A stretch of DNA of 64,000 bases from the NCBI GenBank assembly GCA_049296775.1, contig JBAQTB010000003.1:140766-204765 (forward strand), in the 5' to 3' direction. This document shows positions 1 to 64,000 of this stretch, piece after piece; within the stretch, counting starts at the first letter, position 1; every line of letters begins with the position of its first letter. The notes below the pieces were generated by a model. The model was not told where the DNA came from. It saw nothing but the letters and a program-made list of their open reading frames with translations, and searched no databases. A program made the translations under genes and the position numbers. This DNA comes from Patescibacteria group bacterium. GTDB lineage: Bacteria > Patescibacteriota > Patescibacteriia > UBA9934.

Positions 1-840
1 ATTGCCGCGTTGCAAGTTCAGGTGGGCATAGGTATTCATACCGGTGCTGCGTTTGAGATTGGCGGCGGTTTGTACGGCGCCGAGGCCGATGCTATTGAGG
101 AGTTTACGGAGGACAAATCTAATGCTCAGGAGATCATTGTGTCCGGTGCGGTCAAGGAGAAGTTGCGGGCCCCGTTTCTGAAGTTTGTGAGTGAGCAAGA
201 GGGCATGCACGTGCTGTCTTATGCTGACCTGGGCCAGTTAGGTAAACGGGGGAGTGATATTTTTTATCCGGCACCGTTTGATCAAGCCTTCCACGAATCT
301 TTGTTACAGTTAGATCCAAAGAATGACGCTGAATTGCAGGCGCTGCACAAGGCCAGGGTGCGCGTTAAGAATATCGTCTTAGCACGAATTTTTCACGTTG
401 AAGCGCCGCGTTTGCTGGATACGTTTGCGTTTAGAGTAGCGGCCAACACCGTGGTTCATAATGTGGCTAGAGATTTCGTGTGTAATTTGATTAAGTCTAA
501 TGGCGCTTTAGCGATCTTTGCTTGTGACGATAATCAAGAGGCGGTGGATTTGACCTTGGCGTTGAGTCAGGCTTTACATGTGCGTGGCTTGGTGGCTAAT
601 TGTTCTGTGTCTCGCGGTGAAGTTTTGGTGTTTAGAATGGGTAACGGTCAAGAAGATTTGGCGGGATCACCAATCAATATCGCGTCTAAGCTCGCCGAAG
701 ACACTGAGGAGCGAGATATGGTGTTTATTGAAGGTGCGGAGTTAGTTGAAGCCGCTTATCAACATTCCATTACCGAAACTTTTGAAGTGAGTAAGTCAGG
801 TGTCACGTTGCGCGGCGTTAAACGCCAAGCCGGCGCATAA
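1..840 (+). CDS. Nucleotidyl (adenylate/guanylate) cyclase homology domain protein, 5'-truncated by the window edge; a second degenerate cyclase-like repeat follows
   Basis: ORF 10..840 is open to the window start; 'VGIGIHTGAAFEIGG..YGAEADAIEE' resembles the class III cyclase 'GIHTG...GDTVNxASRME' block; a second copy 'VSRGEVLVFRMGNG..SPINIASKLAE' lies downstream. Confidence 0.45.
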   Translation: MAALQVQVGIGIHTGAAFEIGGGLYGAEADAIEEFTEDKSNAQEIIVSGAVKEKLRAPFLKFVSEQEGMHVLSYADLGQLGKRGSDIFYPAPFDQAFHESLLQLDPKNDAELQALHKARVRVKNIVLARIFHVEAPRLLDTFAFRVAANTVVHNVARDFVCNLIKSNGALAIFACDDNQEAVDLTLALSQALHVRGLVANCSVSRGEVLVFRMGNGQEDLAGSPINIASKLAEDTEERDMVFIEGAELVEAAYQHSITETFEVSKSGVTLRGVKRQAGA

Positions 841-852
841 TTGGAGCAAACA

Positions 853-888
853 AAAAATCGCCGAGTACAGGACTCGGCGATTTTGCGT
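853..888. terminator. Hairpin terminator between convergent genes
   Basis: aatcgccgagt-acagg-actcggcgatt hairpin flanked by an A-run and a T-run (aaaaaa...ttttgcg). Confidence 0.6.
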
Positions 889-1419
889 TTAGGCTTTGCC
901 TAAAGTGTCTTGACCAGGTTCCCACTCTACCGGGCAGAGCTCGCCGGATTGTAGGGCTTCTAGTACACGAATAACTTCCTTGACGGATCGACCAACTGAG
1001 CCAGCAGAAATCACCACGTACTTAACGACGCCTTCTGGATCGATAATAAAGAGGCCACGTTGAGATGAACCATCAGTTTCATCCAACACGCCGTAGTTGC
1101 GTGAAACTTGCTGAGTGGTGTCTGCCAGGATTGGGTAATCGACCTGAGGTAGATCCCGTTCAAACCAAGCTTTGTGACTGTGTTCTGAGTCAGTGGAGGC
1201 TGAGAGGACTTCTGCACCTAATTTTTGCAGATCGTCCTTGTGTTTGGCAAAACCTTTGAGTTCAGTTGGGCAGATGAAGGTGAAGTCTCGGGGGTAAAAG
1301 AAGAAGATTAGCCACTTGCCTTTATAGTCAGACAAGCTAACTTTAGTGACCTTGCCGTGGTGATAAGCGGTAATTTGGTTAAAGTCTGGAGCGGCTTTCC
1401 CTACGGTAATCATAAGCAA
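889..1419 (-). CDS. Peroxiredoxin (AhpC/TSA family)
   Basis: 'FYPRDFTFICPTE' peroxidatic Cys motif, 176 aa, resolving Cys region 'GELCPVEW' near the C-terminus. Confidence 0.85.
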   Translation of the reverse strand: MLMITVGKAAPDFNQITAYHHGKVTKVSLSDYKGKWLIFFFYPRDFTFICPTELKGFAKHKDDLQKLGAEVLSASTDSEHSHKAWFERDLPQVDYPILADTTQQVSRNYGVLDETDGSSQRGLFIIDPEGVVKYVVISAGSVGRSVKEVIRVLEALQSGELCPVEWEPGQDTLGKA

Positions 1420-1539
1420 AAAACATGATGAGTAGTGCCTAACTATGGTAACATTCTGTCAGTTTTTAACAAGAGGAGTCGGGTTAAGTTTATTGACGAT
1501 TAGCCGCGTAAATTGTAGAAAGGATAGGAAAATATCTGT

Positions 1540-2706
1540 ATGAAAAAACAAACTCGCTTTTTATTGCCCTTTAGCGTCATGATTGTAGTGATTGTGGCGG
1601 CGGCTGTGTGGCGTACCTGGGGACCAGACGGAGCTTTGCACACTTGGCCAGATTTAGATGGGGGATTATATACTGAAAGTGTTAATTATCAGGGGCTTAG
1701 ATATTTTGTTCCACCAGATGAGGTCTACGCTTCTGGTCTAACTCCAGAGGATAGGCCAGCCTTGAATGATCCGGACATGGTGAGCATCGCTACGGTAGAT
1801 GCCAAGCTGGCGGATGAGTTGGAAGGGATTGCGGTTACGGTTGGGAGCGAGCACTACTTTTACCCGTTTCAAATTTTGAATTGGCATGAGGTTGTGAACG
1901 CAAGCTTGAACGGTCTATCTTTAGTGATCACTTACTCACCGTTATCTGGGTCAGCGGTTGTCTACGAGGATGAACGTAAGTTTGCGGACGCCGGTAAGGT
2001 GTATAACAATACTTTATTGTTAGCCGCAGAGGATGACGACACACTCTGGAGCCAGACCATGGGCCAGTCTGTGGTTGGTGAGGGAGTAGGTGAATTGTTG
2101 ACCACGTATCCATCGACAGTTATGTCTTGGGCTACGTGGAAGGATTTGTATCCAAGTGGTTTAGCCTTGTCCACGGACACTGGTTACGCTAGAGACTATG
2201 GCAGGCATCCGTACGCTAGTTATGAAACTTCACCAGCTGTATTTTTCCCGTTAAACCATACCTTTGGCAAGATCGCGCCTAAGGATTTGGTGTATCGTTT
2301 GAATATTCCAGGCCGTGAATCGATCGTGTTCTTGGATAGATACTTGCCGGCACAGACGGATGCGAATATGGATGTTGGCGAGGGTGAGTATCAGGACAGT
2401 GTAGTTGCATTTTATGATGAGGCGCAGGATGTTGTCCGGGCTTTTAACCGAAAAACCGACGGGCAGACTTTGACCTTTGAGCAAAAAGGTAAAAAAATTA
2501 CGGACGCAGAAACGGGTTCTAGTTGGTCAGCCACTGGCTTGGCAATCGGGGGAGCTTTGACGGGTACTCAGTTGGCTGAATTGCCGTTGACTAGACATTA
2601 CGCCTTTGCACACTTTGCCATGTACCCGAACAGCTTAATTAGCGGCCAGGAGTTGTTACCTACTGAGGATGTGCTTGAAGAAGGGATAGAATTTGACGTT
2701 GAATAA
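1540..2706 (+). CDS. N-terminally membrane-anchored/secreted protein of unknown function (possibly DUF3179-like)
   Basis: 388-aa ORF with N-terminal hydrophobic segment 'FLLPFSVMIVVIVAAAVW'; no catalytic motif recognised. Confidence 0.5.
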   Translation: MKKQTRFLLPFSVMIVVIVAAAVWRTWGPDGALHTWPDLDGGLYTESVNYQGLRYFVPPDEVYASGLTPEDRPALNDPDMVSIATVDAKLADELEGIAVTVGSEHYFYPFQILNWHEVVNASLNGLSLVITYSPLSGSAVVYEDERKFADAGKVYNNTLLLAAEDDDTLWSQTMGQSVVGEGVGELLTTYPSTVMSWATWKDLYPSGLALSTDTGYARDYGRHPYASYETSPAVFFPLNHTFGKIAPKDLVYRLNIPGRESIVFLDRYLPAQTDANMDVGEGEYQDSVVAFYDEAQDVVRAFNRKTDGQTLTFEQKGKKITDAETGSSWSATGLAIGGALTGTQLAELPLTRHYAFAHFAMYPNSLISGQELLPTEDVLEEGIEFDVE

Positions 2707-3382
2707 CATGTCAGAGATTGTTGGAGAATTGTTTGTGGTCGCAACCCCCATTGGGAACTTGGGTGATTTTTCAGCGCGGGCTAAGCAGGTGTTGTCTCTC
2801 GTGGATGTGGTGTTGTGTGAGGACACCCGGGTGACGTCTAAGCTTTTAGCGGCCTTGGAATTACGACCTTCATTGAATTCATTTCACGAACATACGGACG
2901 CGTTGAAACGTAAACAGTTTGTGTCGATGTTGCAGGCGGGTAAACGCATTGCATTAGTGACTGATGCTGGGACTCCAGCGATTTCTGACCCCGGGAGTTT
3001 CTTGGTGGCAGAAGCGGTGGCGGCTGGCGTGAAAGTCACACCTATCCCGGGCGCAAGTGCTGTGATTGCGGCTTTGTCGATTTCTGGATTGCCGCTCGAC
3101 AGATTCACCTTTGTTGGTTTTCCGCCACACAAGAAAGGTCGCCAATCTTTCTTTAAGGAGTTGGGGGAGATCGAACATACCGTGGTGCTTTACGAGTCGA
3201 CGCACCGCATCATGAAAGCGCTGGAGTCATTGCAGGAGCTGGGGCGAGACTTGGTTGTGTGCCGAGAACTGACAAAGTTGCACGAAACAATTTACAGAGG
3301 TACAGCCGCGGAGATCAGGCAGCAGCTTGAAACTACAAGTACTAAAGGTGAGTTTGTGATTATCTTGGCGCCACGTAAATAA
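2693..3382 (+). CDS. rsmI: 16S rRNA (cytidine1402-2'-O)-methyltransferase RsmI (tetrapyrrole methylase fold)
   Basis: 'LFVVATPIGNLGDFSARAKQVLSLVDVVLCEDTRVTSKLL' matches the RsmI N-terminus; 229 aa. Confidence 0.85.
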   Translation: MTLNNMSEIVGELFVVATPIGNLGDFSARAKQVLSLVDVVLCEDTRVTSKLLAALELRPSLNSFHEHTDALKRKQFVSMLQAGKRIALVTDAGTPAISDPGSFLVAEAVAAGVKVTPIPGASAVIAALSISGLPLDRFTFVGFPPHKKGRQSFFKELGEIEHTVVLYESTHRIMKALESLQELGRDLVVCRELTKLHETIYRGTAAEIRQQLETTSTKGEFVIILAPRK

Positions 3383-3398
3383 TCAACTTTGTTAGTTT

Positions 3399-4874
3399 AT
3401 GAAAACTCCATATTACATCACAACCACCTTGCCGTACGTGAATGCTGAACCGCATATTGGTTTTGCCTTAGAAATTGTTCAGGCTGACATGCTGGCACGC
3501 ATTCAGCGCTTGCGTGGTGATGAGGTGATTTTTAATACGGGTACAGATGAACATGGTCAGAAGATTTACAAAAAAGCTTTAGAAGCCGGGATTGAGCCTA
3601 AGGCGTATTGTGATGGTTACGCGGAGAAGTTTCATGAGCTTAAGGAGCTCTTGAATTTGACTTACACCAATTTCATTCGGACTACGGATGATAAGCATGT
3701 CGCCGCTGCTCAGGAGTTTTGGAAGCGGTGCGATGCCAATGGTGACATTTACAAAAAACAGTACCAGACCAAGTATTGTGTGGGTTGTGAGCTCGAAAAA
3801 ACCGATTCCGAACTCGTTGACGACCGTTGTCCGATTCACCCCAAGATGGAGATTGAATTGCGGGATGAGGAGAACTATTTTTTCCGTTGGTCTAAATACC
3901 AACAGCCATTGCTTGACTACTACGCGGCACATCCGGACTTTGTGATGCCGACTGCTAAGTTTAACGAGATCAAGAATTTCGTGGCGGCTGGGCTGAACGA
4001 TTTCAGTATCTCGCGCCTCAAGGACAAGATGCCGTGGGGAATTGCAGTGCCGGGAGACGAAGAGCATGTCATGTACGTGTGGTTTGACGCACTAGTCAAT
4101 TATATTTCGACTCTCGATTGGTTCGCAGTAACTTCAGCGCAGGGGGGAGGCGATGTGAGCGAATCGTTTGAAAAGTTTTGGCCAGGCGTTCAAGTAGCTG
4201 GGATCGACAACTTACGTCAACAGTCTGCCATGTGGCAGGCCATGTTATTGTCCGCGGGTTTGCCATTGTCTAAACAGATCTTCATTCATAGTTTTATTAC
4301 CGTGGATGGTCAGAAGATGAGTAAGTCGCTGGGTAACGTCATCGGACCCAAGGATTTGGTGGCGATGTATGGCACGGATGCTGTCAGATATTACTTGTTG
4401 CGGGAAATGCCGTACGGGACCGATGGCGATTACTCCGCCGGTCGGATGGAAGAACGCTTTGCTGAGCTCGCTAATGACCTAGGTAATTTGATGGGCCGGG
4501 TCGCGGCTATGAGCATTAAGTACTTTGACGGCGAGGTCGACAAAGTACCGTTCAATCATGCTGAGTTGGATGTCCGGATGGGGGAGGCGCTCAAGCATTA
4601 CGATTTCAAAGCTTACATCGACACCGTGTGGACAGTAGTGAACGCGGCTAACTTAAAAATTCAAACTGAGGAACCGTTCAAACTCGCTAAAACTGACGCG
4701 GACGCGGCTAAGAAATCTTTGTCTGAGCTAGCTGCAATGATCGTTTGGATTGGTTATGCGCTCTCGCCGGTGATCCCGACGGCGGCCGATGAGATTTTGC
4801 GGCGTTATACTGGTGACAAGCTCATTCATGGCGAACCTCTGTTCCCACGTAGAGATCAAGAGCTTAACACCTAA
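3399..4874 (+). CDS. metG: Methionyl-tRNA synthetase, short form lacking the C-terminal tRNA-binding extension
   Basis: 'PYVNAEPHIGFA' HIGH-class motif, 'KMSKSLGN' motif, zinc knuckle 'CVGCE...CPIHP'. Confidence 0.9.
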   Translation: MKTPYYITTTLPYVNAEPHIGFALEIVQADMLARIQRLRGDEVIFNTGTDEHGQKIYKKALEAGIEPKAYCDGYAEKFHELKELLNLTYTNFIRTTDDKHVAAAQEFWKRCDANGDIYKKQYQTKYCVGCELEKTDSELVDDRCPIHPKMEIELRDEENYFFRWSKYQQPLLDYYAAHPDFVMPTAKFNEIKNFVAAGLNDFSISRLKDKMPWGIAVPGDEEHVMYVWFDALVNYISTLDWFAVTSAQGGGDVSESFEKFWPGVQVAGIDNLRQQSAMWQAMLLSAGLPLSKQIFIHSFITVDGQKMSKSLGNVIGPKDLVAMYGTDAVRYYLLREMPYGTDGDYSAGRMEERFAELANDLGNLMGRVAAMSIKYFDGEVDKVPFNHAELDVRMGEALKHYDFKAYIDTVWTVVNAANLKIQTEEPFKLAKTDADAAKKSLSELAAMIVWIGYALSPVIPTAADEILRRYTGDKLIHGEPLFPRRDQELNT

Positions 4875-4878
4875 ACTT

Positions 4879-5361
4879 GTGAACCCATTGATTATCGACA
4901 TCGTCTTGGCCGTCATCGCCGTGGTTTTGATTTGGAACGGCTATAGACAAGGCTTTATTCGGGCGGCTGGGAATTTGCTCGGACTAGTCATTAGCATTGC
5001 GGTGGGTATTTGGGGTGTGACCTGGCTAGAACATTTGACCGGCTTTAATTTAACCGGTAACCCCGTGACCTTTGTAGCGGTGTTTTTGGTTCTGACGATC
5101 ATAGTTAGTCAGTTACTGCGTCTGGTGGTCTCGGGCCTGGATTTGATGCGCAGAGCTTTGTCGATTATTCCGTTTGTGGGTTTAATCAATAGTTTACTCG
5201 GCACGGTGTTGGGTTGCGTACAGGCGGCAGTGTTTATTGCGCTCGTGGCGTACGTGAGTTTCCAGTTTTTGCCAGTTGGGGAGGTGAAACAGACCGTGCT
5301 CGGTTCATACGTGGTTGGACAGGCGATCACGCTTGAGAAGACTTTTGGAATTTTGCGTTAG
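4879..5361 (+). CDS. CvpA family membrane protein
   Basis: 'IDIVLAVIAVVLIWNGYRQGFIRAAGNLLGLVISIAVGI' matches the CvpA N-terminus; the track ORF starts at 4789 inside metG, so an in-frame GTG at 4879 just after the metG stop is the more likely start. Confidence 0.55.
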   Translation: MNPLIIDIVLAVIAVVLIWNGYRQGFIRAAGNLLGLVISIAVGIWGVTWLEHLTGFNLTGNPVTFVAVFLVLTIIVSQLLRLVVSGLDLMRRALSIIPFVGLINSLLGTVLGCVQAAVFIALVAYVSFQFLPVGEVKQTVLGSYVVGQAITLEKTFGILR

Positions 5362-5362
5362 T

Positions 5363-6247
5363 ATGCCGTTGAAATTTATTGATACTCATTGTCACGTGCA
5401 TTTTCAGGCGTATACAGAAGATGTTGATGCTGTTGTCCAGCGCGCGCTGGAGAGTGGAGTGGGCATGATTACCGTTGGGACGCAATCAACTACGAGTAAG
5501 AACGGCATTACTTTGGCGGAGAAGTACGACGGGGTGTGGTGCACGATTGGGTTGCATCCTAACCATTTGCATGCGCAGGATTTTCTTGATGAGAACGAGC
5601 TCCCGCCAGGAGTTGTCGATGACCTTAACGAGCATGACGGGCCTGCGCATATTAAGACAAGAGCGGAGCGTTTTGATCCGGAGTACTATCGAGAGCTCGC
5701 TAAACATCCTAAAGTGGTGGGGATTGGGGAGTTGGGTTTGGATTACTATCGCGTGCCGCCGGGGGTGGAGCTTGAGCAACTGAAAGCTGATCAACAAGCT
5801 CAAGCGCGCGAGCAATTGCGTTTTGCAACCGAGGTCGATAAGCCGGTGGTGATTCATTGTCGTGATGCGCACGCTGACCAGGCGCGCTTGCTGGAGGAGG
5901 AGATTGCCGTTGGTGGCTTGAGCCGCCGCGGCGTGATTCATTGTTTCACTGGGACCCCGGAGGAAGCCAAGCGCTACGTTGATTTAGGTTTTTATATTTC
6001 GTTTTCTGGGATTGTGACTTTTGGTAAGAATGTCATGGCGAGCGCTAAGAGTGTGCCGCTGAATAGATTGTTAATCGAAACAGATTCACCGTATTTAACC
6101 CCAGCACCCTTTAGAGGCCAGCGGAATGAGCCGGCGTACGTGGAGCACATCGCTGCCAAGATCGCGGAGTTGCACGGCGTGAGCGTAGATGAAGTAGCCC
6201 GCATTACCACCCAAAATGCGTGTAATGTTTTCAGACTCTCGATCTAA
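5363..6247 (+). CDS. tatD: TatD family metal-dependent hydrolase/DNase
   Basis: 'FIDTHCHVHF' N-terminal motif plus 'GLHPNH', 'IGELGLDY', 'VIHCRDA', 'ETDSPYL'; in-frame ATG at 5363 preferred over the track start 5315, which overlaps cvpA. Confidence 0.85.
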   Translation: MPLKFIDTHCHVHFQAYTEDVDAVVQRALESGVGMITVGTQSTTSKNGITLAEKYDGVWCTIGLHPNHLHAQDFLDENELPPGVVDDLNEHDGPAHIKTRAERFDPEYYRELAKHPKVVGIGELGLDYYRVPPGVELEQLKADQQAQAREQLRFATEVDKPVVIHCRDAHADQARLLEEEIAVGGLSRRGVIHCFTGTPEEAKRYVDLGFYISFSGIVTFGKNVMASAKSVPLNRLLIETDSPYLTPAPFRGQRNEPAYVEHIAAKIAELHGVSVDEVARITTQNACNVFRLSI

Positions 6248-6267
6248 TGACTCTAAATGTACTTTAC

Positions 6268-6296
6268 TTGACTTTTTTAGCTATTTTACCTAAGCT
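6268..6296 (+). promoter_or_regulatory. Candidate sigma70-type promoter for the atpF-led operon
   Basis: TTGACT (6268-6273), 17-nt spacer, TAAGCT (6291-6296), about 50 nt upstream of the first operon gene. Confidence 0.25.
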
Positions 6297-6347
6297 TGGG
6301 GCGTATTTTTGCAAGCTTTTTCTGGTTGAAGGGGTAAATATCAAGTT

Positions 6348-6884
6348 ATGCCAACAGACACGCAAACAGCTGCTGACGTGGGTGGATCAACTCAAGCTGC
6401 AAATATTAATGGTTTGCCGGTGCAAACCTTGGCCATGGTGTTATTGGCGGTGTGGGCAGTGGTGTTAGTGTCTAGGCGATTTTTGCCAAAACCGATCAAA
6501 CGTTTGACGGACGATCAAGTCCAGCGCATTGAAGAAAGTTTACAGACCACACAAGCCTTGGAGAAAAGATTGCGCGAGATCGAAATTGAAAGAGCGGAGG
6601 TGATTAAACAGGCCAGGGTAGAAGCCCTGGAAATTCGGAAACAGGCTGAGGCTGACGCAGTTATTCGCAAACAGGAGATGTTGGACATGGCGCGTCAGGA
6701 GGTCGAAAAGGTGATTCAGTCGGGTAAATTACTCCTAGAGCAGGAGCGCACTGCGATGCTGATTGCTGTCCGCCGAGACTTGGTTGATATTGCGGTGAAG
6801 GCTTCCGCTAAAATTGTGACCGATGGTTTGACGGTGCAGCGATCCCAATCTTTAGCCGAAGAGATGGTGCGTAAACTGACCTAG
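6348..6884 (+). CDS. atpF: F-type ATPase F0 subunit b (stator stalk)
   Basis: One N-terminal TM helix then a long charged helix, 'RIEESLQTTQALEKRLREIEIERAEVIKQARVEALEIRKQAEADA...', co-linear with subunit b. Confidence 0.7.
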   Translation: MPTDTQTAADVGGSTQAANINGLPVQTLAMVLLAVWAVVLVSRRFLPKPIKRLTDDQVQRIEESLQTTQALEKRLREIEIERAEVIKQARVEALEIRKQAEADAVIRKQEMLDMARQEVEKVIQSGKLLLEQERTAMLIAVRRDLVDIAVKASAKIVTDGLTVQRSQSLAEEMVRKLT

Positions 6885-6886
6885 GT

Positions 6887-7276
6887 ATGTCTAAGGACTT
6901 TAAAGTGTTGGCCGACAAGATTGTTAAAGATACGGCTGACTATGCTGCGGCAGATTTGAAAGTGTACCTAGAGGGAGTGGTGGAGCACTTAGCTAGCCGC
7001 GGACAGTTGTTGGAGTGGCGGCAGCTTGAGAAAGAATTGCATGCGGCTTGGAAGCGCAAGCACGGTGCCGCTAAGCTCACGGTGGCCTCGGCGCATCCGT
7101 TGACTGAGACGGCGCTCAAGCATTTAGAAGCTTTGGCACCGGGAGCGGAGTTTGTGCAGGTAGTGGATGAGCGTTTGATGGCGGGTGCGATTGTACGCTT
7201 GGATGATTACCGATTAGACGGGACGGTACTGGGAGCGTTGACGCGGTTAAAGCAGCAATTACGTTATGGTAAATAA
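6887..7276 (+). CDS. atpH: F-type ATPase subunit delta (OSCP), short form
   Basis: C-terminus 'VVDERLMAGAIVRLDDYRLDGTVLGALTRLKQQL' matches the delta/OSCP C-terminal block (E. coli '..[25 protein letters not shown]..'); 129 aa. Confidence 0.7.
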   Translation: MSKDFKVLADKIVKDTADYAAADLKVYLEGVVEHLASRGQLLEWRQLEKELHAAWKRKHGAAKLTVASAHPLTETALKHLEALAPGAEFVQVVDERLMAGAIVRLDDYRLDGTVLGALTRLKQQLRYGK

Positions 7277-8066
7277 GCTAGACATCATCACAGCTTTGCG
7301 CGAACAGGTGCAAACCTTTAAGGCGCAAGCGCATGCCGAAAATGTCGGTACGGTTTTAACGGTGGTGGCTGGGGTGGTGACGTGTAGTGGTTTAGCTGGG
7401 GTGAAGCAATTTGAGGTGGTCGATTTTGGTCCGGGGTTAACTGGGCTCGTGGTTGGTTTAGCTGAGGAGTACGTCACGGTGGTGGTGCTGGGAACAGCAG
7501 ACGGTATTAAAGCAGGAGACACAGTGCGGCAGTCTGGGGCGGGGTTAAGTTTGCCGGTGTCAGAGTCCTTGTGGGGACGCGTTGTGAATGTGCTTGGGCA
7601 ACCGGTGGATGGTTTGGGGGAGATTCTTGCCGCACAGACCGAGCCAATTACTTTAAAGCCAGATTCAAGTTTGTCGTGCCAACGCTTGCAGGTTGAGAAG
7701 AGCTACGCTGCGGCTGAAGTTTTGCGGGTGGTGCAGGAGGGTAAGACGCAGGGGTTGAAGAGTGTGGTCGTGACCATTGGTGAACGCACGGCTAGTTTGG
7801 CGCAGTTGAAAGGAGCCTTAGAGGCGGCGGGTTGCTTGCAAGAGACTTTATTAGTCGTGGCTGGTGCTGCTGAGCCGGTAGCCTTGCGCTATTTGGCGCC
7901 GTTTAGCGCGGAAGCCGTGACGCGATATTTACTGCGGTTAGATGACAAGTTACAATTAGTTTTTGTGGATTTAGCTGCGCATACGCTGGTGAGTCAGAGT
8001 TGGCAGCAGTTGCTAGGCGCAGGAGCTGTTGAGCCCGTCACCTCCGCTCAGTTATTTTTGGATTAA
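7266..8066 (+). CDS. F1 alpha-subunit-like protein, truncated (266 aa), Walker A reduced to 'VVQEGKT', no C-terminal helical domain
   Basis: N-terminal beta-barrel region aligns with AtpA ('ENVGTVLTVVAGVVTCSGL...GRVVNVLGQPVDGLGEIL'); 'VVVTIGERTASL...LLVVAGAAEPVALRYLAPFSAEA' matches AtpA 'IYVAIGQKAST...[21 protein letters not shown]'; about 30 aa spanning the P-loop are missing. Confidence 0.7.
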   Translation: MVNKLDIITALREQVQTFKAQAHAENVGTVLTVVAGVVTCSGLAGVKQFEVVDFGPGLTGLVVGLAEEYVTVVVLGTADGIKAGDTVRQSGAGLSLPVSESLWGRVVNVLGQPVDGLGEILAAQTEPITLKPDSSLSCQRLQVEKSYAAAEVLRVVQEGKTQGLKSVVVTIGERTASLAQLKGALEAAGCLQETLLVVAGAAEPVALRYLAPFSAEAVTRYLLRLDDKLQLVFVDLAAHTLVSQSWQQLLGAGAVEPVTSAQLFLD

Positions 8067-8071
8067 ATTTT

Positions 8072-9190
8072 GTGGTCAAAAATTTTGTTGCCCAAGTTGG
8101 AGTTAATCAGGTCGATGTCCGGTGCCCGGCTGATGCGCCGTCTTTGTTGAGTGTCTTGGCGGTTAGTAATGGTGACCAGGAATTGCTGTTAGAGGTAGTC
8201 GCGTATTTAGGGGGAGGCTTGGTACGTACTTTGCCGCTCGGGTCGACGACTGGCTTACAGCGTGGGTTAGAGGTTAGATTTGTGAGTAAGAGTTTAAGCG
8301 TTCCGGTTGGTCATGAGCTGCTTGGCAGGCGTATTAATGCACTGGGAAAACCGTTAGACGGGATGGCACCAGTGCAGACTAAGCAATTTGCAGTGAGCCG
8401 TGGCGTGGCCCCAAAGTTAGCTGAGGTAGTTTCCCCGACTAAAATCTTTAGAACTGGAGTGGGTGTGATCGATTTACTCTTTCCGATTCCAGAGGGAGGT
8501 TTGGTCGCCTTGCAATCAAAAACAGGCGTCAGTGCATTGTTTACGCAAGTTTTGCGGGCGTCTGAGGCTAAGTGTGTTTACGTTCTAACCAATGCACGGT
8601 CTAAGCAGGTTGCAGAAGTCATGACGACCTTGGAGCAGGCCCAGGTGATTGCTAAGGCGGTGGTGGTGACGAGTGGCGTGGGTGAGGTGACGGCGCTACA
8701 TAATCAAGCCGTTGACACTGCCTTAACTGTGGCTGAGTCTTTGCGGTCAGTGGCCGGGGTGAGTTTGTGGCTTGATAGTGCAGCAGGTTTAAGCGCGGCC
8801 GCCATGGAGCGCATGGTGTCGACTGCGGCCGGGCCGCTCACGACTTTCTTGCTGGGTGCGCCGCTTGCGAGTTTGGCTACCGACGTGGTGACAGTTGTAC
8901 ATTTTGATGGGGAGTCTAGCGAGTTGGTTGATATCAAGTCTTCACATTCGCATTGGCTAACTGCCAAACAAGTGGGAGCTGAACATTTTGAGGTCGCCAA
9001 TCAGGTGCTGGAGATTTTACGCATGTCAGTCCAGATGAAGGTGGGGGAGAGAGCGCCTGATCCAGCGGTAATCGCTAAAGCTGACAGACTGTGGAGCTAC
9101 TTGCGCGAGTCTAGGGTCGAGATATCAGAGACTGAGGCTTATATTTCGCAGTTAGTGTCTAGGTGTAGAGCTGTTCTGGCTGGGGAGTAA
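8072..9190 (+). CDS. F1 beta-subunit-like protein, truncated (372 aa), catalytic P-loop replaced
   Basis: 'VRTLPLGSTTGLQRGLEV...VPVGHELLGRRINALGKPLDG' aligns with AtpD N-terminus; 'TGVGVIDLLFPIPEGGLVALQSKTGVSAL' aligns with AtpD '[30 protein letters not shown]' but GGAGVGKT is lost. Confidence 0.7.
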   Translation: MVKNFVAQVGVNQVDVRCPADAPSLLSVLAVSNGDQELLLEVVAYLGGGLVRTLPLGSTTGLQRGLEVRFVSKSLSVPVGHELLGRRINALGKPLDGMAPVQTKQFAVSRGVAPKLAEVVSPTKIFRTGVGVIDLLFPIPEGGLVALQSKTGVSALFTQVLRASEAKCVYVLTNARSKQVAEVMTTLEQAQVIAKAVVVTSGVGEVTALHNQAVDTALTVAESLRSVAGVSLWLDSAAGLSAAAMERMVSTAAGPLTTFLLGAPLASLATDVVTVVHFDGESSELVDIKSSHSHWLTAKQVGAEHFEVANQVLEILRMSVQMKVGERAPDPAVIAKADRLWSYLRESRVEISETEAYISQLVSRCRAVLAGE

Positions 9191-9191
9191 A

Positions 9192-9779
9192 GTGATTGCC
9201 AACTGGTGGCAAGCAGCGTATACTTTTGCCAATCAAAAAGTGTTGCGTATGGCTTGGTTGCGCCTGTTGAATCTGTTGTTCTTTGGCCCCAAAGTGACGG
9301 CGTCAAAGAAAAACTATACGGAGACTGAGGGGCGGGAGTTTGCTTTACTTGGAGCGGAGTTACGCGCCTTATTGGCGACTACTCGGTTTGGCAGATCATT
9401 GCGAATTCTCACTGTCTCGGGCGGGTCAAGTAATGCCGAAGAGAGTGAACTCCGAGCTTTAACTAACGCGTATTACGATATCGACCGTTTCGGGTTGAGC
9501 TTTGTGGCTTCTCCCCGGCACGCCGATATCTTATTTGTTACTGGGCCAGTCACGCGTAATTTTGCCGGTGTGCTGAAGGCGGTGTATGCCGCCGTGCCAC
9601 AACCGTGTTTGGTGGTGGCGATTGGGGATGGTGCGTGTACGGGTGGCATTTGGAAAGATTCGTATGCGGTGGTGGGTCCGGTGGCGGCGGTGATCCCGGT
9701 GAATTTGTGTATCCCGGGCGACCCACCTAACCCGACGCAAATTTTACGCGAGTTACTTGGCGCGTTGCGCTCTACCTAA
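9192..9779 (+). CDS. NuoB/HycG-like (hydrogenase small subunit/complex I 20 kDa family) with three of four N2-cluster cysteines replaced
   Basis: 'SPRHADILFVTGPVTRNFAGVLKAVYAAVPQPCLVVAIGDGACTGGIW...IPGDPPNP' aligns with NuoB '[21 protein letters not shown]...ISMGACANSGGMY...IPGCPPRPE'; the CC pair is 'SS', 'GCPP' is 'GDPP'. Confidence 0.7.
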   Translation: MIANWWQAAYTFANQKVLRMAWLRLLNLLFFGPKVTASKKNYTETEGREFALLGAELRALLATTRFGRSLRILTVSGGSSNAEESELRALTNAYYDIDRFGLSFVASPRHADILFVTGPVTRNFAGVLKAVYAAVPQPCLVVAIGDGACTGGIWKDSYAVVGPVAAVIPVNLCIPGDPPNPTQILRELLGALRST

Positions 9780-9784
9780 AATGT

Positions 9785-11803
9785 ATGTCAGGACAAGTGA
9801 TTGCAATTTGCTTGAGTATGTCAGTGCTGGCGTCTGTCATGGCGGCCGCAGCGAGTTTTTGGCCGAGCGGTAAATCGCATAAGCTGACTAGTTGGCTGTT
9901 GGCGGTGGGAGGAGTTTTGGGAGCGGTGGCGGGTTTGCAAATAATGTTGGGTGAGACGCAGACGGTGATGTTGCCGTATTCCTTGTACCCAGTGACAGCT
10001 GTGGATCCGGTCAGTACCTGGCCGTGGTTTTTTGACATGGTCTTTGGCCTAGATAGATTTTCCGCGATTTTTTATACTTTGATCTCGGTGGTGACCGCGA
10101 TGGTCATGGTGTACTCAGTTAAGTTTATCGAAATTAAACGTGAGGCGTATAACTTAAAACTGTACGGGTGCCTTGTGGCGTGTTTGGTGTTGGGTATGCA
10201 GGGGGTTTTACTGTCTACCAACATTTTCGGCTTCATTGGTTTTTGGGAATTAATGGTGTTCTGTATTTGGGGACTATTTTTAGTGACGGGGAGCGTGTCT
10301 GGACAGAGAGCTGGGTTTACCTATTTAGCCATTGCTCACCTGGGCACCGGAGCGATCCTGGCCGGTTTGTTTATTTTGTCTAACGGCGGCTTGCTGAATG
10401 ATTTTGTCACGATTAGCTCAGCAGCCGCAGACTTACCGATGCCGATTTTTGCTGTGGCCTGCGCGTTAATCTTGCTGGGGTTCGGGAGTCAATTAGGGGT
10501 AGTGCCGTTTCATGTGTGGCTGCCGCAATTACAGGTAGAGACGCCCACACCCGCCGCTGCCTTGATTACCGGAGCTGGGTTGGGTGTAGGGGTTTATGGG
10601 TTACTGAGGACGGTGATCTTTTTAGTCCCCACTGTACCTGGCTGGTTTGTGGGCTGTGTTTTGGGGTTTGGGATCTTGACGGCGCTTGTGGGGAGTTTAC
10701 ATGCGGTGGTCGATTTAGACGTAAAACAGACTTTGGGTTATTTTAGCTTAAAAAATGTCGGGTTGCTGTTAATTTTTATTGGCACGGGTTTATTGGCCGG
10801 TTTGCAGGGTAATGCCGAGTTAACGGAAACCGCCTTGTACGCCGGTTTATTTTTATGTTTAGCGCAAGGGGTGCTGCAGACTGCCATGGGGTTGGTGGCT
10901 GGGGTTGCTGAGGAAGCTTTTAAAACGCGAGAGTTAGATCTGATGGGTGGCTTGGCTCAATCTATGCCCAAACTATCTGTAGCGGCGTGCGTGATTGTTT
11001 TAGCAGCTGTAGGACTGCCGCCTTTTGCGCCGTTTATTGCAGAGTGGTCAGTGGTGCAGGCAGCGGTCGGGATTATGGCTACAGCTGAACCGGTGCTCGT
11101 GGTGTCATTGGTGGGTGTGGTAGTGGCGGTGACTTTTGTGACGGGGGTGAGTTTGATGGCGGGCGTTAAGTGGTACGCCGGGATTTTCTTGGCTAGACCA
11201 CGGCAAGTTGTAAGCACAGAGCTGAAAGAACTTGATGGCTATGTCTTAGGGCCAATTGCGGTGGCGGCAGTTTTGAGCGTGTTATTGGCGATGTTCGCCC
11301 CTAGGCTGTTGGCTAAAATGGGTGCCATCCATTTAGCGCCACCTAGTTTGCTGCATCCGGCTTTGGAGACAAGCGGGGGAGGATTAGCTCCGAGCCTGTT
11401 GACCTTAGTGATGGCTGGTGGCGTCTTGGCGCTGCTACTGTTACGGCAATTAATTGTGCGTTCGGGTTCTGTTCGGGTGGTGCCGGCGTGGGATCACGGG
11501 CAGGTGGTGGGTGCCAAAAATGAATATTCAATTACGGGTTTAACCGCGCCGTTTAGGTATTTTTTCCGATTCTTTTTACGGACTCAGAAAGTTGTGGACG
11601 TCCAGGCTGTGCAACTAACTAATCCGTGGGTGGTCACCAAGCACGTGACGTTGGTGGCGGTGCGCCAGTTGACTTACGTGCGGCTTGGTGAGGCTATCAC
11701 CAGGGTTGCTAGTTGTTTGGCGTATTTACAAAATGGCAGTGTCCAGTTTTACGTCTTGCTCATGATTGTGGCTTTGCTCATAACTATGGTGATCGCTTTA
11801 TGA
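9785..11803 (+). CDS. HyfB/NuoL-like antiporter-type membrane subunit (672 aa)
   Basis: Multi-TM protein with 'FHVWLPQLQVETPTPAAALITGAGLGVGVYGLL', a diverged 'WLPDAHxGPTPVSALIHAATMV' NuoL/M/N/HyfB signature; same length as E. coli HyfB. Confidence 0.75.
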   Translation: MSGQVIAICLSMSVLASVMAAAASFWPSGKSHKLTSWLLAVGGVLGAVAGLQIMLGETQTVMLPYSLYPVTAVDPVSTWPWFFDMVFGLDRFSAIFYTLISVVTAMVMVYSVKFIEIKREAYNLKLYGCLVACLVLGMQGVLLSTNIFGFIGFWELMVFCIWGLFLVTGSVSGQRAGFTYLAIAHLGTGAILAGLFILSNGGLLNDFVTISSAAADLPMPIFAVACALILLGFGSQLGVVPFHVWLPQLQVETPTPAAALITGAGLGVGVYGLLRTVIFLVPTVPGWFVGCVLGFGILTALVGSLHAVVDLDVKQTLGYFSLKNVGLLLIFIGTGLLAGLQGNAELTETALYAGLFLCLAQGVLQTAMGLVAGVAEEAFKTRELDLMGGLAQSMPKLSVAACVIVLAAVGLPPFAPFIAEWSVVQAAVGIMATAEPVLVVSLVGVVVAVTFVTGVSLMAGVKWYAGIFLARPRQVVSTELKELDGYVLGPIAVAAVLSVLLAMFAPRLLAKMGAIHLAPPSLLHPALETSGGGLAPSLLTLVMAGGVLALLLLRQLIVRSGSVRVVPAWDHGQVVGAKNEYSITGLTAPFRYFFRFFLRTQKVVDVQAVQLTNPWVVTKHVTLVAVRQLTYVRLGEAITRVASCLAYLQNGSVQFYVLLMIVALLITMVIAL

Positions 11804-12753
11804 GCCCAATTGTTTTAACGATTTTGCAAGTTTGTATGGCGTGCGCCTTGGCGCCGATGACCTTGGGGTTGGTAGCTTTTTTCAAGGCCAGGTTGTTGGG
11901 TAGACACGGTTTACCACCTTGGTCACCGTACTTCAATTATCGAACACTCCTCAAGAAAGAAACTTTGATTCCCGCCTCGGCGTCTTGGCTGTTTGTGGCT
12001 GCGCCCATCATGGTGTTGCTCAGTAGTGGGTTTTTGGTGATGGTGTTGCCGTTATTGACTACTAGCGGCGTGTTCAGCAGCTTATCTAATTTTCTAGTCA
12101 TTGCTGGCGTGCTGGCACTCGGGTCAGTCTTTGTGGTGTTAAGCGGTTTAGACACCGGGAACACGTACTCAGGTTTGGGGTCTAGCCGTCACTTAGTTAT
12201 GGTCGGTTTGTTGGAGCCGACAGTCATTTTAACTTTCGCGGCTTTGGCGTTGTCTACGGGGAGTGGAGAGATCGTCGGCATGCTTGAACATGCGGCGGTG
12301 ACGGGGCAATTGATTGGAACCGCGCCGTATCTGGCCTTGTCACTGCTAGCGTTGGTGCTGGTGTCATTAGCAGAAAATTCACGCTACCCAATTAGTGAGC
12401 CCGGCGCTGAGGCCACCTTAGCCATGGGTCAGGAGGTGACTACTTTTGATTACTCCGGCCCGTTACTGGCCATGCTGGAATACGCGGCCGCGTTGAAGCT
12501 GACAGTGTTTGCGTTGTTGGTAGCGAATTTCATTTTACCGCGGCCGTTACTGACAGATTATGCCGGGGTGGGTGATGTTATGTCTGTCGTCCTGGCCACT
12601 GTGTTGAAATTAATCCTCATGATGATTGCCTTGGCGATTTTAGAATCGTCAACGACTAAGATGAGATTTTACCGCGTTCAAGAGTTTTTGACCGGAGCCT
12701 TTTTCATGGCGTTGTGTGGGTTAGCTTTGGCACTTTTAATGCAACGTTTATGA
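11800..12753 (+). CDS. HyfC/HycD/NuoH-like membrane subunit
   Basis: 'FFKARLLGRHGLPPWSPYFNYRTLLKKE' resembles NuoH/HycD 'ERKxxAxMQxRxGPNxVGxxGLLQPxADxLKLLxKE'; ATG at 11800 overlaps the upstream stop (ATGA); the track ORF starts earlier at 11713. Confidence 0.65.
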   Translation: MSPIVLTILQVCMACALAPMTLGLVAFFKARLLGRHGLPPWSPYFNYRTLLKKETLIPASASWLFVAAPIMVLLSSGFLVMVLPLLTTSGVFSSLSNFLVIAGVLALGSVFVVLSGLDTGNTYSGLGSSRHLVMVGLLEPTVILTFAALALSTGSGEIVGMLEHAAVTGQLIGTAPYLALSLLALVLVSLAENSRYPISEPGAEATLAMGQEVTTFDYSGPLLAMLEYAAALKLTVFALLVANFILPRPLLTDYAGVGDVMSVVLATVLKLILMMIALAILESSTTKMRFYRVQEFLTGAFFMALCGLALALLMQRL

Positions 12754-13412
12754 TCTCTAATTTAACGACCCCTGATGCTGTCAGTATTGCGTGGTCAGTC
12801 ATGTTTTTAGTTGGCGCGTTTTTAGCGGGTGGCAAGTTTAGGCTAGGACAAATTCTCAGATATTACATCTTTCAATCTTTGTGTTTGGTGGGGCTAATGT
12901 TGAGCTTGGCTGAGGTAGCTGATTGGCACGCCTACCTAAGTGCCGCGAGCGTCTTAGTCTTTAGAGCGGTGTTAATGCCGGGACTGTTGATGCTGACTGC
13001 GAATCAATCAGGGGCTAGCGGTCGGTTGTTGTCATTTGTACGGCCAGCGCCTTCATATTTTGTGTCAGGGGTGGCGTTGCTAGCGGCGGTGTTGACCGGA
13101 ATTGCCATCACTCCGCATTTGCCGCAAGCAAATATCATGTTGGTGGTGACGGCCTTTGCTGGAATTTACATGGGCTTAGTCATGGCTGCCATTCGACGAG
13201 ATACTTATTCGCAAGTGATCGGCTTTTTGACCTTTGTGAACGGGATCACGATTTTGGCCGTGACTACGGTTGGCGGTTGGTCGATATTGGAGGAGCTGGG
13301 TATGTTTGTGACAGTGTTGTTGGCCGTATTGTTGTTTAGCTTGTTGTCCCGTAAGTTGAAAGAGCTGTACGCCGTGGAAGATACGGGCATTTTAAAGGAG
13401 TTAGTTGATTAG
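12750..13412 (+). CDS. HyfE-like small polytopic membrane subunit
   Basis: About 220 aa hydrophobic protein at the hyfE position between the NuoH-like and NuoM/N-like genes; ATGA start/stop overlap at 12750. Confidence 0.45.
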   Translation: MISNLTTPDAVSIAWSVMFLVGAFLAGGKFRLGQILRYYIFQSLCLVGLMLSLAEVADWHAYLSAASVLVFRAVLMPGLLMLTANQSGASGRLLSFVRPAPSYFVSGVALLAAVLTGIAITPHLPQANIMLVVTAFAGIYMGLVMAAIRRDTYSQVIGFLTFVNGITILAVTTVGGWSILEELGMFVTVLLAVLLFSLLSRKLKELYAVEDTGILKELVD

Positions 13413-13415
13413 CTT

Positions 13416-14894
13416 ATGTTGCCTGTCTTAATTGCAGTCGTCCTCATCTTAGCCACGGCGAGTGCGTACTTGCCGGTGGGGGAGCGCGTCATCAGGCGAT
13501 TAGGTTTAGCGTTGTCTTTAGTCAGTGTCGGTTTAGTGGGGGCAGCTGTGGTGGGTTGGTTTTTGGGAGTGGATCTAGGCGGTACGGGCCAGGCTTGGCA
13601 GTTGGATAATGTCACCGCTTGCGTGTTGGGATTGCTAGCGATAATTTCCGCTACGACTTCGGTAGTCGCACATCGTTACCTAGAGCAGGAGCTCAAAGAG
13701 AATTTACTTTCGATTACAGAAGTTAAGCATTACTACCGGTTGGTGCCGTTGTTTACGGCGGCTATGTATGTGGCGGTGTGGAGTAATAACGTGGCGGTGA
13801 TCTGGTTGTCCCTCGAGGCCACCACCTTAGCGACGACTTTACTGATTGCGTTTTACCGCAAACGATCAGCCTTGGAAGCGGCCTGGAAATACTTAGTGTT
13901 GAACGCCTTTGGCATGGGTCTCGCCTTAGTCGGTTTGATCTTGTTCGTGTTCGCGTTGACAGGGGGAGCGGACCACGGCACTCAGTTCATGACGAGCTTG
14001 CAGGAGTTGGCAGTGACTGAAGGCGTCAACATCGCACTCTTGCGTTGGGCGTTTGTCTTCTTGTTCATTGGCCTGGGGGCTAAGCTGGGCTTGGTACCCA
14101 TGCACGCCTGGTTACCAGATGCCCATAGCAAAGCGCCATCGCCGGTGTCTGCACTCATGGCAGGCTTGCTCTTGAATGTCGTTTTCATTACCTTGTTGCG
14201 CTTTAGACAGATCGTAGATTTAGCTTTGCTGGACCAGGGTCAGTGGAGCGGGCAATTCTTTTTAGTCTTTGGGTGTTTATCTCTGACTCTGCCTGCGTTA
14301 ATCATGTTGATTCAGAAGAACTACAAACGTTTTTTGTCTTACTCTAGCATTCAGGCCATGGGTGTCATGATGTTTGCAGTTGGTTTGGGTCCAGCGGGCC
14401 TCATCCCGGCGCTCATGTATTTACCTGGTCACGCCTTGCTGAAGAGTGGTTTGTTTTTTGGCGCGGGGGAGATTTTTAATACGTACAAAACTACGGCCTC
14501 TGAAGATATTCCTGATTTGTGGTATCTCTTACCCAAGACAGCGACGTTATTTTTGCTCTTAGCTGTGTGCTTGGTAGGTGTGCCGCCGTCTGCGATTTTT
14601 GTTAGCCAGACCTTGATGTTGGGGTTTGGGTTACGGGAACATTTGGCGATCACCTTATGGGCGACGGTCATGCTGACAGTGGCGGTTTTGACATTGAGCT
14701 ATCAGGTGTATCGTTTAGTCTTTAAATTACCGCTTAAAAAGGCGGAGGTACCCAGGGAGCCATGGAAGCTGGTGCATGTAGGTATGGGTTTGCATTTGCT
14801 GTTGGCGCTCGCCCTCGGACTGTGGTTCTTGACTCCAAGTGGCTTGAACTTCGTTTTAACTTTAGCTGAGGAGCTTAACTCTAACTTACTATGA
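13416..14894 (+). CDS. HyfF/NuoM/NuoN-like antiporter-type membrane subunit
   Basis: 'PMHAWLPDAHSKAPSPVSALMAGLLLNVVFITLLRF' is the canonical NuoL/M/N motif, with the conserved His of 'SALIHAATMV' replaced. Confidence 0.8.
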   Translation: MLPVLIAVVLILATASAYLPVGERVIRRLGLALSLVSVGLVGAAVVGWFLGVDLGGTGQAWQLDNVTACVLGLLAIISATTSVVAHRYLEQELKENLLSITEVKHYYRLVPLFTAAMYVAVWSNNVAVIWLSLEATTLATTLLIAFYRKRSALEAAWKYLVLNAFGMGLALVGLILFVFALTGGADHGTQFMTSLQELAVTEGVNIALLRWAFVFLFIGLGAKLGLVPMHAWLPDAHSKAPSPVSALMAGLLLNVVFITLLRFRQIVDLALLDQGQWSGQFFLVFGCLSLTLPALIMLIQKNYKRFLSYSSIQAMGVMMFAVGLGPAGLIPALMYLPGHALLKSGLFFGAGEIFNTYKTTASEDIPDLWYLLPKTATLFLLLAVCLVGVPPSAIFVSQTLMLGFGLREHLAITLWATVMLTVAVLTLSYQVYRLVFKLPLKKAEVPREPWKLVHVGMGLHLLLALALGLWFLTPSGLNFVLTLAEELNSNLL

Positions 14895-16501
14895 GTACTA
14901 AAGACTTCTTAGCGGATATTTTGGGGATCGTGGTAAGTGAGGAGCGGCCTGGCCAATTAACGGCAAGTGTAGCTAAGGACAAGTTTGCTGACGCAATTGA
15001 TGAACTTGTGAATGCGCGGGGTTTGGTAGCGGGAGTCGAGGCGGAGAGTCAGGAAGGGATGGCGGGAGTTGGTTTGGCGTTAGTGCACATGTTTGCCACG
15101 GATGAGCGGGGGGAGTCTGGGGGGTATGGCGTGCACGTTTTAATTCATGACGATACTGGGCATGCTTGGTTAATGTTGTCGACTAGAGTGTCTGCGGATG
15201 AGCCGAGTTTTCCGGCGGTGACTCCCAGGGTCATGGCAGCGTATTGGTATGAGCGCTACATTCATGACATGTTTGGGATTCGACCTGAGGGGCATCCGGA
15301 TTTGCGCCGCTTGGTGCATCATGAGCATATGCCAAATGAGACTTACCCGTTAAGAAAAGATTTTAAGTGGAACGCTGAGCTTGAGACCGCGGAGAATGCG
15401 TACCCACTCCAAGTTGCCACGGGTGCTGGGGTGTTTGAGCTGACCGTAGGGCCAGTACATGCCGGTGTGGCGGAAGCGGCGCAATTTTGTTTAAGCGTGG
15501 CGGGGGAGCGCGTGATTAGTCTGGACACCAAAGTCTTCTTTGCGCACAAGGGGCTAGAGAAGTTGTTGGAGGGGAAAGAGCCGCTTAGCGTTTTGCCGGT
15601 GATTGAGCGGATAGCGGGAGACGCTGCGCCGTCACATGCCTTGGCATTTTCACAAAGTCTAGAAGCGCTGGCAGACTGTGAGGTGACAGACAGAGCCAAG
15701 GGGCTCAGGACGCTTTTAAATGAGCTGGAACGCATCACACTTCACGTGCATGACCTTGCAGCCGTGGGGGAGGCTGGGACGGGCTACGCGGTCTTAGCGA
15801 GTCACGGGTTTAGGATCGAAGAACGTTTAAGACGTTTGTCTGATGAGCTGTTTGGAAATCGTTTTTGGCGTGGGGTGATTGTACCCGGGGGAGTAGTGCG
15901 GGATTTGAATGCGAATGAGCTCAAGAAAATTGCGATTACAGTGAACGAGGCGATTGAAGAATTGGAGGATTTGGTGAAGTTGGCGTTGAAGTCTGATGGT
16001 TTAAGAGATCAACTGGAGGAAAAGGGTATTTTAAAGCGCGAGGCCGCCTTGGTTTATGGTGCGGTGGGTGTGGTGGCCAGGGCTTCCGGCATCGACAGAG
16101 ATGTCAGACGCGATCATCCTTACGCCGCTTATGACCGCTTTGTGCCGACGATTTCGATTAAGACCAGCGGGGACGTCTATGCCCGACTTCGTCAGCGGGT
16201 TGATGAACTGCTAGAAAGTCAGCGTTTGCTCCAAGAATTGTGTAAGTCTCCCGGCGAGGGGCGATTTTTTGTGAAATGTCAGCCCAAGGATGGGCGAGCT
16301 TGGAGTGCTGTAGAAGGTGGCAGGGGTGAAACTGTGCACGTTATTAGTATCAAGGCCGGGCTGATTGATCGTTACACCATCCGTGGCCCATCCTTTTGCA
16401 ATTGGCCGCTCTTAGCCGAGCTCATGCCAGACAATACTTTATCCGATTTCCCTTTGTGCCTGAGCTCAATGAGTTTGAGTGCTGCTGATTGCGATCTTTA
16501 G
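14891..16501 (+). CDS. Fused NuoC-NuoD / HyfG/HycE-like large subunit lacking the NiFe-ligating cysteines
   Basis: NuoC-like 'ERYIHDMFGIRPEGHPDLRRL'; NuoD/large-subunit-like 'ELTVGPVHAGVAEAAQF'; the N-terminal 'RxCGxCxxxH' site reads 'ERIAGDAAPSHALA' and the C-terminal 'DPCxxCxxH' site reads 'SAADCDL'. Confidence 0.75.
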   Translation: MSTKDFLADILGIVVSEERPGQLTASVAKDKFADAIDELVNARGLVAGVEAESQEGMAGVGLALVHMFATDERGESGGYGVHVLIHDDTGHAWLMLSTRVSADEPSFPAVTPRVMAAYWYERYIHDMFGIRPEGHPDLRRLVHHEHMPNETYPLRKDFKWNAELETAENAYPLQVATGAGVFELTVGPVHAGVAEAAQFCLSVAGERVISLDTKVFFAHKGLEKLLEGKEPLSVLPVIERIAGDAAPSHALAFSQSLEALADCEVTDRAKGLRTLLNELERITLHVHDLAAVGEAGTGYAVLASHGFRIEERLRRLSDELFGNRFWRGVIVPGGVVRDLNANELKKIAITVNEAIEELEDLVKLALKSDGLRDQLEEKGILKREAALVYGAVGVVARASGIDRDVRRDHPYAAYDRFVPTISIKTSGDVYARLRQRVDELLESQRLLQELCKSPGEGRFFVKCQPKDGRAWSAVEGGRGETVHVISIKAGLIDRYTIRGPSFCNWPLLAELMPDNTLSDFPLCLSSMSLSAADCDL

Positions 16502-16530
16502 AGATAGAAGGAAAGAATTTAGAGTTTAAA

Positions 16531-16561
16531 AAAGCCGCTATCGTAGATTCGATAGCGGCTT
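16531..16561. terminator. Hairpin terminator (T-run on minus strand; also ends the plus-strand operon)
   Basis: aagccgctatcg-tagattc-gatagcggctt flanked by aaaaa; minus-strand read gives the hairpin followed by tttttt. Confidence 0.6.
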
Positions 16562-16584
16562 GAGCGGGATGGTCCCGGTACGGT

Positions 16585-16797
16585 CTAGTTTTGCGCACGT
16601 CTCATGACGGCGACATAGGCTGACTCATCAGGTGATGCATAGATGATCTCCCAGCCGGCAGCCCGTCGTCGGGCGAGTCTGGCGCGTACCTGTTCGCGTA
16701 CGCGATTCTCTTGGTGTTTGTGTAGTAGGACGATGACGCTCCCGTGGAACGCCACCAAAAGGACGGCGCCGATTTTCACGGCAAGTAAGATATCCAC
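16585..16797 (-). CDS. Small hypothetical membrane protein (70 aa)
   Basis: ORF with one hydrophobic helix 'ILLAVKIGAVLLVAFHGSVIVLL' then an Arg-rich tail; a terminator lies immediately downstream. Confidence 0.3.
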   Translation of the reverse strand: MDILLAVKIGAVLLVAFHGSVIVLLHKHQENRVREQVRARLARRRAAGWEIIYASPDESAYVAVMRRAQN

Positions 16798-16884
16798 TTT
16801 GATCTCCTACGGTTGGTGAATCTGCACAGGAGAGCATACGCTGGGTCAACATTTACGTCTAGGTTGAGACCGGAAGACAATGCG

Positions 16885-16919
16885 TTTTGCGACGCAAGCA
16901 GCTAGCGCATTTTTCATCC
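16885..16919 (+). repeat. 35-bp direct repeat, copy 1 (ttttgcgacgcaagcagctagcgcatttttcatcc)
   Basis: 33/35 identical to the copy at 18645-18679; both lie on the plus strand upstream of plus-strand genes and bracket a GC-richer cassette. Confidence 0.7.
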
Positions 16920-17024
16920 TCGAGGATGGCCGGCGAGCATCTAAATTCTTTCCTATTCACTCTGTGAATAAGCCCTTGCGTTGCTTAGGCGAGCAGGTAA
17001 GCTAGCGGCACAGCAGGAGGCGAC

Positions 17025-17801
17025 ATGGCGACTGATCGCGCTGAAACATTGTTGACAGAGGGGCGGGTGTGGCTACCGGTGGCGGGTTTACAGGAGGTAT
17101 TGACCGAGGTGCTACGTCGGTTTTCTGACGATGTCTTGGCTAATATCGACTGGGATGACCTCAGAGCAGGTAAATACACCTTCTGGTGTCAGGAGCCGCA
17201 GGAGCAGGGCACTGACGAGCCGGATGATGGACTGATCTACAAGTGCGCAACCGACAAGAGTGATCCTTCCATTGCTCGAACCGGCAAGCGACCAGATCAC
17301 AAAGTGTATATGCAGTGGCGTTGGCGTACTGAACGCTTACTGCGGTCTCGACCAAGTCTGTATAAGCTCGAGTTCAAGGTCTTCTTTGAGATCATGGCTG
17401 AGCTTCAAGAGTTGTTAACTCCGCATATCGACAAGATGTGGCGAGAGCTCCAACTCTTGCGGCCTGAGCTGCAGGGCTTTGAGGTCGATCAGGAGCTGAG
17501 TAGCATACGCGTGATGAGGTACTTGGGAGTCCGGGACGATGAGTCGAGCCTTATCGGTAAGACGCACACGGATCGTGGAGCGTTTACTTGCCACCTGGGC
17601 GACAGTGCTCCGGGGCTAGTAGTTCAGAACTCCAAGGGCGAGTTTGAGTTGGTGCCAACAACTCCTGAACAAACGCTGATTTTTACAGGTGATGCTTTGG
17701 CACGCCTCACGGATCGCCCGGCAGTGGTGCACGGTGCGGCGGCAGGCGCAGATGCGAAGAGGTCGATAGTGGTGGCGTTTGTGTGGATTAAGGCTAAGTA
17801 G
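17025..17801 (+). CDS. 2-oxoglutarate/Fe(II)-dependent oxygenase superfamily protein
   Basis: 'GKTHTDRGAFTCHLGDSAPGLVVQN...GEFELVPTTPEQTLIFTGDALARLT...AVVHGAA' fits the HxD...H 2OG-FeII_Oxy core (HTD...GGLQV...W..V.P..G.LVVN.GD). Confidence 0.55.
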   Translation: MATDRAETLLTEGRVWLPVAGLQEVLTEVLRRFSDDVLANIDWDDLRAGKYTFWCQEPQEQGTDEPDDGLIYKCATDKSDPSIARTGKRPDHKVYMQWRWRTERLLRSRPSLYKLEFKVFFEIMAELQELLTPHIDKMWRELQLLRPELQGFEVDQELSSIRVMRYLGVRDDESSLIGKTHTDRGAFTCHLGDSAPGLVVQNSKGEFELVPTTPEQTLIFTGDALARLTDRPAVVHGAAAGADAKRSIVVAFVWIKAK

Positions 17802-17888
17802 TTGATCTACACACTTTCCGACCGGGTTGGACTTCATGTTCAGACCCGGTTTTCTATTAAAAGCAACGACCCGCCACGAGGTGGCGGG

Positions 17889-18491
17889 TCAGGAGGAAGG
17901 GTTGGCGATCTCACGAATGATCTGGGAAAGCACATTCACAGTCACGCCGAGGTAGTCGGCTAGGTGACCAAGTTCGTCCTGGTCCGGATCAGCGACACTG
18001 CCATTCAAGAGCAGTCGTAGCTTGCTTGGTCCCAGGTCTGATCCAGCATGAGAGATGTACAGCTCTCTCAGATTGTTGTGATCGGGGATTTCTTGCAGGT
18101 AGGCCAGGACCGGGGTGTTGAGGTTGGGTCGGCCTGGAAAGTGGAAGGTAATATCGATCTTTGGGGAGGGGTTGGCGATCTCTCTGATGATCTTAGTGAG
18201 TACATTCACAGTCACGCCTAGGTAGTCGGCTAGGTGACCAAGTTCGTCCTGGTCCAGGTACGCGACGTTACCGTCTAACAGTAGGCGTAACTTTTTTGGT
18301 CCCAGGTCTGATCCAGCATGAGAGATGTACAGCTCTCTCAGATTGTTGTGATCGGGGATTTCTTGCAGGTAGGCCAGGACCGGGGTGTTGAGGTTGGGTC
18401 GGCCTGGGAAATTGGTGGTGATGTCGATTTTTCTAGGCGGTGGTTTTTCCTGTCTTTTACCTTCGTGATCGTCATCTCGTTTACGTTTCAT
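17889..18491 (-). CDS. Hypothetical protein with two near-identical tandem ~90-aa repeats, each resembling an XRE-type HTH
   Basis: Repeat units '...FPGRPNLNTPVLAYLQEIPDHNNLRELYISHAGSDLGP.KLRLLL.G.VA..DQDELGHLADYLGVTVNVL..IIREIANPS' occur twice; the tail 'DELGHLADYLGVTVNVL' resembles the end of HTH_XRE domains. Confidence 0.5.
   Translation of the reverse strand: MKRKRDDDHEGKRQEKPPPRKIDITTNFPGRPNLNTPVLAYLQEIPDHNNLRELYISHAGSDLGPKKLRLLLDGNVAYLDQDELGHLADYLGVTVNVLTKIIREIANPSPKIDITFHFPGRPNLNTPVLAYLQEIPDHNNLRELYISHAGSDLGPSKLRLLLNGSVADPDQDELGHLADYLGVTVNVLSQIIREIANPSS
17897..18436. repeat. Intragenic tandem direct repeat, 2 x ~270 bp
   Basis: A 110-nt block (ggtcccaggtctgatccagcatgagag...gggtcggcctgg) is identical at 18028-18137 and 18298-18407; flanking parts of each unit are more diverged. 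Confidence 0.8.
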
Positions 18492-18557
18492 TTGAATCTC
18501 CCTGTTCCATTTGTTAGCAATGGAAGACTAAGATTAGCAGATTTATCAACTAAAGTC

Positions 18558-18597
18558 AAAAAAAAGACACGCCGTCGTCTTGTGTGACGACGGCGTA
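18558..18597 (-). terminator. Rho-independent terminator oriented on the minus strand
   Basis: acgccgtcgtc-ttgtgtg-gacgacggcgt hairpin (11-bp stem); on the minus strand it is followed by tctttttttt. Confidence 0.5.
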
Positions 18598-18644
18598 CGG
18601 GTCGAAGGAGCGTAGCTAAGATCTATCCCAGAAGTACACTAATC

Positions 18645-18679
18645 TTTTACGACGCAAGCAGCTAACGCATTTTTCATCC
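18645..18679 (+). repeat. 35-bp direct repeat, copy 2 (ttttacgacgcaagcagctaacgcatttttcatcc)
   Basis: See copy 1 at 16885-16919. Confidence 0.7.
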
Positions 18680-18793
18680 GGCAGGCATGTACGTCGATGA
18701 TCGTTAAACGACATTGAAGGGAGGGGGCAGAGACCCTTCGTAACCTCAGGGTGGCGATTGGCAGTATAGCGATGTCGAGTGTGTTGGCGGGCG

Positions 18794-18832
18794 TTGACGA
18801 TAAATACAACTAAATTCTAAAATCCAAAGTCT
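18794..18832 (+). promoter_or_regulatory. Candidate promoter plus shared 17-nt leader motif TCTAAAATCCAAAGTCT upstream of the helicase gene
   Basis: TTGACG (18794-18799), 18-nt spacer, TAAAAT (18818-18823); the 17-mer recurs at 39239-39255 upstream of clpB with 16/17 identity. Confidence 0.35.
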
Positions 18833-18876
18833 AAGATCTTTCCTTAGTCCTCTGCAGACGGTACACTTCCCGTACT

Positions 18877-21798
18877 ATGGTTGAATCGGAATTATTGAAG
18901 GATTTGAATCCTGAGCAGAAAACGGCGGTTATTCATGGCGAAGGGCCGCTCATGATTGTGGCGGGGGCTGGAACGGGTAAGACGACGGTGATTACCCGGA
19001 GAATTGCTTGGTTGATCGAGCAAGGTATGGCCCGACCGGAGGAGATTTTGGCGTTGACGTTTACGGAAAAGGCGGCAACGGAAATGGAGGAACGGGTGGA
19101 TAGGCTGTTGCCCATGGGCTATATCGATTTATCAATTTCGACCTTTCACGCTTTTTGCGAAAAGGTTTTACGCACTCACGGCCTGCATATTGGCTTGCCA
19201 CAAGATTTCAAGATCGCTACTGACGTTGATAGTTGGTTGTTGATGCGCCGGAACTTGGACAAATTTAACTTGGAGTATTTTAAGCCGCGCGGTAATCCAT
19301 CCAAGTTTTTGCGCTCGATGATGCAACATTTTTCTAGAGCTAAGGACGAAGGTATTACGCCGGAGCAATATGCCGCATGGGTGACCGAGCTTTTGAAGCG
19401 CGCTGGAGCTGATAAGCCTGAGGTACTGGCAGCGATGCCGGATGAGGACAAATTAGACTTGCAAAAATGGCAGGAGCTTTCGCATGCGTATACAACTTAC
19501 GAGCAATTGTTGGTCGATAAGGCGATGTTAGATTTTGGGAGTTTAATGGCTTATGTTTTGCGACTCTTCATTGAGAGGCCGAATATCCTGAAGGAATATC
19601 GAGAAAAGTTTAAGTACTTAGTGGTTGATGAATTCCAGGACACGAATACGATTCAGTATCGGTTGGTGAAACTGTTAGCCGAGCCGCGCCGGAATATTAC
19701 GGTCGTTGGTGACGATGATCAGGCGATTTACAAGTTTAGAGGAGCGGCGCTGGCGAATATCTTGTCGTTCCGCGAGGACTTCAACGAGGCGGTCAAGGTG
19801 GTGCTCACGAGTAATTACCGGAGTGGCAAAGCGATTTTGGACGGCGCGTACCGCTTAATTCAGCAAAATAATCCTCACAGGTTAGAGGTGACCGAAGGCT
19901 TGTCAAAATCATTGCGTTCTCACAGAGAGGGCGAGGGTTTTGTGAAGCATATTCATTGCGTGACGGTGGATGATGAGGTGGAGATGACGGTGAGGGAGAT
20001 TTTAGAATTAAAGAAGGGCGAAGATGTCGCCTGGAGCGATTTTTGTATTCTGGTGCGGGCCAACGACGCTTCAGAGCCATTCTTGGAAGCACTGGACAGG
20101 GCCGGAGTGCCGTATCGTTTCATGGCGATGTCGGGCCTATATACTCAGCCGATTATTCTGGATGCCTTGGCGTATATGCGTTTGGCTAGGTTGGCGTATG
20201 ACAGTCCGGCCGCGTACCGTATTTTGTCGCACCCTAGGCTTGGTATTGCCGAAAATGATCTGACGGCTCTCATGCTGTTTGTGAGGTTGAAAGGCTTGTC
20301 GATTGCGGAGGCCATGCAGCGGTGTGCCGAGGCGGCTGACGTGAGTGCGAACGCCCAGGCACAAATGGCTAAAATTTTGGAGAACGTTGTCGAAATTCGG
20401 AATAAAGCCAAACGCATTCCGGTGACGGAGTTGTTTGTGCATGTTTTGAAGAATACGGGTTTGTTGGGTGACGTGAATGGTTTTACCGAGGTGGAGCAGC
20501 AGGAGGTGTTTAAGCATTTAGAAGGTTTTTTGGCCCGACTCAAACGGTTTGCGGCTGCGAATGAAGACAAGGGTCTGGCGTCTTTCCTGGATGAGTTTGA
20601 AGCGGAGCGGGAGGCGGGCGAGGCCGGGTCGTTAAAGGCGGATACTGAGGCCGGGCCGGACGTGGTGAACATTATGACGGTGCATGGCGCCAAAGGACTG
20701 GAGTTCCGGTACGTGTTTGTGGTGAATTTGATTGAGCAACGTTTTCCGTCGGTCACAAGAAGCGAAGCTTTGCCGCTCCCAGCTGGTTTGGTGGCCGAGG
20801 CGTCTGCCGCTGATGATCATTTGTCAGAAGAACGACGTCTGTTTTATGTGGCCATGACTCGAGCTAAAGAAGGCTTGTTTTTGCTGTCAGCTGAGGATTA
20901 CGGTGGTAGCAGGAAGCGCAAAGTCTCACGATTTTTGACAGAGCTGGGTTTTTCCACGGCGCCAATTGGTTTACCGGGCCGGGATTTATTAGCGATTCCA
21001 GCACCAAGGATGAATGTGAGAACTGAGGTTTTACATGCGGTGCCGGACAGAATCAGTTTTTCTCAGATTGCAGCGTTTTCTACCTGTCCGATGCAGTACA
21101 AATACGCTCATATTTTGAAGGTGCCAACTTTCGGCAGGCATAGCTTGAGTTACGGTCGGTCAATGCACAATACTTTGCAGAAATTCTTGGAAGCCGTGCA
21201 AGTTGCACAAAAATTGCCCCAGAAAGATGTGTCGGTGGTACCTGGTTTGACGACGTTGCTAGAGTTGTACGAACAAAATTTCATTGATGAGTGGTATGAG
21301 TCAGAAGCGGAGCGAGACACGTATCGTGAACAGGGTCGGGAGTCAGTGCGTAAATTTCATGCTGAGATTGTGGCGGACACTCCCAAAGTTTTTGCGCTCG
21401 AATTAGGTTTTACCCTGAAGTTAGGTGAGGTTTTAGTGAAAGGTAGGATCGACCGGGTGGATGAGTTGGTTGACGGGTCGCTAGAGGTGGTCGATTATAA
21501 GACGGGTAATCCCAAAACAAAATTGGAGTGGGATGATAAGCGGCAGCTAGTTTTGTACGCTTTGGCTTTAGAGCAGTGTTTGCCGGAGCCTAGGCAAGTT
21601 AAGAAGCTGACTTATTACTACTTGAATACTAATCAAACGATTAGTTTTGAACCGACCGTGAAAGATCGAGAAAAATTGACGGACCAGATTTTGACCACCA
21701 TGGAACGAATTGCAAAAAGTGATTTTGCCCCAGAGCCTGATGTGATGAAATGTAAGTACTGTGATTTTAAGGACATCTGTCCAGCGGCTAAATTTTAG
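18877..21798 (+). CDS. UvrD/PcrA-family ATP-dependent DNA helicase fused to a C-terminal Cas4/RecB-like PD-(D/E)xK nuclease domain with a Cys cluster
   Basis: Walker A 'AGAGTGKTTVIT', 'VVDEFQDTN', 'TVHGAKGLEF', 'LFYVAMTRAKE'; C-terminal 'RIDRVDEL..VVDYKTG' plus 'STCP...CKYCDFKDIC'. Confidence 0.85.
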   Translation: MVESELLKDLNPEQKTAVIHGEGPLMIVAGAGTGKTTVITRRIAWLIEQGMARPEEILALTFTEKAATEMEERVDRLLPMGYIDLSISTFHAFCEKVLRTHGLHIGLPQDFKIATDVDSWLLMRRNLDKFNLEYFKPRGNPSKFLRSMMQHFSRAKDEGITPEQYAAWVTELLKRAGADKPEVLAAMPDEDKLDLQKWQELSHAYTTYEQLLVDKAMLDFGSLMAYVLRLFIERPNILKEYREKFKYLVVDEFQDTNTIQYRLVKLLAEPRRNITVVGDDDQAIYKFRGAALANILSFREDFNEAVKVVLTSNYRSGKAILDGAYRLIQQNNPHRLEVTEGLSKSLRSHREGEGFVKHIHCVTVDDEVEMTVREILELKKGEDVAWSDFCILVRANDASEPFLEALDRAGVPYRFMAMSGLYTQPIILDALAYMRLARLAYDSPAAYRILSHPRLGIAENDLTALMLFVRLKGLSIAEAMQRCAEAADVSANAQAQMAKILENVVEIRNKAKRIPVTELFVHVLKNTGLLGDVNGFTEVEQQEVFKHLEGFLARLKRFAAANEDKGLASFLDEFEAEREAGEAGSLKADTEAGPDVVNIMTVHGAKGLEFRYVFVVNLIEQRFPSVTRSEALPLPAGLVAEASAADDHLSEERRLFYVAMTRAKEGLFLLSAEDYGGSRKRKVSRFLTELGFSTAPIGLPGRDLLAIPAPRMNVRTEVLHAVPDRISFSQIAAFSTCPMQYKYAHILKVPTFGRHSLSYGRSMHNTLQKFLEAVQVAQKLPQKDVSVVPGLTTLLELYEQNFIDEWYESEAERDTYREQGRESVRKFHAEIVADTPKVFALELGFTLKLGEVLVKGRIDRVDELVDGSLEVVDYKTGNPKTKLEWDDKRQLVLYALALEQCLPEPRQVKKLTYYYLNTNQTISFEPTVKDREKLTDQILTTMERIAKSDFAPEPDVMKCKYCDFKDICPAAKF

Positions 21799-21800
21799 GT

Positions 21801-22154
21801 ATGCGTGATCATAAATTATCTTCATTAGGCAATTTGTTGGGGGGCGCTTTGTCCAGATACGGCATTGGCGAGCGGGTGGTGGCCGCGCAAATTGTAGCGA
21901 GTGCGAATGAACTGCTGGATGAATTACTTCCGCCAGGACATCGATTAGAGGTGCAGGTGGTGAGTTTTAAGTTGGGCGAGCTGGTACTCATGTGTAAGTC
22001 GCCAACCGTGAAATACGTAGCGGAGGGCATGACGAAGCAGTTGGGCAGACGGCTAGAGGAGCGGTTTCCAGATCAAACGTTTAAAAAAATCGTGTGTATT
22101 TTTAAGCCCTTTAAAGCAACAGACGACGAGTGGTACAATACGGAAGCTGTATGA
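21801..22154 (+). CDS. DUF721 (DciA-like) domain protein
   Basis: 117 aa; 'VAAQIVASANELL..GHRLEVQVVSFKLGELVLMCKSPTVKYVAEGMTKQL' fits the DUF721 pattern. Confidence 0.45.
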   Translation: MRDHKLSSLGNLLGGALSRYGIGERVVAAQIVASANELLDELLPPGHRLEVQVVSFKLGELVLMCKSPTVKYVAEGMTKQLGRRLEERFPDQTFKKIVCIFKPFKATDDEWYNTEAV

Positions 22155-22555
22155 ACTTACGTCAGTATTTAGTTGTCATGGCCATTGGTACTGCGGCCGC
22201 GCTGTCTGCGTGGTGCATTGTTTTGATCGCCATGAATCCGTTAACGTCTGGAGCCGTGGTTTTGGTAGCCTTTTTCCTAATGTTATCCTTGGGCTTGGCG
22301 GGTCTGTTTAGTATTCTTGGCATGTTGGTGCGGACTTATCGTTTCCCAAAGCGGGATATTGGCGGCATCGTGAAACGTTCTCTCCGACAATCGATATTTT
22401 TAACTGTGCTGTTAGTTGGCTCGTTGTATTTAATGACACAGGGGATGTTTTCGACTTTGACACTGTTTATTGCCGTTCTAGCGTTGGGCTTTTTGGAATT
22501 TTTCTTTTTAGTGTCCAGTAAAGATGAGTTAGAGGTTGAGGATGCGGCTGAATAG
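22151..22555 (+). CDS. Hypothetical polytopic membrane protein
   Basis: Four predicted hydrophobic helices; in-frame ATG at 22151 preferred to avoid overlap with the upstream gene. Confidence 0.4.
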   Translation: MNLRQYLVVMAIGTAAALSAWCIVLIAMNPLTSGAVVLVAFFLMLSLGLAGLFSILGMLVRTYRFPKRDIGGIVKRSLRQSIFLTVLLVGSLYLMTQGMFSTLTLFIAVLALGFLEFFFLVSSKDELEVEDAAE

Positions 22556-22615
22556 GGTGGATAGACAGCCTTGAGGTAGTTAGTGGGCTATGGTTCAATG
22601 CCACGGTAATGTCGT

Positions 22616-23674
22616 ATGTTGAATCGTTTTTTGGGTCAATTTTCTAAGGATGTGGCTATTGATTTAGGCACAGCCAATACTCGTGTCTATGTCAAAGAGC
22701 GGGGTATTGTGATGCATGAACCGTCGATTGTGGCGGTGAATACCCGAACGAACCAGATTTTGGCGGTTGGGACAGCGGCTAAAGACATGCTCGGGAAAAC
22801 TCCCCCGCATATTGTGACCACCAAACCCCTCATGAAAGGGGTAATTTCTGATTTTGAGGTGGCGGAGAAGATGTTGAAGTATTTCGTGGACAAAATCCAT
22901 GAGGACGCTTTTACGTTGGTGCCCCGGCCCCGCATTATTATGACCGTGCCGCTGGAAATTACGGAGGTAGAGCGTAAAGCAGTGGAGGACGCGGCGTTAT
23001 CGGCTGGTGCCCGTGAAGTCTTCTTGGTAGAAGCCCCGCTAGCGGCCGCCATTGGTGCCGGCTTACCGGTTGAGGAGTCTATCGGCAGCATGATCGTGGA
23101 TATTGGGGCCGGAACCACGGAAATTGCGGTGATTGCCCTGGGCGGGATTGTGACCTGGAAGTCTTTGGTCACAGCCGGTGAAGAAATTACCAAAAACATC
23201 ACGCAATACGCTAGAGACATTTTCAATTTGCTCATTGGTGAACGGGTGGCTGAAGACGTGAAGTGTAGAATCGGTAGTACGGTGGATTTGGGCCAGGCGT
23301 TAGAGATCGAAATGCGTGGGCGTTATCTTCTGACCGGCTTGCCACGTCAGGTTGTAGTCCACGACGGGCAGATTCGTGAAGCTATTTATAGATCCGTGCA
23401 AACGATTGTCGAAAACATCAAAGCGACCATTGAAGTGACTCCCCCTGAACTCGTCGCCGACATTTACGAGCGCGGGATCGTCTTAACCGGCGGTGGGGCT
23501 TTATTGAGAGGGATCGAACGGACGATCTCCAGAGAAACAGAAATCCCTGTCAGAGTGGCGGAGGATCCCTTAACATCTGTTGTGAGAGGCGCAGGCATGT
23601 TGCTAGATAATGAGGCGCTCTTAAAAGATATCGCCTTGCCGAGTACGGGGTCAGATAGTCATTTCATGCGTTAA
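22616..23674 (+). CDS. mreB: Rod shape-determining protein MreB
   Basis: 'DLGTANTRVYVKERGIVMHEPSIVAV', 'GGGALLRG'; 352 aa actin-fold protein. Confidence 0.9.
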   Translation: MLNRFLGQFSKDVAIDLGTANTRVYVKERGIVMHEPSIVAVNTRTNQILAVGTAAKDMLGKTPPHIVTTKPLMKGVISDFEVAEKMLKYFVDKIHEDAFTLVPRPRIIMTVPLEITEVERKAVEDAALSAGAREVFLVEAPLAAAIGAGLPVEESIGSMIVDIGAGTTEIAVIALGGIVTWKSLVTAGEEITKNITQYARDIFNLLIGERVAEDVKCRIGSTVDLGQALEIEMRGRYLLTGLPRQVVVHDGQIREAIYRSVQTIVENIKATIEVTPPELVADIYERGIVLTGGGALLRGIERTISRETEIPVRVAEDPLTSVVRGAGMLLDNEALLKDIALPSTGSDSHFMR

Positions 23675-23676
23675 TC

Positions 23677-24492
23677 ATGGTTAAGCCCAGGCAGACATCG
23701 GACGCGGTACGTAAGGCTACACAAGGCGTGGGCGTTTTTTTGGCGGTGGTGGTTGGTTTCTGGCTACTCATAAAGATCCCGGTTTTTTCTAAAATGTTTG
23801 AACGGGTGGAGGCTGGTGTGGTTAGAGTTGGGACCGGCGTAGGGAAGGGGGTTTCTAGAATTACCGCGTCTGAACAATCCGTGGTGACAAAATTTGCGGC
23901 TTGTCAGACTAACGAACGCCTCTTAGCGATTGACGCGGCGGCCTTTGACGCGGTGCAGCGTGAAGTTAACGAATTACGCGGCTTGTTGGCGTATACGGAG
24001 CGGACCGGTGCCGACGGTCTGGTGGCGGACGTGATGGCGCGCGCCGTGGATAATGACTCTACCCGCGTCTTGGTAGACAAAGGCGCAGTAGATGGGGTTA
24101 TGAAAGGCTCTGCAGCAGTGATTGATAACGGTGTACTGTTCGGCTTAGTCGAGGATGTGCGTGAAACTACGTCAGTGGTGCGGTTAGTCTCTAATGCCGC
24201 GAGCAATATCCCGGCGGCTGTCTTGGGCAAAACAAGAACGATCGGTTTGATAGAGGGTCGGGAAGGAGCCGTTTTATCCATGGACTTTATTCCTCAGGAT
24301 GCGGAGCTTGGAAGCGGTAACTTAGTGGTGACTAGTGGTTTGGACGGACAGGTGGCGGCTGGCCTAATCATTGGTTTAGTAACTGAAGTTGTGTCTGTAG
24401 AGAGCGCGCCGTTTCAGCAAGCTTTTGTGGAGTTGCTGTACGAGCCAAGAGAGTGGACGACACTCATGATTCTGCCTCCCCCAGGTTTATGA
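23677..24492 (+). CDS. mreC: Rod shape-determining protein MreC
   Basis: N-terminal TM, coiled-coil segment, C-terminal 'GNLVVTSGLDGQ' beta domain; immediately follows mreB. Confidence 0.8.
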   Translation: MVKPRQTSDAVRKATQGVGVFLAVVVGFWLLIKIPVFSKMFERVEAGVVRVGTGVGKGVSRITASEQSVVTKFAACQTNERLLAIDAAAFDAVQREVNELRGLLAYTERTGADGLVADVMARAVDNDSTRVLVDKGAVDGVMKGSAAVIDNGVLFGLVEDVRETTSVVRLVSNAASNIPAAVLGKTRTIGLIEGREGAVLSMDFIPQDAELGSGNLVVTSGLDGQVAAGLIIGLVTEVVSVESAPFQQAFVELLYEPREWTTLMILPPPGL

Positions 24493-25028
24493 TCATGAAC
24501 TTGCTGTATGGCTTGGGGTTTATTCTGGTTTTGACTTTGCAGACTGGAGCCGTGGCGTCCTTGCCGGAGCCGTGGCGCTTTTTCCCACTCGGCTTGATTG
24601 TTGGCGTGGTCTTACTGCATGAGCGTTCCGTAGTTTTAGGTGCGGTGTGGTTGAGTATGTTTGGTTTGGTTTTGGAAGTGCGGGGTTTGGGGGCTGGCTT
24701 AGGTTTTGCGGGCGTGTGTTCAGCCGCCATTGCATCAGCATTAGTGATTGGCGTGTTTGCTAAGCGCTCATTCTGGGCTTTGCTTAGTGTCGCTGGCATC
24801 ACTGCTATTACTTTTGTGTTGGCTAGGTTAGTGTGGCTAGGGGGTTTGTCGATTTTGACCGAGCAGACTTTTGGCTTAGGTGAATTGTTCAAGCAAGGTT
24901 TGTCCACGGTTTTAATGGCGATCATCGGCATTGTGATCTTCGGTGCGTATCTTCGTCGCTTAATCAAGTGGTCTCGTGATAAATTTGTTAGGAAGGGACA
25001 GCTGTATGATATTTCGCTTCCGCAATAA
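24489..25028 (+). CDS. mreD: Rod shape-determining protein MreD (putative)
   Basis: Hydrophobic multi-TM ~180-aa protein after mreC; ATGA start/stop overlap at 24489. Confidence 0.5.
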   Translation: MIMNLLYGLGFILVLTLQTGAVASLPEPWRFFPLGLIVGVVLLHERSVVLGAVWLSMFGLVLEVRGLGAGLGFAGVCSAAIASALVIGVFAKRSFWALLSVAGITAITFVLARLVWLGGLSILTEQTFGLGELFKQGLSTVLMAIIGIVIFGAYLRRLIKWSRDKFVRKGQLYDISLPQ

Positions 25029-25113
25029 ATCTGCTGAACCCAATGTTTTCGCCTGGTCAAATGACAGGTTAGATTGGAATTTGCAGGCTAATGGTGATGA
25101 GCAGGTGGAGATC

Positions 25114-26964
25114 ATGGCGCTAGGTCCAACCAGGCAGCGGACTAAGTGGGCGAGTATGAATTCACCGGTTTTGCTGCTCCGGTGGAGATTGGGGTTATTT
25201 TTTGTACTTTTAGCCTTTGGGTTATTAGCGGGTCGATCGGCGTATTTGCAGGTGGGTCAAGGCGGTTATTATCGGGGGATTGCTGACAGTAACCGTACAC
25301 GTACGATTGTGCTGCCGGCACATCGGGGCGTGATCAAGGATCGCAATGGTTTGGAGCTGGCGGAAAATATTCCGGACTTTAGGCTTTTGGTCTGGCCTAA
25401 AGATATTTCCGGTTGGCCAGAAGATGAATTGCCAGATACGGAAGTGGAACGAGCGGCGATCATTCGGGAGTCTGTGGGGGGCGTGGTGACGGAGATTGCT
25501 CAAAGATTAAATCTGTCGGCAACTGAGTTGTTATCGCGTTTAAATACCGCCAAACCGAGTGAGCAAGTTTTATTAGCTGAAAGTGTGAGCTATGAAGACG
25601 CTTTGTCTTTCTACGCCCAAATTCAGGATTACCCGGGTTTTGTTTTGGAGTTCGCGGAAAGACGCCAGTACTACACGAGCGCGATTCCAACTTTATCCCA
25701 TGTCCTTGGCTACACTGGCCCGGTGAATGACGCAGATTACGAAGAATTGCGCGCTGAGGGGTATCGACGTTTTGATAGCTTGGGAAAACAAGGGTTAGAG
25801 GCCTGGTACGAAACTGAATTGCGCGGTCAGTTTGGAGAAGAGGTGTTAGAAGTTAATGCGCAAGGTCAGGCGTTGCGCGTGGTTTCCAGGCGTGAGCCGG
25901 TAGATGGTACGGATATTACTTTGTCCCTCGACGCTCAGCTGCAAGCGTATATTGAGGTCGTGTTAGAGGAACATTTGAAGACTTTGCCAACACAGCGAGC
26001 GTCTGTAGTGGTCATGGAGCCTAAAACCGGTGAAATTTTAGCCCTGGTGTCAGAGCCTGGTTTTGATGCCAACCTCTTCACCAACGGGATTAGTTCGGCG
26101 GAATATTCCGCTTTGTTGAATGATCCAAATACACCGTTATTTCCTAGGGCCTTTGCCGGTGAGTATCCAGCTGGTTCCACGATTAAACCCATGTTTGCCG
26201 CGGCGGCTTTGGCGGACGGCATCATTACCCCACAAACTACGTTTCTATCGACTGGCGGCGTGATGCTGGGTAATCGCTTTTTCCCGGACTGGCGGCCTGG
26301 TGGTCATGGTGTGACGGACGTGTACCACGCTATTGCAGATTCAGTGAATACTTTTTTCTACCTGATTGGCGGCGGCAATGAAAGTTTCCCGGGTATGGGG
26401 CTAGAGAAGCTCATGACAGCGGCGTTGACCTTTGGTTTTGGTCAAAAAACTGGAGTTGACTTGCCGGGCGAGGCGGACGGTTTTTTGCCGTCTAAAGCCT
26501 GGAAGCAAGAAGCCAAGGGTGAGCCTTGGTACGTGGGAGATACGTACAACGTTTCCATTGGTCAGGGTGACTTCTTAGCTACGCCGGTGCAGGTTGCCAG
26601 GGCGACAGCTGTGTTTGCAAATGGTGGCAATTTAATTACACCGCATTTGGTGCAGGGGAGTGATCAGTCAAGCACGAATATTTTGGCAGATGAATATTTG
26701 CAGGTGGTGAGGCGCGGCATGCGGCAGACCATCACCGCTGGCAGTGCCAGATCTTTGCAATCTGTGCCGGTGACTGTGGCGGGTAAGACGGGTACAGCCC
26801 AGTGGTCCAGTACTAAGGCGCCGCATTCTTGGTTTACCGGTTTCGCACCTTTTGAGGAGCCGGAAATTGTGATCACGGTTCTAGTTGAGCAGGGGGGTGA
26901 TGAGACGGCGGCTTTGCCAATTACTCGAGATATTTTGACCTGGTACTTTGCTAATCATGAATAG
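25114..26964 (+). CDS. mrdA: Penicillin-binding protein 2 (class B transpeptidase)
   Basis: 'AGSTIKP' (SxxK), 'ADSVNT' (SxN), 'AGKTGTAQ' (KTG); start ambiguous (track ORF from 24976; in-frame ATGs at 25114 and 25156 precede the TM helix). Confidence 0.8.
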   Translation: MALGPTRQRTKWASMNSPVLLLRWRLGLFFVLLAFGLLAGRSAYLQVGQGGYYRGIADSNRTRTIVLPAHRGVIKDRNGLELAENIPDFRLLVWPKDISGWPEDELPDTEVERAAIIRESVGGVVTEIAQRLNLSATELLSRLNTAKPSEQVLLAESVSYEDALSFYAQIQDYPGFVLEFAERRQYYTSAIPTLSHVLGYTGPVNDADYEELRAEGYRRFDSLGKQGLEAWYETELRGQFGEEVLEVNAQGQALRVVSRREPVDGTDITLSLDAQLQAYIEVVLEEHLKTLPTQRASVVVMEPKTGEILALVSEPGFDANLFTNGISSAEYSALLNDPNTPLFPRAFAGEYPAGSTIKPMFAAAALADGIITPQTTFLSTGGVMLGNRFFPDWRPGGHGVTDVYHAIADSVNTFFYLIGGGNESFPGMGLEKLMTAALTFGFGQKTGVDLPGEADGFLPSKAWKQEAKGEPWYVGDTYNVSIGQGDFLATPVQVARATAVFANGGNLITPHLVQGSDQSSTNILADEYLQVVRRGMRQTITAGSARSLQSVPVTVAGKTGTAQWSSTKAPHSWFTGFAPFEEPEIVITVLVEQGGDETAALPITRDILTWYFANHE

Positions 26965-27148
26965 TCCTTATATGAATAATGAGCTATCGGGCCTGTGGAT
27001 TGAGGTTTCATTGAGGCGTTTCCAAACTGAGGTTGGTAAGAAGCTGTCTCGGCAAGTGGCCCAAACGGGTTCGGATGATTGGTGGTTTACGGAGAAAAGC
27101 GGTAGCTGGTGGGTGGACCGTACGCCACCTGACAGTGTTTGACGTTTA

Positions 27149-27176
27149 TCGATCGGACCAAAAACGTTCCGATCGG
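27149..27176. promoter_or_regulatory. Two copies of the 8-bp palindrome CCGATCGG/TCGATCGG just upstream of the wHTH gene (putative operator)
   Basis: tcgatcgg at 27149-27156 and ccgatcgg at 27169-27176; a third copy sits at 27719-27726 just past the stop codon. Confidence 0.4.
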
Positions 27177-27183
27177 CATACTT

Positions 27184-27714
27184 ATGGACCGAAAATTACG
27201 CAGAGCTTCGAACACAAGCGTACTCCTTGAGATGCTATGGGAAGTTGCCTATCGTCAGCCGAGGTCCAAAAGAATCCCGCATGACTATGTCCAGTACGAT
27301 ACTATCAAAATGCGCTGGCTCGTGAATCGCTTACCGGCTCTAGATAAATATTTAAACCGATTACGAGAGAGTGGATGCATCAGATTGATAGACGACGCTC
27401 GTGACGGAGTTTTAATTCGCCTCACGGAGCAGGGGTCAGCGGTGCTTATTCGTCAATGCCTGGCACGTAAGGCTAAGGTACAGCCTAGCCGTAAGAGCGA
27501 GGTCTGCATCCTGTCCTTCGACGTCCCCGAGAGGTATCGAGCAGATCGCTTGGCTCTCAGAAAGCTGTTAAAGATCGCAAAGTTTAAAAATGTTCATAAA
27601 AGTACATGGGTTGGCCAACCTCAGCTGGTAAGCCACCTTTTGTACTTTATACGTCGACAAAAGCTCGAATCCTACGTTCGTATATATTTTGGAAAAGAAA
27701 AACTGATCCATTAA
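27184..27714 (+). CDS. Winged-helix DNA-binding protein with a C-terminal Cas2/PaaX_C-like ferredoxin-fold domain; not part of a CRISPR locus
   Basis: N-terminal 'LRESGCIRLIDDARDGVLIRLTEQG' is wHTH-like; C-terminal 'VCILSFDVPERYRADRLALRKLLKIAKFKNVHKSTWVGQ' resembles the Cas2 block 'VLVxYDV...RRRxKVxKxLxxYGxRVQxSVF'. Confidence 0.35.
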   Translation: MDRKLRRASNTSVLLEMLWEVAYRQPRSKRIPHDYVQYDTIKMRWLVNRLPALDKYLNRLRESGCIRLIDDARDGVLIRLTEQGSAVLIRQCLARKAKVQPSRKSEVCILSFDVPERYRADRLALRKLLKIAKFKNVHKSTWVGQPQLVSHLLYFIRRQKLESYVRIYFGKEKLIH

Positions 27715-27718
27715 GAGT

Positions 27719-27726
27719 CCGATCGG
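27719..27726. promoter_or_regulatory. Third CCGATCGG palindrome, immediately downstream of the wHTH gene
   Basis: gagtccgatcggcaca. Confidence 0.3.
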
Positions 27727-27848
27727 CACATTTGTGGATCCCCAAAACAGCGCTTGACTCAGGTTAAAGGCTCAGGCATCATCCTAAATAAGTCTTTGAC
27801 GCCGGTATACGGCGTTTTACGCTTTCTTGGGGAATTAAGTGATTTTGT

Positions 27849-28310
27849 ATGGCAAACGGACCAACCTATTTATCTTCTGTCGCTCTAGCTGATATCAAGC
27901 AAGAACTTGAGAATCGGATTAAAGTTTTACGTCCAGAAATTTCACAGAAAATTGGTGATGCCAAAGAGATGGGTGATCTATCCGAAAATTTTGCGTACCA
28001 TGAGGCCCGTGAACAGCAGGCTATCAATGAAACTCGGATCATCGCGATTCAGGACATGCTGGTCGATGCCGTGATTGTGGATGAGAAAAAAGGTGGCCAG
28101 ATTGGCGTTGGGTCTAGTTTCACAGTGAGAACTGGTAAGCTCGAACGAAAGTTTGAGATCGTTGGTGAGAGTGAGGCTAACCCTATGGAAGGCAAGATCA
28201 GTAACGCGTCACCGCTGGGTAATGCTTTCTTAGGTCATGCTGTGGGTGAGAATATTGAGATCAGCGTCCCATCAGGTAAAATAGTTTACGAGATTTTGTC
28301 TATCGAATAG
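27849..28310 (+). CDS. greA: Transcription elongation factor GreA
   Basis: 'ENFAYHEAREQQA' coiled-coil region and C-terminal 'IVGESEANPMEGKISNASPLGNAFLG' FKBP-like domain. Confidence 0.9.
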   Translation: MANGPTYLSSVALADIKQELENRIKVLRPEISQKIGDAKEMGDLSENFAYHEAREQQAINETRIIAIQDMLVDAVIVDEKKGGQIGVGSSFTVRTGKLERKFEIVGESEANPMEGKISNASPLGNAFLGHAVGENIEISVPSGKIVYEILSIE

Positions 28311-28325
28311 TTTAGTCTTCCGTGT

Positions 28326-29819
28326 ATGAACATCGGAGAACGAGAGGTACGATTAGGTCGTTTACAGTCGCTTGCAAGGCATGGCGTTGATCCGTACCCA
28401 AGTACGGTGCAGCGTACCCATGTCATTAGCCAAGCGCTGGAAACTTTTGATGCCTTACTGGCTAGTCAGGAGCCGGTGACTATCGTGGGCCGGGCGCGAG
28501 CTCTGCGCAATATCGGTGCTTTGACGTTTCTTCGGATTGAAGATGAATCTGGTTTAATGCAGGCCGTGCTCAAGAAGGACGATCTAGGCGATGCCTACGC
28601 TAGTTTTAACGACCATGCTGACGTGGGCGATTTTTTTGAAGTCTCTGGCACGGCTTACGTGACCAAGACTGGAGAAAGATCGGTGTTAGTTTCAGCGATT
28701 AAATTTTTAGCCAAGGCCATTTTGCCGTTACCAGAAAAGTGGCACGGTTTACAGGATATTGAGACCCGTTATCGGCATCGTGAATTGGATTTAATTGCGA
28801 ATGCTGAGGTGAAGCAGAAATTTGTGGTGCGCTCTAAGTTTGTCTCAGCCGTGCGCCGCTTCTTAGATGACCGTGGCTTTTTGGAGGTCGAAACTCCAAT
28901 CTTGCAACCGATTCCAGGTGGCGCTAACGCTAAACCGTTCGTGACGCATCATAATGCACTGGATGCGGAATTTTATTTGCGGATTGCACCGGAATTGTAT
29001 TTGAAGCGTTTGGTAGTGGGTGGCTTTGAGAAGATTTACGAAATCGGTAAGTGTTTCAGGAACGAGGGGATCGATTACGCGCACAATCCTGAATTTACAA
29101 TGATTGAGATGTACCAGGCGTACGTGAATAAGGACGAATATCTTGATCTCATGGAGAGTATGCTGCGTTTTGCCATTGAGCAAGCGCGTGGCCAGGAGCC
29201 GGTTGAGATTGAAGGAGTGACGGTAGACTTTTTCAAGCCGTGGCCACGGTTAACGTTCAGGCAAGCCATTCTTCAGGCGTGTGAAATCGATATTGATACG
29301 TGTACGAACGTTGAGGTCGTGATGTCAGCCGCTAAAGAGCGGGGGATTAAGGTTGATTGGCAGGGTTGTGTCGGCTTGGGTGATTATTATGACGCTTTGT
29401 ACAAGGCCACGGCTAGACCTGGTTTGGTGCAGCCAACATGGGTTTTTGATTACCCGATTGATTTGAAGCCTTTGGCTAAGCGTCATCCTGAGGACAAGAC
29501 CAAGAGTGCTTCTGCGCAGCTTGTGATCATGGGTGCTGAAGTTGTGAATGCTTACTACCATGATTTGAATGATCCGATTGATCAACGCGCTAGACTGGAG
29601 GAGCAGCAAGCGTTTAGGGATCAGGGCAGTGAGGAGGCGCAGTGGATGGATGCAGATTTTTTACAAGCCTTAGAAACCGGCATGCCGCCACTTGGGGGTA
29701 TGGGGCTTGGTATTGATCGGATTTGTGCCTTGATTACGGGCTCTCATAACCTTAAGGAAGTCATCTTATTCCCAACGTTAAAGCCAGAGGTCAAAGTGTC
29801 TACTGAGACCGAGGTATGA
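28326..29819 (+). CDS. lysS: Lysyl-tRNA synthetase, class II
   Basis: OB-fold N-domain; 'RYRHRELDL', 'FLEVETPIL', 'YEIGKCFRNEG', 'GGMGLGIDRI' class II motifs. Confidence 0.9.
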   Translation: MNIGEREVRLGRLQSLARHGVDPYPSTVQRTHVISQALETFDALLASQEPVTIVGRARALRNIGALTFLRIEDESGLMQAVLKKDDLGDAYASFNDHADVGDFFEVSGTAYVTKTGERSVLVSAIKFLAKAILPLPEKWHGLQDIETRYRHRELDLIANAEVKQKFVVRSKFVSAVRRFLDDRGFLEVETPILQPIPGGANAKPFVTHHNALDAEFYLRIAPELYLKRLVVGGFEKIYEIGKCFRNEGIDYAHNPEFTMIEMYQAYVNKDEYLDLMESMLRFAIEQARGQEPVEIEGVTVDFFKPWPRLTFRQAILQACEIDIDTCTNVEVVMSAAKERGIKVDWQGCVGLGDYYDALYKATARPGLVQPTWVFDYPIDLKPLAKRHPEDKTKSASAQLVIMGAEVVNAYYHDLNDPIDQRARLEEQQAFRDQGSEEAQWMDADFLQALETGMPPLGGMGLGIDRICALITGSHNLKEVILFPTLKPEVKVSTETEV

Positions 29820-30226
29820 AGACCATCCTAGTCTTTGGGGTCTTTGATGGGCTACACGCTGGTCACCTAGATTTTTTACAAGCGGCAGCTGCCATGGGGG
29901 ACAGATTGATTGTATCTTTGGCGCAGGACGAGATCGTAATGCAACTCAAGGGCCGGGCACCGGAACATAGCTTTAAGCGGCGGGCCGCAGTCTTGAAAGA
30001 GTTATCGGCGGTGGCTGAGGTCATACCCGGTGATGCCGAGTTAGGTGCCTATGTTGGCTACCGGGCATTGAACCCAGATTTAGTGGCCTTTGGCTACGAT
30101 CAGCGGGCCTTGGCGCAAGATTTCAAAAGATTCCAACAGGCAGTGGGTGACGAAACCCCGACATTTGTGCTAAAACCTTACCAACCAGAAACGTATAAAA
30201 GCTCCCTGTTACGGGGACAAAAATAG
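29816..30226 (+). CDS. Cytidylyltransferase-like nucleotidyltransferase (TagD/HldE-domain-like)
   Basis: 'ILVFGVFDGLHAGHLDFLQAAAAMGDRLIVSL' HxGH motif; 136 aa. Confidence 0.55.
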   Translation: MKTILVFGVFDGLHAGHLDFLQAAAAMGDRLIVSLAQDEIVMQLKGRAPEHSFKRRAAVLKELSAVAEVIPGDAELGAYVGYRALNPDLVAFGYDQRALAQDFKRFQQAVGDETPTFVLKPYQPETYKSSLLRGQK

Positions 30227-30227
30227 T

Positions 30228-31499
30228 ATGATCGACCTAAAACAACTCCGTGAAAATCCTCAGTTTTTTCGTGATGCGGCTCAGGCTAAAAATGTCACCA
30301 TTGATATTGATAGGATTTTAGAAGTAGAGCGCAGGGTGCGTTCTTTGAAAACGGAGCTGGAAGGTATTAAGGCGCAAAAAAATGAAGCGTCTAAGGAGAT
30401 TGCTAAGGCTGAGGCCGAACAGCGAACTCAACTGATTGAAGCCATGCGGCACATTGATCGCAAAGCTGAGACTTTAGAGACCGAATACGCGCCGTTAGCT
30501 GAAGAGTTGTCTGAGTTGTTGTTCAAAATTCCGAATCCGGCGTTGGCGGACGTCAAGGTAGCGCCGTCTGAGGATGACAACGAGGTAGTGCGAGAAGTTG
30601 GTGCCAAGACGCAGTTTAGTTTTACGCCCAAGGATCACCAGGCGCTAGGTGAGTATTTGGGCATTATCGACACTGAGAGAGCAACCAAAGTTAGCGGCTC
30701 CCGATTTGTATATTTCTTAGGTGACGGAGCTTTGTTGGAGTTTGCTTTAGTGCAGTACGCTATGAGTATTGCGTCTAAGCACGGTTTTTTACCGGCGACT
30801 GTGCCGCACTTGGTCAGCGCCAAAGTTATGCGCGCCATGGGTTATTTAGAACACGGTGGCCACGATGAGATTTACTATTTGGCCAAGGATAACCTGTACT
30901 TGATCGGGACTGCAGAGCAATCACTCGGCGCTCTCCACATGGATGAGACTTTGGAAGCCGCAAATTTACCGTTGCGCTACGTGGGTTATTCACCGTGCTA
31001 TCGCCGTGAGGCTGGTAGCTATGGCAAGGATACTCGAGGCATTATTCGCGTGCACCAATTTAGTAAGATCGAAATGTTTAGTTACACCACTCCAGAAACT
31101 TCTGACGCTGAACATGAGCTCCTGTTGTCTGTTGAAGAAGAGTTAATGCAGGGCTTGGGTTTGCCGTATCGAGTCATTAAGCAGTGTACCGGCGATCTTG
31201 GGTTGCCGGCAGCTAGAAAGTACGATATTGAAGCTTGGATTCCAACACAGGACACGTACAGAGAAACTCACTCCACCAGTACTTGCACGGATTTTCAGGC
31301 GAGACGCCTGAATACGCGCTATAAGGATGAGAATGGTGAGACCCGCTTTGTGCATACCTTAAACGGTACCGCTTTTGCCGTGGGTCGAACTTTGGTTGCT
31401 ATTCTTGAAAACAATCAGCGTGAAGATGGTAGCGTGGCCATTCCAGCTGTTTTGCAGCCCTTCATGGCCGGTAAGACAGAATTAAAGCCCCGCAGTTAA
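30228..31499 (+). CDS. serS: Seryl-tRNA synthetase
   Basis: N-terminal coiled-coil arm; 'YSPCYRREAGSYGKDTRGIIRVHQF', 'GTAFAVGRTLVAILEN' class II core. Confidence 0.9.
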   Translation: MIDLKQLRENPQFFRDAAQAKNVTIDIDRILEVERRVRSLKTELEGIKAQKNEASKEIAKAEAEQRTQLIEAMRHIDRKAETLETEYAPLAEELSELLFKIPNPALADVKVAPSEDDNEVVREVGAKTQFSFTPKDHQALGEYLGIIDTERATKVSGSRFVYFLGDGALLEFALVQYAMSIASKHGFLPATVPHLVSAKVMRAMGYLEHGGHDEIYYLAKDNLYLIGTAEQSLGALHMDETLEAANLPLRYVGYSPCYRREAGSYGKDTRGIIRVHQFSKIEMFSYTTPETSDAEHELLLSVEEELMQGLGLPYRVIKQCTGDLGLPAARKYDIEAWIPTQDTYRETHSTSTCTDFQARRLNTRYKDENGETRFVHTLNGTAFAVGRTLVAILENNQREDGSVAIPAVLQPFMAGKTELKPRS

Positions 31500-31502
31500 T
31501 TT

Positions 31503-32654
31503 GTGTCAGTTGTGCCAGCACATAAAACTTGGGTCGAAATTTCCGCCGCCGCCTTAGCTAGTAATCTTGAAAATCTTCGTTCCGTATTGAATCCGGGTGT
31601 GGATTTGTGCGCCGTAATTAAGGCTAATGCTTACGGTCATGGCTTGACCGAGATTGCGAGGTTGGCTTTGCGTTCACAGGTAAAAACGTTTGCGGTTGAT
31701 AATATTGATGAAGCTTTAGCTGTGCGGGCGCTGGATCAAGCCTGTACGATTCTGCTCTTGGGAGTGTCGCTGCCATCCCGTTTGGCGGAAGTGGTGTCAT
31801 GCAGAGCGGTGCAGACTGTGTATGATGCCGAGACCGTGACGGCGTTGGCCGAGGCGGCGCGGAGTTTGGGCACGGTCGCTTACATTACGTTGAAAATCGA
31901 AACCGGCCTGCATCGCCAAGGCATGGATACGCGAGAGCTTGAAGGTGTACTCGAGGCCGTGCACAAGGCCGGAGAGAAAATTGTGGTCAGCGGAGTTAGT
32001 TCACATTTCGCTAGTTCAGAAGATATTGATCGTCCTGAGCCGACACTCCAGCAGATGCAGCGTTTTGAGTCGGTGCTTAGTTGGTTGGCTGACAGAGGCG
32101 TGCAGCCCGAGCAGATTCACATGTCTTGTTCGGCAGCAGCTTTGACGCGTCCAGAAGCGCAGTACACGACCACGCGTTTTGGAATTGCGTTGTACGGTCT
32201 GTGGCCCTCCGCTAGTGTGCGCAGGGCAGTGACGCTCGGGAGACAACGTGTGGAGCTGGCACCGGTGTTATCTTGGCGTACCACCATCGCACAGGTGAAG
32301 AACGTTGTGCCTGGAGCACAGATCGGTTATGGCGGTCATTTTGTGGTAAATCGACCCATGCGGATTGCGGTACTTCCGGTAGGCTATTATGATGGGTATG
32401 ATCGCCGCTTATCCGGTAGGGGTGAGGTGATCGTGCGGGGTACGCGTTGTAGCGTACTTGGCAATGTTTGCATGAACATGTTGATGGTGGACGTGTCTAC
32501 GGTGCCAGCTGCGCGGGCAGGGGACACAGCTACCTTGTTGGGTCGTGACGGCATGAACGCCATTACCGCTGATGATTTAGCGGATAAAATGGGGACGATC
32601 AATTACGAAGTCGTGACCCGGATTAACCCCTTACTGCCACGCCTGGTGGTGTAA
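31503..32654 (+). CDS. alr: Alanine racemase
   Basis: PLP-lysine motif 'AVIKANAYGHG'; 383 aa; non-ATG start implied by the track. Confidence 0.85.
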   Translation: MSVVPAHKTWVEISAAALASNLENLRSVLNPGVDLCAVIKANAYGHGLTEIARLALRSQVKTFAVDNIDEALAVRALDQACTILLLGVSLPSRLAEVVSCRAVQTVYDAETVTALAEAARSLGTVAYITLKIETGLHRQGMDTRELEGVLEAVHKAGEKIVVSGVSSHFASSEDIDRPEPTLQQMQRFESVLSWLADRGVQPEQIHMSCSAAALTRPEAQYTTTRFGIALYGLWPSASVRRAVTLGRQRVELAPVLSWRTTIAQVKNVVPGAQIGYGGHFVVNRPMRIAVLPVGYYDGYDRRLSGRGEVIVRGTRCSVLGNVCMNMLMVDVSTVPAARAGDTATLLGRDGMNAITADDLADKMGTINYEVVTRINPLLPRLVV

Positions 32655-32658
32655 ATGT

Positions 32659-33558
32659 ATGAAACGGAGGAATTTCATGCGCGTCTTCGCGGCTAAGGCT
32701 CGCGGAGTTAATGAGCTCAGCAACCCGTTATTTCCTCGCAAACCAGGGTTTAACAAAATGTGGTTGGGGCTGGGGGCCGGTTTGGGGATTTTAGCTGTTA
32801 TCATTGCGACTTTTGTAGTTATTTACGGGCCGTATTTTAAATTAAGTGAAGTTGAGGTTGTGGGTACAATTTCTTTATCAACAGATGAGCTACGGGAGTC
32901 TTTAGCATCAGATTTGAAACGTCAGCGCTTTTTAATCTTACCGAATAACCACGCCTGGTTTTTTGATAAAACTGCAGCGACTGAAAATTTACTTTCGACC
33001 TTTCCACTCAAGCATGCTGAGCTGCTAGTTGTTGGGTCCAAGGTCACTTTAACAGTGGAGGAGGACATCACCATGGTCGTCTTGCGTTCCGGCGAGGAGG
33101 TGTATTTCATTGATCCGTCCGGCAAAGTCTTGCGTGTAGCCGAGCCTGATGAAAAGGCCGCCGTGCTCGTTGAGATTGGCGCCGTGCCAGCGCCAGAAGC
33201 GGGGCAGGGGGGTATGGCAACCTTGCAGCCGGGCTTTCCCACGATCCGACAGAAAGTCGCCACCACTTATGTCGAGAATGACCAAGTCTTCAGAGCTGAG
33301 GTGGTTAGCGGAGTCATCGCGTATAACGCAGCTTTGCGGGCTATAGGTTTGCATCCAAATGAATTCGTAAGTGATGATGCCAGCTTGCCATGGTTCGCAA
33401 TCACGAGTGATCAAGAGTACTTAATCCTGTTTGATGCTACTAACGACATAGACACTCAAGTAGCGGTCCTACAGGCCGTCACCAACGAGTACTTGACCGC
33501 TGAGGAGACCCCACGCTATGTTGATGTCAGGTTCGGCTCCCGAGTCTTCATCCGCTAG
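32659..33558 (+). CDS. FtsQ/DivIB-like POTRA-domain membrane protein
   Basis: Cytoplasmic N-terminus, one TM helix, then 'LSEVEVVGTISLSTDELRESL...LPNNHAWFF' POTRA-like segment. Confidence 0.45.
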   Translation: MKRRNFMRVFAAKARGVNELSNPLFPRKPGFNKMWLGLGAGLGILAVIIATFVVIYGPYFKLSEVEVVGTISLSTDELRESLASDLKRQRFLILPNNHAWFFDKTAATENLLSTFPLKHAELLVVGSKVTLTVEEDITMVVLRSGEEVYFIDPSGKVLRVAEPDEKAAVLVEIGAVPAPEAGQGGMATLQPGFPTIRQKVATTYVENDQVFRAEVVSGVIAYNAALRAIGLHPNEFVSDDASLPWFAITSDQEYLILFDATNDIDTQVAVLQAVTNEYLTAEETPRYVDVRFGSRVFIR

Positions 33559-33597
33559 CGTCCTTACAGGATAGATCTAAACTCTTTCCCATTCTCT

Positions 33598-34062
33598 ATG
33601 TCGTTACTCAATAAACCAGCACCAACTTTCACGCTTCCTGACCAGCAGGGGACTGAGCACTCGCTCTCCGATTACAAGGGCAAATGGGTCGTGTTGTACT
33701 TCTACCCCAAAGACATGACTCCAGGCTGTACGGTGGAGGCGTGTAGTTTTAGAGATAATGAAGCTCGTCTCACGGCAGCGGGTGCAGTTGTACTTGGTGT
33801 CTCAGCCGATTCCGTCAAACGTCACGCTAAGTTCGCAGCCAACGAAAAACTCAATTTTCCCATTTTGTCCGACGAGTCAAAAGAAGTTTGTAAGGCTTAC
33901 GAATCTTACGGCAAGAAAAAATTCATGGGCAGAGAATACGAAGGCATCATGCGGAATACTTTTTTAATCGATCCCACTGGCGAGATCGTCAAGATTTACG
34001 AGACCGTCAAGCCAGGTACACACGTACAGGAGATTTTGGACGATCTCAAGGCCCTTAAGTAG
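33598..34062 (+). CDS. bcp: Thiol peroxidase Bcp (peroxiredoxin Q family)
   Basis: 'YFYPKDMTPGCTVEACSFRD' with CxxxxC; 154 aa. Confidence 0.85.
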   Translation: MSLLNKPAPTFTLPDQQGTEHSLSDYKGKWVVLYFYPKDMTPGCTVEACSFRDNEARLTAAGAVVLGVSADSVKRHAKFAANEKLNFPILSDESKEVCKAYESYGKKKFMGREYEGIMRNTFLIDPTGEIVKIYETVKPGTHVQEILDDLKALK

Positions 34063-34773
34063 GTCTTTCAACGTAGCATCAGGTAAACCCACAAACATAA
34101 ATACCATAATTACACTTAAAAAGTCACACCAATCTGTATACAAAAAGCGACGCTTAGTATCCCCCGGGTGTTTTTAGAAGCAGGGGGGTGTAGATATGTA
34201 GTGTCTCAGGTTCTCGCTGGAATTTAGTCGGGCGGGTTAAGCGTGCTGTACATACGTATATAAAAATTACGACTTATAGACCCTGGGGACGTATATTCTA
34301 AAGAGTCGTACAATATACCTTATACGACTCTAAGCTATAAATAAGCCAATAAACATAGGCCTATCAGACTTGAGCCACTTTACCCACCCCCTACCGTCGT
34401 TTCTACCCAGTGGGGGTCGTTGCTACGCCCCTGTCTCCTCCTCTAATGTCTTGTTCTAATAATTACGCTCTTGGCGTCGTCGTGCGGTTGTTGAGACTTC
34501 TCCCTCGATTACTCTCGGGACAGGTCACTTCCGTTCGAAGTGTCGTAATTGAGAATCACGAAAGTCTATCCCAGCCACTCCGTGAGAGTCGCACAGATTC
34601 GATTTTGAATCTACAGGTACTTGGATACCCCTAAATCAACCTAGGGCGTTTAAATGCGTCGTCACAATTACAAAATTATGACCTTAATCCTTCCTTCGAC
34701 TTCTCTCAGGACTGGGTCGTAACCTCAGGATGGTGATTAAATCGCATCAAGTGGAGGTCGATGACCGATCGTG

Positions 34774-35991
34774 CTACGGCAGGTACACCTTTGGATCAAC
34801 TGGAATACCGCCTTTGCGGAGTTCAAAGTGTAAGTGTGGGCCGGTAGAAAAACCAGCGCCTTGCGTGCCTGGTCTGCCGCCGGATAAGCCAATGACTTGA
34901 CCACGAGCGACGTATTGATCAACGGTAACATCAATACGACTCATGTGAGCGTAGAGCGTCGCAAAACCATTAGCATGAACAATCATGACGTAGTTACCAT
35001 ACTGGCGGCCAGTTTGCGCCCAGGCTACATAACCAGGAGCGGCTGATTCTATCGGTGTGCCTTGCGGTACGGCGATATCCAAGCCATTGTGCTCAAAGAG
35101 ATACCTAAAGGGGTAGGTAGGGTCGTGAAATAATGTAGTGATTCTGCCATTAACTGGCCAAGAAATAACGGTTGTGTCGCTAGGGGCTTCACCATTATCA
35201 ACTTCAGCCAGTTTACGCTCAATATCGGCCTGGAGCTGGTTGATACGCTGGGTAATTCCCTGCTGCTCCTGTCTCAACTCACTCAAGAGAACGCGGTACT
35301 CAATTTCTGAGGCCTCTGTTTCGGCGTTCAAAACCTGTTTAGCGCTAATACGCGCGTCTAATTGAGCTACTTTAGTATCTAGCTCTACTTGCAGATCACT
35401 GAGGTGGCCTAGCCTTTCCTCTCTTTCACTCCTTTTTTCACTCAAAACTGCTCGGGTTTGCTGGGTGGAAACTAAGGTTTTACGTAAGCTTGAGTTTAAG
35501 CTTTGCAATTGCGACGCAGCGGCAAAAACTTCAGTAAAATTCCTGGCCCCAATGATCATTTCAAAAGTTCCGCCTTGTTTGTTTTGCTTATTAAGCCTAA
35601 ACAAAAGATCACTGAGCAGAGCTTTTTCTCTGGTCAATTTTTCATCCGCAGTTAGGATATTGGCATCTAAAATTGCTAAGTGAAGATTTTCTTCTTCAAT
35701 CGCATTTTGCGTGGCGGCAATATCTAACTCCGTCATGGCAGTCTCGTTTTCTAAAATCGCAATATCGGTCTCTAATGAGGAAGATTTTTTGGTGTATTCG
35801 GCAATCTTAGCTTTGTAAGCCTCCAGCTTGGAATTGATCGATTCAATTTGAGCCTTGCGATTCTGAATTTCGGATTGCAGCGCGGTGATTTCTTCTGGTG
35901 TGACACTAGCCGCTAAAACTGCCGTACTTGCCACCAAAGACAAAAGTACAGAGGCGGGCACGGTGATGAGTTTAGATGTCCTCCAAGACAT
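34774..35991 (-). CDS. M23 family peptidoglycan endopeptidase with N-terminal coiled-coil region
   Basis: C-terminal 'HNGLDIAVPQGTPIESAAPGYV...HANGFATLYAHMS...STGPHLHFEL' LytM/M23 zinc-site motifs; start moved to Met26 (35991) to abut gltX. Confidence 0.85.
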   Translation of the reverse strand: MSWRTSKLITVPASVLLSLVASTAVLAASVTPEEITALQSEIQNRKAQIESINSKLEAYKAKIAEYTKKSSSLETDIAILENETAMTELDIAATQNAIEEENLHLAILDANILTADEKLTREKALLSDLLFRLNKQNKQGGTFEMIIGARNFTEVFAAASQLQSLNSSLRKTLVSTQQTRAVLSEKRSEREERLGHLSDLQVELDTKVAQLDARISAKQVLNAETEASEIEYRVLLSELRQEQQGITQRINQLQADIERKLAEVDNGEAPSDTTVISWPVNGRITTLFHDPTYPFRYLFEHNGLDIAVPQGTPIESAAPGYVAWAQTGRQYGNYVMIVHANGFATLYAHMSRIDVTVDQYVARGQVIGLSGGRPGTQGAGFSTGPHLHFELRKGGIPVDPKVYLP

Positions 35992-35993
35992 GA

Positions 35994-37457
35994 TTAGGTG
36001 CTTAGTAGCTTGATAGCTAGATTTATTCGCTGTATAGATGTTGCCTGTCCCAGCACCCACAAACACTCAAAGGGACTAGCCGATTTTTCACTGCCAGACA
36101 GCGCTACGCGCAACGGCCATAAAACGTTGCCATTACTTAGGCCGTTAGCTTCAATATACTCCTTCACCGCGGCCTCGAGAAGCACAGTCTGTGCAAAGGT
36201 TTCAGGGCTGAGGCCAGTGATAATCTTAAGGACACCATCTAGCTGCTGCAAGGCGTCGGCTGGAGTGGCCTTTTTCCAAACTAGAATCTCTTTCGGATAT
36301 TCTAGAGCTGTCAGATACGGTTGGATTTTAGCAGCGAATTCGTCGAGTCGATTAGTGCGTTGACGTTCGATAACCAAAGCTCTGATAAGTAGATCTTGAT
36401 CGGTGTTTGTGTCTAAAAATGGCGACACCAATTGAATCAGCTCTAATTCCGGTACTTGGTTCAGGTAATGGTGGTTAACCCAGTCGAGTTTTTCAGTGTT
36501 CATGACAGCTCCGCCTTTATTGACTTTGGAAAGGTCGAAGAGCTTAACTAATTCATCCCGACTAAAAATCTCTTGGTCAGAGGTGGGATTAAAGCCCAGG
36601 GTACTAATGAAGTTGATGATAGCTTCCGGTAAATAGCCCTTATTCAAGTAACCTTCGACAGAAACATCGCCCTTACGTTTGGAGAGCTTAGTGCGGTCCG
36701 GATTCAAAATAAGTGGGACGTGCGCGTAAACGGGCATTGGTAAGTTCAGCATGTTATGCAAAACGATCTGTTTGGGGGTTGAAGAGATCCACTCTTCCCC
36801 TCTTAGCACATGGCTAATTTTCATAAGGTGGTCGTCAATGACTACGGCCAAATGATAAGACGCAAAACCATCTGATTTGATGATGACCTGGTCATCGATA
36901 TCCGCCAAATTGAATTTAATCACGCCACGAATCGCATCTTCAAAAGCAACTTCGCCATCTGGAATCTTCATGCGAATCACATACCCCTCCCCTGCCCCTT
37001 GCCTGGCAGCCACGTCTTCAGCTGACAACTGCAAACATAAACGATCGTATTTGGGCGTTTGTTTGGCGGCTACTTGCGCCGCACGCATACTGTCTAGACG
37101 TTCACGCGTGCAGAAACACACGTACGCATGACCTTCGGCTACGAGTTTATCGGCGTAGGGCCGGTAAATGTCGAGTCGTTTGGATTGCACGTAAGGACCG
37201 TAATCACCCGTTTCGATAATCGAGCCGTCAGGCTGCAAGACTGGACCCTCGTCATAATCAATACCAAGTTTTTGAAAGGTCGAGAGTAAACTTTCTAGAG
37301 CACCCGGAACTAATCTGGCCTGATCTGTATCCTCAATTCTGACGATGAATTGCCCCCCACTTTGTCTGGCTAAAAAATAATCAAACATGACGGTACGTAA
37401 AGTGCCAATATGCATGTAGCCGGTGGGAGACGGGGCAATGCGGGTACGGATAGTCAT
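35994..37457 (-). CDS. gltX: Glutamyl-tRNA synthetase
   Basis: 'RIAPSPTGYMHIGTLRT' HIGH motif, 'KLSKRKG' KMSKS motif. Confidence 0.9.
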   Translation of the reverse strand: MTIRTRIAPSPTGYMHIGTLRTVMFDYFLARQSGGQFIVRIEDTDQARLVPGALESLLSTFQKLGIDYDEGPVLQPDGSIIETGDYGPYVQSKRLDIYRPYADKLVAEGHAYVCFCTRERLDSMRAAQVAAKQTPKYDRLCLQLSAEDVAARQGAGEGYVIRMKIPDGEVAFEDAIRGVIKFNLADIDDQVIIKSDGFASYHLAVVIDDHLMKISHVLRGEEWISSTPKQIVLHNMLNLPMPVYAHVPLILNPDRTKLSKRKGDVSVEGYLNKGYLPEAIINFISTLGFNPTSDQEIFSRDELVKLFDLSKVNKGGAVMNTEKLDWVNHHYLNQVPELELIQLVSPFLDTNTDQDLLIRALVIERQRTNRLDEFAAKIQPYLTALEYPKEILVWKKATPADALQQLDGVLKIITGLSPETFAQTVLLEAAVKEYIEANGLSNGNVLWPLRVALSGSEKSASPFECLWVLGQATSIQRINLAIKLLST

Positions 37458-37463
37458 ACTTGA

Positions 37464-38303
37464 TTAGGTACGTTTGAAATGATGATTGAGTTCAGAACTT
37501 ACTTGTCTCACAGCCTTGAAAATGCGTCCAGAGATCAGGGCCGTCCAGGCTACATACAGCGGGAAAGCTACCGTAGCCGCGAAAATCCGGCGCCAACGCC
37601 AGGGTTCCTGAATTAAACGCCACAGCCATTCAAAACCGAAGCGCTGCCAACTTTCCGGAGCACGTTTGGTGGCATTTGAGACATAGTCCGCGGCGCCACC
37701 AATCCCAATCAGAATTCTAGCACTTGGAATTTTGGTGCGTAAAATTTGCATCACGCGCTCCTGCTTCCCCTGCCCTAAGGCAACGGCGATAATGGCTGGT
37801 GCCATACGCTCAATGGATGACAGTGTCATTTCTGACAAACACACCTGATGTTCGTCAATAATCCCGGGGTCGAAAGTACTAACTTCCAGACCAGGAAAAC
37901 GTTCACGTAAATTTGCGGCTGCCCGGCCACTTTTGCGTGGTGAACCACCCAGAATCACCAAGCTCTTGTCCTTTTGCGCCGCAAGCTCGGCTAACAAAAG
38001 TAAAGTATCCGCTCCAGTGTGGCGATGTTGAAGTCGTTGATCAGTTAAGGCGGCTACCGCAAAACGTAAGCCCACGCCGTCAGGCAATGACAGATCCGCC
38101 TTCGCTAGCAAGTGTTTGAACTCAGGATCACGGCGGGCCGTCATGATGAATTCAGGATTGGGGGTGACAATGATTTTCGGGATTGGGCCGCCAAGCCATT
38201 GGCTGAGCTTGAAGCGCAAGCTTTCAGGCGTGAGATCGACAAAAGACACACCCAGCACGGTGTGTTTCACATCTTCAGTTTCAGCGGCAAGTAACCCTGA
38301 CAT
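37464..38303 (-). CDS. WecB/TagA/CpsF-family glycosyltransferase
   Basis: 279 aa matching the WecG/TagA fold ('GVGLRFAVAAL...LVILGGSPR...IGIGGAADYV'). Confidence 0.75.
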   Translation of the reverse strand: MSGLLAAETEDVKHTVLGVSFVDLTPESLRFKLSQWLGGPIPKIIVTPNPEFIMTARRDPEFKHLLAKADLSLPDGVGLRFAVAALTDQRLQHRHTGADTLLLLAELAAQKDKSLVILGGSPRKSGRAAANLRERFPGLEVSTFDPGIIDEHQVCLSEMTLSSIERMAPAIIAVALGQGKQERVMQILRTKIPSARILIGIGGAADYVSNATKRAPESWQRFGFEWLWRLIQEPWRWRRIFAATVAFPLYVAWTALISGRIFKAVRQVSSELNHHFKRT

Positions 38304-38304
38304 A

Positions 38305-38733
38305 TTAAAGACTCGATCGCTGACGCCAAATCAAGAAACTCAAAGTCGCACCGAGTAGATCGAAAAAAAGATCAGCCAAAGTGTCACCAACACCCATTTG
38401 TGCGATGAGTTCACGGTGACTAGCGACTACAGCGGTGTTGTCGGCGGCAAACTCATACCATTCCCAAGCAATACCCACTAAAGCCGTGCAGCCGATGATG
38501 CCAAGCCAGTAAATGACCACTTGCCAACGGGGATTGACATTACGGTTTAAGGTGACTTTTTTAATAGCGATCTCCCATAAACCTAAAGCCATGACTCCGA
38601 TAATGGCACCCCCAGCAATATGCATAGGAATATCAAACCATTTGTGCCAGGCGTACCAGCCCGTAAGGAGCACCCAGGCGTGAATACCTAACAAAAGCAC
38701 CCCAGCCAAAATTGCAGCTTTGAGTTTTGACAT
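38305..38733 (-). CDS. Hypothetical polytopic membrane protein (VanZ-like?)
   Basis: 142 aa, four hydrophobic segments. Confidence 0.4.
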   Translation of the reverse strand: MSKLKAAILAGVLLLGIHAWVLLTGWYAWHKWFDIPMHIAGGAIIGVMALGLWEIAIKKVTLNRNVNPRWQVVIYWLGIIGCTALVGIAWEWYEFAADNTAVVASHRELIAQMGVGDTLADLFFDLLGATLSFLIWRQRSSL

Positions 38734-38820
38734 AATAGTCAGCAGTATAGACTGATTGACTTTTTGCGTAAAGTCTGCTACTTTTTACTCGTCCAAGCCA
38801 CCTAAACCTAGGAGTTCTCC

Positions 38821-39060
38821 ATGCATGAGTTGACGAGTCTGTCTGCGAGAGACGTAATCTGGATGGGCCTTGCCACGGTACTGCTCTGGGGTTCCGGCGG
38901 CTTATTTCTATCGAAAACGCTGTCCATCTTGTTCCAGCGCTGGGCAGACCGCGCCGAACGCCCCGCCAGAAACGATCTTGAGCACAGCGACCATCTTCGG
39001 GCAGGAGGTGATCCGCCTGAATCCGCCAGTGAAGGGCATCAGTCAAGTGGTGATCGATAG
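38821..39060 (+). CDS. Small hypothetical membrane-anchored protein (79 aa)
   Basis: AGGAG 7 nt upstream of the ATG; one TM helix; followed by a plus-strand terminator. Confidence 0.3.
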   Translation: MHELTSLSARDVIWMGLATVLLWGSGGLFLSKTLSILFQRWADRAERPARNDLEHSDHLRAGGDPPESASEGHQSSGDR

Positions 39061-39110
39061 CAAGCTAGATAATCTCATCCGCGCCTGAGCGTGAACATCG
39101 GCAGCACCGT

Positions 39111-39146
39111 ACGTCGTCACTAGCACTAGTGACGACGTTTTAATTT
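39111..39146 (+). terminator. Rho-independent terminator
   Basis: Perfect 13-bp inverted repeat acgtcgtcactag-ca-ctagtgacgacgt followed by tttaattt. Confidence 0.55.
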
Positions 39147-39152
39147 GAGTAA

Positions 39153-39181
39153 TTGACACGGGCTAACTGGCACTCTATACT
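39153..39181 (+). promoter_or_regulatory. Sigma70-type promoter of clpB
   Basis: TTGACA (39153-39158), 17-nt spacer, TATACT (39176-39181). Confidence 0.45.
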
Positions 39182-39193
39182 TACGAGTGCTAA
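39167..39193 (+). promoter_or_regulatory. CIRCE-like inverted repeat (HrcA operator type) overlapping the clpB promoter
   Basis: ctGGCACTC-tatacttac-GAGTGCTAA against consensus TTAGCACTC-N9-GAGTGCTAA; right arm perfect, left arm 6/9, exact 9-nt spacer. Confidence 0.5.
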
Positions 39194-39269
39194 ACGCTCC
39201 TAGAACCTAATGTTAGCGCGAGCCTCTAAATACTAATGTCTAAAATCTAAAGTCTTTCTTGGTATCCCT

Positions 39270-41900
39270 ATGATTCCGAATAACTTCACCAGCAAGTCCC
39301 AGGAAGCCATTCAACATGCGCAATTTTTAGCGAATGAAAATGGTCAACAAGGCATTGAACCGATTCATTTGCTAGCAGCTCTAGTCGGCCAAGAGGAAGG
39401 TTTTGTGGTGTCAGTTTTGAAAAAACTTGAGATTAGTTTGCCAGGACTGCGCGGAGATATTGATAGAATTCTCGACTCCCTACCCCGCCACGCTAACCTG
39501 GGCAAAGGTGGCATTGGTCAGGTCATGCTAACACCGGCTCTAGCTACGGTTTTACAAGTTGCTTTGCAGAAAGCCAAACACTTTGGGGATGAATACATTT
39601 CTACCGAGCATCTATTTCTTGGGCTATTGTCTGATAGATACTTAAGTGATTTATTGAGCTTGCATGAGATTGGTGAAGAAGCGGTCTTTACTGCTTTGAA
39701 AGAACTCCGTGGAAGTCAAAAAGTTGATTCGCCAGAACCAGAGTCTAAGTACCAGGCGATTGAAAAGTACAGCTTGAATTTAACGGAGCGAGCGCGGCAC
39801 GGTAAGCTTGACCCGATTATTGGTCGGGATGAAGAGATTCGTCGGGTGATGCAGGTGCTAACGCGTAGGACTAAGAACAATCCAGTTTTGATTGGCGAAG
39901 CTGGCGTGGGTAAAACTTCAATTGTAGAAGGTTTGGCCCAGAGAATTATCGCTGGTGACGTGCCAGAAACGCTAAAAAATCGTGAAGTGGTCGCTTTGGA
40001 TTTGGGCGCCTTAATTGCGGGTACAAAATTCCGGGGTGAATTTGAGGAGCGTCTCAAGGCCGTGATTAGAGAAGTGCAGCAAGCTGATGGCAAGTACGTG
40101 CTGTTTATCGACGAGCTGCATATGCTCGTTGGCGCTGGCAAGGGCGATGAATCACCCATGGACGCTTCAAATTTACTCAAACCAGCTCTAGCCAGAGGCG
40201 AGTTGCGAGTAATCGGAGCTACGACTACCAAGGAATATCAAAAACATATTGAAAAAGATCAGGCGTTAGAACGCCGTTTCCAACCCATTTTTGTTGCAGA
40301 ACCAAACGTAGCGGATGCGATTGCGATGTTACGCGGCATCAAGGAACGGTATGAAATTCACCATGGAGTTAGAATTAGCGATGGTGCGATTATCGCGGCG
40401 GTTGAATTGTCACAACGCTATATTTCCGATCGACAACTGCCTGACAAAGCCGTGGACTTAATTGATGAAGCGGCGGCGGCTTTACGTTTACAGATCGACT
40501 CCCTACCAGAAGAGTTAGATCGCCTAAAACGTGAGCAGACCCGTTTGCAGATTGAGAAACAAGCTTTACTCAAAGAAGACGACAAGGATTCAAAGGCTCG
40601 TTTGAAAGAGATCGAGAAGGTTTTAGCAGATGTAGATGAACGTACTCGAGCACTGGAAATTCGCTGGAAAGGCGAAAAAGATCTGATTAGTAAGTTGAGA
40701 ACGATCAAAAGCGAGGTCGATAAATTAAGCAATGAAGCTGAGTATGAAGAGCGCCGTGGCAACTTAGAGCGTGTCGCTGAAATTCGTTATGGCCAGATTC
40801 CTACACAGCGTATTGAAGTTGGTAAATTAGAAGAAGAGTTGAAAAAATTCCAGGCTGAGCGTGGACTGTTGAAAGAAGTGATTACCGAAACGGAAATTGC
40901 CGATGTGGTCTCACGTTGGACCCATATTTCTGTATCTAAAATGCTAGAGCGCGAGATGGTGAAACTGGCCCGCATGGAAGATGAGCTCAAGAAAAGAGTC
41001 ATTGGCCAAGAACAGGCCATCAAAGCTGTGAGTAATGCTCTGCGCCGCTCTAGGGCCGGTGTGGCTGAAGATAAAAAACCGATCGGTTCGTTTATTTTCA
41101 TGGGACCAACGGGTGTGGGCAAGACAGAATTAGCTAAAGCTCTGGCTGAGTTCATGTTCAATGATGATAAAGCCTTGATTCGTCTGGACATGAGTGAGTA
41201 CATGGAGAAACATAGCGTCAGCAAAATGATCGGTTCCCCGCCGGGCTATGTGGGCTATGACGAAGGCGGTCAGCTAACCGAACGTATTCGCCGTCATCCG
41301 TACGCTGTGGTGCTCTTTGATGAGATTGAAAAGGCTCATCCTGATGTCTTCAATTCCCTCTTGCAAATTCTTGATGATGGCCGTTTAACCGACGCCAAGG
41401 GTCGCACCGTCAACTTCAAAAATACGATCATCATCATGACGAGCAACATTGGCTCAGATGTGATTTTGTCACAAGGCAAGGTCAACGGTATTGGCTTTGG
41501 CGAAGATGAACGTTCAGAATCAGTCATTACCAAAGAGAAACTGGATGAGTTACTGCGGGAGCATTTCCGCCCGGAATTCTTGAACCGGATTGATGACGTC
41601 ATGGTGTTTAATCCGCTTAAGCCAGAACAGATTGAAGATATTGTTGAACTTCAACTCAAGCTTGTGTCTGACCGATTGCGTGAACAGCGGTCTTTGACGA
41701 TCAAAGTTTCAGGCAAGGCTAAACAGCTCCTGTCTAAAAAGGGTTACGATGCCAGATTTGGCGCTCGTCCATTAAAACGTGTCATTCAAACCGATATTCT
41801 CGATGCCCTAGCTATGCAAATCGTCAGTGGCGAAGTCCCTGAAGACGCCACGGTGTTGGTAGATGTTAAAAAAGATGAAATTGAAGTCAAAGTTAAGTAA
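39270..41900 (+). CDS. clpB: Chaperone disaggregase ClpB
   Basis: Two AAA+ modules ('GEAGVGKTS'/'FIDELH', 'GPTGVGKTE'/'VLFDEIEKAH'), a long middle coiled-coil, 876 aa. Confidence 0.95.
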   Translation: MIPNNFTSKSQEAIQHAQFLANENGQQGIEPIHLLAALVGQEEGFVVSVLKKLEISLPGLRGDIDRILDSLPRHANLGKGGIGQVMLTPALATVLQVALQKAKHFGDEYISTEHLFLGLLSDRYLSDLLSLHEIGEEAVFTALKELRGSQKVDSPEPESKYQAIEKYSLNLTERARHGKLDPIIGRDEEIRRVMQVLTRRTKNNPVLIGEAGVGKTSIVEGLAQRIIAGDVPETLKNREVVALDLGALIAGTKFRGEFEERLKAVIREVQQADGKYVLFIDELHMLVGAGKGDESPMDASNLLKPALARGELRVIGATTTKEYQKHIEKDQALERRFQPIFVAEPNVADAIAMLRGIKERYEIHHGVRISDGAIIAAVELSQRYISDRQLPDKAVDLIDEAAAALRLQIDSLPEELDRLKREQTRLQIEKQALLKEDDKDSKARLKEIEKVLADVDERTRALEIRWKGEKDLISKLRTIKSEVDKLSNEAEYEERRGNLERVAEIRYGQIPTQRIEVGKLEEELKKFQAERGLLKEVITETEIADVVSRWTHISVSKMLEREMVKLARMEDELKKRVIGQEQAIKAVSNALRRSRAGVAEDKKPIGSFIFMGPTGVGKTELAKALAEFMFNDDKALIRLDMSEYMEKHSVSKMIGSPPGYVGYDEGGQLTERIRRHPYAVVLFDEIEKAHPDVFNSLLQILDDGRLTDAKGRTVNFKNTIIIMTSNIGSDVILSQGKVNGIGFGEDERSESVITKEKLDELLREHFRPEFLNRIDDVMVFNPLKPEQIEDIVELQLKLVSDRLREQRSLTIKVSGKAKQLLSKKGYDARFGARPLKRVIQTDILDALAMQIVSGEVPEDATVLVDVKKDEIEVKVK

Positions 41901-42200
41901 AAGATCGGCCCCGACAGCAAGGCTGTCGGGACCAGAAGCGGTAGCCGATCACTTGTACTCAGCCATACGACGTTCGACCGCTTGATCGAAATCCTCACGC
42001 GGTGACAGGTGTGCCACTTATTTCTCCCTCCAGGTGACGAGCCAGTCTCGCAAGGCTTTGCGTAGGTAGCCGTCTACTTCATCGACTCGTTTCTCGATCA
42101 TCCGAAATAGCACGACCCCAAGCAGCATCCCATTCATTATGGCGATGAAGTACAGGTGCAGTGGGAGTCGATGCACCTCATGACTCAAGAGACCCATCGT

Positions 42201-42389
42201 TCACCTCCGGATTCTGGCATGAACCAGCCAAGTTGCCATGGCGTGTCGAACAGTGACCATGAGTGTTCTCGTCGCACTACACCAATAGAATCTTTCCACG
42301 GCAGTTTGTTGCCATAGGGCAGCCCCAGGCCGCAGCATACCGATGATGCCTAATATAATACAGGCATCAAAAAAAGTAGAGATACTCAT
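42201..42389 (-). CDS. Small hypothetical protein (62 aa)
   Basis: GGAGGT six nt upstream of the ATG; N-terminal hydrophobic stretch; GC-rich. Confidence 0.3.
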   Translation of the reverse strand: MSISTFFDACIILGIIGMLRPGAALWQQTAVERFYWCSATRTLMVTVRHAMATWLVHARIRR

Positions 42390-42435
42390 CGCTTACCTCC
42401 GGTGAGAGCTTATCAAAAGTCTTTAAAAACGAAAA

Positions 42436-42455
42436 CCTCATCCGTGGGGATGAGG
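42436..42455 (-). terminator. Rho-independent terminator oriented on the minus strand
   Basis: cctcatcc-gtgg-ggatgagg hairpin; the minus-strand read is followed by ttttcgttttt. Confidence 0.5.
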
Positions 42456-42459
42456 TAGA

Positions 42460-42606
42460 AAGGAGGGCGGAACACGTCCAAGCACGATTAGCGCTCAGCA
42501 ACGAGTGCGAGCAGCCTATCGTAGCAAGTTTCACCAGGTACTGAGCTTAGGGGGAGCAGCTCTACCTGACTAACCTACACTCGGCTTGGACGTGAACCGC
42601 CTTTTG
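42460..42606 (+). ncRNA. Candidate signal recognition particle RNA (ffs/4.5S-like)
   Basis: 17-nt long-range complementary ends (42467-42483 with 42584-42600; near-perfect, with a 2-nt tt/aa mismatch in the middle) enclose 'GUUUCACCAGGUACUGAGCUUAGGGGGAGCAGCUC'; this resembles SRP domain IV 'GUUUACCAGGUCAGGUCCGGAAGGAAGCAGCC' in motif content and spacing; the helix is followed by CUUUUG. Confidence 0.3.
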
Positions 42607-42727
42607 GGCTTGTACTATCTAGTCATACGAGAGTGGTGATGCCGACATCACAAGCCCGCTCCAATGCCCACAGATTGCCATACCTTAGCCAAATTGTCAA
42701 GAAGTCCCCATCGCGATGACTAAAACC

Positions 42728-42756
42728 AAAAATGAGCCCCTGCGGCTCATTTTTGA
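42728..42756. terminator. Bidirectional hairpin terminator downstream of ppa
   Basis: aaaaa-tgagcccctgcggctca-ttttt. Confidence 0.65.
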
Positions 42757-42764
42757 TTTAGACC

Positions 42765-43274
42765 TTACTTCTTAGCATTTGCCATAGCCTCGGTGATGAG
42801 GCGTTTGGCTTCAATGGCGTCTTTCCAGCCTTCGATTTTGGTCTGCTTTTTCTCCAGAATTTTGTAGCTCTCAAAGAAGAATGAGATTTCGTTGCGAATA
42901 TGTTCAGGTACGTCGTTAAGATCGTTGATATGCTTGAAGCGAGGATCGTCCTTAGCGACAGCGAGGATTTTTTCATCTTCCCCCTTGTCATCACTCATGA
43001 TCAAGACGCCAATGGGGCGAACATCCACGGCCACGCCAGGGAAAAGTGGGTTAGTTACCATGACCAAGACGTCTAAAGGATCGCCGTCGCCACCGAGAGT
43101 TTCGGGGAAAAAGCCGTAATCGCAAGGGTAAAACATGGGAGCAAAGAGCACTCTGTCTAGCTTCACAATCCCCTGCTCTTTATCAAATTCGTACTTATTT
43201 TGACTACCGCGTGGGACTTCAATAATGGCCTGACAAACTTCCGGGGCCTGACTACCAATGGAGAGCGTAGACAT
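42765..43274 (-). CDS. ppa: Inorganic pyrophosphatase (family I)
   Basis: 'IIEVPRGSQNKYEFDKEQGIVKLDRVL...DGDPLDVLV' matches soluble PPase signatures; 169 aa. Confidence 0.9.
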   Translation of the reverse strand: MSTLSIGSQAPEVCQAIIEVPRGSQNKYEFDKEQGIVKLDRVLFAPMFYPCDYGFFPETLGGDGDPLDVLVMVTNPLFPGVAVDVRPIGVLIMSDDKGEDEKILAVAKDDPRFKHINDLNDVPEHIRNEISFFFESYKILEKKQTKIEGWKDAIEAKRLITEAMANAKK

Positions 43275-43381
43275 AAGGATAAGGTCGACTAAATTTAAAC
43301 TGGGCTAATTTACTCACCTAGAGTAGCGGAAACCACAAGATCTATCAACAGTCGGGCGAAATCTTGATATACTAGTGGAGT

Positions 43382-44746
43382 ATGAAACCACTTCTCACCC
43401 TAGCCTTGTTAACGGCTTTATTCTTGCCGCTCCAGACAGCCTTGGCTTTTGATCCTAATTACATTTTGTCTGATACTGAATTGCAAGATACTGACGCCAT
43501 GAATCTTGATCAAATTCAAGCATTCTTGAAGCGCGGCCACCTTGCAGATTTGGAAATCGAAGATCATGAGGGACGTATCAGAGATGCTGCTGAAATTATT
43601 TGGCGTGCGGCTAAAAATAATCAGATCAACCCTAAGTTTCTTTTAGTTCTCTTGCAAAAGGAACAGAGCCTAGTTGAAGATGACTCCCCTACTCAGAAAC
43701 AGTTAGATTGGGCGGCTGGCTATGCCGTGTGTGATGATTGCAGTATGAGTGATCCAACCTTGGCCCGCTGGAAAGGCTTTGGCAAACAAGTCAACTCAGC
43801 AGCAATGCAATTTACGGAAGGCTACTTGGCTGATATTGAAAAGTTCGGCAAGACGGCGGGTAAATATGGGCCCGGCGTAACCGTCAATATCGACGGCGAG
43901 AGTATTACGCCTCTCAATGCCGCCACGGCAGCCATGTACGCCTACACTCCACACTTGCACGGTAACGCCGTGTTTGTAGCGATTTGGAAGCGTTGGTTTG
44001 GTCGTGAATACCCTTCCGGCTCCTTGCTGCAAGCGGCAGGTGAAGATGGTGTGTGGCTCATTCAACACGGCTACAGACGCCCAATCAAGAGCGCTAGCGC
44101 CTTAGCGTCACGCTTTGACGCGGACCTGATTCTGACCGTGTCCCCTAGCGACTTGGAACAATTCCCGATTGGTACCGCTATCAACTTCCCCAATTACTCA
44201 TTACTGAAAGATGAAACTGGTCGAATCTACTTGTTGGTGGATGACTCCTTGAGATACATCGACTCCATGGAGACCTTTAGAAAAGTTGGCTTCTCAGAAG
44301 ATGAGCTGGTGAGCATTACTAGTGCCGAAGCTGCTGATTACGGCGTCGGTGAACCAATTACTCTAGAGACTTCACATCCACAAGGTTTACTCTTACAGCT
44401 CAAATCTACCGGCGCAGTGTTCTACATTGAGGACGGCATGCGTCATCCCATTCTGGACAAATCCGTACTCAACGCTCGTTTCCCTAACGCCACTTTAACA
44501 CCGGCGCTACCTGTAGACATTGAACAGTATCGCGAAGGCACGCCCGTGACTTTACCAGAAGGTTATTTAGTCAAATCAGAGACTGATCCCGCCGTGTACG
44601 TGATCTCAGAAGACAAGTTGCGCCTCATTCCAAGTGAATCCGTGTTCTTGGGTTACGGCTACGCCTGGAGCAACATCCACGTGGTGCCTGAATATATCTT
44701 GAACCTCCACCGCCTCGGCGACACGCTGTTAGACACCGCTGAATAA
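43382..44746 (+). CDS. Secreted hypothetical protein
   Basis: N-terminal signal peptide 'MKPLLTLALLTALFLPLQTALA'; 454 aa; no catalytic motif recognised. Confidence 0.5.
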   Translation: MKPLLTLALLTALFLPLQTALAFDPNYILSDTELQDTDAMNLDQIQAFLKRGHLADLEIEDHEGRIRDAAEIIWRAAKNNQINPKFLLVLLQKEQSLVEDDSPTQKQLDWAAGYAVCDDCSMSDPTLARWKGFGKQVNSAAMQFTEGYLADIEKFGKTAGKYGPGVTVNIDGESITPLNAATAAMYAYTPHLHGNAVFVAIWKRWFGREYPSGSLLQAAGEDGVWLIQHGYRRPIKSASALASRFDADLILTVSPSDLEQFPIGTAINFPNYSLLKDETGRIYLLVDDSLRYIDSMETFRKVGFSEDELVSITSAEAADYGVGEPITLETSHPQGLLLQLKSTGAVFYIEDGMRHPILDKSVLNARFPNATLTPALPVDIEQYREGTPVTLPEGYLVKSETDPAVYVISEDKLRLIPSESVFLGYGYAWSNIHVVPEYILNLHRLGDTLLDTAE

Positions 44747-44747
44747 T

Positions 44748-45536
44748 ATGTTGGTTTTTGCTGGCTTCACGCCAAGTTCGCCCTTGTTATTGCCCAGTAT
44801 CAATGAAGCTAAGCAAAGTGAGGTGCAGGATACCGCGGCGGCCTTTGAAGAGTTGGCAGAAGAACTCTACGCCAGTCATCCAGATACGCTGATAGTTTTA
44901 GCAGAAGCTAAAACCATGTATCCGGACGCTTTTTCCATCAACGTCGCTGATCCCTTTGTGGCGAGCTTGGCTGAATATGGTGATCTGGGTTATGCCGAAA
45001 AGTATCACCCTGATTTTGCGTTTATTGATAGGCTGCAACGTTTTGCTCGTAAAAATGATCTACCGGTGTCTTTATCTACCGACCACGAACTCGGTCCAGC
45101 CACAGCCGTACCTTTGGACATTTTGACCGACCACTTGCCACACGTGAAAATTGTCCCCATTGCCCCTAGTGACCTAGATGCCAAGGCACATTACAACATG
45201 GGCGTCACCATCAAGCACCTAATCCTGGAGAGTCAAAAGCGGGTGGCGATCATCGCCTCAGGTGACATGGCGCACACCTTATCAAAAACCGCTCCAGCTG
45301 GTTACCACAAAGACGGCAAGGCATTTGATGAAGCTATTTTAGCCATGCTCAAAGAACATAACGCTTCTGGTATTTTGCAGTTACCGGAAAAGCTGGTCAA
45401 AAATGCTCAGGATACGTCTTATCGTCAGCTATGTATGTTGATTGGGGTATTGGATGGCATGTACACCACCCCTACGATTCTGTCTTACGAAGCACCGTTT
45501 GGCGTTGGCTATTGTGTCGCAAATTTTGTACTCTAG
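44748..45536 (+). CDS. Class III extradiol dioxygenase-like (LigB/MEMO1/AmmeMemoRadiSam-B family) protein
   Basis: 262 aa; 'VAIIASGDMAHTLS' resembles the LigB-family His-containing motif. Confidence 0.35.
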   Translation: MLVFAGFTPSSPLLLPSINEAKQSEVQDTAAAFEELAEELYASHPDTLIVLAEAKTMYPDAFSINVADPFVASLAEYGDLGYAEKYHPDFAFIDRLQRFARKNDLPVSLSTDHELGPATAVPLDILTDHLPHVKIVPIAPSDLDAKAHYNMGVTIKHLILESQKRVAIIASGDMAHTLSKTAPAGYHKDGKAFDEAILAMLKEHNASGILQLPEKLVKNAQDTSYRQLCMLIGVLDGMYTTPTILSYEAPFGVGYCVANFVL

Positions 45537-45562
45537 AGCTAGAGACAACTAGCTGACTAGGT

Positions 45563-47299
45563 ATGATCTGTGAGGTGTATCCGATTTTGAAACTACCGCG
45601 CAAATGCACGGTTTTTGATTATGCGGTGCCCGACAATCTAAAGGTGAGTGTCGGTGATTTAATCCGCACCCCGTTCAAGGGTCGGGAGAGTTGGGGCATA
45701 GTTCGAGCGCTTAAGCCAACAAGCGAGGTCAAAAAACTCATGGAGTTAGTCAACGTGGTGACACCGAGTTACTTCACCCTTGCCGACCTCGAAAGATACG
45801 AGACCATTGCCAGATGCCTGGCGCAATCAGTTAGTAGTCTCTTGCATGCGGCTTGGCCAGATAAATATTCTACTCTCCTGCCGGCTACAGTGACGGCCAC
45901 CAGCAACGCGCAAATTACTTCTGCTGACCTAGTTGCTCTAGACAAATGTCTAGTCGCCATCGACCAGAGTCAAACGGCCTGCCTGAGTGGTGGTCGTGAC
46001 ATTGGCCTAGCTTTGGCGAGCGTGCTCAGACGCAAATACTCGGGGCAACTCTTAATTCTGTTACCCACCGAACGTGAAGCTGAATTATTAGCCCGACACG
46101 TCAAATTAGGCCCCAGCGTGGCGCTCCTACACGGTAAAACTAAACCACTAATGCGTGGACAAATTTTTAACGCTTGGAAAACCGGACAAATCAAAACTTT
46201 AATCGGTACTAGGCTGGCTGCCCTGATGCCGGCACATGATCTAAAGGTCGCCCTAGTGCTTGAAGCCGGTAGTCAGGAATATCTGAACGAGCGCCGTAAC
46301 CCTAGATTTGATGCCCGAGAAGCGGTGAAGCTCCTAGCTCACCAGCACCAGGCTAAATTAGTTTTTTTCGATCCCCTACCCAGATTGGAAGATTTGCAAA
46401 ATCATCAGCTGAGCACAACGCTAACTGAAAGGTCGCCGGAAATGATTATTAACCAAGCCTCAGCGGATGAATTAAGTCCTGAACCTATGCTGTCTGACAG
46501 CGTCTTATTTGGGATAGAAAAGGCTTTACAAAGCCAAAAAAAGGTGCTACTCTGCCTAAATCGTAAAGGCGTCGCTAAGCGGCTCCAATGCGGCAAATGT
46601 GGACACATTCCCACCTGCGGAACTTGTGGCCACGTCCCCATGGTACGCCATGACGATCTGGTGTGTCCCAACTGCCAAACAGAAATGTGGATCCCAGAAC
46701 GCTGTCCCAGCTGTTCACAACCCAAACTCGCCTTACGCGGTTTAGGCGGAACCAAGGTCGCAGAAAATTTACAGCGACTCTTCCCCACCGCCACAGTCGG
46801 ACAGATTGAAAAAGGTAAAATCGAAAAACCCCAGGCAGACATACTCCTAGTCACCGAGTACTATTTCACCAGTTACTTACCCGTGTTTGCGCCTAAAGAC
46901 TTTGGGCTAGTGGCTGACCTAGCAGCAGATATCGGTTTGCATGCTAGCGACTTCCGCGGCTCAGAAGAAACCGCCAGAAGATTACACCGCCTGATCTACC
47001 TAGCCACTCAACAAGGCGCCGACATCCTGGTACAAACATGGTTGCCTGAGATCCTTCAGCCCATGCTCGATCTGCCACAATTCGTAGCCGCGGAATTAAC
47101 CACCAGACAAACCTACCAATTACCTCCGGCTGTCTCTAGATACATCCTGCTAAAAACTAAACTGGAAGACCTGCCCGTTGAACTCCAGAGCCTCGCCGTA
47201 GAACGCGATGACAATCTCGAACTACCTGGCAGCGTACAAGCAGACTTAAAAAGTTTACCTGACCATCTCAAGATCAAATACGAAGGCGCCTATGTCTAA
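45563..47299 (+). CDS. priA: Primosomal protein N' (PriA)-like, with degenerate helicase Walker A/B motifs
   Basis: Cys-rich region 'CGKCGHIPTCGTCGHVPMVRHDDLVCPNCQ...ERCPSC' and 'LRGLGGTKVAENLQRLFP' match PriA; at the expected Walker A ('GVTGSGKT') the sequence is 'LSGGRDIG', at DEEH it is 'LEAGSQEY'. Confidence 0.65.
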   Translation: MICEVYPILKLPRKCTVFDYAVPDNLKVSVGDLIRTPFKGRESWGIVRALKPTSEVKKLMELVNVVTPSYFTLADLERYETIARCLAQSVSSLLHAAWPDKYSTLLPATVTATSNAQITSADLVALDKCLVAIDQSQTACLSGGRDIGLALASVLRRKYSGQLLILLPTEREAELLARHVKLGPSVALLHGKTKPLMRGQIFNAWKTGQIKTLIGTRLAALMPAHDLKVALVLEAGSQEYLNERRNPRFDAREAVKLLAHQHQAKLVFFDPLPRLEDLQNHQLSTTLTERSPEMIINQASADELSPEPMLSDSVLFGIEKALQSQKKVLLCLNRKGVAKRLQCGKCGHIPTCGTCGHVPMVRHDDLVCPNCQTEMWIPERCPSCSQPKLALRGLGGTKVAENLQRLFPTATVGQIEKGKIEKPQADILLVTEYYFTSYLPVFAPKDFGLVADLAADIGLHASDFRGSEETARRLHRLIYLATQQGADILVQTWLPEILQPMLDLPQFVAAELTTRQTYQLPPAVSRYILLKTKLEDLPVELQSLAVERDDNLELPGSVQADLKSLPDHLKIKYEGAYV

Positions 47300-47774
47300 A
47301 GCTATGAAGGTACTCCACAATCCAGACAAACAACTTCGCGTCATGTCTGAGCCCGTTAAGGCTGAGCGTTTTGCATCGGCTGAGTTATTGGCATTGATCG
47401 AGGATCTCAAAGTCACCATGAAGAAAGAAAAAGGCATTGGCATTGCAGCGCCCCAGGTAGGTGTGCATGACCGCGTCATCATTGTCGATTTACTGGGCAA
47501 ACCGACGGCTTTTATCAACCCAGAAATTACCCAGAAATCTTTTAAGTTAATCAACAGTGAAGAAGGGTGTTTATCTGTTCCTGGCGAATGGGGAACGGTT
47601 AAACGCCACAGAAGCGTCACAGTGAAAGCCATTGACGCCAACGGTCATGAAGTCAGTCTCAAAGCTAACGGTTTACAAGCGATCATCTTCCAGCACGAAA
47701 TTGACCACTTAGATGGCGTGCTTTTTATAGACAGAGCTGAGTCCATGCACGATTCAGAAAGTTCACGTATCTAA
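47292..47774 (+). CDS. def: Peptide deformylase
   Basis: 'GIGIAAPQVGV', 'EGCLSVPG', 'HEIDHLDG'. Confidence 0.9.
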   Translation: MSKAMKVLHNPDKQLRVMSEPVKAERFASAELLALIEDLKVTMKKEKGIGIAAPQVGVHDRVIIVDLLGKPTAFINPEITQKSFKLINSEEGCLSVPGEWGTVKRHRSVTVKAIDANGHEVSLKANGLQAIIFQHEIDHLDGVLFIDRAESMHDSESSRI

Positions 47775-47775
47775 C

Positions 47776-48672
47776 ATGAAAGTTGTCTTTTTTGGGACCC
47801 CGCCTTTAGCTGCAGCCTTTTTGCAAGGTCTAATTGACGACCCTACCTTTGAGATTGTCGGTATGATCACACAACCGGACGAACCTGTCGGTCGTAAAAA
47901 AATCCTTACCGCTCCGCCGGTTAAAGAGCTGGCGTTACAGCACAATTTACCTGTCTTTCAACCTACCAAACTTAAGCCGGAGGATTTTCAGTCTACCATT
48001 CAGCAACTCGGCGCTGAGATTGGCGTAGTGGTGGCGTACGGCCGGATTTTGCCTGACAGTCTCATGGCGATCTTTCCGCACGGCTGCGTCAACGTGCACC
48101 CTTCCCTCCTACCCAAGTATCGTGGGCCGTCACCCATTAGCGCCGCCATTGCTAATCAAGACACAGAAACCGCTGTCACAATTATGCAACTAGTCACCGC
48201 CATGGATGCCGGTCCGCTTCTGGCTCAAACCAAGATTGCTCTCGACAGCCAAGAAACGCCTGAGACCTTAACGGCTAAGGTCATTACGCTAGGCGTACCA
48301 CTTCTTTTGAGTACTCTGAAAGCGTTCGTCGCTGGCGAAATCACGCCACAAACTCAGGCTGAATCACAAGTTACTTTTTGCAAATTACTTAGCCGAGAAG
48401 ACGGCAAACTTGATTGGCAGCAACCAGCCGCCAAGCTTGAAGCACTGATTAGAGCTTACAATCCCTGGCCCGGAACAGTCTTTAACGACTTGAAGATTTT
48501 TTCAGCGACCATCACGGACAGCGTCTTAGCGCCAGGTGAATTGAAAGTTGAAAATAATGAAGTTTTACTCGGCACAGGCACCACGGCGCTCAAGCTGGTG
48601 GAAGTACAACCAGCTGGTGGCAAACGTATGTCTGCCAGTGATTTTGCTAGGGGGTATCGGGCTAACGATTGA
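47776..48672 (+). CDS. fmt: Methionyl-tRNA formyltransferase
   Basis: 'KVVFFGTP', 'VNVHPSLLPKYRG', C-terminal Fmt domain; 298 aa. Confidence 0.9.
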   Translation: MKVVFFGTPPLAAAFLQGLIDDPTFEIVGMITQPDEPVGRKKILTAPPVKELALQHNLPVFQPTKLKPEDFQSTIQQLGAEIGVVVAYGRILPDSLMAIFPHGCVNVHPSLLPKYRGPSPISAAIANQDTETAVTIMQLVTAMDAGPLLAQTKIALDSQETPETLTAKVITLGVPLLLSTLKAFVAGEITPQTQAESQVTFCKLLSREDGKLDWQQPAAKLEALIRAYNPWPGTVFNDLKIFSATITDSVLAPGELKVENNEVLLGTGTTALKLVEVQPAGGKRMSASDFARGYRAND

Positions 48673-48697
48673 CAAAACCGTGTCAATTTGTTAGTTT
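48669..48697 (+). promoter_or_regulatory. Palindrome TTGACA-aaaccg-TGTCAA with downstream T-run; either a weak fmt terminator or an operator/-35 element for the next gene
   Basis: 6-bp inverted repeat followed by tttgttagttt. Confidence 0.3.
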
Positions 48698-48738
48698 AAG
48701 CCTTTGTTAAATTACTTCCCCTGTCAAATGTTTTTGAC

Positions 48739-49260
48739 GTGGGAAATGCTTCAACAAGGAGAGTGAGAGTGGAATATAACCTTTTGTTGCTCACGCTGAT
48801 GGCATGTGCAGCACTCGTTACGACTTGCGTGGCACTGGCCGCGCTCAGTCTAACCGTCTACATACTGGTGAGCAGGCAGAAAGTGCCAGAGCCGATGATT
48901 CGGCCCACCACCCCGCCACCGCCCCTCGACCTGAAACCCGGCACCAAGTTACTGAATCCGAATTCCGGCTCCGTCTACGGCATTCCAACGCCGGTAACAG
49001 ACGAGATGCGCAGGTACATCGCGGCTGACACGTTGCCACCTACCCTACCCAAGGAAGAGGAGGACAACTGCGTAACCGAAACAGGTGAACCGCCCAGGCC
49101 ACTGGAGAAATTGACTCTGAATAAGCCGGTGAAGCAATTCAGCTTAACAGGCCGTCAGGTCACGACCCGGTCATATTCGCAGCAAAAACGGCCCGCGCCC
49201 GAGCCTACGGATGATGTTCGCAACCGGGAACCCACTCCGCCGCCAGCCACACGTCACTGA
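48739..49260 (+). CDS. Proline-rich membrane-anchored hypothetical protein
   Basis: N-terminal TM 'LLLLTLMACAALVTTCVALAALSLTVYILV' then a Pro/Thr/Glu-rich tail; own terminator downstream; GC-richer than the flanks by eye. Confidence 0.45.
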   Translation: MGNASTRRVRVEYNLLLLTLMACAALVTTCVALAALSLTVYILVSRQKVPEPMIRPTTPPPPLDLKPGTKLLNPNSGSVYGIPTPVTDEMRRYIAADTLPPTLPKEEEDNCVTETGEPPRPLEKLTLNKPVKQFSLTGRQVTTRSYSQQKRPAPEPTDDVRNREPTPPPATRH

Positions 49261-49276
49261 ACGTTACTCTGGCCCT

Positions 49277-49310
49277 TAGCCCTACCACACTGGTAGGGCT
49301 TTTACTTTTT
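49277..49310 (+). terminator. Rho-independent terminator
   Basis: tagccctacc-acact-ggtagggct followed by tttacttttt. Confidence 0.6.
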
Positions 49311-49352
49311 CACACAACAAAAGACCCTCCACAAGTTAAACTCGGGAGGGTC
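49311..49352 (-). terminator. Rho-independent terminator for the minus-strand gene
   Basis: gaccctcc-acaagttaaactc-gggagggtc; the minus-strand read is followed by ttttgttgtgtg. Confidence 0.5.
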
Positions 49353-49377
49353 ACGGTATCTAAGGGAACGAGAGTTG

Positions 49378-50178
49378 CTACTTCCGAGAGGAGGAGACCC
49401 CGATATTGCTGTATTGAGTGTGGTCGCGCCAGTAGTAGAGGTCGAGGCCGTGCCCGTCGAAGACTCCGACGCCCACGCGGTAGCCGCTCAAGTCCACACT
49501 CGACGTGCGGACGTAGACCGCCGCGAGCAGGTACACCCCACAGACCGCCTTGTAGGTGGTCATGCCCCAGACCTGCTCGGCGACGTTGGGCGTCACCTCG
49601 AGACTGGAAAGGAGCTGTTGCTGCTCATCCCAGGTCTTTTCTATGGAGTCAGGCACGTGTTCCTTTCGCAGCATGAGCCAACGACAGGTCGCCTTGTCGT
49701 TGCGGGCGAAGGCCTCGCTCTCGGCTGCGTACCAGCCATTCTCCTTCGAGTAGAAGTGGCCACGGTCGAGCTCGCGGACGTCAAGGAGCGACATTGGACG
49801 TGGTGGGCCAGGCAGGAGCATGAAGCAGTTGTCGCGGCACCATTCGAGTACCTCCTTTGACGGTACGCTGTTACTGAGTTCCTGCCACTGCGAGAGGCTA
49901 TACACGAGCCCGGGGCGGTTGGCCTCGATCTCGCCCGGCGAGATGAAGTCGTTGCCGAGGATCTCACGTGCGACCGTGTATGCCGGCATCTCTTCCGAGA
50001 AACGAGCGATAGCTGGAGTCAGAGCGTCGCCGAGGATATGGGCGATAGCCTCATAGTTCTTGATGAACGAGAGTAGCTGATCGTCATCCAGAACCATGAC
50101 GTCAATGATTTCCCGCATCTTGACAACGAAGTCATCAAGGCTCTTTGCTCTCAATTCTGGCGTAATCTTACTGGTCAC
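49378..50178 (-). CDS. Hypothetical protein, GC-rich, no recognised domain
   Basis: 266-aa ORF with protein-like composition; the overlapping plus-strand ORF 49375..49860 looks like a GC-rich shadow frame. Confidence 0.45.
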   Translation of the reverse strand: MTSKITPELRAKSLDDFVVKMREIIDVMVLDDDQLLSFIKNYEAIAHILGDALTPAIARFSEEMPAYTVAREILGNDFISPGEIEANRPGLVYSLSQWQELSNSVPSKEVLEWCRDNCFMLLPGPPRPMSLLDVRELDRGHFYSKENGWYAAESEAFARNDKATCRWLMLRKEHVPDSIEKTWDEQQQLLSSLEVTPNVAEQVWGMTTYKAVCGVYLLAAVYVRTSSVDLSGYRVGVGVFDGHGLDLYYWRDHTQYSNIGVSSSRK

Positions 50179-50306
50179 GGTTCACCCCTGCTCGTGATAG
50201 TCTCCGAAGCACTCGGAGCATGTGTCAGATCCTACTAAGTACAAGATCGACGTTGATTTATAGCCGTGAAACGTGTTTTTGTCAATAACTCCAGCTTATT
50301 TAAGAG

Positions 50307-51905
50307 TTACCCCGTCTGCTTGTAGGCGACGCTGGTTTTAGCTTTGGCCAGGGAAAATGGCGCGGCATGAACAGTTTTGTGTGCTGTTGCAGTCGACGAG
50401 GGGCTTTGTGCCCATGGCAAGAATGGCAAAGTGAAGATGAGATAGCCAAGACCGATCGGGTGATTGAGATACGGTGAGAAAATATGCGCCACATAGAGCA
50501 TTAACGTACCCGCCGTCAAACCGATCATGAGCCAAGCTTGTTCATCCCGATTACGCACGGCTTCTAAAGTGACGGTCAAAGTCGTAACTAAAAACCACAA
50601 ATAACCCATGAGTCCCAGAATCCCCATCTTTAACCACACATCATGGTAGCCCCACTCAAATCTATACGCTGTCACTGCGCCAGTTGGGTCCACGGCGCGT
50701 AATCTAGGGTCGTCAGAAATAAACGTGACCGTTTCTCCAAAGCCTGAACCCAAGAGTGGATGCTGCTTAATCTCCAACACCATGGGCCCAAGTAAATTCC
50801 ACCGGCTAGATACAGCTACTTCTCGGCTACTGTCATCTGGACCGCGATAAAAAGAGGAGTCAGACAAATCAGGTCTAGGCGGCAACGGTATAGCTACCAA
50901 CAGCCAGAGTGCGACCACGGAAATCACGAGCACGACAGCGAACTGCACATGCCGCTTAACAATCATTACGACCTTGAAACGAGTCAATGCTAAATAGCCC
51001 AGGATCAATAAGAACGCCGCAATCCCACCTAACCAAAAACTTCTAGACAAACTCGCGATGATAGTCGCCACACCCAAAACGTGTAAGGCCCACAACCATT
51101 TGGGCAATTTTTCCTGAGCCTCACGCCACAACGCTAAACTTCCGGCCACTAACACCAACTCGAAAATGAGAGCAATAGCTTGCGATTGTTGGAACACTCT
51201 AAAATACCAAGGCTGTTGTCCAAGTAAACTAATGCCCCGGCCACTAGTCTGCAGGGTCACCTCCGCCAACCTAGCGTCACGCACAAAGGTATACAGTTCG
51301 TGAGACAGCAGTCCTGGCAAGTGAGTAAAGCCATACAAATACAGAAGCGTCGTCAAACTGATCCACACTGCAGCCACGGCCAAAGTCTGCAATAAGAGAC
51401 GCTTACGCTCCACCGTCCAGGTCACTGAAATCATCGGCAGTACATAAGCTAACAGCAAATAGCTATTCATGTCGTCAAAGGCCGCTTGAACATCGTTAGT
51501 CGCAAAACCAATCACGGTGCCGAGTAAGATTGCCGATGCAATAATCGCCAATGGCCAATCCCGATGCGCGATAAACTGAGGCTTCAACTTAACGAACGTG
51601 ACTTGCGCCGCCCAAGCCAGCATCACCGCGCCAAAAATAACCTGACGAACAGAAACTGAAAATCCAGCGACATCAACATCAAACAAATGCCCGTGACCAC
51701 CAATGAAAATCTCTAGAAAAGCTACGGCTAGACCTAAATCCAAACGCTTGTAACTTAGAGCTAAGGTGCCAAGTCCAATCAAACCAAGCGGAATCCAAAC
51801 CCAAACCGTATGCTGGACTACGGCTGCCAAAACATGGGTCAACAAAAGTGCCAATAGAACGTAGGCCGTGGTGCGTGAAAAAAATTGCTGGAGAAAATTA
51901 GACAT
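50307..51905 (-). CDS. O-antigen ligase/polymerase family (Wzy_C-type) polytopic membrane protein
   Basis: About 12 TM segments with a periplasmic loop; head of a glycosylation cluster. Confidence 0.65.
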   Translation of the reverse strand: MSNFLQQFFSRTTAYVLLALLLTHVLAAVVQHTVWVWIPLGLIGLGTLALSYKRLDLGLAVAFLEIFIGGHGHLFDVDVAGFSVSVRQVIFGAVMLAWAAQVTFVKLKPQFIAHRDWPLAIIASAILLGTVIGFATNDVQAAFDDMNSYLLLAYVLPMISVTWTVERKRLLLQTLAVAAVWISLTTLLYLYGFTHLPGLLSHELYTFVRDARLAEVTLQTSGRGISLLGQQPWYFRVFQQSQAIALIFELVLVAGSLALWREAQEKLPKWLWALHVLGVATIIASLSRSFWLGGIAAFLLILGYLALTRFKVVMIVKRHVQFAVVLVISVVALWLLVAIPLPPRPDLSDSSFYRGPDDSSREVAVSSRWNLLGPMVLEIKQHPLLGSGFGETVTFISDDPRLRAVDPTGAVTAYRFEWGYHDVWLKMGILGLMGYLWFLVTTLTVTLEAVRNRDEQAWLMIGLTAGTLMLYVAHIFSPYLNHPIGLGYLIFTLPFLPWAQSPSSTATAHKTVHAAPFSLAKAKTSVAYKQTG

Positions 51906-51908
51906 ACT

Positions 51909-52763
51909 TTAACCACGTTTAATCACGGCTGATCCGTAGGCTAAGACAATAAACCACGGCGTCAATAACCATAAAATCGCCCACGGCAGCAAGCCGTGAT
52001 GCTTACGCATATATTTACGCAAACTCTGCCTAATCCAACGCTGCTTCTTTAAGGTCGCTAATTTATTAAAGCTATGGCCTTTGTGATGCAAAATTTCAAC
52101 ATCTGCATAATGCCGGATCTTGAGCCCGGCTGAACTGGCCATTTTACAATAATCGACCTCTTCAAACCAGATAAAATAGCGCTCATCAAACAAGCCGATC
52201 TTCTCCAGAGTAGCTCTAGGAATAAACATGAAGGCACCCATGATCGAGTCGACGTCTTGAGTCTGGTTAGGATCGGCATCCCGCATCATGTAGTGATCGA
52301 CAATCTTAGTGCGTTTCAACAAGTGCGGAATTTTCAGCAAAATCACTAATTGGTTCAAGAGCGTCGGGAATCTGCGAATACTTTCCTGAAGATCACCGTT
52401 AGGATAACGAATAATCGAACTAGCGATCCCAACCTCCGGGCTGGCGTCCAAATGAGCCACCATGGTCTTTAAAACTTCCGGCTTAAATTCAGTATCGGGG
52501 TTTAGCAAGAGAATGTGACTGCCCTTAGCCACGCGCATGCCGCAATTAACAGCATAGGCAAAGCCCATGTTTTTAGGGTTGGGAACATAATGAGCTGACG
52601 CCACAGTCTGCTTGAGCAAAGCTTCCGTATCTGACCGCCTAGCGTTATCCACCACGATCAACTCAAAACTCAAACCAGTAGAGGCGCTAAGACTCTCAAA
52701 ACAACGTTTGAGAACTTCAGGATCTTCTTTATAAGTTACTACAACTACGGATAAGTCGAGCAT
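51909..52763 (-). CDS. Family 2 glycosyltransferase
   Basis: 'LSVVVVTYKEDPEVLKRCFESL...ELIVVDNA' GT-A N-terminus, 'LLNPDTEF' DxD-like region. Confidence 0.75.
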   Translation of the reverse strand: MLDLSVVVVTYKEDPEVLKRCFESLSASTGLSFELIVVDNARRSDTEALLKQTVASAHYVPNPKNMGFAYAVNCGMRVAKGSHILLLNPDTEFKPEVLKTMVAHLDASPEVGIASSIIRYPNGDLQESIRRFPTLLNQLVILLKIPHLLKRTKIVDHYMMRDADPNQTQDVDSIMGAFMFIPRATLEKIGLFDERYFIWFEEVDYCKMASSAGLKIRHYADVEILHHKGHSFNKLATLKKQRWIRQSLRKYMRKHHGLLPWAILWLLTPWFIVLAYGSAVIKRG

Positions 52764-52773
52764 AGATTCACGA

Positions 52774-53484
52774 TTAACTGAGTTGGTGTTTGCGCTTAAT
52801 AGCTTGACGGGCTTGCTCGTACTTACGCACTCCCGCTGGCATCCAACCTAGCTTATGCCAAGGTAATTGATATACAAAGGCCGGCAACCAAGATGAACCA
52901 ATCCGTGAGGCCCCATCAATACCCACCTTAAACAAGGTCTCAGGCACTAACACTCCAACCTTACCCTGAGACAGCATAGTTAGCCAAACATCCCAATCTT
53001 GGAGTCTTTTAATCGCCTCATCAAAACCTGGGAAATCACTGGTCCTCACCAAAGAACTCGTATGCACAAAATTCAGGCGGCGGAGAACAGCAGGATCAAA
53101 ATCTAGCCCCTTAAAGTGCTTCCAGCCAAACCAAAAGCCGCTGTAAGCGTAACTAGCGCTTGGATTAGCCTGGAGTGCGTTAAACATGCTCTCTAGCATG
53201 GTGGGGACCATAATTACGTCCGCATCGCAAAAGATTACGTACTCGCCAGTCGCAGCTGCCAAGCCTTTGTTTCTAGCTGGGTTAGCACCGGCGTTAGCCT
53301 GGTGAATGGTTGAAAGCTTATCGCCATATGCAGCGATAACCTCGGCTGTGTTGTCGGTCGAACCATCATCTACCACGATCACCTCGAGCGGTGCATACGT
53401 CTGAGCAAACACCGACTCCAAACAGGCCCGCAATGAAGTGGCGTGTTGGTACGTGGGAATAATCACGGAGATGAGTGGTCTCAT
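52774..53484 (-). CDS. Family 2 glycosyltransferase
   Basis: 'ISVIIPTYQHATSLRACLESVFAQTY..LEVIVVDDGSTD' GT-A signature. Confidence 0.75.
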   Translation of the reverse strand: MRPLISVIIPTYQHATSLRACLESVFAQTYAPLEVIVVDDGSTDNTAEVIAAYGDKLSTIHQANAGANPARNKGLAAATGEYVIFCDADVIMVPTMLESMFNALQANPSASYAYSGFWFGWKHFKGLDFDPAVLRRLNFVHTSSLVRTSDFPGFDEAIKRLQDWDVWLTMLSQGKVGVLVPETLFKVGIDGASRIGSSWLPAFVYQLPWHKLGWMPAGVRKYEQARQAIKRKHQLS

Positions 53485-54572
53485 AGTAATTCGCGGAGTT
53501 TGTACATTTGCTGATCACGACTAAACTCTCGCTCAGCCCAAACCCGAGCCCGATGCTTAAATTTGCTTCTGACAGCTGCATCTAACAAGCGCCTGATAGC
53601 TGTCTCTAACTCCGCCGGTGTATCACCAATTAACAGCCCCCCTTCCCCATCTTTAACCGCCTCATCTACCCCAGGCTGCTTAGTAGCAATGACCGGTAAT
53701 CCAAACAGCTGAGCCTCTAAGTACACAATCCCAAAACCTTCTCTGTCAGTCTCGGTTTTGCTAGTTGGCATGACAAAAATATCTGCGGCCCGATAAATAT
53801 CCGGTAACTCGTCATCGGTCACGTTGGTGTTGAGAACCACTCGATCCTGCAGGTTCAAAGTCTCAATTTCAGCTTCAATCTGCTCACGCATGGGGCCATC
53901 ACCCACGATCTGATAAGTAGCTGCCGGAAAAGCAGCTAACGCTCGTAAAACTTTCAGGTGTCCCTTGCGCTCAACTAACCTACCAACGGTCAACAAGCGT
54001 AACGTCGTCTGACTTTTCGAAGGATCAGACACAAACATCGGTGTACTTGCACGTGCCACTCCTAGAGCTAACTCTCCGAGTTTTTGTAAATTCACCTTGC
54101 CAGTAGTGGCCTTATGTTTACTCGCAGCAATAAACTTATCTTCAAGGGTCGGGTAAATCACCAAAGGTTCACGTTTAAGCTCTACAAAGTCTCTGACCTC
54201 AGTAGCCAAGGCTTGAGAATTAGTCACAACACGGCTCGCAGACACTAAAACGCGACGCGTTAAGGCTTGCTTCCAAGGATTACGTCTAGCCAGGTCGAAA
54301 TCCAAGCCGTGCAAAAAGATCACGTACGGCTTACCAGTTAACTTGTTTAAAATCCAGACGGCTGTACCTACGGGCAAAACGTGATGCGTCCAAATGGCTT
54401 CGTAATCCTTAGCTTTAAATAACAAAGTCAGCACTAAATTATCGAGCTTAAGGCGCTTCAACGGTAAAAGCGTCACCTGTTCAGGATAAGTTTGCAGAAT
54501 AGCCTGAATATATCTAGCTACCCCACCCCGTGCTGGCGGGTAGTCTGAACTAGGTAAGAGAACTTTCGGCAT
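53481..54572 (-). CDS. Family 4 (GT-B) glycosyltransferase
   Basis: 'GRLVERKGH', 'FVMPTSKTETDREGFGIVYLEAQLFGLPVIAT' EX7E-type motif. Confidence 0.75.
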   Translation of the reverse strand: MPKVLLPSSDYPPARGGVARYIQAILQTYPEQVTLLPLKRLKLDNLVLTLLFKAKDYEAIWTHHVLPVGTAVWILNKLTGKPYVIFLHGLDFDLARRNPWKQALTRRVLVSASRVVTNSQALATEVRDFVELKREPLVIYPTLEDKFIAASKHKATTGKVNLQKLGELALGVARASTPMFVSDPSKSQTTLRLLTVGRLVERKGHLKVLRALAAFPAATYQIVGDGPMREQIEAEIETLNLQDRVVLNTNVTDDELPDIYRAADIFVMPTSKTETDREGFGIVYLEAQLFGLPVIATKQPGVDEAVKDGEGGLLIGDTPAELETAIRRLLDAAVRSKFKHRARVWAEREFSRDQQMYKLRELL

Positions 54573-56019
54573 ATTTAGTAGGCCTAATCAAACGTCTAGC
54601 GTCTCGTACGTGCTGGGTAGTTAAAGTTTTGGTAGCAAAGGCGATCAATAAGAAAACGGCTGCCCCGATCGGAACAGTAAGCATCCAATAAATGTACTCC
54701 TTCAAGACAATCACGACTACGGCCATAACGGCACCGGCCACAAAAAACCCGATGATCTCCTTGAAGAGTTGGATCAGCTTAACCTGAGTCAAGCGTTTCA
54801 CCGCCACTAAACCGCCTCCAAACAAGAAGATAAACGTAGCCAGCGCTGTTACCGCCGCACCCATCAGGCCAAGCTTAGGAATCAGCAGGAGGTTACCAAT
54901 GACATTGATAATCATGGCGCCACCCATCAAACCTGTTTTGACCGCCTGTCTACCAGTAGCATTGAGCAAAGACCCGATCGGAAAATCAAGGAAGATAAAC
55001 AGCAACACAAAGATCAAAACCATCAGCACCGGACCGGACGCTATGTAAGTTGAACCGTAAAAAAAGTCGATGATCTCTGGGGCTAACGAGAAAATGCCAA
55101 ACACAATTGGAGTGGCCAGCAAGGCCATGTACCACTCAGCCTTAACGAGCGTTTGGCTGAGTTCGGCCGGCTTATGCGCCAAAGCGCTCATGGTCGGATA
55201 CAGGGCGCCAACAAAAGCTAAGGGCAAAAATTGAAAAGCGTAAGTAAACTTATACGCCACCGCATAAGAACCAACTGCTGCCTTGCCGAGTACGGCTTCA
55301 ATAGTGAAAGAGTCAATGTAAGAATAGATCTTCACAAACACTGCCGCCAAGAAAAACATAAAACCCATTCGTAGCATGGGTTTAGCTTGAGTCAGTGACG
55401 GCTTAAAAGCGCCAATGCCCAGGTTACGAATAACCTGCACAGACGCAAAGAACATGTTCCAGCCACTGCCAAGAATCAAGGCTAGCACTAACCAACGTAA
55501 ATCAATGGCTCCAGACAACAAAGCTATGCCTCCAAAAATTGTCGTTAACATTTGCCCGATAAAAATCCCGATCGACTCATATTTCAATTTGTGCAAACCA
55601 CGCATGACACCGTACATGGTCACCGAGATCGTATCAAAGAGCATGACCAAAATCGCCAACTGTACCAACAGAACCGTCTGATCATCAAACCCGCGCCACT
55701 CTGGCAAAAGCAAGGCCAAGACGATGGTCAGTGGCATAGTGATCAGCTTAATTCCGATCACGTTTTGCACTAACTCTTTGGCCTTGTCTGGCCCTTTGGC
55801 GACTTCACGAATAGTCACCGCCGTTAAACCAACATCATCCAGCACGCCAATGGTAGTCACCATGGCGAGCGCGATAAAGTACGCTCCCAGTGACTCTTCT
55901 CCAATGGTTCTAGCGATCACCGCAAAATACAAAAAAGCGATCAATTTCTGACCAATTGACGCCGCTGTCAGCATGAGAGTATTTCTGGCCAATTGTGACA
56001 TGCGGTTAGGATACGCCAA
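54550..56019 (-). CDS. Polysaccharide biosynthesis flippase (Wzx-like MOP superfamily)
   Basis: 489 aa, about 14 TM helices, typical Wzx/MATE-like topology. Confidence 0.7.
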   Translation of the reverse strand: MAYPNRMSQLARNTLMLTAASIGQKLIAFLYFAVIARTIGEESLGAYFIALAMVTTIGVLDDVGLTAVTIREVAKGPDKAKELVQNVIGIKLITMPLTIVLALLLPEWRGFDDQTVLLVQLAILVMLFDTISVTMYGVMRGLHKLKYESIGIFIGQMLTTIFGGIALLSGAIDLRWLVLALILGSGWNMFFASVQVIRNLGIGAFKPSLTQAKPMLRMGFMFFLAAVFVKIYSYIDSFTIEAVLGKAAVGSYAVAYKFTYAFQFLPLAFVGALYPTMSALAHKPAELSQTLVKAEWYMALLATPIVFGIFSLAPEIIDFFYGSTYIASGPVLMVLIFVLLFIFLDFPIGSLLNATGRQAVKTGLMGGAMIINVIGNLLLIPKLGLMGAAVTALATFIFLFGGGLVAVKRLTQVKLIQLFKEIIGFFVAGAVMAVVVIVLKEYIYWMLTVPIGAAVFLLIAFATKTLTTQHVRDARRLIRPTKYAESSLT

Positions 56020-56097
56020 TTCTAGCTAAAATAAAAGAGCGCACCGGAGGTACGGGACGAGCAGCCTGAGCCGCTCAAGTCCCAACCCCACAGCGCG

Positions 56098-56499
56098 CTA
56101 CGCCACGTCCAAGAAAGTCACAATGTACTCCTCAGCAGTATCACGATTCACAAAGGCAACTCCGCCGAGTCCCTGATTATCGTTGGTGACATAGATGTCG
56201 AGATCAGCCACGCCACCGTCGGCGACGCAAATCTCCCAACCGGTCGAATTTTCCAGCGCGGGCACCGTTCCCGGATGCCTACATTGAAAGTCGACCTGAT
56301 ACTCGCCGACCACTTGGCCGATATACACCACGACTACGTACAGCCCAAATTTTGCTCCGTCCTGGGTCAGCCTCAGAGCCAACTGGACGCCTTCCTTCAG
56401 CCTGATACCTCGGCGCTCTTCCACTTGCACGCCCGCACACTCTTCGAGCACAACACCTCGAGAATTCATCTCAAACCCCCTGTCCAATGGACACCGCAT
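56098..56499 (-). CDS. Hypothetical protein
   Basis: 133-aa ORF; an alternative start at 'MNSRGV' is possible; no recognised motif. Confidence 0.3.
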   Translation of the reverse strand: MRCPLDRGFEMNSRGVVLEECAGVQVEERRGIRLKEGVQLALRLTQDGAKFGLYVVVVYIGQVVGEYQVDFQCRHPGTVPALENSTGWEICVADGGVADLDIYVTNDNQGLGGVAFVNRDTAEEYIVTFLDVA

Positions 56500-56529
56500 A
56501 GTATACTCTCAATTCGATTTTGTCAAAGC

Positions 56530-56556
56530 AAAAACCCCTCAATTGAGGGGTTTTTA
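56530..56556. terminator. Bidirectional hairpin terminator
   Basis: aaaaa-cccctcaattgagggg-ttttt. Confidence 0.7.
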
Positions 56557-56571
56557 CATGAAAGCTTAGGA

Positions 56572-56967
56572 TTAACGCTTTCTCCACTGTGGAGAACGAC
56601 GAGCACCATGCTTACCTGGCTTCTTGCGTTCCTTCTTGCGCTGATCGCGAGTTACCAAGCCGGCAGCCTTAAGAGCTGGGCGGTAATTCTCGTCTAGCAA
56701 CATGAGAGCGCGAGCAATACCTAGGCTAGTAGCATCAGCCTGTCCAGTCATACCACCACCAGAAGCCTTAACTGAAACATCAACAGCTTCAGTCTTACCA
56801 ACTTCCTTAAGAGGTCTAGAAACTACGCGGCGGAGCTCACCAGTCTTGAAGTAATCTTCAATTCGCTTACCGTTAACAGTAATTGAGCCCTTACCACCTG
56901 GAGTGACACGCACCTGAGCGGTAGAAGTCTTACGACGACCAAGCGCTTGGAAATATTTTTCTGCCAT
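56572..56967 (-). CDS. rpsI: 30S ribosomal protein S9
   Basis: 'GRRKTSTAQVR' and Lys/Arg-rich C-terminus ending '..RRSPQWRKR'. Confidence 0.9.
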   Translation of the reverse strand: MAEKYFQALGRRKTSTAQVRVTPGGKGSITVNGKRIEDYFKTGELRRVVSRPLKEVGKTEAVDVSVKASGGGMTGQADATSLGIARALMLLDENYRPALKAAGLVTRDQRKKERKKPGKHGARRSPQWRKR

Positions 56968-56970
56968 AGA

Positions 56971-57330
56971 TTAGGAGGTGATGGTCAAGCGGAGCAAACG
57001 AGCGGTGCGGTGCTTAGTCTTTGGCAACATCCTAGACACGGCCCGACGCAACACGCTAGTTGGATCCTCAGCCCACACTTTAGCCATGGACTTAGTCTTC
57101 AAACCACCTGGGTGGTTAGTGTGATGCTGGTAAACTTTCTGCTCCATCTTCTTACCAGTCACCTTGAGGCCACCGGCGTTAGTCACAACCACGAAATCGC
57201 CAGCATCAACGTTAGGCAGATAGCCTACGTTAGTCTTGCCCATGAGATGCATAGCAATCTCAGAAGCTAGGCGTCCGACGATCTTGCCAGAAGCATCTAC
57301 GCTATAAGTTTTACGTACAATATTTGCCAT
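56971..57330 (-). CDS. rplM: 50S ribosomal protein L13
   Basis: 'VDASGKIVGRLASEIAMHLMGK...YLPNVDAGDFVVVTNA' matches L13; start set at 'MANIVRK' to abut rplQ. Confidence 0.9.
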   Translation of the reverse strand: MANIVRKTYSVDASGKIVGRLASEIAMHLMGKTNVGYLPNVDAGDFVVVTNAGGLKVTGKKMEQKVYQHHTNHPGGLKTKSMAKVWAEDPTSVLRRAVSRMLPKTKHRTARLLRLTITS

Positions 57331-57331
57331 A

Positions 57332-57682
57332 TTAGACAAGTTCGATGAGCACAGTTTCAGCTGCGTCACCCTGACGCTGACCAAGTTTGGTCATGCGGGT
57401 ATAACCACCGTTACGCTCCTTGAAACGTGGTCCAATGACCTCAAAGAGTTTCTTGACCGTCTGGTCAGTGGTGAAATATCCAAGCAGGCGACGACGTGCG
57501 GCTAAGTTATCCTTCTTTGCAATGGTGATAAGTTTCTCCACTACAGGACGAACAACCTTAGCACGACCAATGCTGGTTTCAATTTTCTCGTAAGTAAAGA
57601 GAGCGGTAGCAAGATCGCGCAAAAGCGCCTTCCTAGCCGAAGTCTTTCGTCCGAGGGTTTTCTTATTCTTACGGTGACGCAT
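57332..57682 (-). CDS. rplQ: 50S ribosomal protein L17
   Basis: 'MRHRKNKKTLGRKTSARKALLRDLATAL...' matches L17. Confidence 0.9.
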   Translation of the reverse strand: MRHRKNKKTLGRKTSARKALLRDLATALFTYEKIETSIGRAKVVRPVVEKLITIAKKDNLAARRRLLGYFTTDQTVKKLFEVIGPRFKERNGGYTRMTKLGQRQGDAAETVLIELV

Positions 57683-57684
57683 AC

Positions 57685-58434
57685 TTACTTGTTATCAGGC
57701 GCTTCCTCCGAGGCGCGAACGATTTGTTCAGTGAGGGAAGCATGCTGGAGCTGTCCCTGAACCCACGTAAAGTGGTTCAACAGAATCTTAGTAGCTTGTT
57801 CAACGGCTTCTTGTGGTGTGATTGAACCATCGGTAGCGATAGTCATGAGCAATTTATCGTAGTTGGTGATTTCACCCACACGTGTGTTCTCAACTTTGAG
57901 ACCCACGGCGCGCACTGGTGAAAACATGGCGTCAATGGCGATTACTCCAATCTCAGTTGGTGCTTCTTCACGCTCTTCGGTTGGCAGGAAGCCGCGGCCA
58001 CGAGAAACTGTAATCTCTAGGTCAAAGCTGGCTGACTTATCCGTGAGTGTAGCGATCACCAAGTCTGGATTAACGATCTCGACATCAGCGTTAGCCTCAA
58101 TCTCTGACGCTGTGACTTCCCCTTCCTTCTTAACCGAGAGTTTTAAGACTACCGGCTCTTCAGTGTGGAGCTTCATGCGCAGCTTCTTCAAGTTGAGCAT
58201 GATGTCCAGCACGTCTTCCTTCACGCCGTTTAAGGCAGAGAATTCATGCTGAGCGCCCTTGATCTTCATGGCAGTAACCGCAGCACCAGGCAGAGATGAC
58301 AGCAAAACACGTCTAAGCGCATTGCCGATGGTGGTACCGTACCCGTGGTGCAGTGGCTCAATGGTGAGCAACATTTCCGTCGGCTTAGCGCCGGGGGTAA
58401 AGTACATCTTTGATGGTAAGAAGATTGACTCCAT
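57685..58434 (-). CDS. rpoA: DNA-directed RNA polymerase alpha subunit, N-terminal domain only (no alphaCTD)
   Basis: 249 aa co-linear with the alpha NTD; the protein ends a few residues after the NTD and rplQ follows 3 nt later. Confidence 0.85.
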   Translation of the reverse strand: MESIFLPSKMYFTPGAKPTEMLLTIEPLHHGYGTTIGNALRRVLLSSLPGAAVTAMKIKGAQHEFSALNGVKEDVLDIMLNLKKLRMKLHTEEPVVLKLSVKKEGEVTASEIEANADVEIVNPDLVIATLTDKSASFDLEITVSRGRGFLPTEEREEAPTEIGVIAIDAMFSPVRAVGLKVENTRVGEITNYDKLLMTIATDGSITPQEAVEQATKILLNHFTWVQGQLQHASLTEQIVRASEEAPDNK

Positions 58435-58455
58435 ACTACGTATATTATTGGCGCT

Positions 58456-59079
58456 TTAGCGCATCGAGTAAAACTCGACGATGAGCTTAGGATCGTAGAC
58501 TTCCTTCAAGTCTTCGCCTTGAGGCATGCTTACGACTTTGCCCTTCGTGTCCTCCTCACGATACAACCAACCCATGATCGTGTGACTCTTCAAACGATCA
58601 GTTAGATCAGTAAATACTTTCTTGGTCTTTTTAGTTGGACGTACTTCAATGATATCGCCAACTTTGACCTGGTAAGACGGGATATTAACCTTGATGCCGT
58701 TCACATAGAACATGGCATGGCTAACCATCTGACGAGCTTGTGGACGAGTCTTAGCGAAACCAAGACGATACACAGCGTTGTCTAGACGAGTCTCCAACAA
58801 GCGAGCGAGATGCTCACCAGTGTTACCAGACATAGAGGCAGCTTTCTTGAAGTAGTTACGGAACTGTCGCTCCATAATACCGTAAAGACGCTTAGCCTTC
58901 TGCTTTTCACGCAACTGGACACCGTATACAGACAATTTCGGAGCGAAACCACCTGCTTTACCGTGAACTCCAGGAATGTAAGCACGGCGCTGCATGACCT
59001 TAAGCACGCTAGCACCATTTGAGAGAGCCACGCCTTCGCGTCGACTCATTTTTCCGAGGGGTTTTAATGTCTTTCCCAT
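58456..59079 (-). CDS. rpsD: 30S ribosomal protein S4
   Basis: 'RLDNAVYRLGFAKTRPQARQMVSH' S4 domain. Confidence 0.9.
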   Translation of the reverse strand: MGKTLKPLGKMSRREGVALSNGASVLKVMQRRAYIPGVHGKAGGFAPKLSVYGVQLREKQKAKRLYGIMERQFRNYFKKAASMSGNTGEHLARLLETRLDNAVYRLGFAKTRPQARQMVSHAMFYVNGIKVNIPSYQVKVGDIIEVRPTKKTKKVFTDLTDRLKSHTIMGWLYREEDTKGKVVSMPQGEDLKEVYDPKLIVEFYSMR

Positions 59080-59088
59080 ATTTCAAGC

Positions 59089-59559
59089 TTAGACGCGACG
59101 AGCACGGCGAGGTCGGCAGCCGTTGTGAGGCACCGGAGTCTCGTCTTTCATCGTGAGTACATTGAAGCCGTTACCGTTCAAAGCACGGAGAGCTCCGTCA
59201 CGACCGTTACCGATACCGGAAACGTAAACGTGTAAATCTCTGAGTCCGTACACTACAGACTTATCTGCTACCTTCTTAACGACTACGCTAGCCGCATAAG
59301 GTGTAGCTTTCTTTGGACCCTTGAAACCACAGTTACCCGCGCTGGCCCAAGCCACTACGTTACCGTTTGGATCTGTCAAAGTCACGATCGTATTATTGAA
59401 GCTAGCATGAATGTAAGCGCGACCTTGTGGGATTTGGCGCAAAGTGCGCTTCTTGCCCTTGGCGGTCACCAGCTTATCTGACTTAGCAGCCTTACCGACT
59501 ACTGCCGGTACAGCTACCTCAGTTGCAGCCTCTACTACTTTGGTGATTTCTTCATTCAT
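59089..59559 (-). CDS. rpsK: 30S ribosomal protein S11 (with short N-terminal extension)
   Basis: 'AYIHASFNNTIVTLTDPNGNVVAWASAGNCGFKGPKKATPYAA' matches S11. Confidence 0.85.
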   Translation of the reverse strand: MNEEITKVVEAATEVAVPAVVGKAAKSDKLVTAKGKKRTLRQIPQGRAYIHASFNNTIVTLTDPNGNVVAWASAGNCGFKGPKKATPYAASVVVKKVADKSVVYGLRDLHVYVSGIGNGRDGALRALNGNGFNVLTMKDETPVPHNGCRPRRARRV

Positions 59560-59562
59560 AAA

Positions 59563-59949
59563 CTAGGTCTTAGTCAACATACGACGACCGCTACCCGCTG
59601 TCTTACGCACGTTTCCGCGAACAGAACGTGAGTTAGACTTGGTGCGCTGGCCGCGCGCTGGCAACTTCTTAATGTGTCTAGAACCACGGTAACTACCGAT
59701 GTCCTTAAGACGCTTAATGTTACCCATAACTTCACGACGCAACTCACCTTCTACGCGATATTCCTTTTCAACAATGATACGGATGGCGTTCTCTTGCTCC
59801 AAGGTCAAATCCTTAGAACGAATGTTGCCATCAATCTTGGCCTTTTCTAAAATCTGCGCAGAACGAACAGTACCGATACCGTAAATATACGTAAGACCGA
59901 TAACAATACGTTTAGCCGCAGGAATTGTGACTCCAGCAATACGTGCCAT
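59563..59949 (-). CDS. rpsM: 30S ribosomal protein S13
   Basis: '[26 protein letters not shown]'. Confidence 0.9.
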
Positions 59950-59954
59950 AAAGA

Positions 59955-60068
59955 TTAACCTTGACGTTGCTTATGCTTTGGAACTTTGCAAATGACGCGG
60001 ACCCGACCTTCACGGCGGATAACGCGGCAGCTAGCGCAGATCGCTTTAACAGAGGCGCGGACTTTCAT
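59955..60068 (-). CDS. rpmJ: 50S ribosomal protein L36
   Basis: Manual translation of the minus strand gives [37 protein letters not shown] (37 aa, Zn-ribbon CxxC...C) between rpsM and infA; below the 60-aa track cutoff. Confidence 0.8.
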
Positions 60069-60231
60069 ACGTTTGCTTAAGTAATCTAGAACTCTCGATT
60101 ACTTCACTAAGTTAATTACGCAAAATCACCCTGACATTAAAGTACGAGGATGATTCCTTTAAACACGAGATAACCGCTCTGTGCCTAAAATTTTTCTCAA
60201 AGCTTCAGCGTAGATGAACTTTGAGGAAATT

Positions 60232-60447
60232 TTAGAAACGGAACGTGATTCGTGCTTTCGTGAGATCGTAAGGAGAGATCTCACATTTGACGTCATCTCC
60301 AGGCATTACCCGGATGCGGTTCTGGCGAAGTTTCCCTGCCAAATACCCCATGACTTCAAGGTCGTTTTCCAATCTGACGCGAAATGCCCCTGCTGGGAGT
60401 GCCTCTAGCACTTCCCCACGCATTTCTAGAAATTGTTTTTCTACCAT
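60232..60447 (-). CDS. infA: Translation initiation factor IF-1
   Basis: '[63 protein letters not shown]' S1-like OB fold. Confidence 0.9.
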
Positions 60448-60626
60448 AGTTGGCCGTAGTATAACAATCCCTGGAATTCCTGCAAATTCACGTTAATTGA
60501 AAGCGACAGAAGTGTATCAGCACCCACCTAAAGTGTCAAGAATGCCAATGAAAGTTATCCCTCAAACAAAATCCCCCCAAATCTGGCTAACATTAGCTAT
60601 TTCACTAAAATGCACGGAATGATCGT

Positions 60627-62402
60627 TTAGCCCAAAATTGCTTTTATGCGTCTGACCCCAGCAGAACTCGCCTCTTCCTTCTGGATCTTGAGGCCACCGA
60701 GTTCGCTTGTGCGTTGAACATGGGGGCCGCCGCAAATTTCGCTCGAGAAATCACCTATGAAGTAGACGTTGATCTTGCCGCCCATTTGCGCGTATTTATC
60801 TTCGAATAAGCCGATAGCGCCGCGAGCTTTGGCTTCTTCGACAGTCAATTGTTCGGCGCGGACTGGAAGGTCGAGTTTAATTTGTTCATTAACGATATCC
60901 TCGACCTGCTTGACTTGCTCTGGTGTCATTTTCTCAGGATGCGAAAAATCAAAACGCAAACGTTCGGCCGTGATGTTACTGCCCTTCTGCTCAACGTGAT
61001 CGCCGAGAACCTGTCGCAGCGCTTGATGCAACAAATGCGTGGCGGTATGGAGACGCGTCGTCTCGACGGAATGATCAGCCAAGCCACCTGCAAACTTCTT
61101 CTCTGCTCCTTGTCTCGACAAATCTTGATGCTTTTTAAACTCAGCCTCAAAAGCAGAACGGTCGACCTCTAGCCCCTGCTCGTGGGTAAGCTCGTGAGTT
61201 ACTTCTAACGGAAAACCGTAAGACTGGTAAAGATTAAACGCATCTTCACCGGAGATCGACTGGTTCTTATCCCAGAGTTTAGAGAATTCACGCAAGCCTT
61301 GAGCCAGTGTCTTTTCAAACTTTTGAGCTTCAACCAGCAAGCCAGCGACAATCTTATCTTTTTTGTCGATGAGCATTGGATATGCCTCACCAAGTGACGC
61401 GACGATCTCATCGACAAGTGGCGCTACGAGTTTCTGTGCGTCGATACCCAGCTTTTTTGCATGTCGAATAGCTCTACGGATCAAACGACGCAAAATGTAA
61501 CCTTGATCTTTATTGCTCGGCTCCACACCATCCATGAACATGACAGAAGCAGCGCGCAAGTGATCAGCAATAATCCGCATCGACTTTTGCATTTCATGAC
61601 TTGCAGCATACTCAAAACCTGACAGCTCCTCGAGCTTGCGTAAGATCCCTGCAAACAATTCTGTCTCGTAAACATTATTACGATGTTGCAAGGCGACGAT
61701 AGTGCGTTCAAGGCCCATGCCGGTATCAACGCTCCCCTTTTCGAGTGACTTTAACGAGCCATCATCTTGCTTGTTGAACTGCATGAAGACGTTATTCCAG
61801 ATCTCCATCCAAGGCTTAGAATGCGTACCTTTATTACCTTGAGGCTCACCCTCACCCACCCAATAAAAAATCTCAGTGTCCGGACCGCACGGACCGGTCT
61901 TGCCGGCTGGCCCCCACCAATTGTCTTCTTTGCCGAGTTTAGCGATACGTTCCGGACTGACACCGAGCCGAATCCAGTGATCGTAAGATTCTTGATCGAA
62001 AGATGTATTTTCATCACCTTCAAACACTGTAAACGATAATTGCTCGAGTGGGATATTTAACCATGCCGAACTCGTCAGAAACTCAAACGACCACTCAATC
62101 GAGTCTTTCTTGAAATAATCGCCTAATGACCAGTTTCCAAGCATCGTAAAAAACGTGAGATGCGTGTCGTCACCCACATCGTCAATGTCACCTGTGCGGA
62201 TACAGCGCTGGTAATCGACCAAACGTTTACCGGCTGGATGCGGCTCGCCGAGCAGATATGGCACCAGTGGGTGCATGCCGGCGGTGGTAAACAAAACGGT
62301 CGGATCATTTTCAGGCACCACCGAAGCTGACGGAATTTCCGTATGCAACTTTGATTTGAAAAACTCTAGATAAAGTTTACGGAGTTCATTAGCAGTCAAC
62401 AT
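60627..62402 (-). CDS. alaS: Alanyl-tRNA synthetase, short form (catalytic, tRNA-recognition and editing domains; no C-Ala domain)
   Basis: N-terminal 'LRKLYLEFFKSK.H..IPSASVVPENDPTVLFTTAGM' AlaRS signature; editing-site 'HTATHLLHQAL...CGGPHV'. Confidence 0.85.
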   Translation of the reverse strand: MLTANELRKLYLEFFKSKLHTEIPSASVVPENDPTVLFTTAGMHPLVPYLLGEPHPAGKRLVDYQRCIRTGDIDDVGDDTHLTFFTMLGNWSLGDYFKKDSIEWSFEFLTSSAWLNIPLEQLSFTVFEGDENTSFDQESYDHWIRLGVSPERIAKLGKEDNWWGPAGKTGPCGPDTEIFYWVGEGEPQGNKGTHSKPWMEIWNNVFMQFNKQDDGSLKSLEKGSVDTGMGLERTIVALQHRNNVYETELFAGILRKLEELSGFEYAASHEMQKSMRIIADHLRAASVMFMDGVEPSNKDQGYILRRLIRRAIRHAKKLGIDAQKLVAPLVDEIVASLGEAYPMLIDKKDKIVAGLLVEAQKFEKTLAQGLREFSKLWDKNQSISGEDAFNLYQSYGFPLEVTHELTHEQGLEVDRSAFEAEFKKHQDLSRQGAEKKFAGGLADHSVETTRLHTATHLLHQALRQVLGDHVEQKGSNITAERLRFDFSHPEKMTPEQVKQVEDIVNEQIKLDLPVRAEQLTVEEAKARGAIGLFEDKYAQMGGKINVYFIGDFSSEICGGPHVQRTSELGGLKIQKEEASSAGVRRIKAILG

Positions 62403-62440
62403 AGAGTAAGAGTTTACTGAAAACTAGAGAAAAGACAAAA

Positions 62441-62596
62441 TTACACCAAGGGTGTCAGATCAGAGTGCCGCGGCTCACCAAATTCATCCAAATCTGGATC
62501 CGGGTCATCAACTAGAGCTGTGAGGTCATCGGCCTGCGGTTCGATATCATCAAAATCGATATCTTCGTCAGGATTGTCTTGATCACGATCTGGCAT
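62441..62596 (-). CDS. Putative very acidic 51-aa protein
   Basis: Manual translation gives MPDRDQDNPDEDIDFDDIEPQADDLTALVDDPDPDLDEFGEPRHSDLTPLV, about 45% Asp/Glu; no Shine-Dalgarno, possibly coupled to murJ upstream. Confidence 0.25.
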   Translation of the reverse strand: MPDRDQDNPDEDIDFDDIEPQADDLTALVDDPDPDLDEFGEPRHSDLTPLV

Positions 62597-62638
62597 ATGG
62601 GGGCTAGCGTAGCACTTTGGCCTAAGGCTGCAACTATT

Positions 62639-64000
62639 TTAAACCAATTCCTGTTGCACTGTCTCGGTTGGCTTGGCGGCTTTCATGAAACGAGCGCGTA
62701 ATCCTTGGGCAAAAGCTAACATTTCTGGGCTTTGCAACACAAAGGCCGCGGCCAAGTACACAATCAAACCAGCGCTCCCAGCCAATGCCGTCTGAATCAA
62801 GACATTATAAAAGGTGTCTAAACGTACAAACTCAACAATTTCATACTTGATCGCTTGAGTGACCGCGGCGCCGGCCAAACTAGCTAAACATAAAATGGTG
62901 GTGGATTTGAATAAATTCCATTCATCTAACGATCCCAACTTAGCTTTCAAACCTAGCCACAACACTGCCAATTGCACGAGTGACGCAATAGAGAAAGCCA
63001 AGGCCAATCCAGGCACACCGTACAGTGGCGCCAACATAAAACCACCCACGCCGTTAATGATCGCTGCGACTAAACCAGCCGCGAATGGTAACCACGTATC
63101 CTTGAAAGCAAAGAAGACTCTGATGACTACGAACACCAGACATTGGGCGAAGAAACTGACAGCAAACATCGCCAAGGTGTCCGCCGTGACCACGGTCGCA
63201 CTCCAATCAAAAACACCCGCCCCAAACACCAAACGGACGATCTGCGCGCGCAATAACAACGTGATGACAGTGATCGGTAAGATGAAAAACATCACTTGCC
63301 GCACCGTGGCGGAAAACGACTCGCGTAAACGTTTCAGCTCGTCACCGGCTACGAAGTCGCAAAAAGTCGGGAAAGCGGCAATGGCATAAGACACGCCAAT
63401 GACACCGATCGGGAAAAAGTTAAGGTTATATGCAAACTGCAGTACAGTCACGGATCCAGCCGCTAAGCCAGTCGCCAAAAAGGTCATGAACAAGAAATTG
63501 AACTGTCCCACGGCAATACCTAGCACCCGCGGCCCCATTTGCAAAACGGTACGACGCACGTCCTTGTCTTTTAAGTCAAAAGCTAAACTATACCTGTAGC
63601 CTAAAGCGTAAACACCAATACTTTGGATAAGAGCGTGCAACAAGGCACCAATCACAGCACCCCAAGCCAAACCCATGAGACCCACGAGCGGTACCAAGAA
63701 AATGGCTCCAAATAAAATGCCGACATTGTTAACGATGGGCGCAAAGGAATACAAGATAAAACGTTTCGCTCCTTGCAGAACAGAACCGAACACCATTGAA
63801 ATTGCAAAGAAGGCTTGGCCAAGAAATAAGATGCGTGTAGCCTCTGCGACTCTGGCCTGTTTGGCAGCTTCAAACCCGTGAGCAATGAAGGGCGTATACA
63901 CCGGCGCCAAAATGGCGCCGAGTACACCCACGATCACAAAGAAGATTAAGACTAAGTTAACGATGTTACTGGTGTAGCGCCAGGCCTTAGCGTCATCCTT
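62639..64000 (-). CDS. murJ: Lipid II flippase MurJ, 5' end outside the window
   Basis: Polytopic MOP-family protein 'ILYSFAPIVNNVGILFGAIFL...'; the 432-aa frame stays open to the window end. Confidence 0.8.
   Translation of the reverse strand, partial: KDDAKAWRYTSNIVNLVLIFFVIVGVLGAILAPVYTPFIAHGFEAAKQARVAEATRILFLGQAFFAISMVFGSVLQGAKRFILYSFAPIVNNVGILFGAIFLVPLVGLMGLAWGAVIGALLHALIQSIGVYALGYRYSLAFDLKDKDVRRTVLQMGPRVLGIAVGQFNFLFMTFLATGLAAGSVTVLQFAYNLNFFPIGVIGVSYAIAAFPTFCDFVAGDELKRLRESFSATVRQVMFFILPITVITLLLRAQIVRLVFGAGVFDWSATVVTADTLAMFAVSFFAQCLVFVVIRVFFAFKDTWLPFAAGLVAAIINGVGGFMLAPLYGVPGLALAFSIASLVQLAVLWLGLKAKLGSLDEWNLFKSTTILCLASLAGAAVTQAIKYEIVEFVRLDTFYNVLIQTALAGSAGLIVYLAAAFVLQSPEMLAFAQGLRARFMKAAKPTETVQQELV

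What the first reader, a model, noticed from the sequence alone, without database searches (positions are those of the whole stretch)
14891..16501. Fused NuoC-NuoD/hydrogenase large-subunit homologue without NiFe ligands
A NuoC-like motif 'ERYIHDMFGIRPEGHPDLRRL' is followed by a NuoD/large-subunit-like 'GPVHAGVAEAAQF'. The position of the N-terminal NiFe motif RxCGxCxxxH reads 'ERIAGDAAPSHALA' and the C-terminal DPCxxCxxH reads 'SAADCDL'. This matches the pattern described for Ehr-type (energy-converting hydrogenase related) complexes that have lost hydrogenase chemistry. Combined with the cysteine-poor NuoB homologue, the module probably carries out neither H2 nor quinone redox chemistry.
Basis: partly seen in the sequence, partly recalled or inferred. 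Interest (0 to 1): 0.65.

Follow-up and report, generated by a model that had tools for sequence, protein, structure and literature searches.

The report
Cofactor-less hydrogenase-like (Ehr) large subunit
This gene encodes the large subunit of a hydrogenase/complex-I-like membrane complex that has lost every metal-binding residue; this type is already described in Candidate Phyla Radiation (CPR) bacteria, but here it lies next to an ATP synthase operon stripped of its catalytic parts.

Summary
ORF 14891-16501 is a fused NuoC-NuoD/HycE homologue (Pfam E 1e-38 and 1e-20; E. coli HycE E 1e-59; AlphaFold model TM 0.89 to HycE). All four NiFe cysteines are replaced (A242, A245, S530, D533), and the NuoD quinone-site Tyr and His are absent.

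The co-operonic NuoB-like subunit has lost all four [4Fe-4S] cysteines. No NuoI/HycF-type ferredoxin motif occurs anywhere in the 64 kb. "Neither H2 nor quinone chemistry" is therefore supported.

The window is a Patescibacteria (CPR) MAG. The protein sits in a monophyletic CPR Ehr clade (bootstrap 60/60). Jaffe et al. 2020 (PMC7304191) already reported that clade as lacking the NiFe cysteines, so the core finding is a new member of a known kind.

Three further results:
- The whole six-gene module is cofactor-free, yet its former active site is strongly conserved across the family.
- In 9 of 17 related loci the module directly follows the F1Fo ATP synthase operon.
- In this genome that operon is reduced to b, delta and P-loop-less alpha/beta genes that still look coding, and the Ehr subunits have lost several conserved charged residues.

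The most likely function is redox-independent ion translocation linked to the ATPase, impaired or repurposed here. That function is inferred, not shown.

The parts
14891..16501 (+). Fused NuoC-NuoD/HycE-like large subunit (EhrL-like), 536 aa; this is the finding
   Evidence: Pfam PF00329, PF00346 and PF00374. HycE 7z0s_E, E 1.4e-59. AF2 pLDDT 86 and TM 0.89 to HycE. Its start overlaps the stop of the upstream gene by 4 nt.
15605..15637 (+). Former L1 NiFe motif, E239-RIAGDAAPS-H249; the ligand columns hold A242 and A245
   Evidence: Pairwise alignment to HycE RvCGiCgfaH. Family alignments: the family consensus is R[ILV]SGD[MA][AS].
16472..16498 (+). Former L2 NiFe motif, S528-LSAADCDL-536; the ligand columns hold S530 and D533
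   Evidence: The family consensus is L[ND]LSYSGTD[LM]. The window is the only one of 119 homologues with MSLSAADCDL.
15449..15487 (+). Beta1-beta2 loop, GPVHAGVAEAAQF
   Evidence: The loop reads GPIHAGIIEPGHF in 98 of 119 homologues, and also in genuine NiFe relatives. The window has P196A and H198Q. This is the lowest-confidence segment of the AF2 model (residues 188-194).
9192..9779 (+). NuoB/HycG/MbhJ-like small subunit without [4Fe-4S] ligands. The ORF starts at GTG 9192; the start matching relatives is probably ATG 9249.
   Evidence: Pfam PF01058, E 4.7e-21. MbhJ 6cfw_J, E 3e-25, with the ligand columns reading S80, E83, G147 and D177.
9785..11803 (+). HyfB/NuoL-like antiporter-like subunit, 672 aa
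   Evidence: Pfam PF00361. Best NCBIfam hit is hydrogenase 4 subunit B, 286 bits against a cut-off of 667. Family-conserved K236 (TM7 Lys), R315, H361 and K392 are all Gln in the window.
11800..12753 (+). NuoH/HycD/MbhM-like subunit
   Evidence: Pfam PF00146. HycD 7z0s_D, E 1.6e-19. Conserved R27, D200 and E207 are changed in the window.
12750..13412 (+). HyfE-like (NuoK-related) membrane subunit, 220 aa
   Evidence: No Pfam hit. NCBIfam hydrogenase 4 membrane subunit, E 1.1e-8, below cut-off. Orthologues in L086, L087 and L089 carry weak PF00420 hits.
13416..14894 (+). HyfF/NuoN-like antiporter-like subunit, 492 aa
   Evidence: Pfam PF00361, E 3.7e-50. MbhH 6cfw_H, E 3.3e-24. The TM5 Glu and TM7 Lys are kept. 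The TM12 Glu is Gln, and 'SIEHMG' reads 'SIQAMG'.
6348..7276 (+). ATP synthase b (6348-6884) and delta/OSCP (6887-7276)
   Evidence: Pfam PF00430 and PF00213. TatD lies directly upstream, and no a or c subunit gene precedes them.
7266..8066 (+). Alpha-like remnant, 266 aa: P-loop region deleted and C-terminal half missing
   Evidence: Alignment to intact alpha subunits. TIGR00962 atpA scores 143 bits against a cut-off of 484. In-frame codon-usage score is 0.305, within the housekeeping range.
8072..9190 (+). Beta-like remnant, 372 aa: Walker A GGAGVGKT is replaced by SKTGV plus a 6-aa deletion, and the catalytic segment is deleted
   Evidence: Alignment. It is a singleton among 5.8 billion proteins, with the next best hit at 31% identity. 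Neutral-decay simulation expects 11.5 stops, whereas none is seen. AF2 pLDDT is 81.

Best explanation
**Shown.** ORF 14891-16501 is the large subunit of a six-gene, Hyf-like 'energy-converting hydrogenase related' (Ehr) complex of a Patescibacteria/CPR bacterium. The gene order is NuoB' - HyfB' - NuoH' - HyfE' - HyfF' - NuoCD'. The complex carries no recognisable redox cofactor site:
- no NiFe ligands in the large subunit;
- no [4Fe-4S] ligands in the small subunit;
- no ferredoxin-like subunit;
- no quinone-site Tyr or His.
It therefore cannot act as a hydrogenase or a quinone reductase.

**Inferred, for the family.** Typical CPR members keep three things: the Lys/Glu residues of both antiporter-like subunits, the NuoH loop, and a strongly conserved former active site with its beta1-beta2 loop. 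The operon usually directly follows the F1Fo ATP synthase operon. From this, the complex most likely works as a redox-independent ion-translocating module, an Mrp-like proton or cation/proton transporter. It would use or reshape the ion gradient that the ATPase builds in these fermentative cells. The soluble cap would be retained as a gating or structural element.

**Inferred, for this genome.** The system is impaired or being repurposed. The ATP synthase operon is reduced to b, delta and P-loop-less alpha'/beta'. The Ehr subunits have lost about 21 of 144 family-conserved charged or His positions, including the HyfB' TM7 Lys. All ten genes nevertheless remain open, tightly packed and coding-like.
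For: **Identity and fold.**

**Ligand loss, large subunit.**. Among 119 nearest homologues no sequence keeps both CxxC pairs: the ligand columns hold Cys in 1, 2, 0 and 0 sequences. C1 is Ser in 109, C3 is Ser in 117, and C4 is Gly in 115.

**Ligand loss, small subunit.**. The motifs GSSNAEE, GDGA and GDPP occur in all CPR loci, whereas most non-CPR Ehr and hydrogenase loci read GSCNGCE, GxC and GCPP.

**No ferredoxin or maturation genes.** No CxxCxxCxxxC occurs in any frame of the 64 kb. No Hyp genes are present.

**Phylogeny.** The CPR clade has 60/60 bootstrap support, matching Jaffe et al. 2020.

**Conserved transport residues in typical members.** L085-L088, L002 and L006 keep them.

**ATP synthase adjacency.** It is directly upstream in L001, L004, L006, L083, L085, L086, L087, L091 and the P0024 contig. 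In L088 it is 2.7 kb away on the opposite strand.

**Divergence of the window copy.**
- 25 deviations at 175 columns that are at least 90% conserved, against 0-4 for the nearest relatives.
- Per-subunit tables.
- Housekeeping neighbours show the genome is no more distant from L083 and L085 than those two are from each other.

**ATP synthase remnant.**
Against: - No transport assay, expression data or structure exists for any member, so the ion-translocation role is inference from retained residues and gene neighbourhood.
- The complex lacks MrpB/E/F/G-type subunits, and no Na+ site can be pointed to.
- The c subunit of the one relative examined (L088) reads as H+-type ('EAV', no Ser/Thr), which gives no support for Na+/H+ conversion (motif reading from my own knowledge).
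- ATP synthase adjacency is absent in 7 of 17 loci (L002, L025, L044, L047, L049, L089, L090). Several of the positive loci share wider synteny, so part of the signal may be inherited gene order.
- The strong conservation of the former active site and of the IIEPGHF loop suggests that something still happens in the cap. A pure antiporter model does not explain this.
- Only 64 kb of the genome was visible, so an intact second ATPase elsewhere cannot be excluded.
Confidence: 0.55

Rival explanations
1. The locus is a non-functional relic. The ATP synthase and the Ehr module are both being lost in this reduced genome, and the open frames are transient.
For: - The alpha'/beta' genes have lost their P-loops and catalytic segments, and gamma, epsilon, a and c are absent from the window.
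- Beta' has no counterpart in 5.8 billion proteins.
- The window's Ehr subunits show K-to-Q, E-to-Q and H-to-Q changes at conserved transport positions.
- The window's large subunit is the only one of 119 with a degraded ex-active-site motif and loop.
Against: - All ten ORFs are intact, with 4-nt overlaps or gaps of a few nt.
- Neutral decay of a beta gene to 30% identity gives a mean of 11.5 stop codons, and 0 of 300 simulations were stop-free.
- Codon-usage frame scores of alpha', beta' and all Ehr genes lie in the range of housekeeping genes.
- The Ehr subunits are only about 5-10 identity points more diverged than expected.
- AF2 models of NuoCD' and beta' are confident.
Confidence: 0.2
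2. The complex is still a redox enzyme. It would receive electrons from an unlinked partner, for example a formate dehydrogenase as proposed for FDH-Ehr, or use an unconventional cofactor bound by the conserved Ser/Asp/His residues of the former NiFe site.
For: - The former active site (R-x-S-G-D..SH and LSYSGTD) and the IIEPGHF loop are highly conserved across the family.
- Ehr complexes elsewhere are suspected to couple cytoplasmic redox reactions to charge translocation (PMC6349859).
Against: - The small subunit, which is the only electron entry route in this enzyme superfamily, has none of its four cluster cysteines in any CPR locus.
- There is no NuoI/HycF homologue and no ferredoxin motif in the window.
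- No conserved redox gene lies next to the operon in 17 loci.
- In this window the conserved Ser/Gly positions are themselves altered.
Confidence: 0.07
3. The membrane arm powers a non-redox reaction at the cap, by analogy with the DAB (DabA/DabB) and cyanobacterial NDH-1 Cup systems. Those systems couple antiporter-like subunits to CO2 hydration.
For: - The cap pocket is conserved without metal-ligand cysteines.
- A weak CsoSCA-like (carbonic anhydrase) Pfam hit lies directly downstream of the operon in the Falkowbacteria locus L087.
- The precedents are from my own knowledge.
Against: - The downstream gene is not conserved in other loci, and the hit is weak.
- No catalytic residues can be proposed.
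- Nothing comparable is present in the window.
Confidence: 0.06
4. The Ehr module is a physical partner of the ATP synthase stator. In this genome the retained b, delta and crown-bearing alpha'/beta' would form a static, non-rotary assembly docked on the Ehr membrane arm.
For: - Adjacency of the atp and ehr operons recurs in three different arrangements.
- What survives here is exactly the peripheral stalk plus the alpha/beta N-terminal barrel. The barrel is less diverged (0.45-0.49 identity) than the nucleotide-binding domain (0.29-0.34).
- The remnants are still coding-like.
Against: - Both domains of alpha'/beta' are far more diverged than the roughly 0.9 identity expected at this phylogenetic distance.
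- The arrangement is a singleton.
- There is no interaction evidence of any kind.
- Adjacency is not universal.
Confidence: 0.08

Closest known systems
CPR clade of Ehr large subunits (Jaffe et al. 2020, BMC Biol 18:69, PMC7304191)
   Same: The host group is the same. The large-subunit clade is monophyletic (60/60 bootstrap here). Both CxxC pairs are lost. The conclusion that the protein cannot interact with H2 is the same.
   Different: That paper treats only the large subunit; 'ATP synthase' and 'antiporter' do not occur in its text. Three points here are additional: the Cys-less small subunit, the atp adjacency, and the extra divergence of this copy. This copy is unique in having MSLSAADCDL and GPVHAGVAEAAQF.
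Ehr complexes of Geobacter sulfurreducens (EhrA-EhrS), Acidobacteria, ammonia-oxidising archaea, comammox Nitrospira and Margulisbacteria
   Same: The large subunit is group-4-like and lacks the NiFe cysteines. It is co-encoded with NuoL-like, HyfE-like, NuoH-like and small subunits. The function is unknown (PMC7894505, PMC10432482, PMC6349859).
   Different: In the non-CPR Ehr loci examined here, the small subunit keeps all four cluster cysteines and follows the large subunit. Exceptions are the nuoB-first loci L044 and L047: both lack the GxC and GCPP cysteines and retain at most one Cys of the first motif. In the CPR type the small subunit is cofactor-free and comes first in the operon.
E. 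coli formate hydrogenlyase HycE / hydrogenase-4 (Hyf)
   Same: HycE is the best sequence and structure match (E 1.4e-59, TM 0.89). It has the same NuoC-NuoD fusion. The membrane subunits here best match HyfB, HyfE and HyfF models.
   Different: Identity is 27%. There is no NiFe site, no C-terminal extension for protease processing, no HycF/HyfH or HyfA ferredoxins, and no formate dehydrogenase. All NCBIfam scores are far below their cut-offs.
Respiratory complex I NuoCD / NuoB / NuoH
   Same: The fold is shared (TM about 0.85 to E. coli NuoCD) and so is the module architecture.
   Different: The quinone-site Tyr and His are absent. The N2 cluster ligands are absent. There are no NuoI, E, F or G subunits. 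The NuoD equivalog score is 200.9 against a cut-off of 360.
Mrp-type multisubunit cation/proton antiporters (and the Mrp-like modules of MBH/MBS)
   Same: It has two MrpA/D-like subunits and a NuoK/MrpC-like subunit. It would have to work without redox input, as Mrp does.
   Different: It keeps a NuoH-like subunit and a soluble hydrogenase-derived cap. It lacks MrpB/E/F/G. Antiport has not been demonstrated for it.

Membership tests
Group 4 [NiFe] hydrogenase | L1 motif RxCGxCxxxH in the large subunit | tested here: not met
   The motif reads R240-I-A-G-D-A-A-P-S-H249. Both Cys columns hold Ala.
Group 4 [NiFe] hydrogenase | L2 motif (D/E)xCxxCxx(R/H) at the C-terminus | tested here: not met
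   The motif reads L-S530-A-A-D533-C-D-L. The ligand columns hold Ser and Asp, and the only Cys is shifted by one position.
Group 4 [NiFe] hydrogenase | Small subunit with four Cys binding the proximal [4Fe-4S] cluster | tested here: not met
   The four columns hold S80, E83, G147 and D177, against MbhJ and HycG.
Group 4 [NiFe] hydrogenase | Large-subunit fold and NuoH-like plus antiporter-like membrane partners | tested here: met
   TM 0.89 to HycE. PF00146 and two PF00361 proteins are in the operon.
Group 4 [NiFe] hydrogenase | Hyp maturation genes and endopeptidase in the genome | tested here: inconclusive
   None occur among the annotated ORFs of the 64 kb window. The rest of the genome was not visible.
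[quoted passage not shown] | Group-4-like large subunit lacking the NiFe cysteines | tested here: met
[quoted passage not shown] | Operon with small subunit, NuoH-like, HyfE-like and NuoL/N-like subunits | tested here: met
[quoted passage not shown] | Placement in the CPR-specific Ehr clade | tested here: met
   In the NJ tree of 85 large subunits the CPR clade has 60/60 bootstrap support, and the window's subclade has 59/60. This agrees with PMC7304191.
[quoted passage not shown] | Small subunit retaining its Fe-S cluster, as in the Acidobacteria and archaeal Ehr loci examined here | tested here: not met
   All four Cys are lost in the window and in every CPR locus. I do not know whether the formal definition of Ehr requires the cluster.
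Complex I (NuoD/NuoB) | Quinone-site Tyr (T. thermophilus Nqo4 Y87 / Y. lipolytica Y144) and loop His (H38/H95) | tested here: not met
   These positions align to G243 and A194 in the alignment to NUCM 9iho_D. The residue roles are from my own knowledge.
Complex I (NuoD/NuoB) | Curated equivalog scores | tested here: not met
   NuoD NF004739 scores 200.9 against a cut-off of 360. NuoB NF005012 scores 98.6 against 116.
Mrp cation/proton antiporter | MrpA/D-like subunits with the conserved TM5 Glu and the TM7, TM8 and TM12 Lys/Glu | tested here: inconclusive
   Typical CPR members keep these residues. In the window, the HyfB' TM7 Lys, TM8 position and TM11 His/Lys, and the HyfF' TM12 Glu, are replaced.
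Mrp cation/proton antiporter | MrpB, E, F and G subunits | tested here: not met
   The operon has six genes, and none of them is an MrpB, E, F or G homologue.
F1Fo ATP synthase (adjacent genes 6348-9190) | Walker A P-loops in alpha and beta; gamma, epsilon, a and c subunits | tested here: not met
   The P-loops are deleted. tblastn with a, c, gamma and epsilon from relatives finds nothing in the window.

The most novel reading that the evidence does not exclude
The CPR-wide, completely cofactor-free Ehr complex would be a redox-independent descendant of a membrane hydrogenase that works with, or on, the F-type ATP synthase. In this genome, a selected 'stator-only' remnant (b, delta and P-loop-less alpha'/beta') would have become part of a ten-gene operon with it. 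Together they would form a membrane assembly that is neither rotary nor redox-driven.
Probability: 0.12. Interest if true: 0.8.

Novelty: new member of a known kind. Interest (0 to 1): 0.42.

Why it matters
The core observation does not change what is known: CPR Ehr large subunits without NiFe cysteines were published in 2020.

The value lies in the context.
- **A natural dissection of the complex-I machine.** A complex-I/hydrogenase-type machine that has lost every redox site, yet keeps its coupling loop, former active site and proton-channel residues under strong conservation, separates 'redox' from 'ion translocation'. It could show what the cap and the NuoH interface do on their own.
- **A testable role in CPR energetics.** Its frequent position directly behind the ATP synthase operon gives a testable hint about how fermentative ultra-small bacteria manage their membrane potential.
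- **A possible ATPase-less lineage.** The gutted but still coding-like ATP synthase in this genome may mark a lineage that has abandoned rotary ATPase function. That bears on how dependent such cells are on a host.

Tried and rejected
1. **Normal constraint on the alpha'/beta' crown.** I first read the N-terminal barrel of alpha'/beta' as evolving under normal constraint. I rejected this after calibration. The window genome is as close to L083 and L085 as those are to each other, and alpha is 95% identical between L001 and L083. Both domains are therefore strongly accelerated, the barrel only less so.
2. **Ferredoxin-type subunit or motif.** I searched all six frames for one and found none.
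3. **Other atp genes in the window.** tblastn with a, c, b, delta, alpha, gamma, beta and epsilon from relatives found only the remnants.
4. **Other genomes with a degenerate beta'.** None was found; the nearest hits are normal beta subunits at 31% identity or less.
5. **Na+ signature in a relative's c subunit.** I looked for one to support Na+/H+ conversion. It reads as H+-type.
6. **Promoter and terminator scans** of 6000-17100 were not above the shuffled expectation.
7. **Conserved downstream partner gene.** None was found. The window has an unrelated 2OG-Fe(II) oxygenase and a tandem-HTH gene there.
8. **Literature.** Nine full-text searches found nothing on a Cys-less CPR small subunit or on atp-ehr linkage. 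The one directly relevant paper (Jaffe 2020) was reached by DOI. The library lacks most subscription journals (for example Marreiros et al. 2013 BBA), so absence there is weak evidence.
9. **A 'nuoB-first' superclade** joining CPR with L025, L044, L047 and L049 is only weakly supported (21/60).

Full report
**1. The observation**

- Pfam finds a NuoC domain (PF00329, aa 64-162, E 1.2e-20), a NuoD domain (PF00346, E 1.5e-38) and the N-terminal part of the NiFe hydrogenase large-subunit model (PF00374, E 1.1e-6).
- The best solved relative is HycE of the E. coli formate hydrogenlyase (7z0s_E, E 1.4e-59). It is followed by fused NuoCD proteins, MbhL and MbsL.
- An AlphaFold2 model built on 34 homologues is confident (pLDDT 86, pTM 0.89). 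It superposes on HycE with TM 0.89 and rmsd 2.3 A, and on E. coli NuoCD with TM about 0.85.

**2. The ligands**

*Large subunit.* The HMMER alignment to HycE pairs RvCGiCgfaH with RiaGdaapsH, so the two L1 cysteines correspond to A242 and A245. The alignment ends at HycE GSLD = window SSMS. This places the HycE L2 cysteines opposite S530 and D533, and the only nearby Cys (C534) is out of register.

In a MAFFT alignment of the window with the large subunits of 80 related loci, genuine hydrogenases keep both pairs:
- ERICGACSxSH with CYSCLDR in Firmicutes;
- ERICGICGFIH with DPCFSCTER in Hyf/Hyc-type Acidobacteria.

A large set from Acidobacteria, Methanomassiliicoccales, Nitrososphaera, Chloroflexi and CPR instead has E[RS]ISGDSxxSH with LSYSGTD[RL].

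*Quinone site.* Against Y. lipolytica NUCM, the quinone-site Tyr aligns to G243 and the beta1-beta2 loop His to A194 (the roles of these residues are from my own knowledge).

*Small subunit.* The NuoB-like protein (9192/9249-9779) aligns to MbhJ and HycG with S80, E83, G147 and D177 at the four [4Fe-4S] ligand positions.

*Other cofactor carriers.* No CxxCxxCxxxC motif occurs in any reading frame of the 64 kb. No Hyp or other hydrogenase-related gene appears among the annotated ORFs.

**3. Where it comes from and what it belongs to**

The protein is identical to a GenBank entry from a 'Patescibacteria group bacterium' MAG on a 383-kb contig. Its nearest relatives (47-64% identity) are from Uhrbacteria, Falkowbacteria, Moranbacteria, Peregrinibacteria and unclassified CPR.

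The gene is the last of six tightly packed or overlapping genes: NuoB', HyfB', NuoH'/HycD', HyfE', HyfF', NuoCD'. The membrane subunits best match the NCBIfam hydrogenase-4 B, E and F models, but all scores are far below the curated cut-offs.

In a neighbour-joining tree of 85 large subunits:
- the CPR sequences form a clade with 60/60 bootstrap support;
- the window groups with L001, L081, L083, L085 and L004 (59/60);
- Hyc/Hyf-type hydrogenases form the outgroup.

This is the clade that Jaffe et al. 2020 reported as monophyletic, Ehr-related and lacking the metal-binding cysteines, 'likely cannot interact with H2' (PMC7304191). Ehr complexes in general are known from Geobacter, ammonia oxidisers and Margulisbacteria and have no established function. 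The core finding is therefore a correct recognition of a published type.

**4. What the family looks like beyond the large subunit**

- In most non-CPR Ehr loci the small subunit keeps GSCNGCE, GxC and GCPP and follows the large subunit.
- In all CPR loci, and in L044, L047 and L049, it comes first in the operon and reads GSSNAEE, GDGA and GDPP or similar.
- L025 (Acidobacteria) has the CPR gene order but keeps the cysteines.

The CPR type is thus entirely cofactor-free.

It is nevertheless strongly constrained. Among 119 nearest homologues the former ligand columns are S (109), M/A/S, S (117) and G (115). The motifs R[ILV]SGD.. and L[ND]LSYSGTD[LM] are nearly invariant, and the coupling loop reads GPIHAGIIEPGHF in 98 of 119, the same sequence as in genuine NiFe relatives.

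Typical CPR members also keep the canonical antiporter-subunit residues: the TM5 Glu, the TM7 Lys, the TM8 Lys in HyfB', the TM11 His/Lys, and the TM12 Glu.

**5. Gene neighbourhood**

| Arrangement | Loci |
|---|---|
| Operon directly follows atpA-G-D-C | L001, L004, L006, L083, L085, L086, L087, L091, and the JGI contig carrying P0024 |
| Complete atp operon 2.7 kb downstream on the other strand | L088 (Peregrinibacteria) |
| No atp genes within the flanks | L002, L025, L044, L047, L049, L089, L090 |

Sources. The adjacency is frequent and occurs in three arrangements, but it is not universal. Part of it may be inherited synteny.

**6. What is special about this window**

Relatives with the same downstream synteny (UvrD/AddA-like, DciA, MreBCD, PBP2, GreA, LysRS) have intact alpha (495-505 aa), gamma, beta (453-462 aa) and epsilon genes.

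The window has b (6348-6884), delta (6887-7276), a 266-aa alpha' and a 372-aa beta'. TatD lies directly upstream, and no gamma, epsilon, a or c gene occurs anywhere in the 64 kb. Alpha' has lost the P-loop region and its C-terminal half. Beta' has SKTGV plus a deletion in place of GGAGVGKT, and it lacks the catalytic DNIFRF...GYQPTLATEMG segment. Beta' is unique among 5.8 billion proteins.

Housekeeping neighbours show that the window genome is no further from L083 and L085 than those are from each other:

| Protein | window-L083 | window-L085 | L083-L085 |
|---|---|---|---|
| MreB | 0.91 | 0.88 | 0.88 |
| UvrD | 0.76 | 0.76 | 0.79 |

At that distance alpha is 95% identical between L001 and L083. 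The identities of alpha'/beta' to intact orthologues, 0.45-0.49 in the barrel and 0.29-0.34 in the nucleotide-binding domain, therefore represent extreme acceleration.

These are nevertheless not neutral pseudogenes:
- Simulated neutral decay of a beta gene to 30% identity yields on average 11.5 in-frame stops, with 0 of 300 runs stop-free.
- The in-frame codon-usage scores of alpha' (0.305) and beta' (0.220) lie within the range of 13 housekeeping genes (0.216-0.354).
- AF2 predicts a compact truncated fold for beta' (pLDDT 81).

The Ehr genes are only mildly accelerated: window-L083 identity is 0.42-0.65 against 0.52-0.72 for L083-L085. The changes, however, hit conserved positions:
- 25 deviations at 175 columns conserved in at least 90% of sequences in the large subunit, against 0-4 in the nearest relatives.
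- 19 of 99 in HyfB', 12 of 81 in NuoH' and 11 of 100 in HyfF', against 0-3 in L001 and L085.
- HyfB' K236Q, R315Q, H361Q and K392Q; NuoH' R27A, D200S and E207T; HyfE' E175V; HyfF' E313Q and H314A; NuoCD' P196A, H198Q, R200C and D499G.

Only one other locus, L004 from an Uhrbacterium, is comparably diverged, and its ATP synthase beta gene is intact.

**7. Mechanism**

*Shown:*
- Electron entry through the small subunit is impossible.
- H2 and quinone sites are absent.
- The family is under strong purifying selection.
- Transport residues are kept in typical members.

*Inferred:* the complex is a redox-independent ion-translocating device. It is most simply an Mrp-like proton or cation/proton transporter that works on the gradient set up by the ATPase, with the cap kept as a gating or structural element.

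The strong conservation of the former active site is not explained by this model. It leaves room for a non-redox reaction or ligand at the cap.

For this genome, the loss of ATPase catalysis together with K/E/H-to-Q changes in the Ehr channels points to an impaired or repurposed system. I put the identity and cofactor-loss statements at about 0.95, the ion-translocation role for the family at about 0.45, and impairment in this genome at about 0.5.

**8. Verdict**

The type is already published for CPR, so this is a new member of a known kind.

The secondary observations are not in the literature I could search, and they are the part worth following up:
- a fully cofactor-free module with a conserved ex-active site;
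- linkage to the ATP synthase operon;
- a gutted yet still coding-like ATP synthase remnant in the same operon.

Noticed in passing
window 6348-9190: The ATP synthase operon is reduced to b, delta, a 266-aa alpha-like gene and a 372-aa beta-like gene. Both of the latter lack P-loops and C-terminal parts. Gamma, epsilon, a and c are absent from the window. The remnants stay open and have normal in-frame codon usage, so they are not neutral pseudogenes. Beta' has no counterpart in 5.8 billion proteins.
   Followed up: yes
L001, L004, L006, L083, L085, L086, L087, L091 (upstream of the NuoB-like gene); L088 14269-21015: In 9 of 17 related loci (these eight plus the JGI contig carrying P0024, for which no DNA was returned), the six-gene cofactor-less Ehr operon directly follows atpA-G-D-C. 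In the Peregrinibacteria locus L088 a complete atp operon lies 2.7 kb downstream on the opposite strand.
   Followed up: partly
L088 14269-21015 (minus strand): The Peregrinibacteria atp operon has the order beta, epsilon, AtpI-like, a, c, b, delta, alpha, gamma. This resembles N-ATPase gene order but includes a delta subunit. Its c subunit reads as H+-type.
   Followed up: no
window 16502-18876: There is an insertion relative to L083 and L085, where UvrD/AddA follows the Ehr operon directly. It holds a 2OG-Fe(II) oxygenase family gene (17025-17801, +) and a 200-aa protein made of two near-identical HTH-containing halves (17889-18491, -).
   Followed up: partly
L087 11688-12791: A 367-aa gene with a weak carboxysomal carbonic-anhydrase-like (CsoSCA_cat) Pfam hit lies directly downstream of the Ehr operon in a Falkowbacteria genome. 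It is not conserved in other loci.
   Followed up: no
L004 (Uhrbacteria nzgw374) 1075-8346: This is a second strongly diverged Ehr operon (29 of 99 conserved HyfB' positions changed; loop reads GPVHHRVAESVHY). The ATP synthase beta gene in front of it is intact and 92% identical to that of L083.
   Followed up: partly
L087 6938-8530 and L089 6757-8355: In these loci the NuoH-like and HyfE-like genes are called as one fused 530-aa product (PF00146 plus PF00420).
   Followed up: no
window 1-64000 (turning point about 33-44 kb): GC skew is strongly positive (0.1-0.26) up to about 33 kb and is near zero or negative over most of the window beyond that. Gene orientation changes with it. The cumulative skew maximum suggests a replication terminus or origin inside the window.
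   Followed up: no
window 45563-47299: A PriA-like ORF of 578 aa gives only weak hits to the 3' DNA-binding domain and Helicase_C. No hit to the N-terminal helicase/ATPase core was listed.
   Followed up: no
L025 (Acidobacteria RIFCSPLOWO2_12_FULL_68_19) 4192-11428: This locus has the CPR-type gene order (small subunit first) and a Cys-less large subunit, but its small subunit still has all four cluster cysteines. It is a possible intermediate between classical Ehr and the cofactor-free CPR type.
   Followed up: partly
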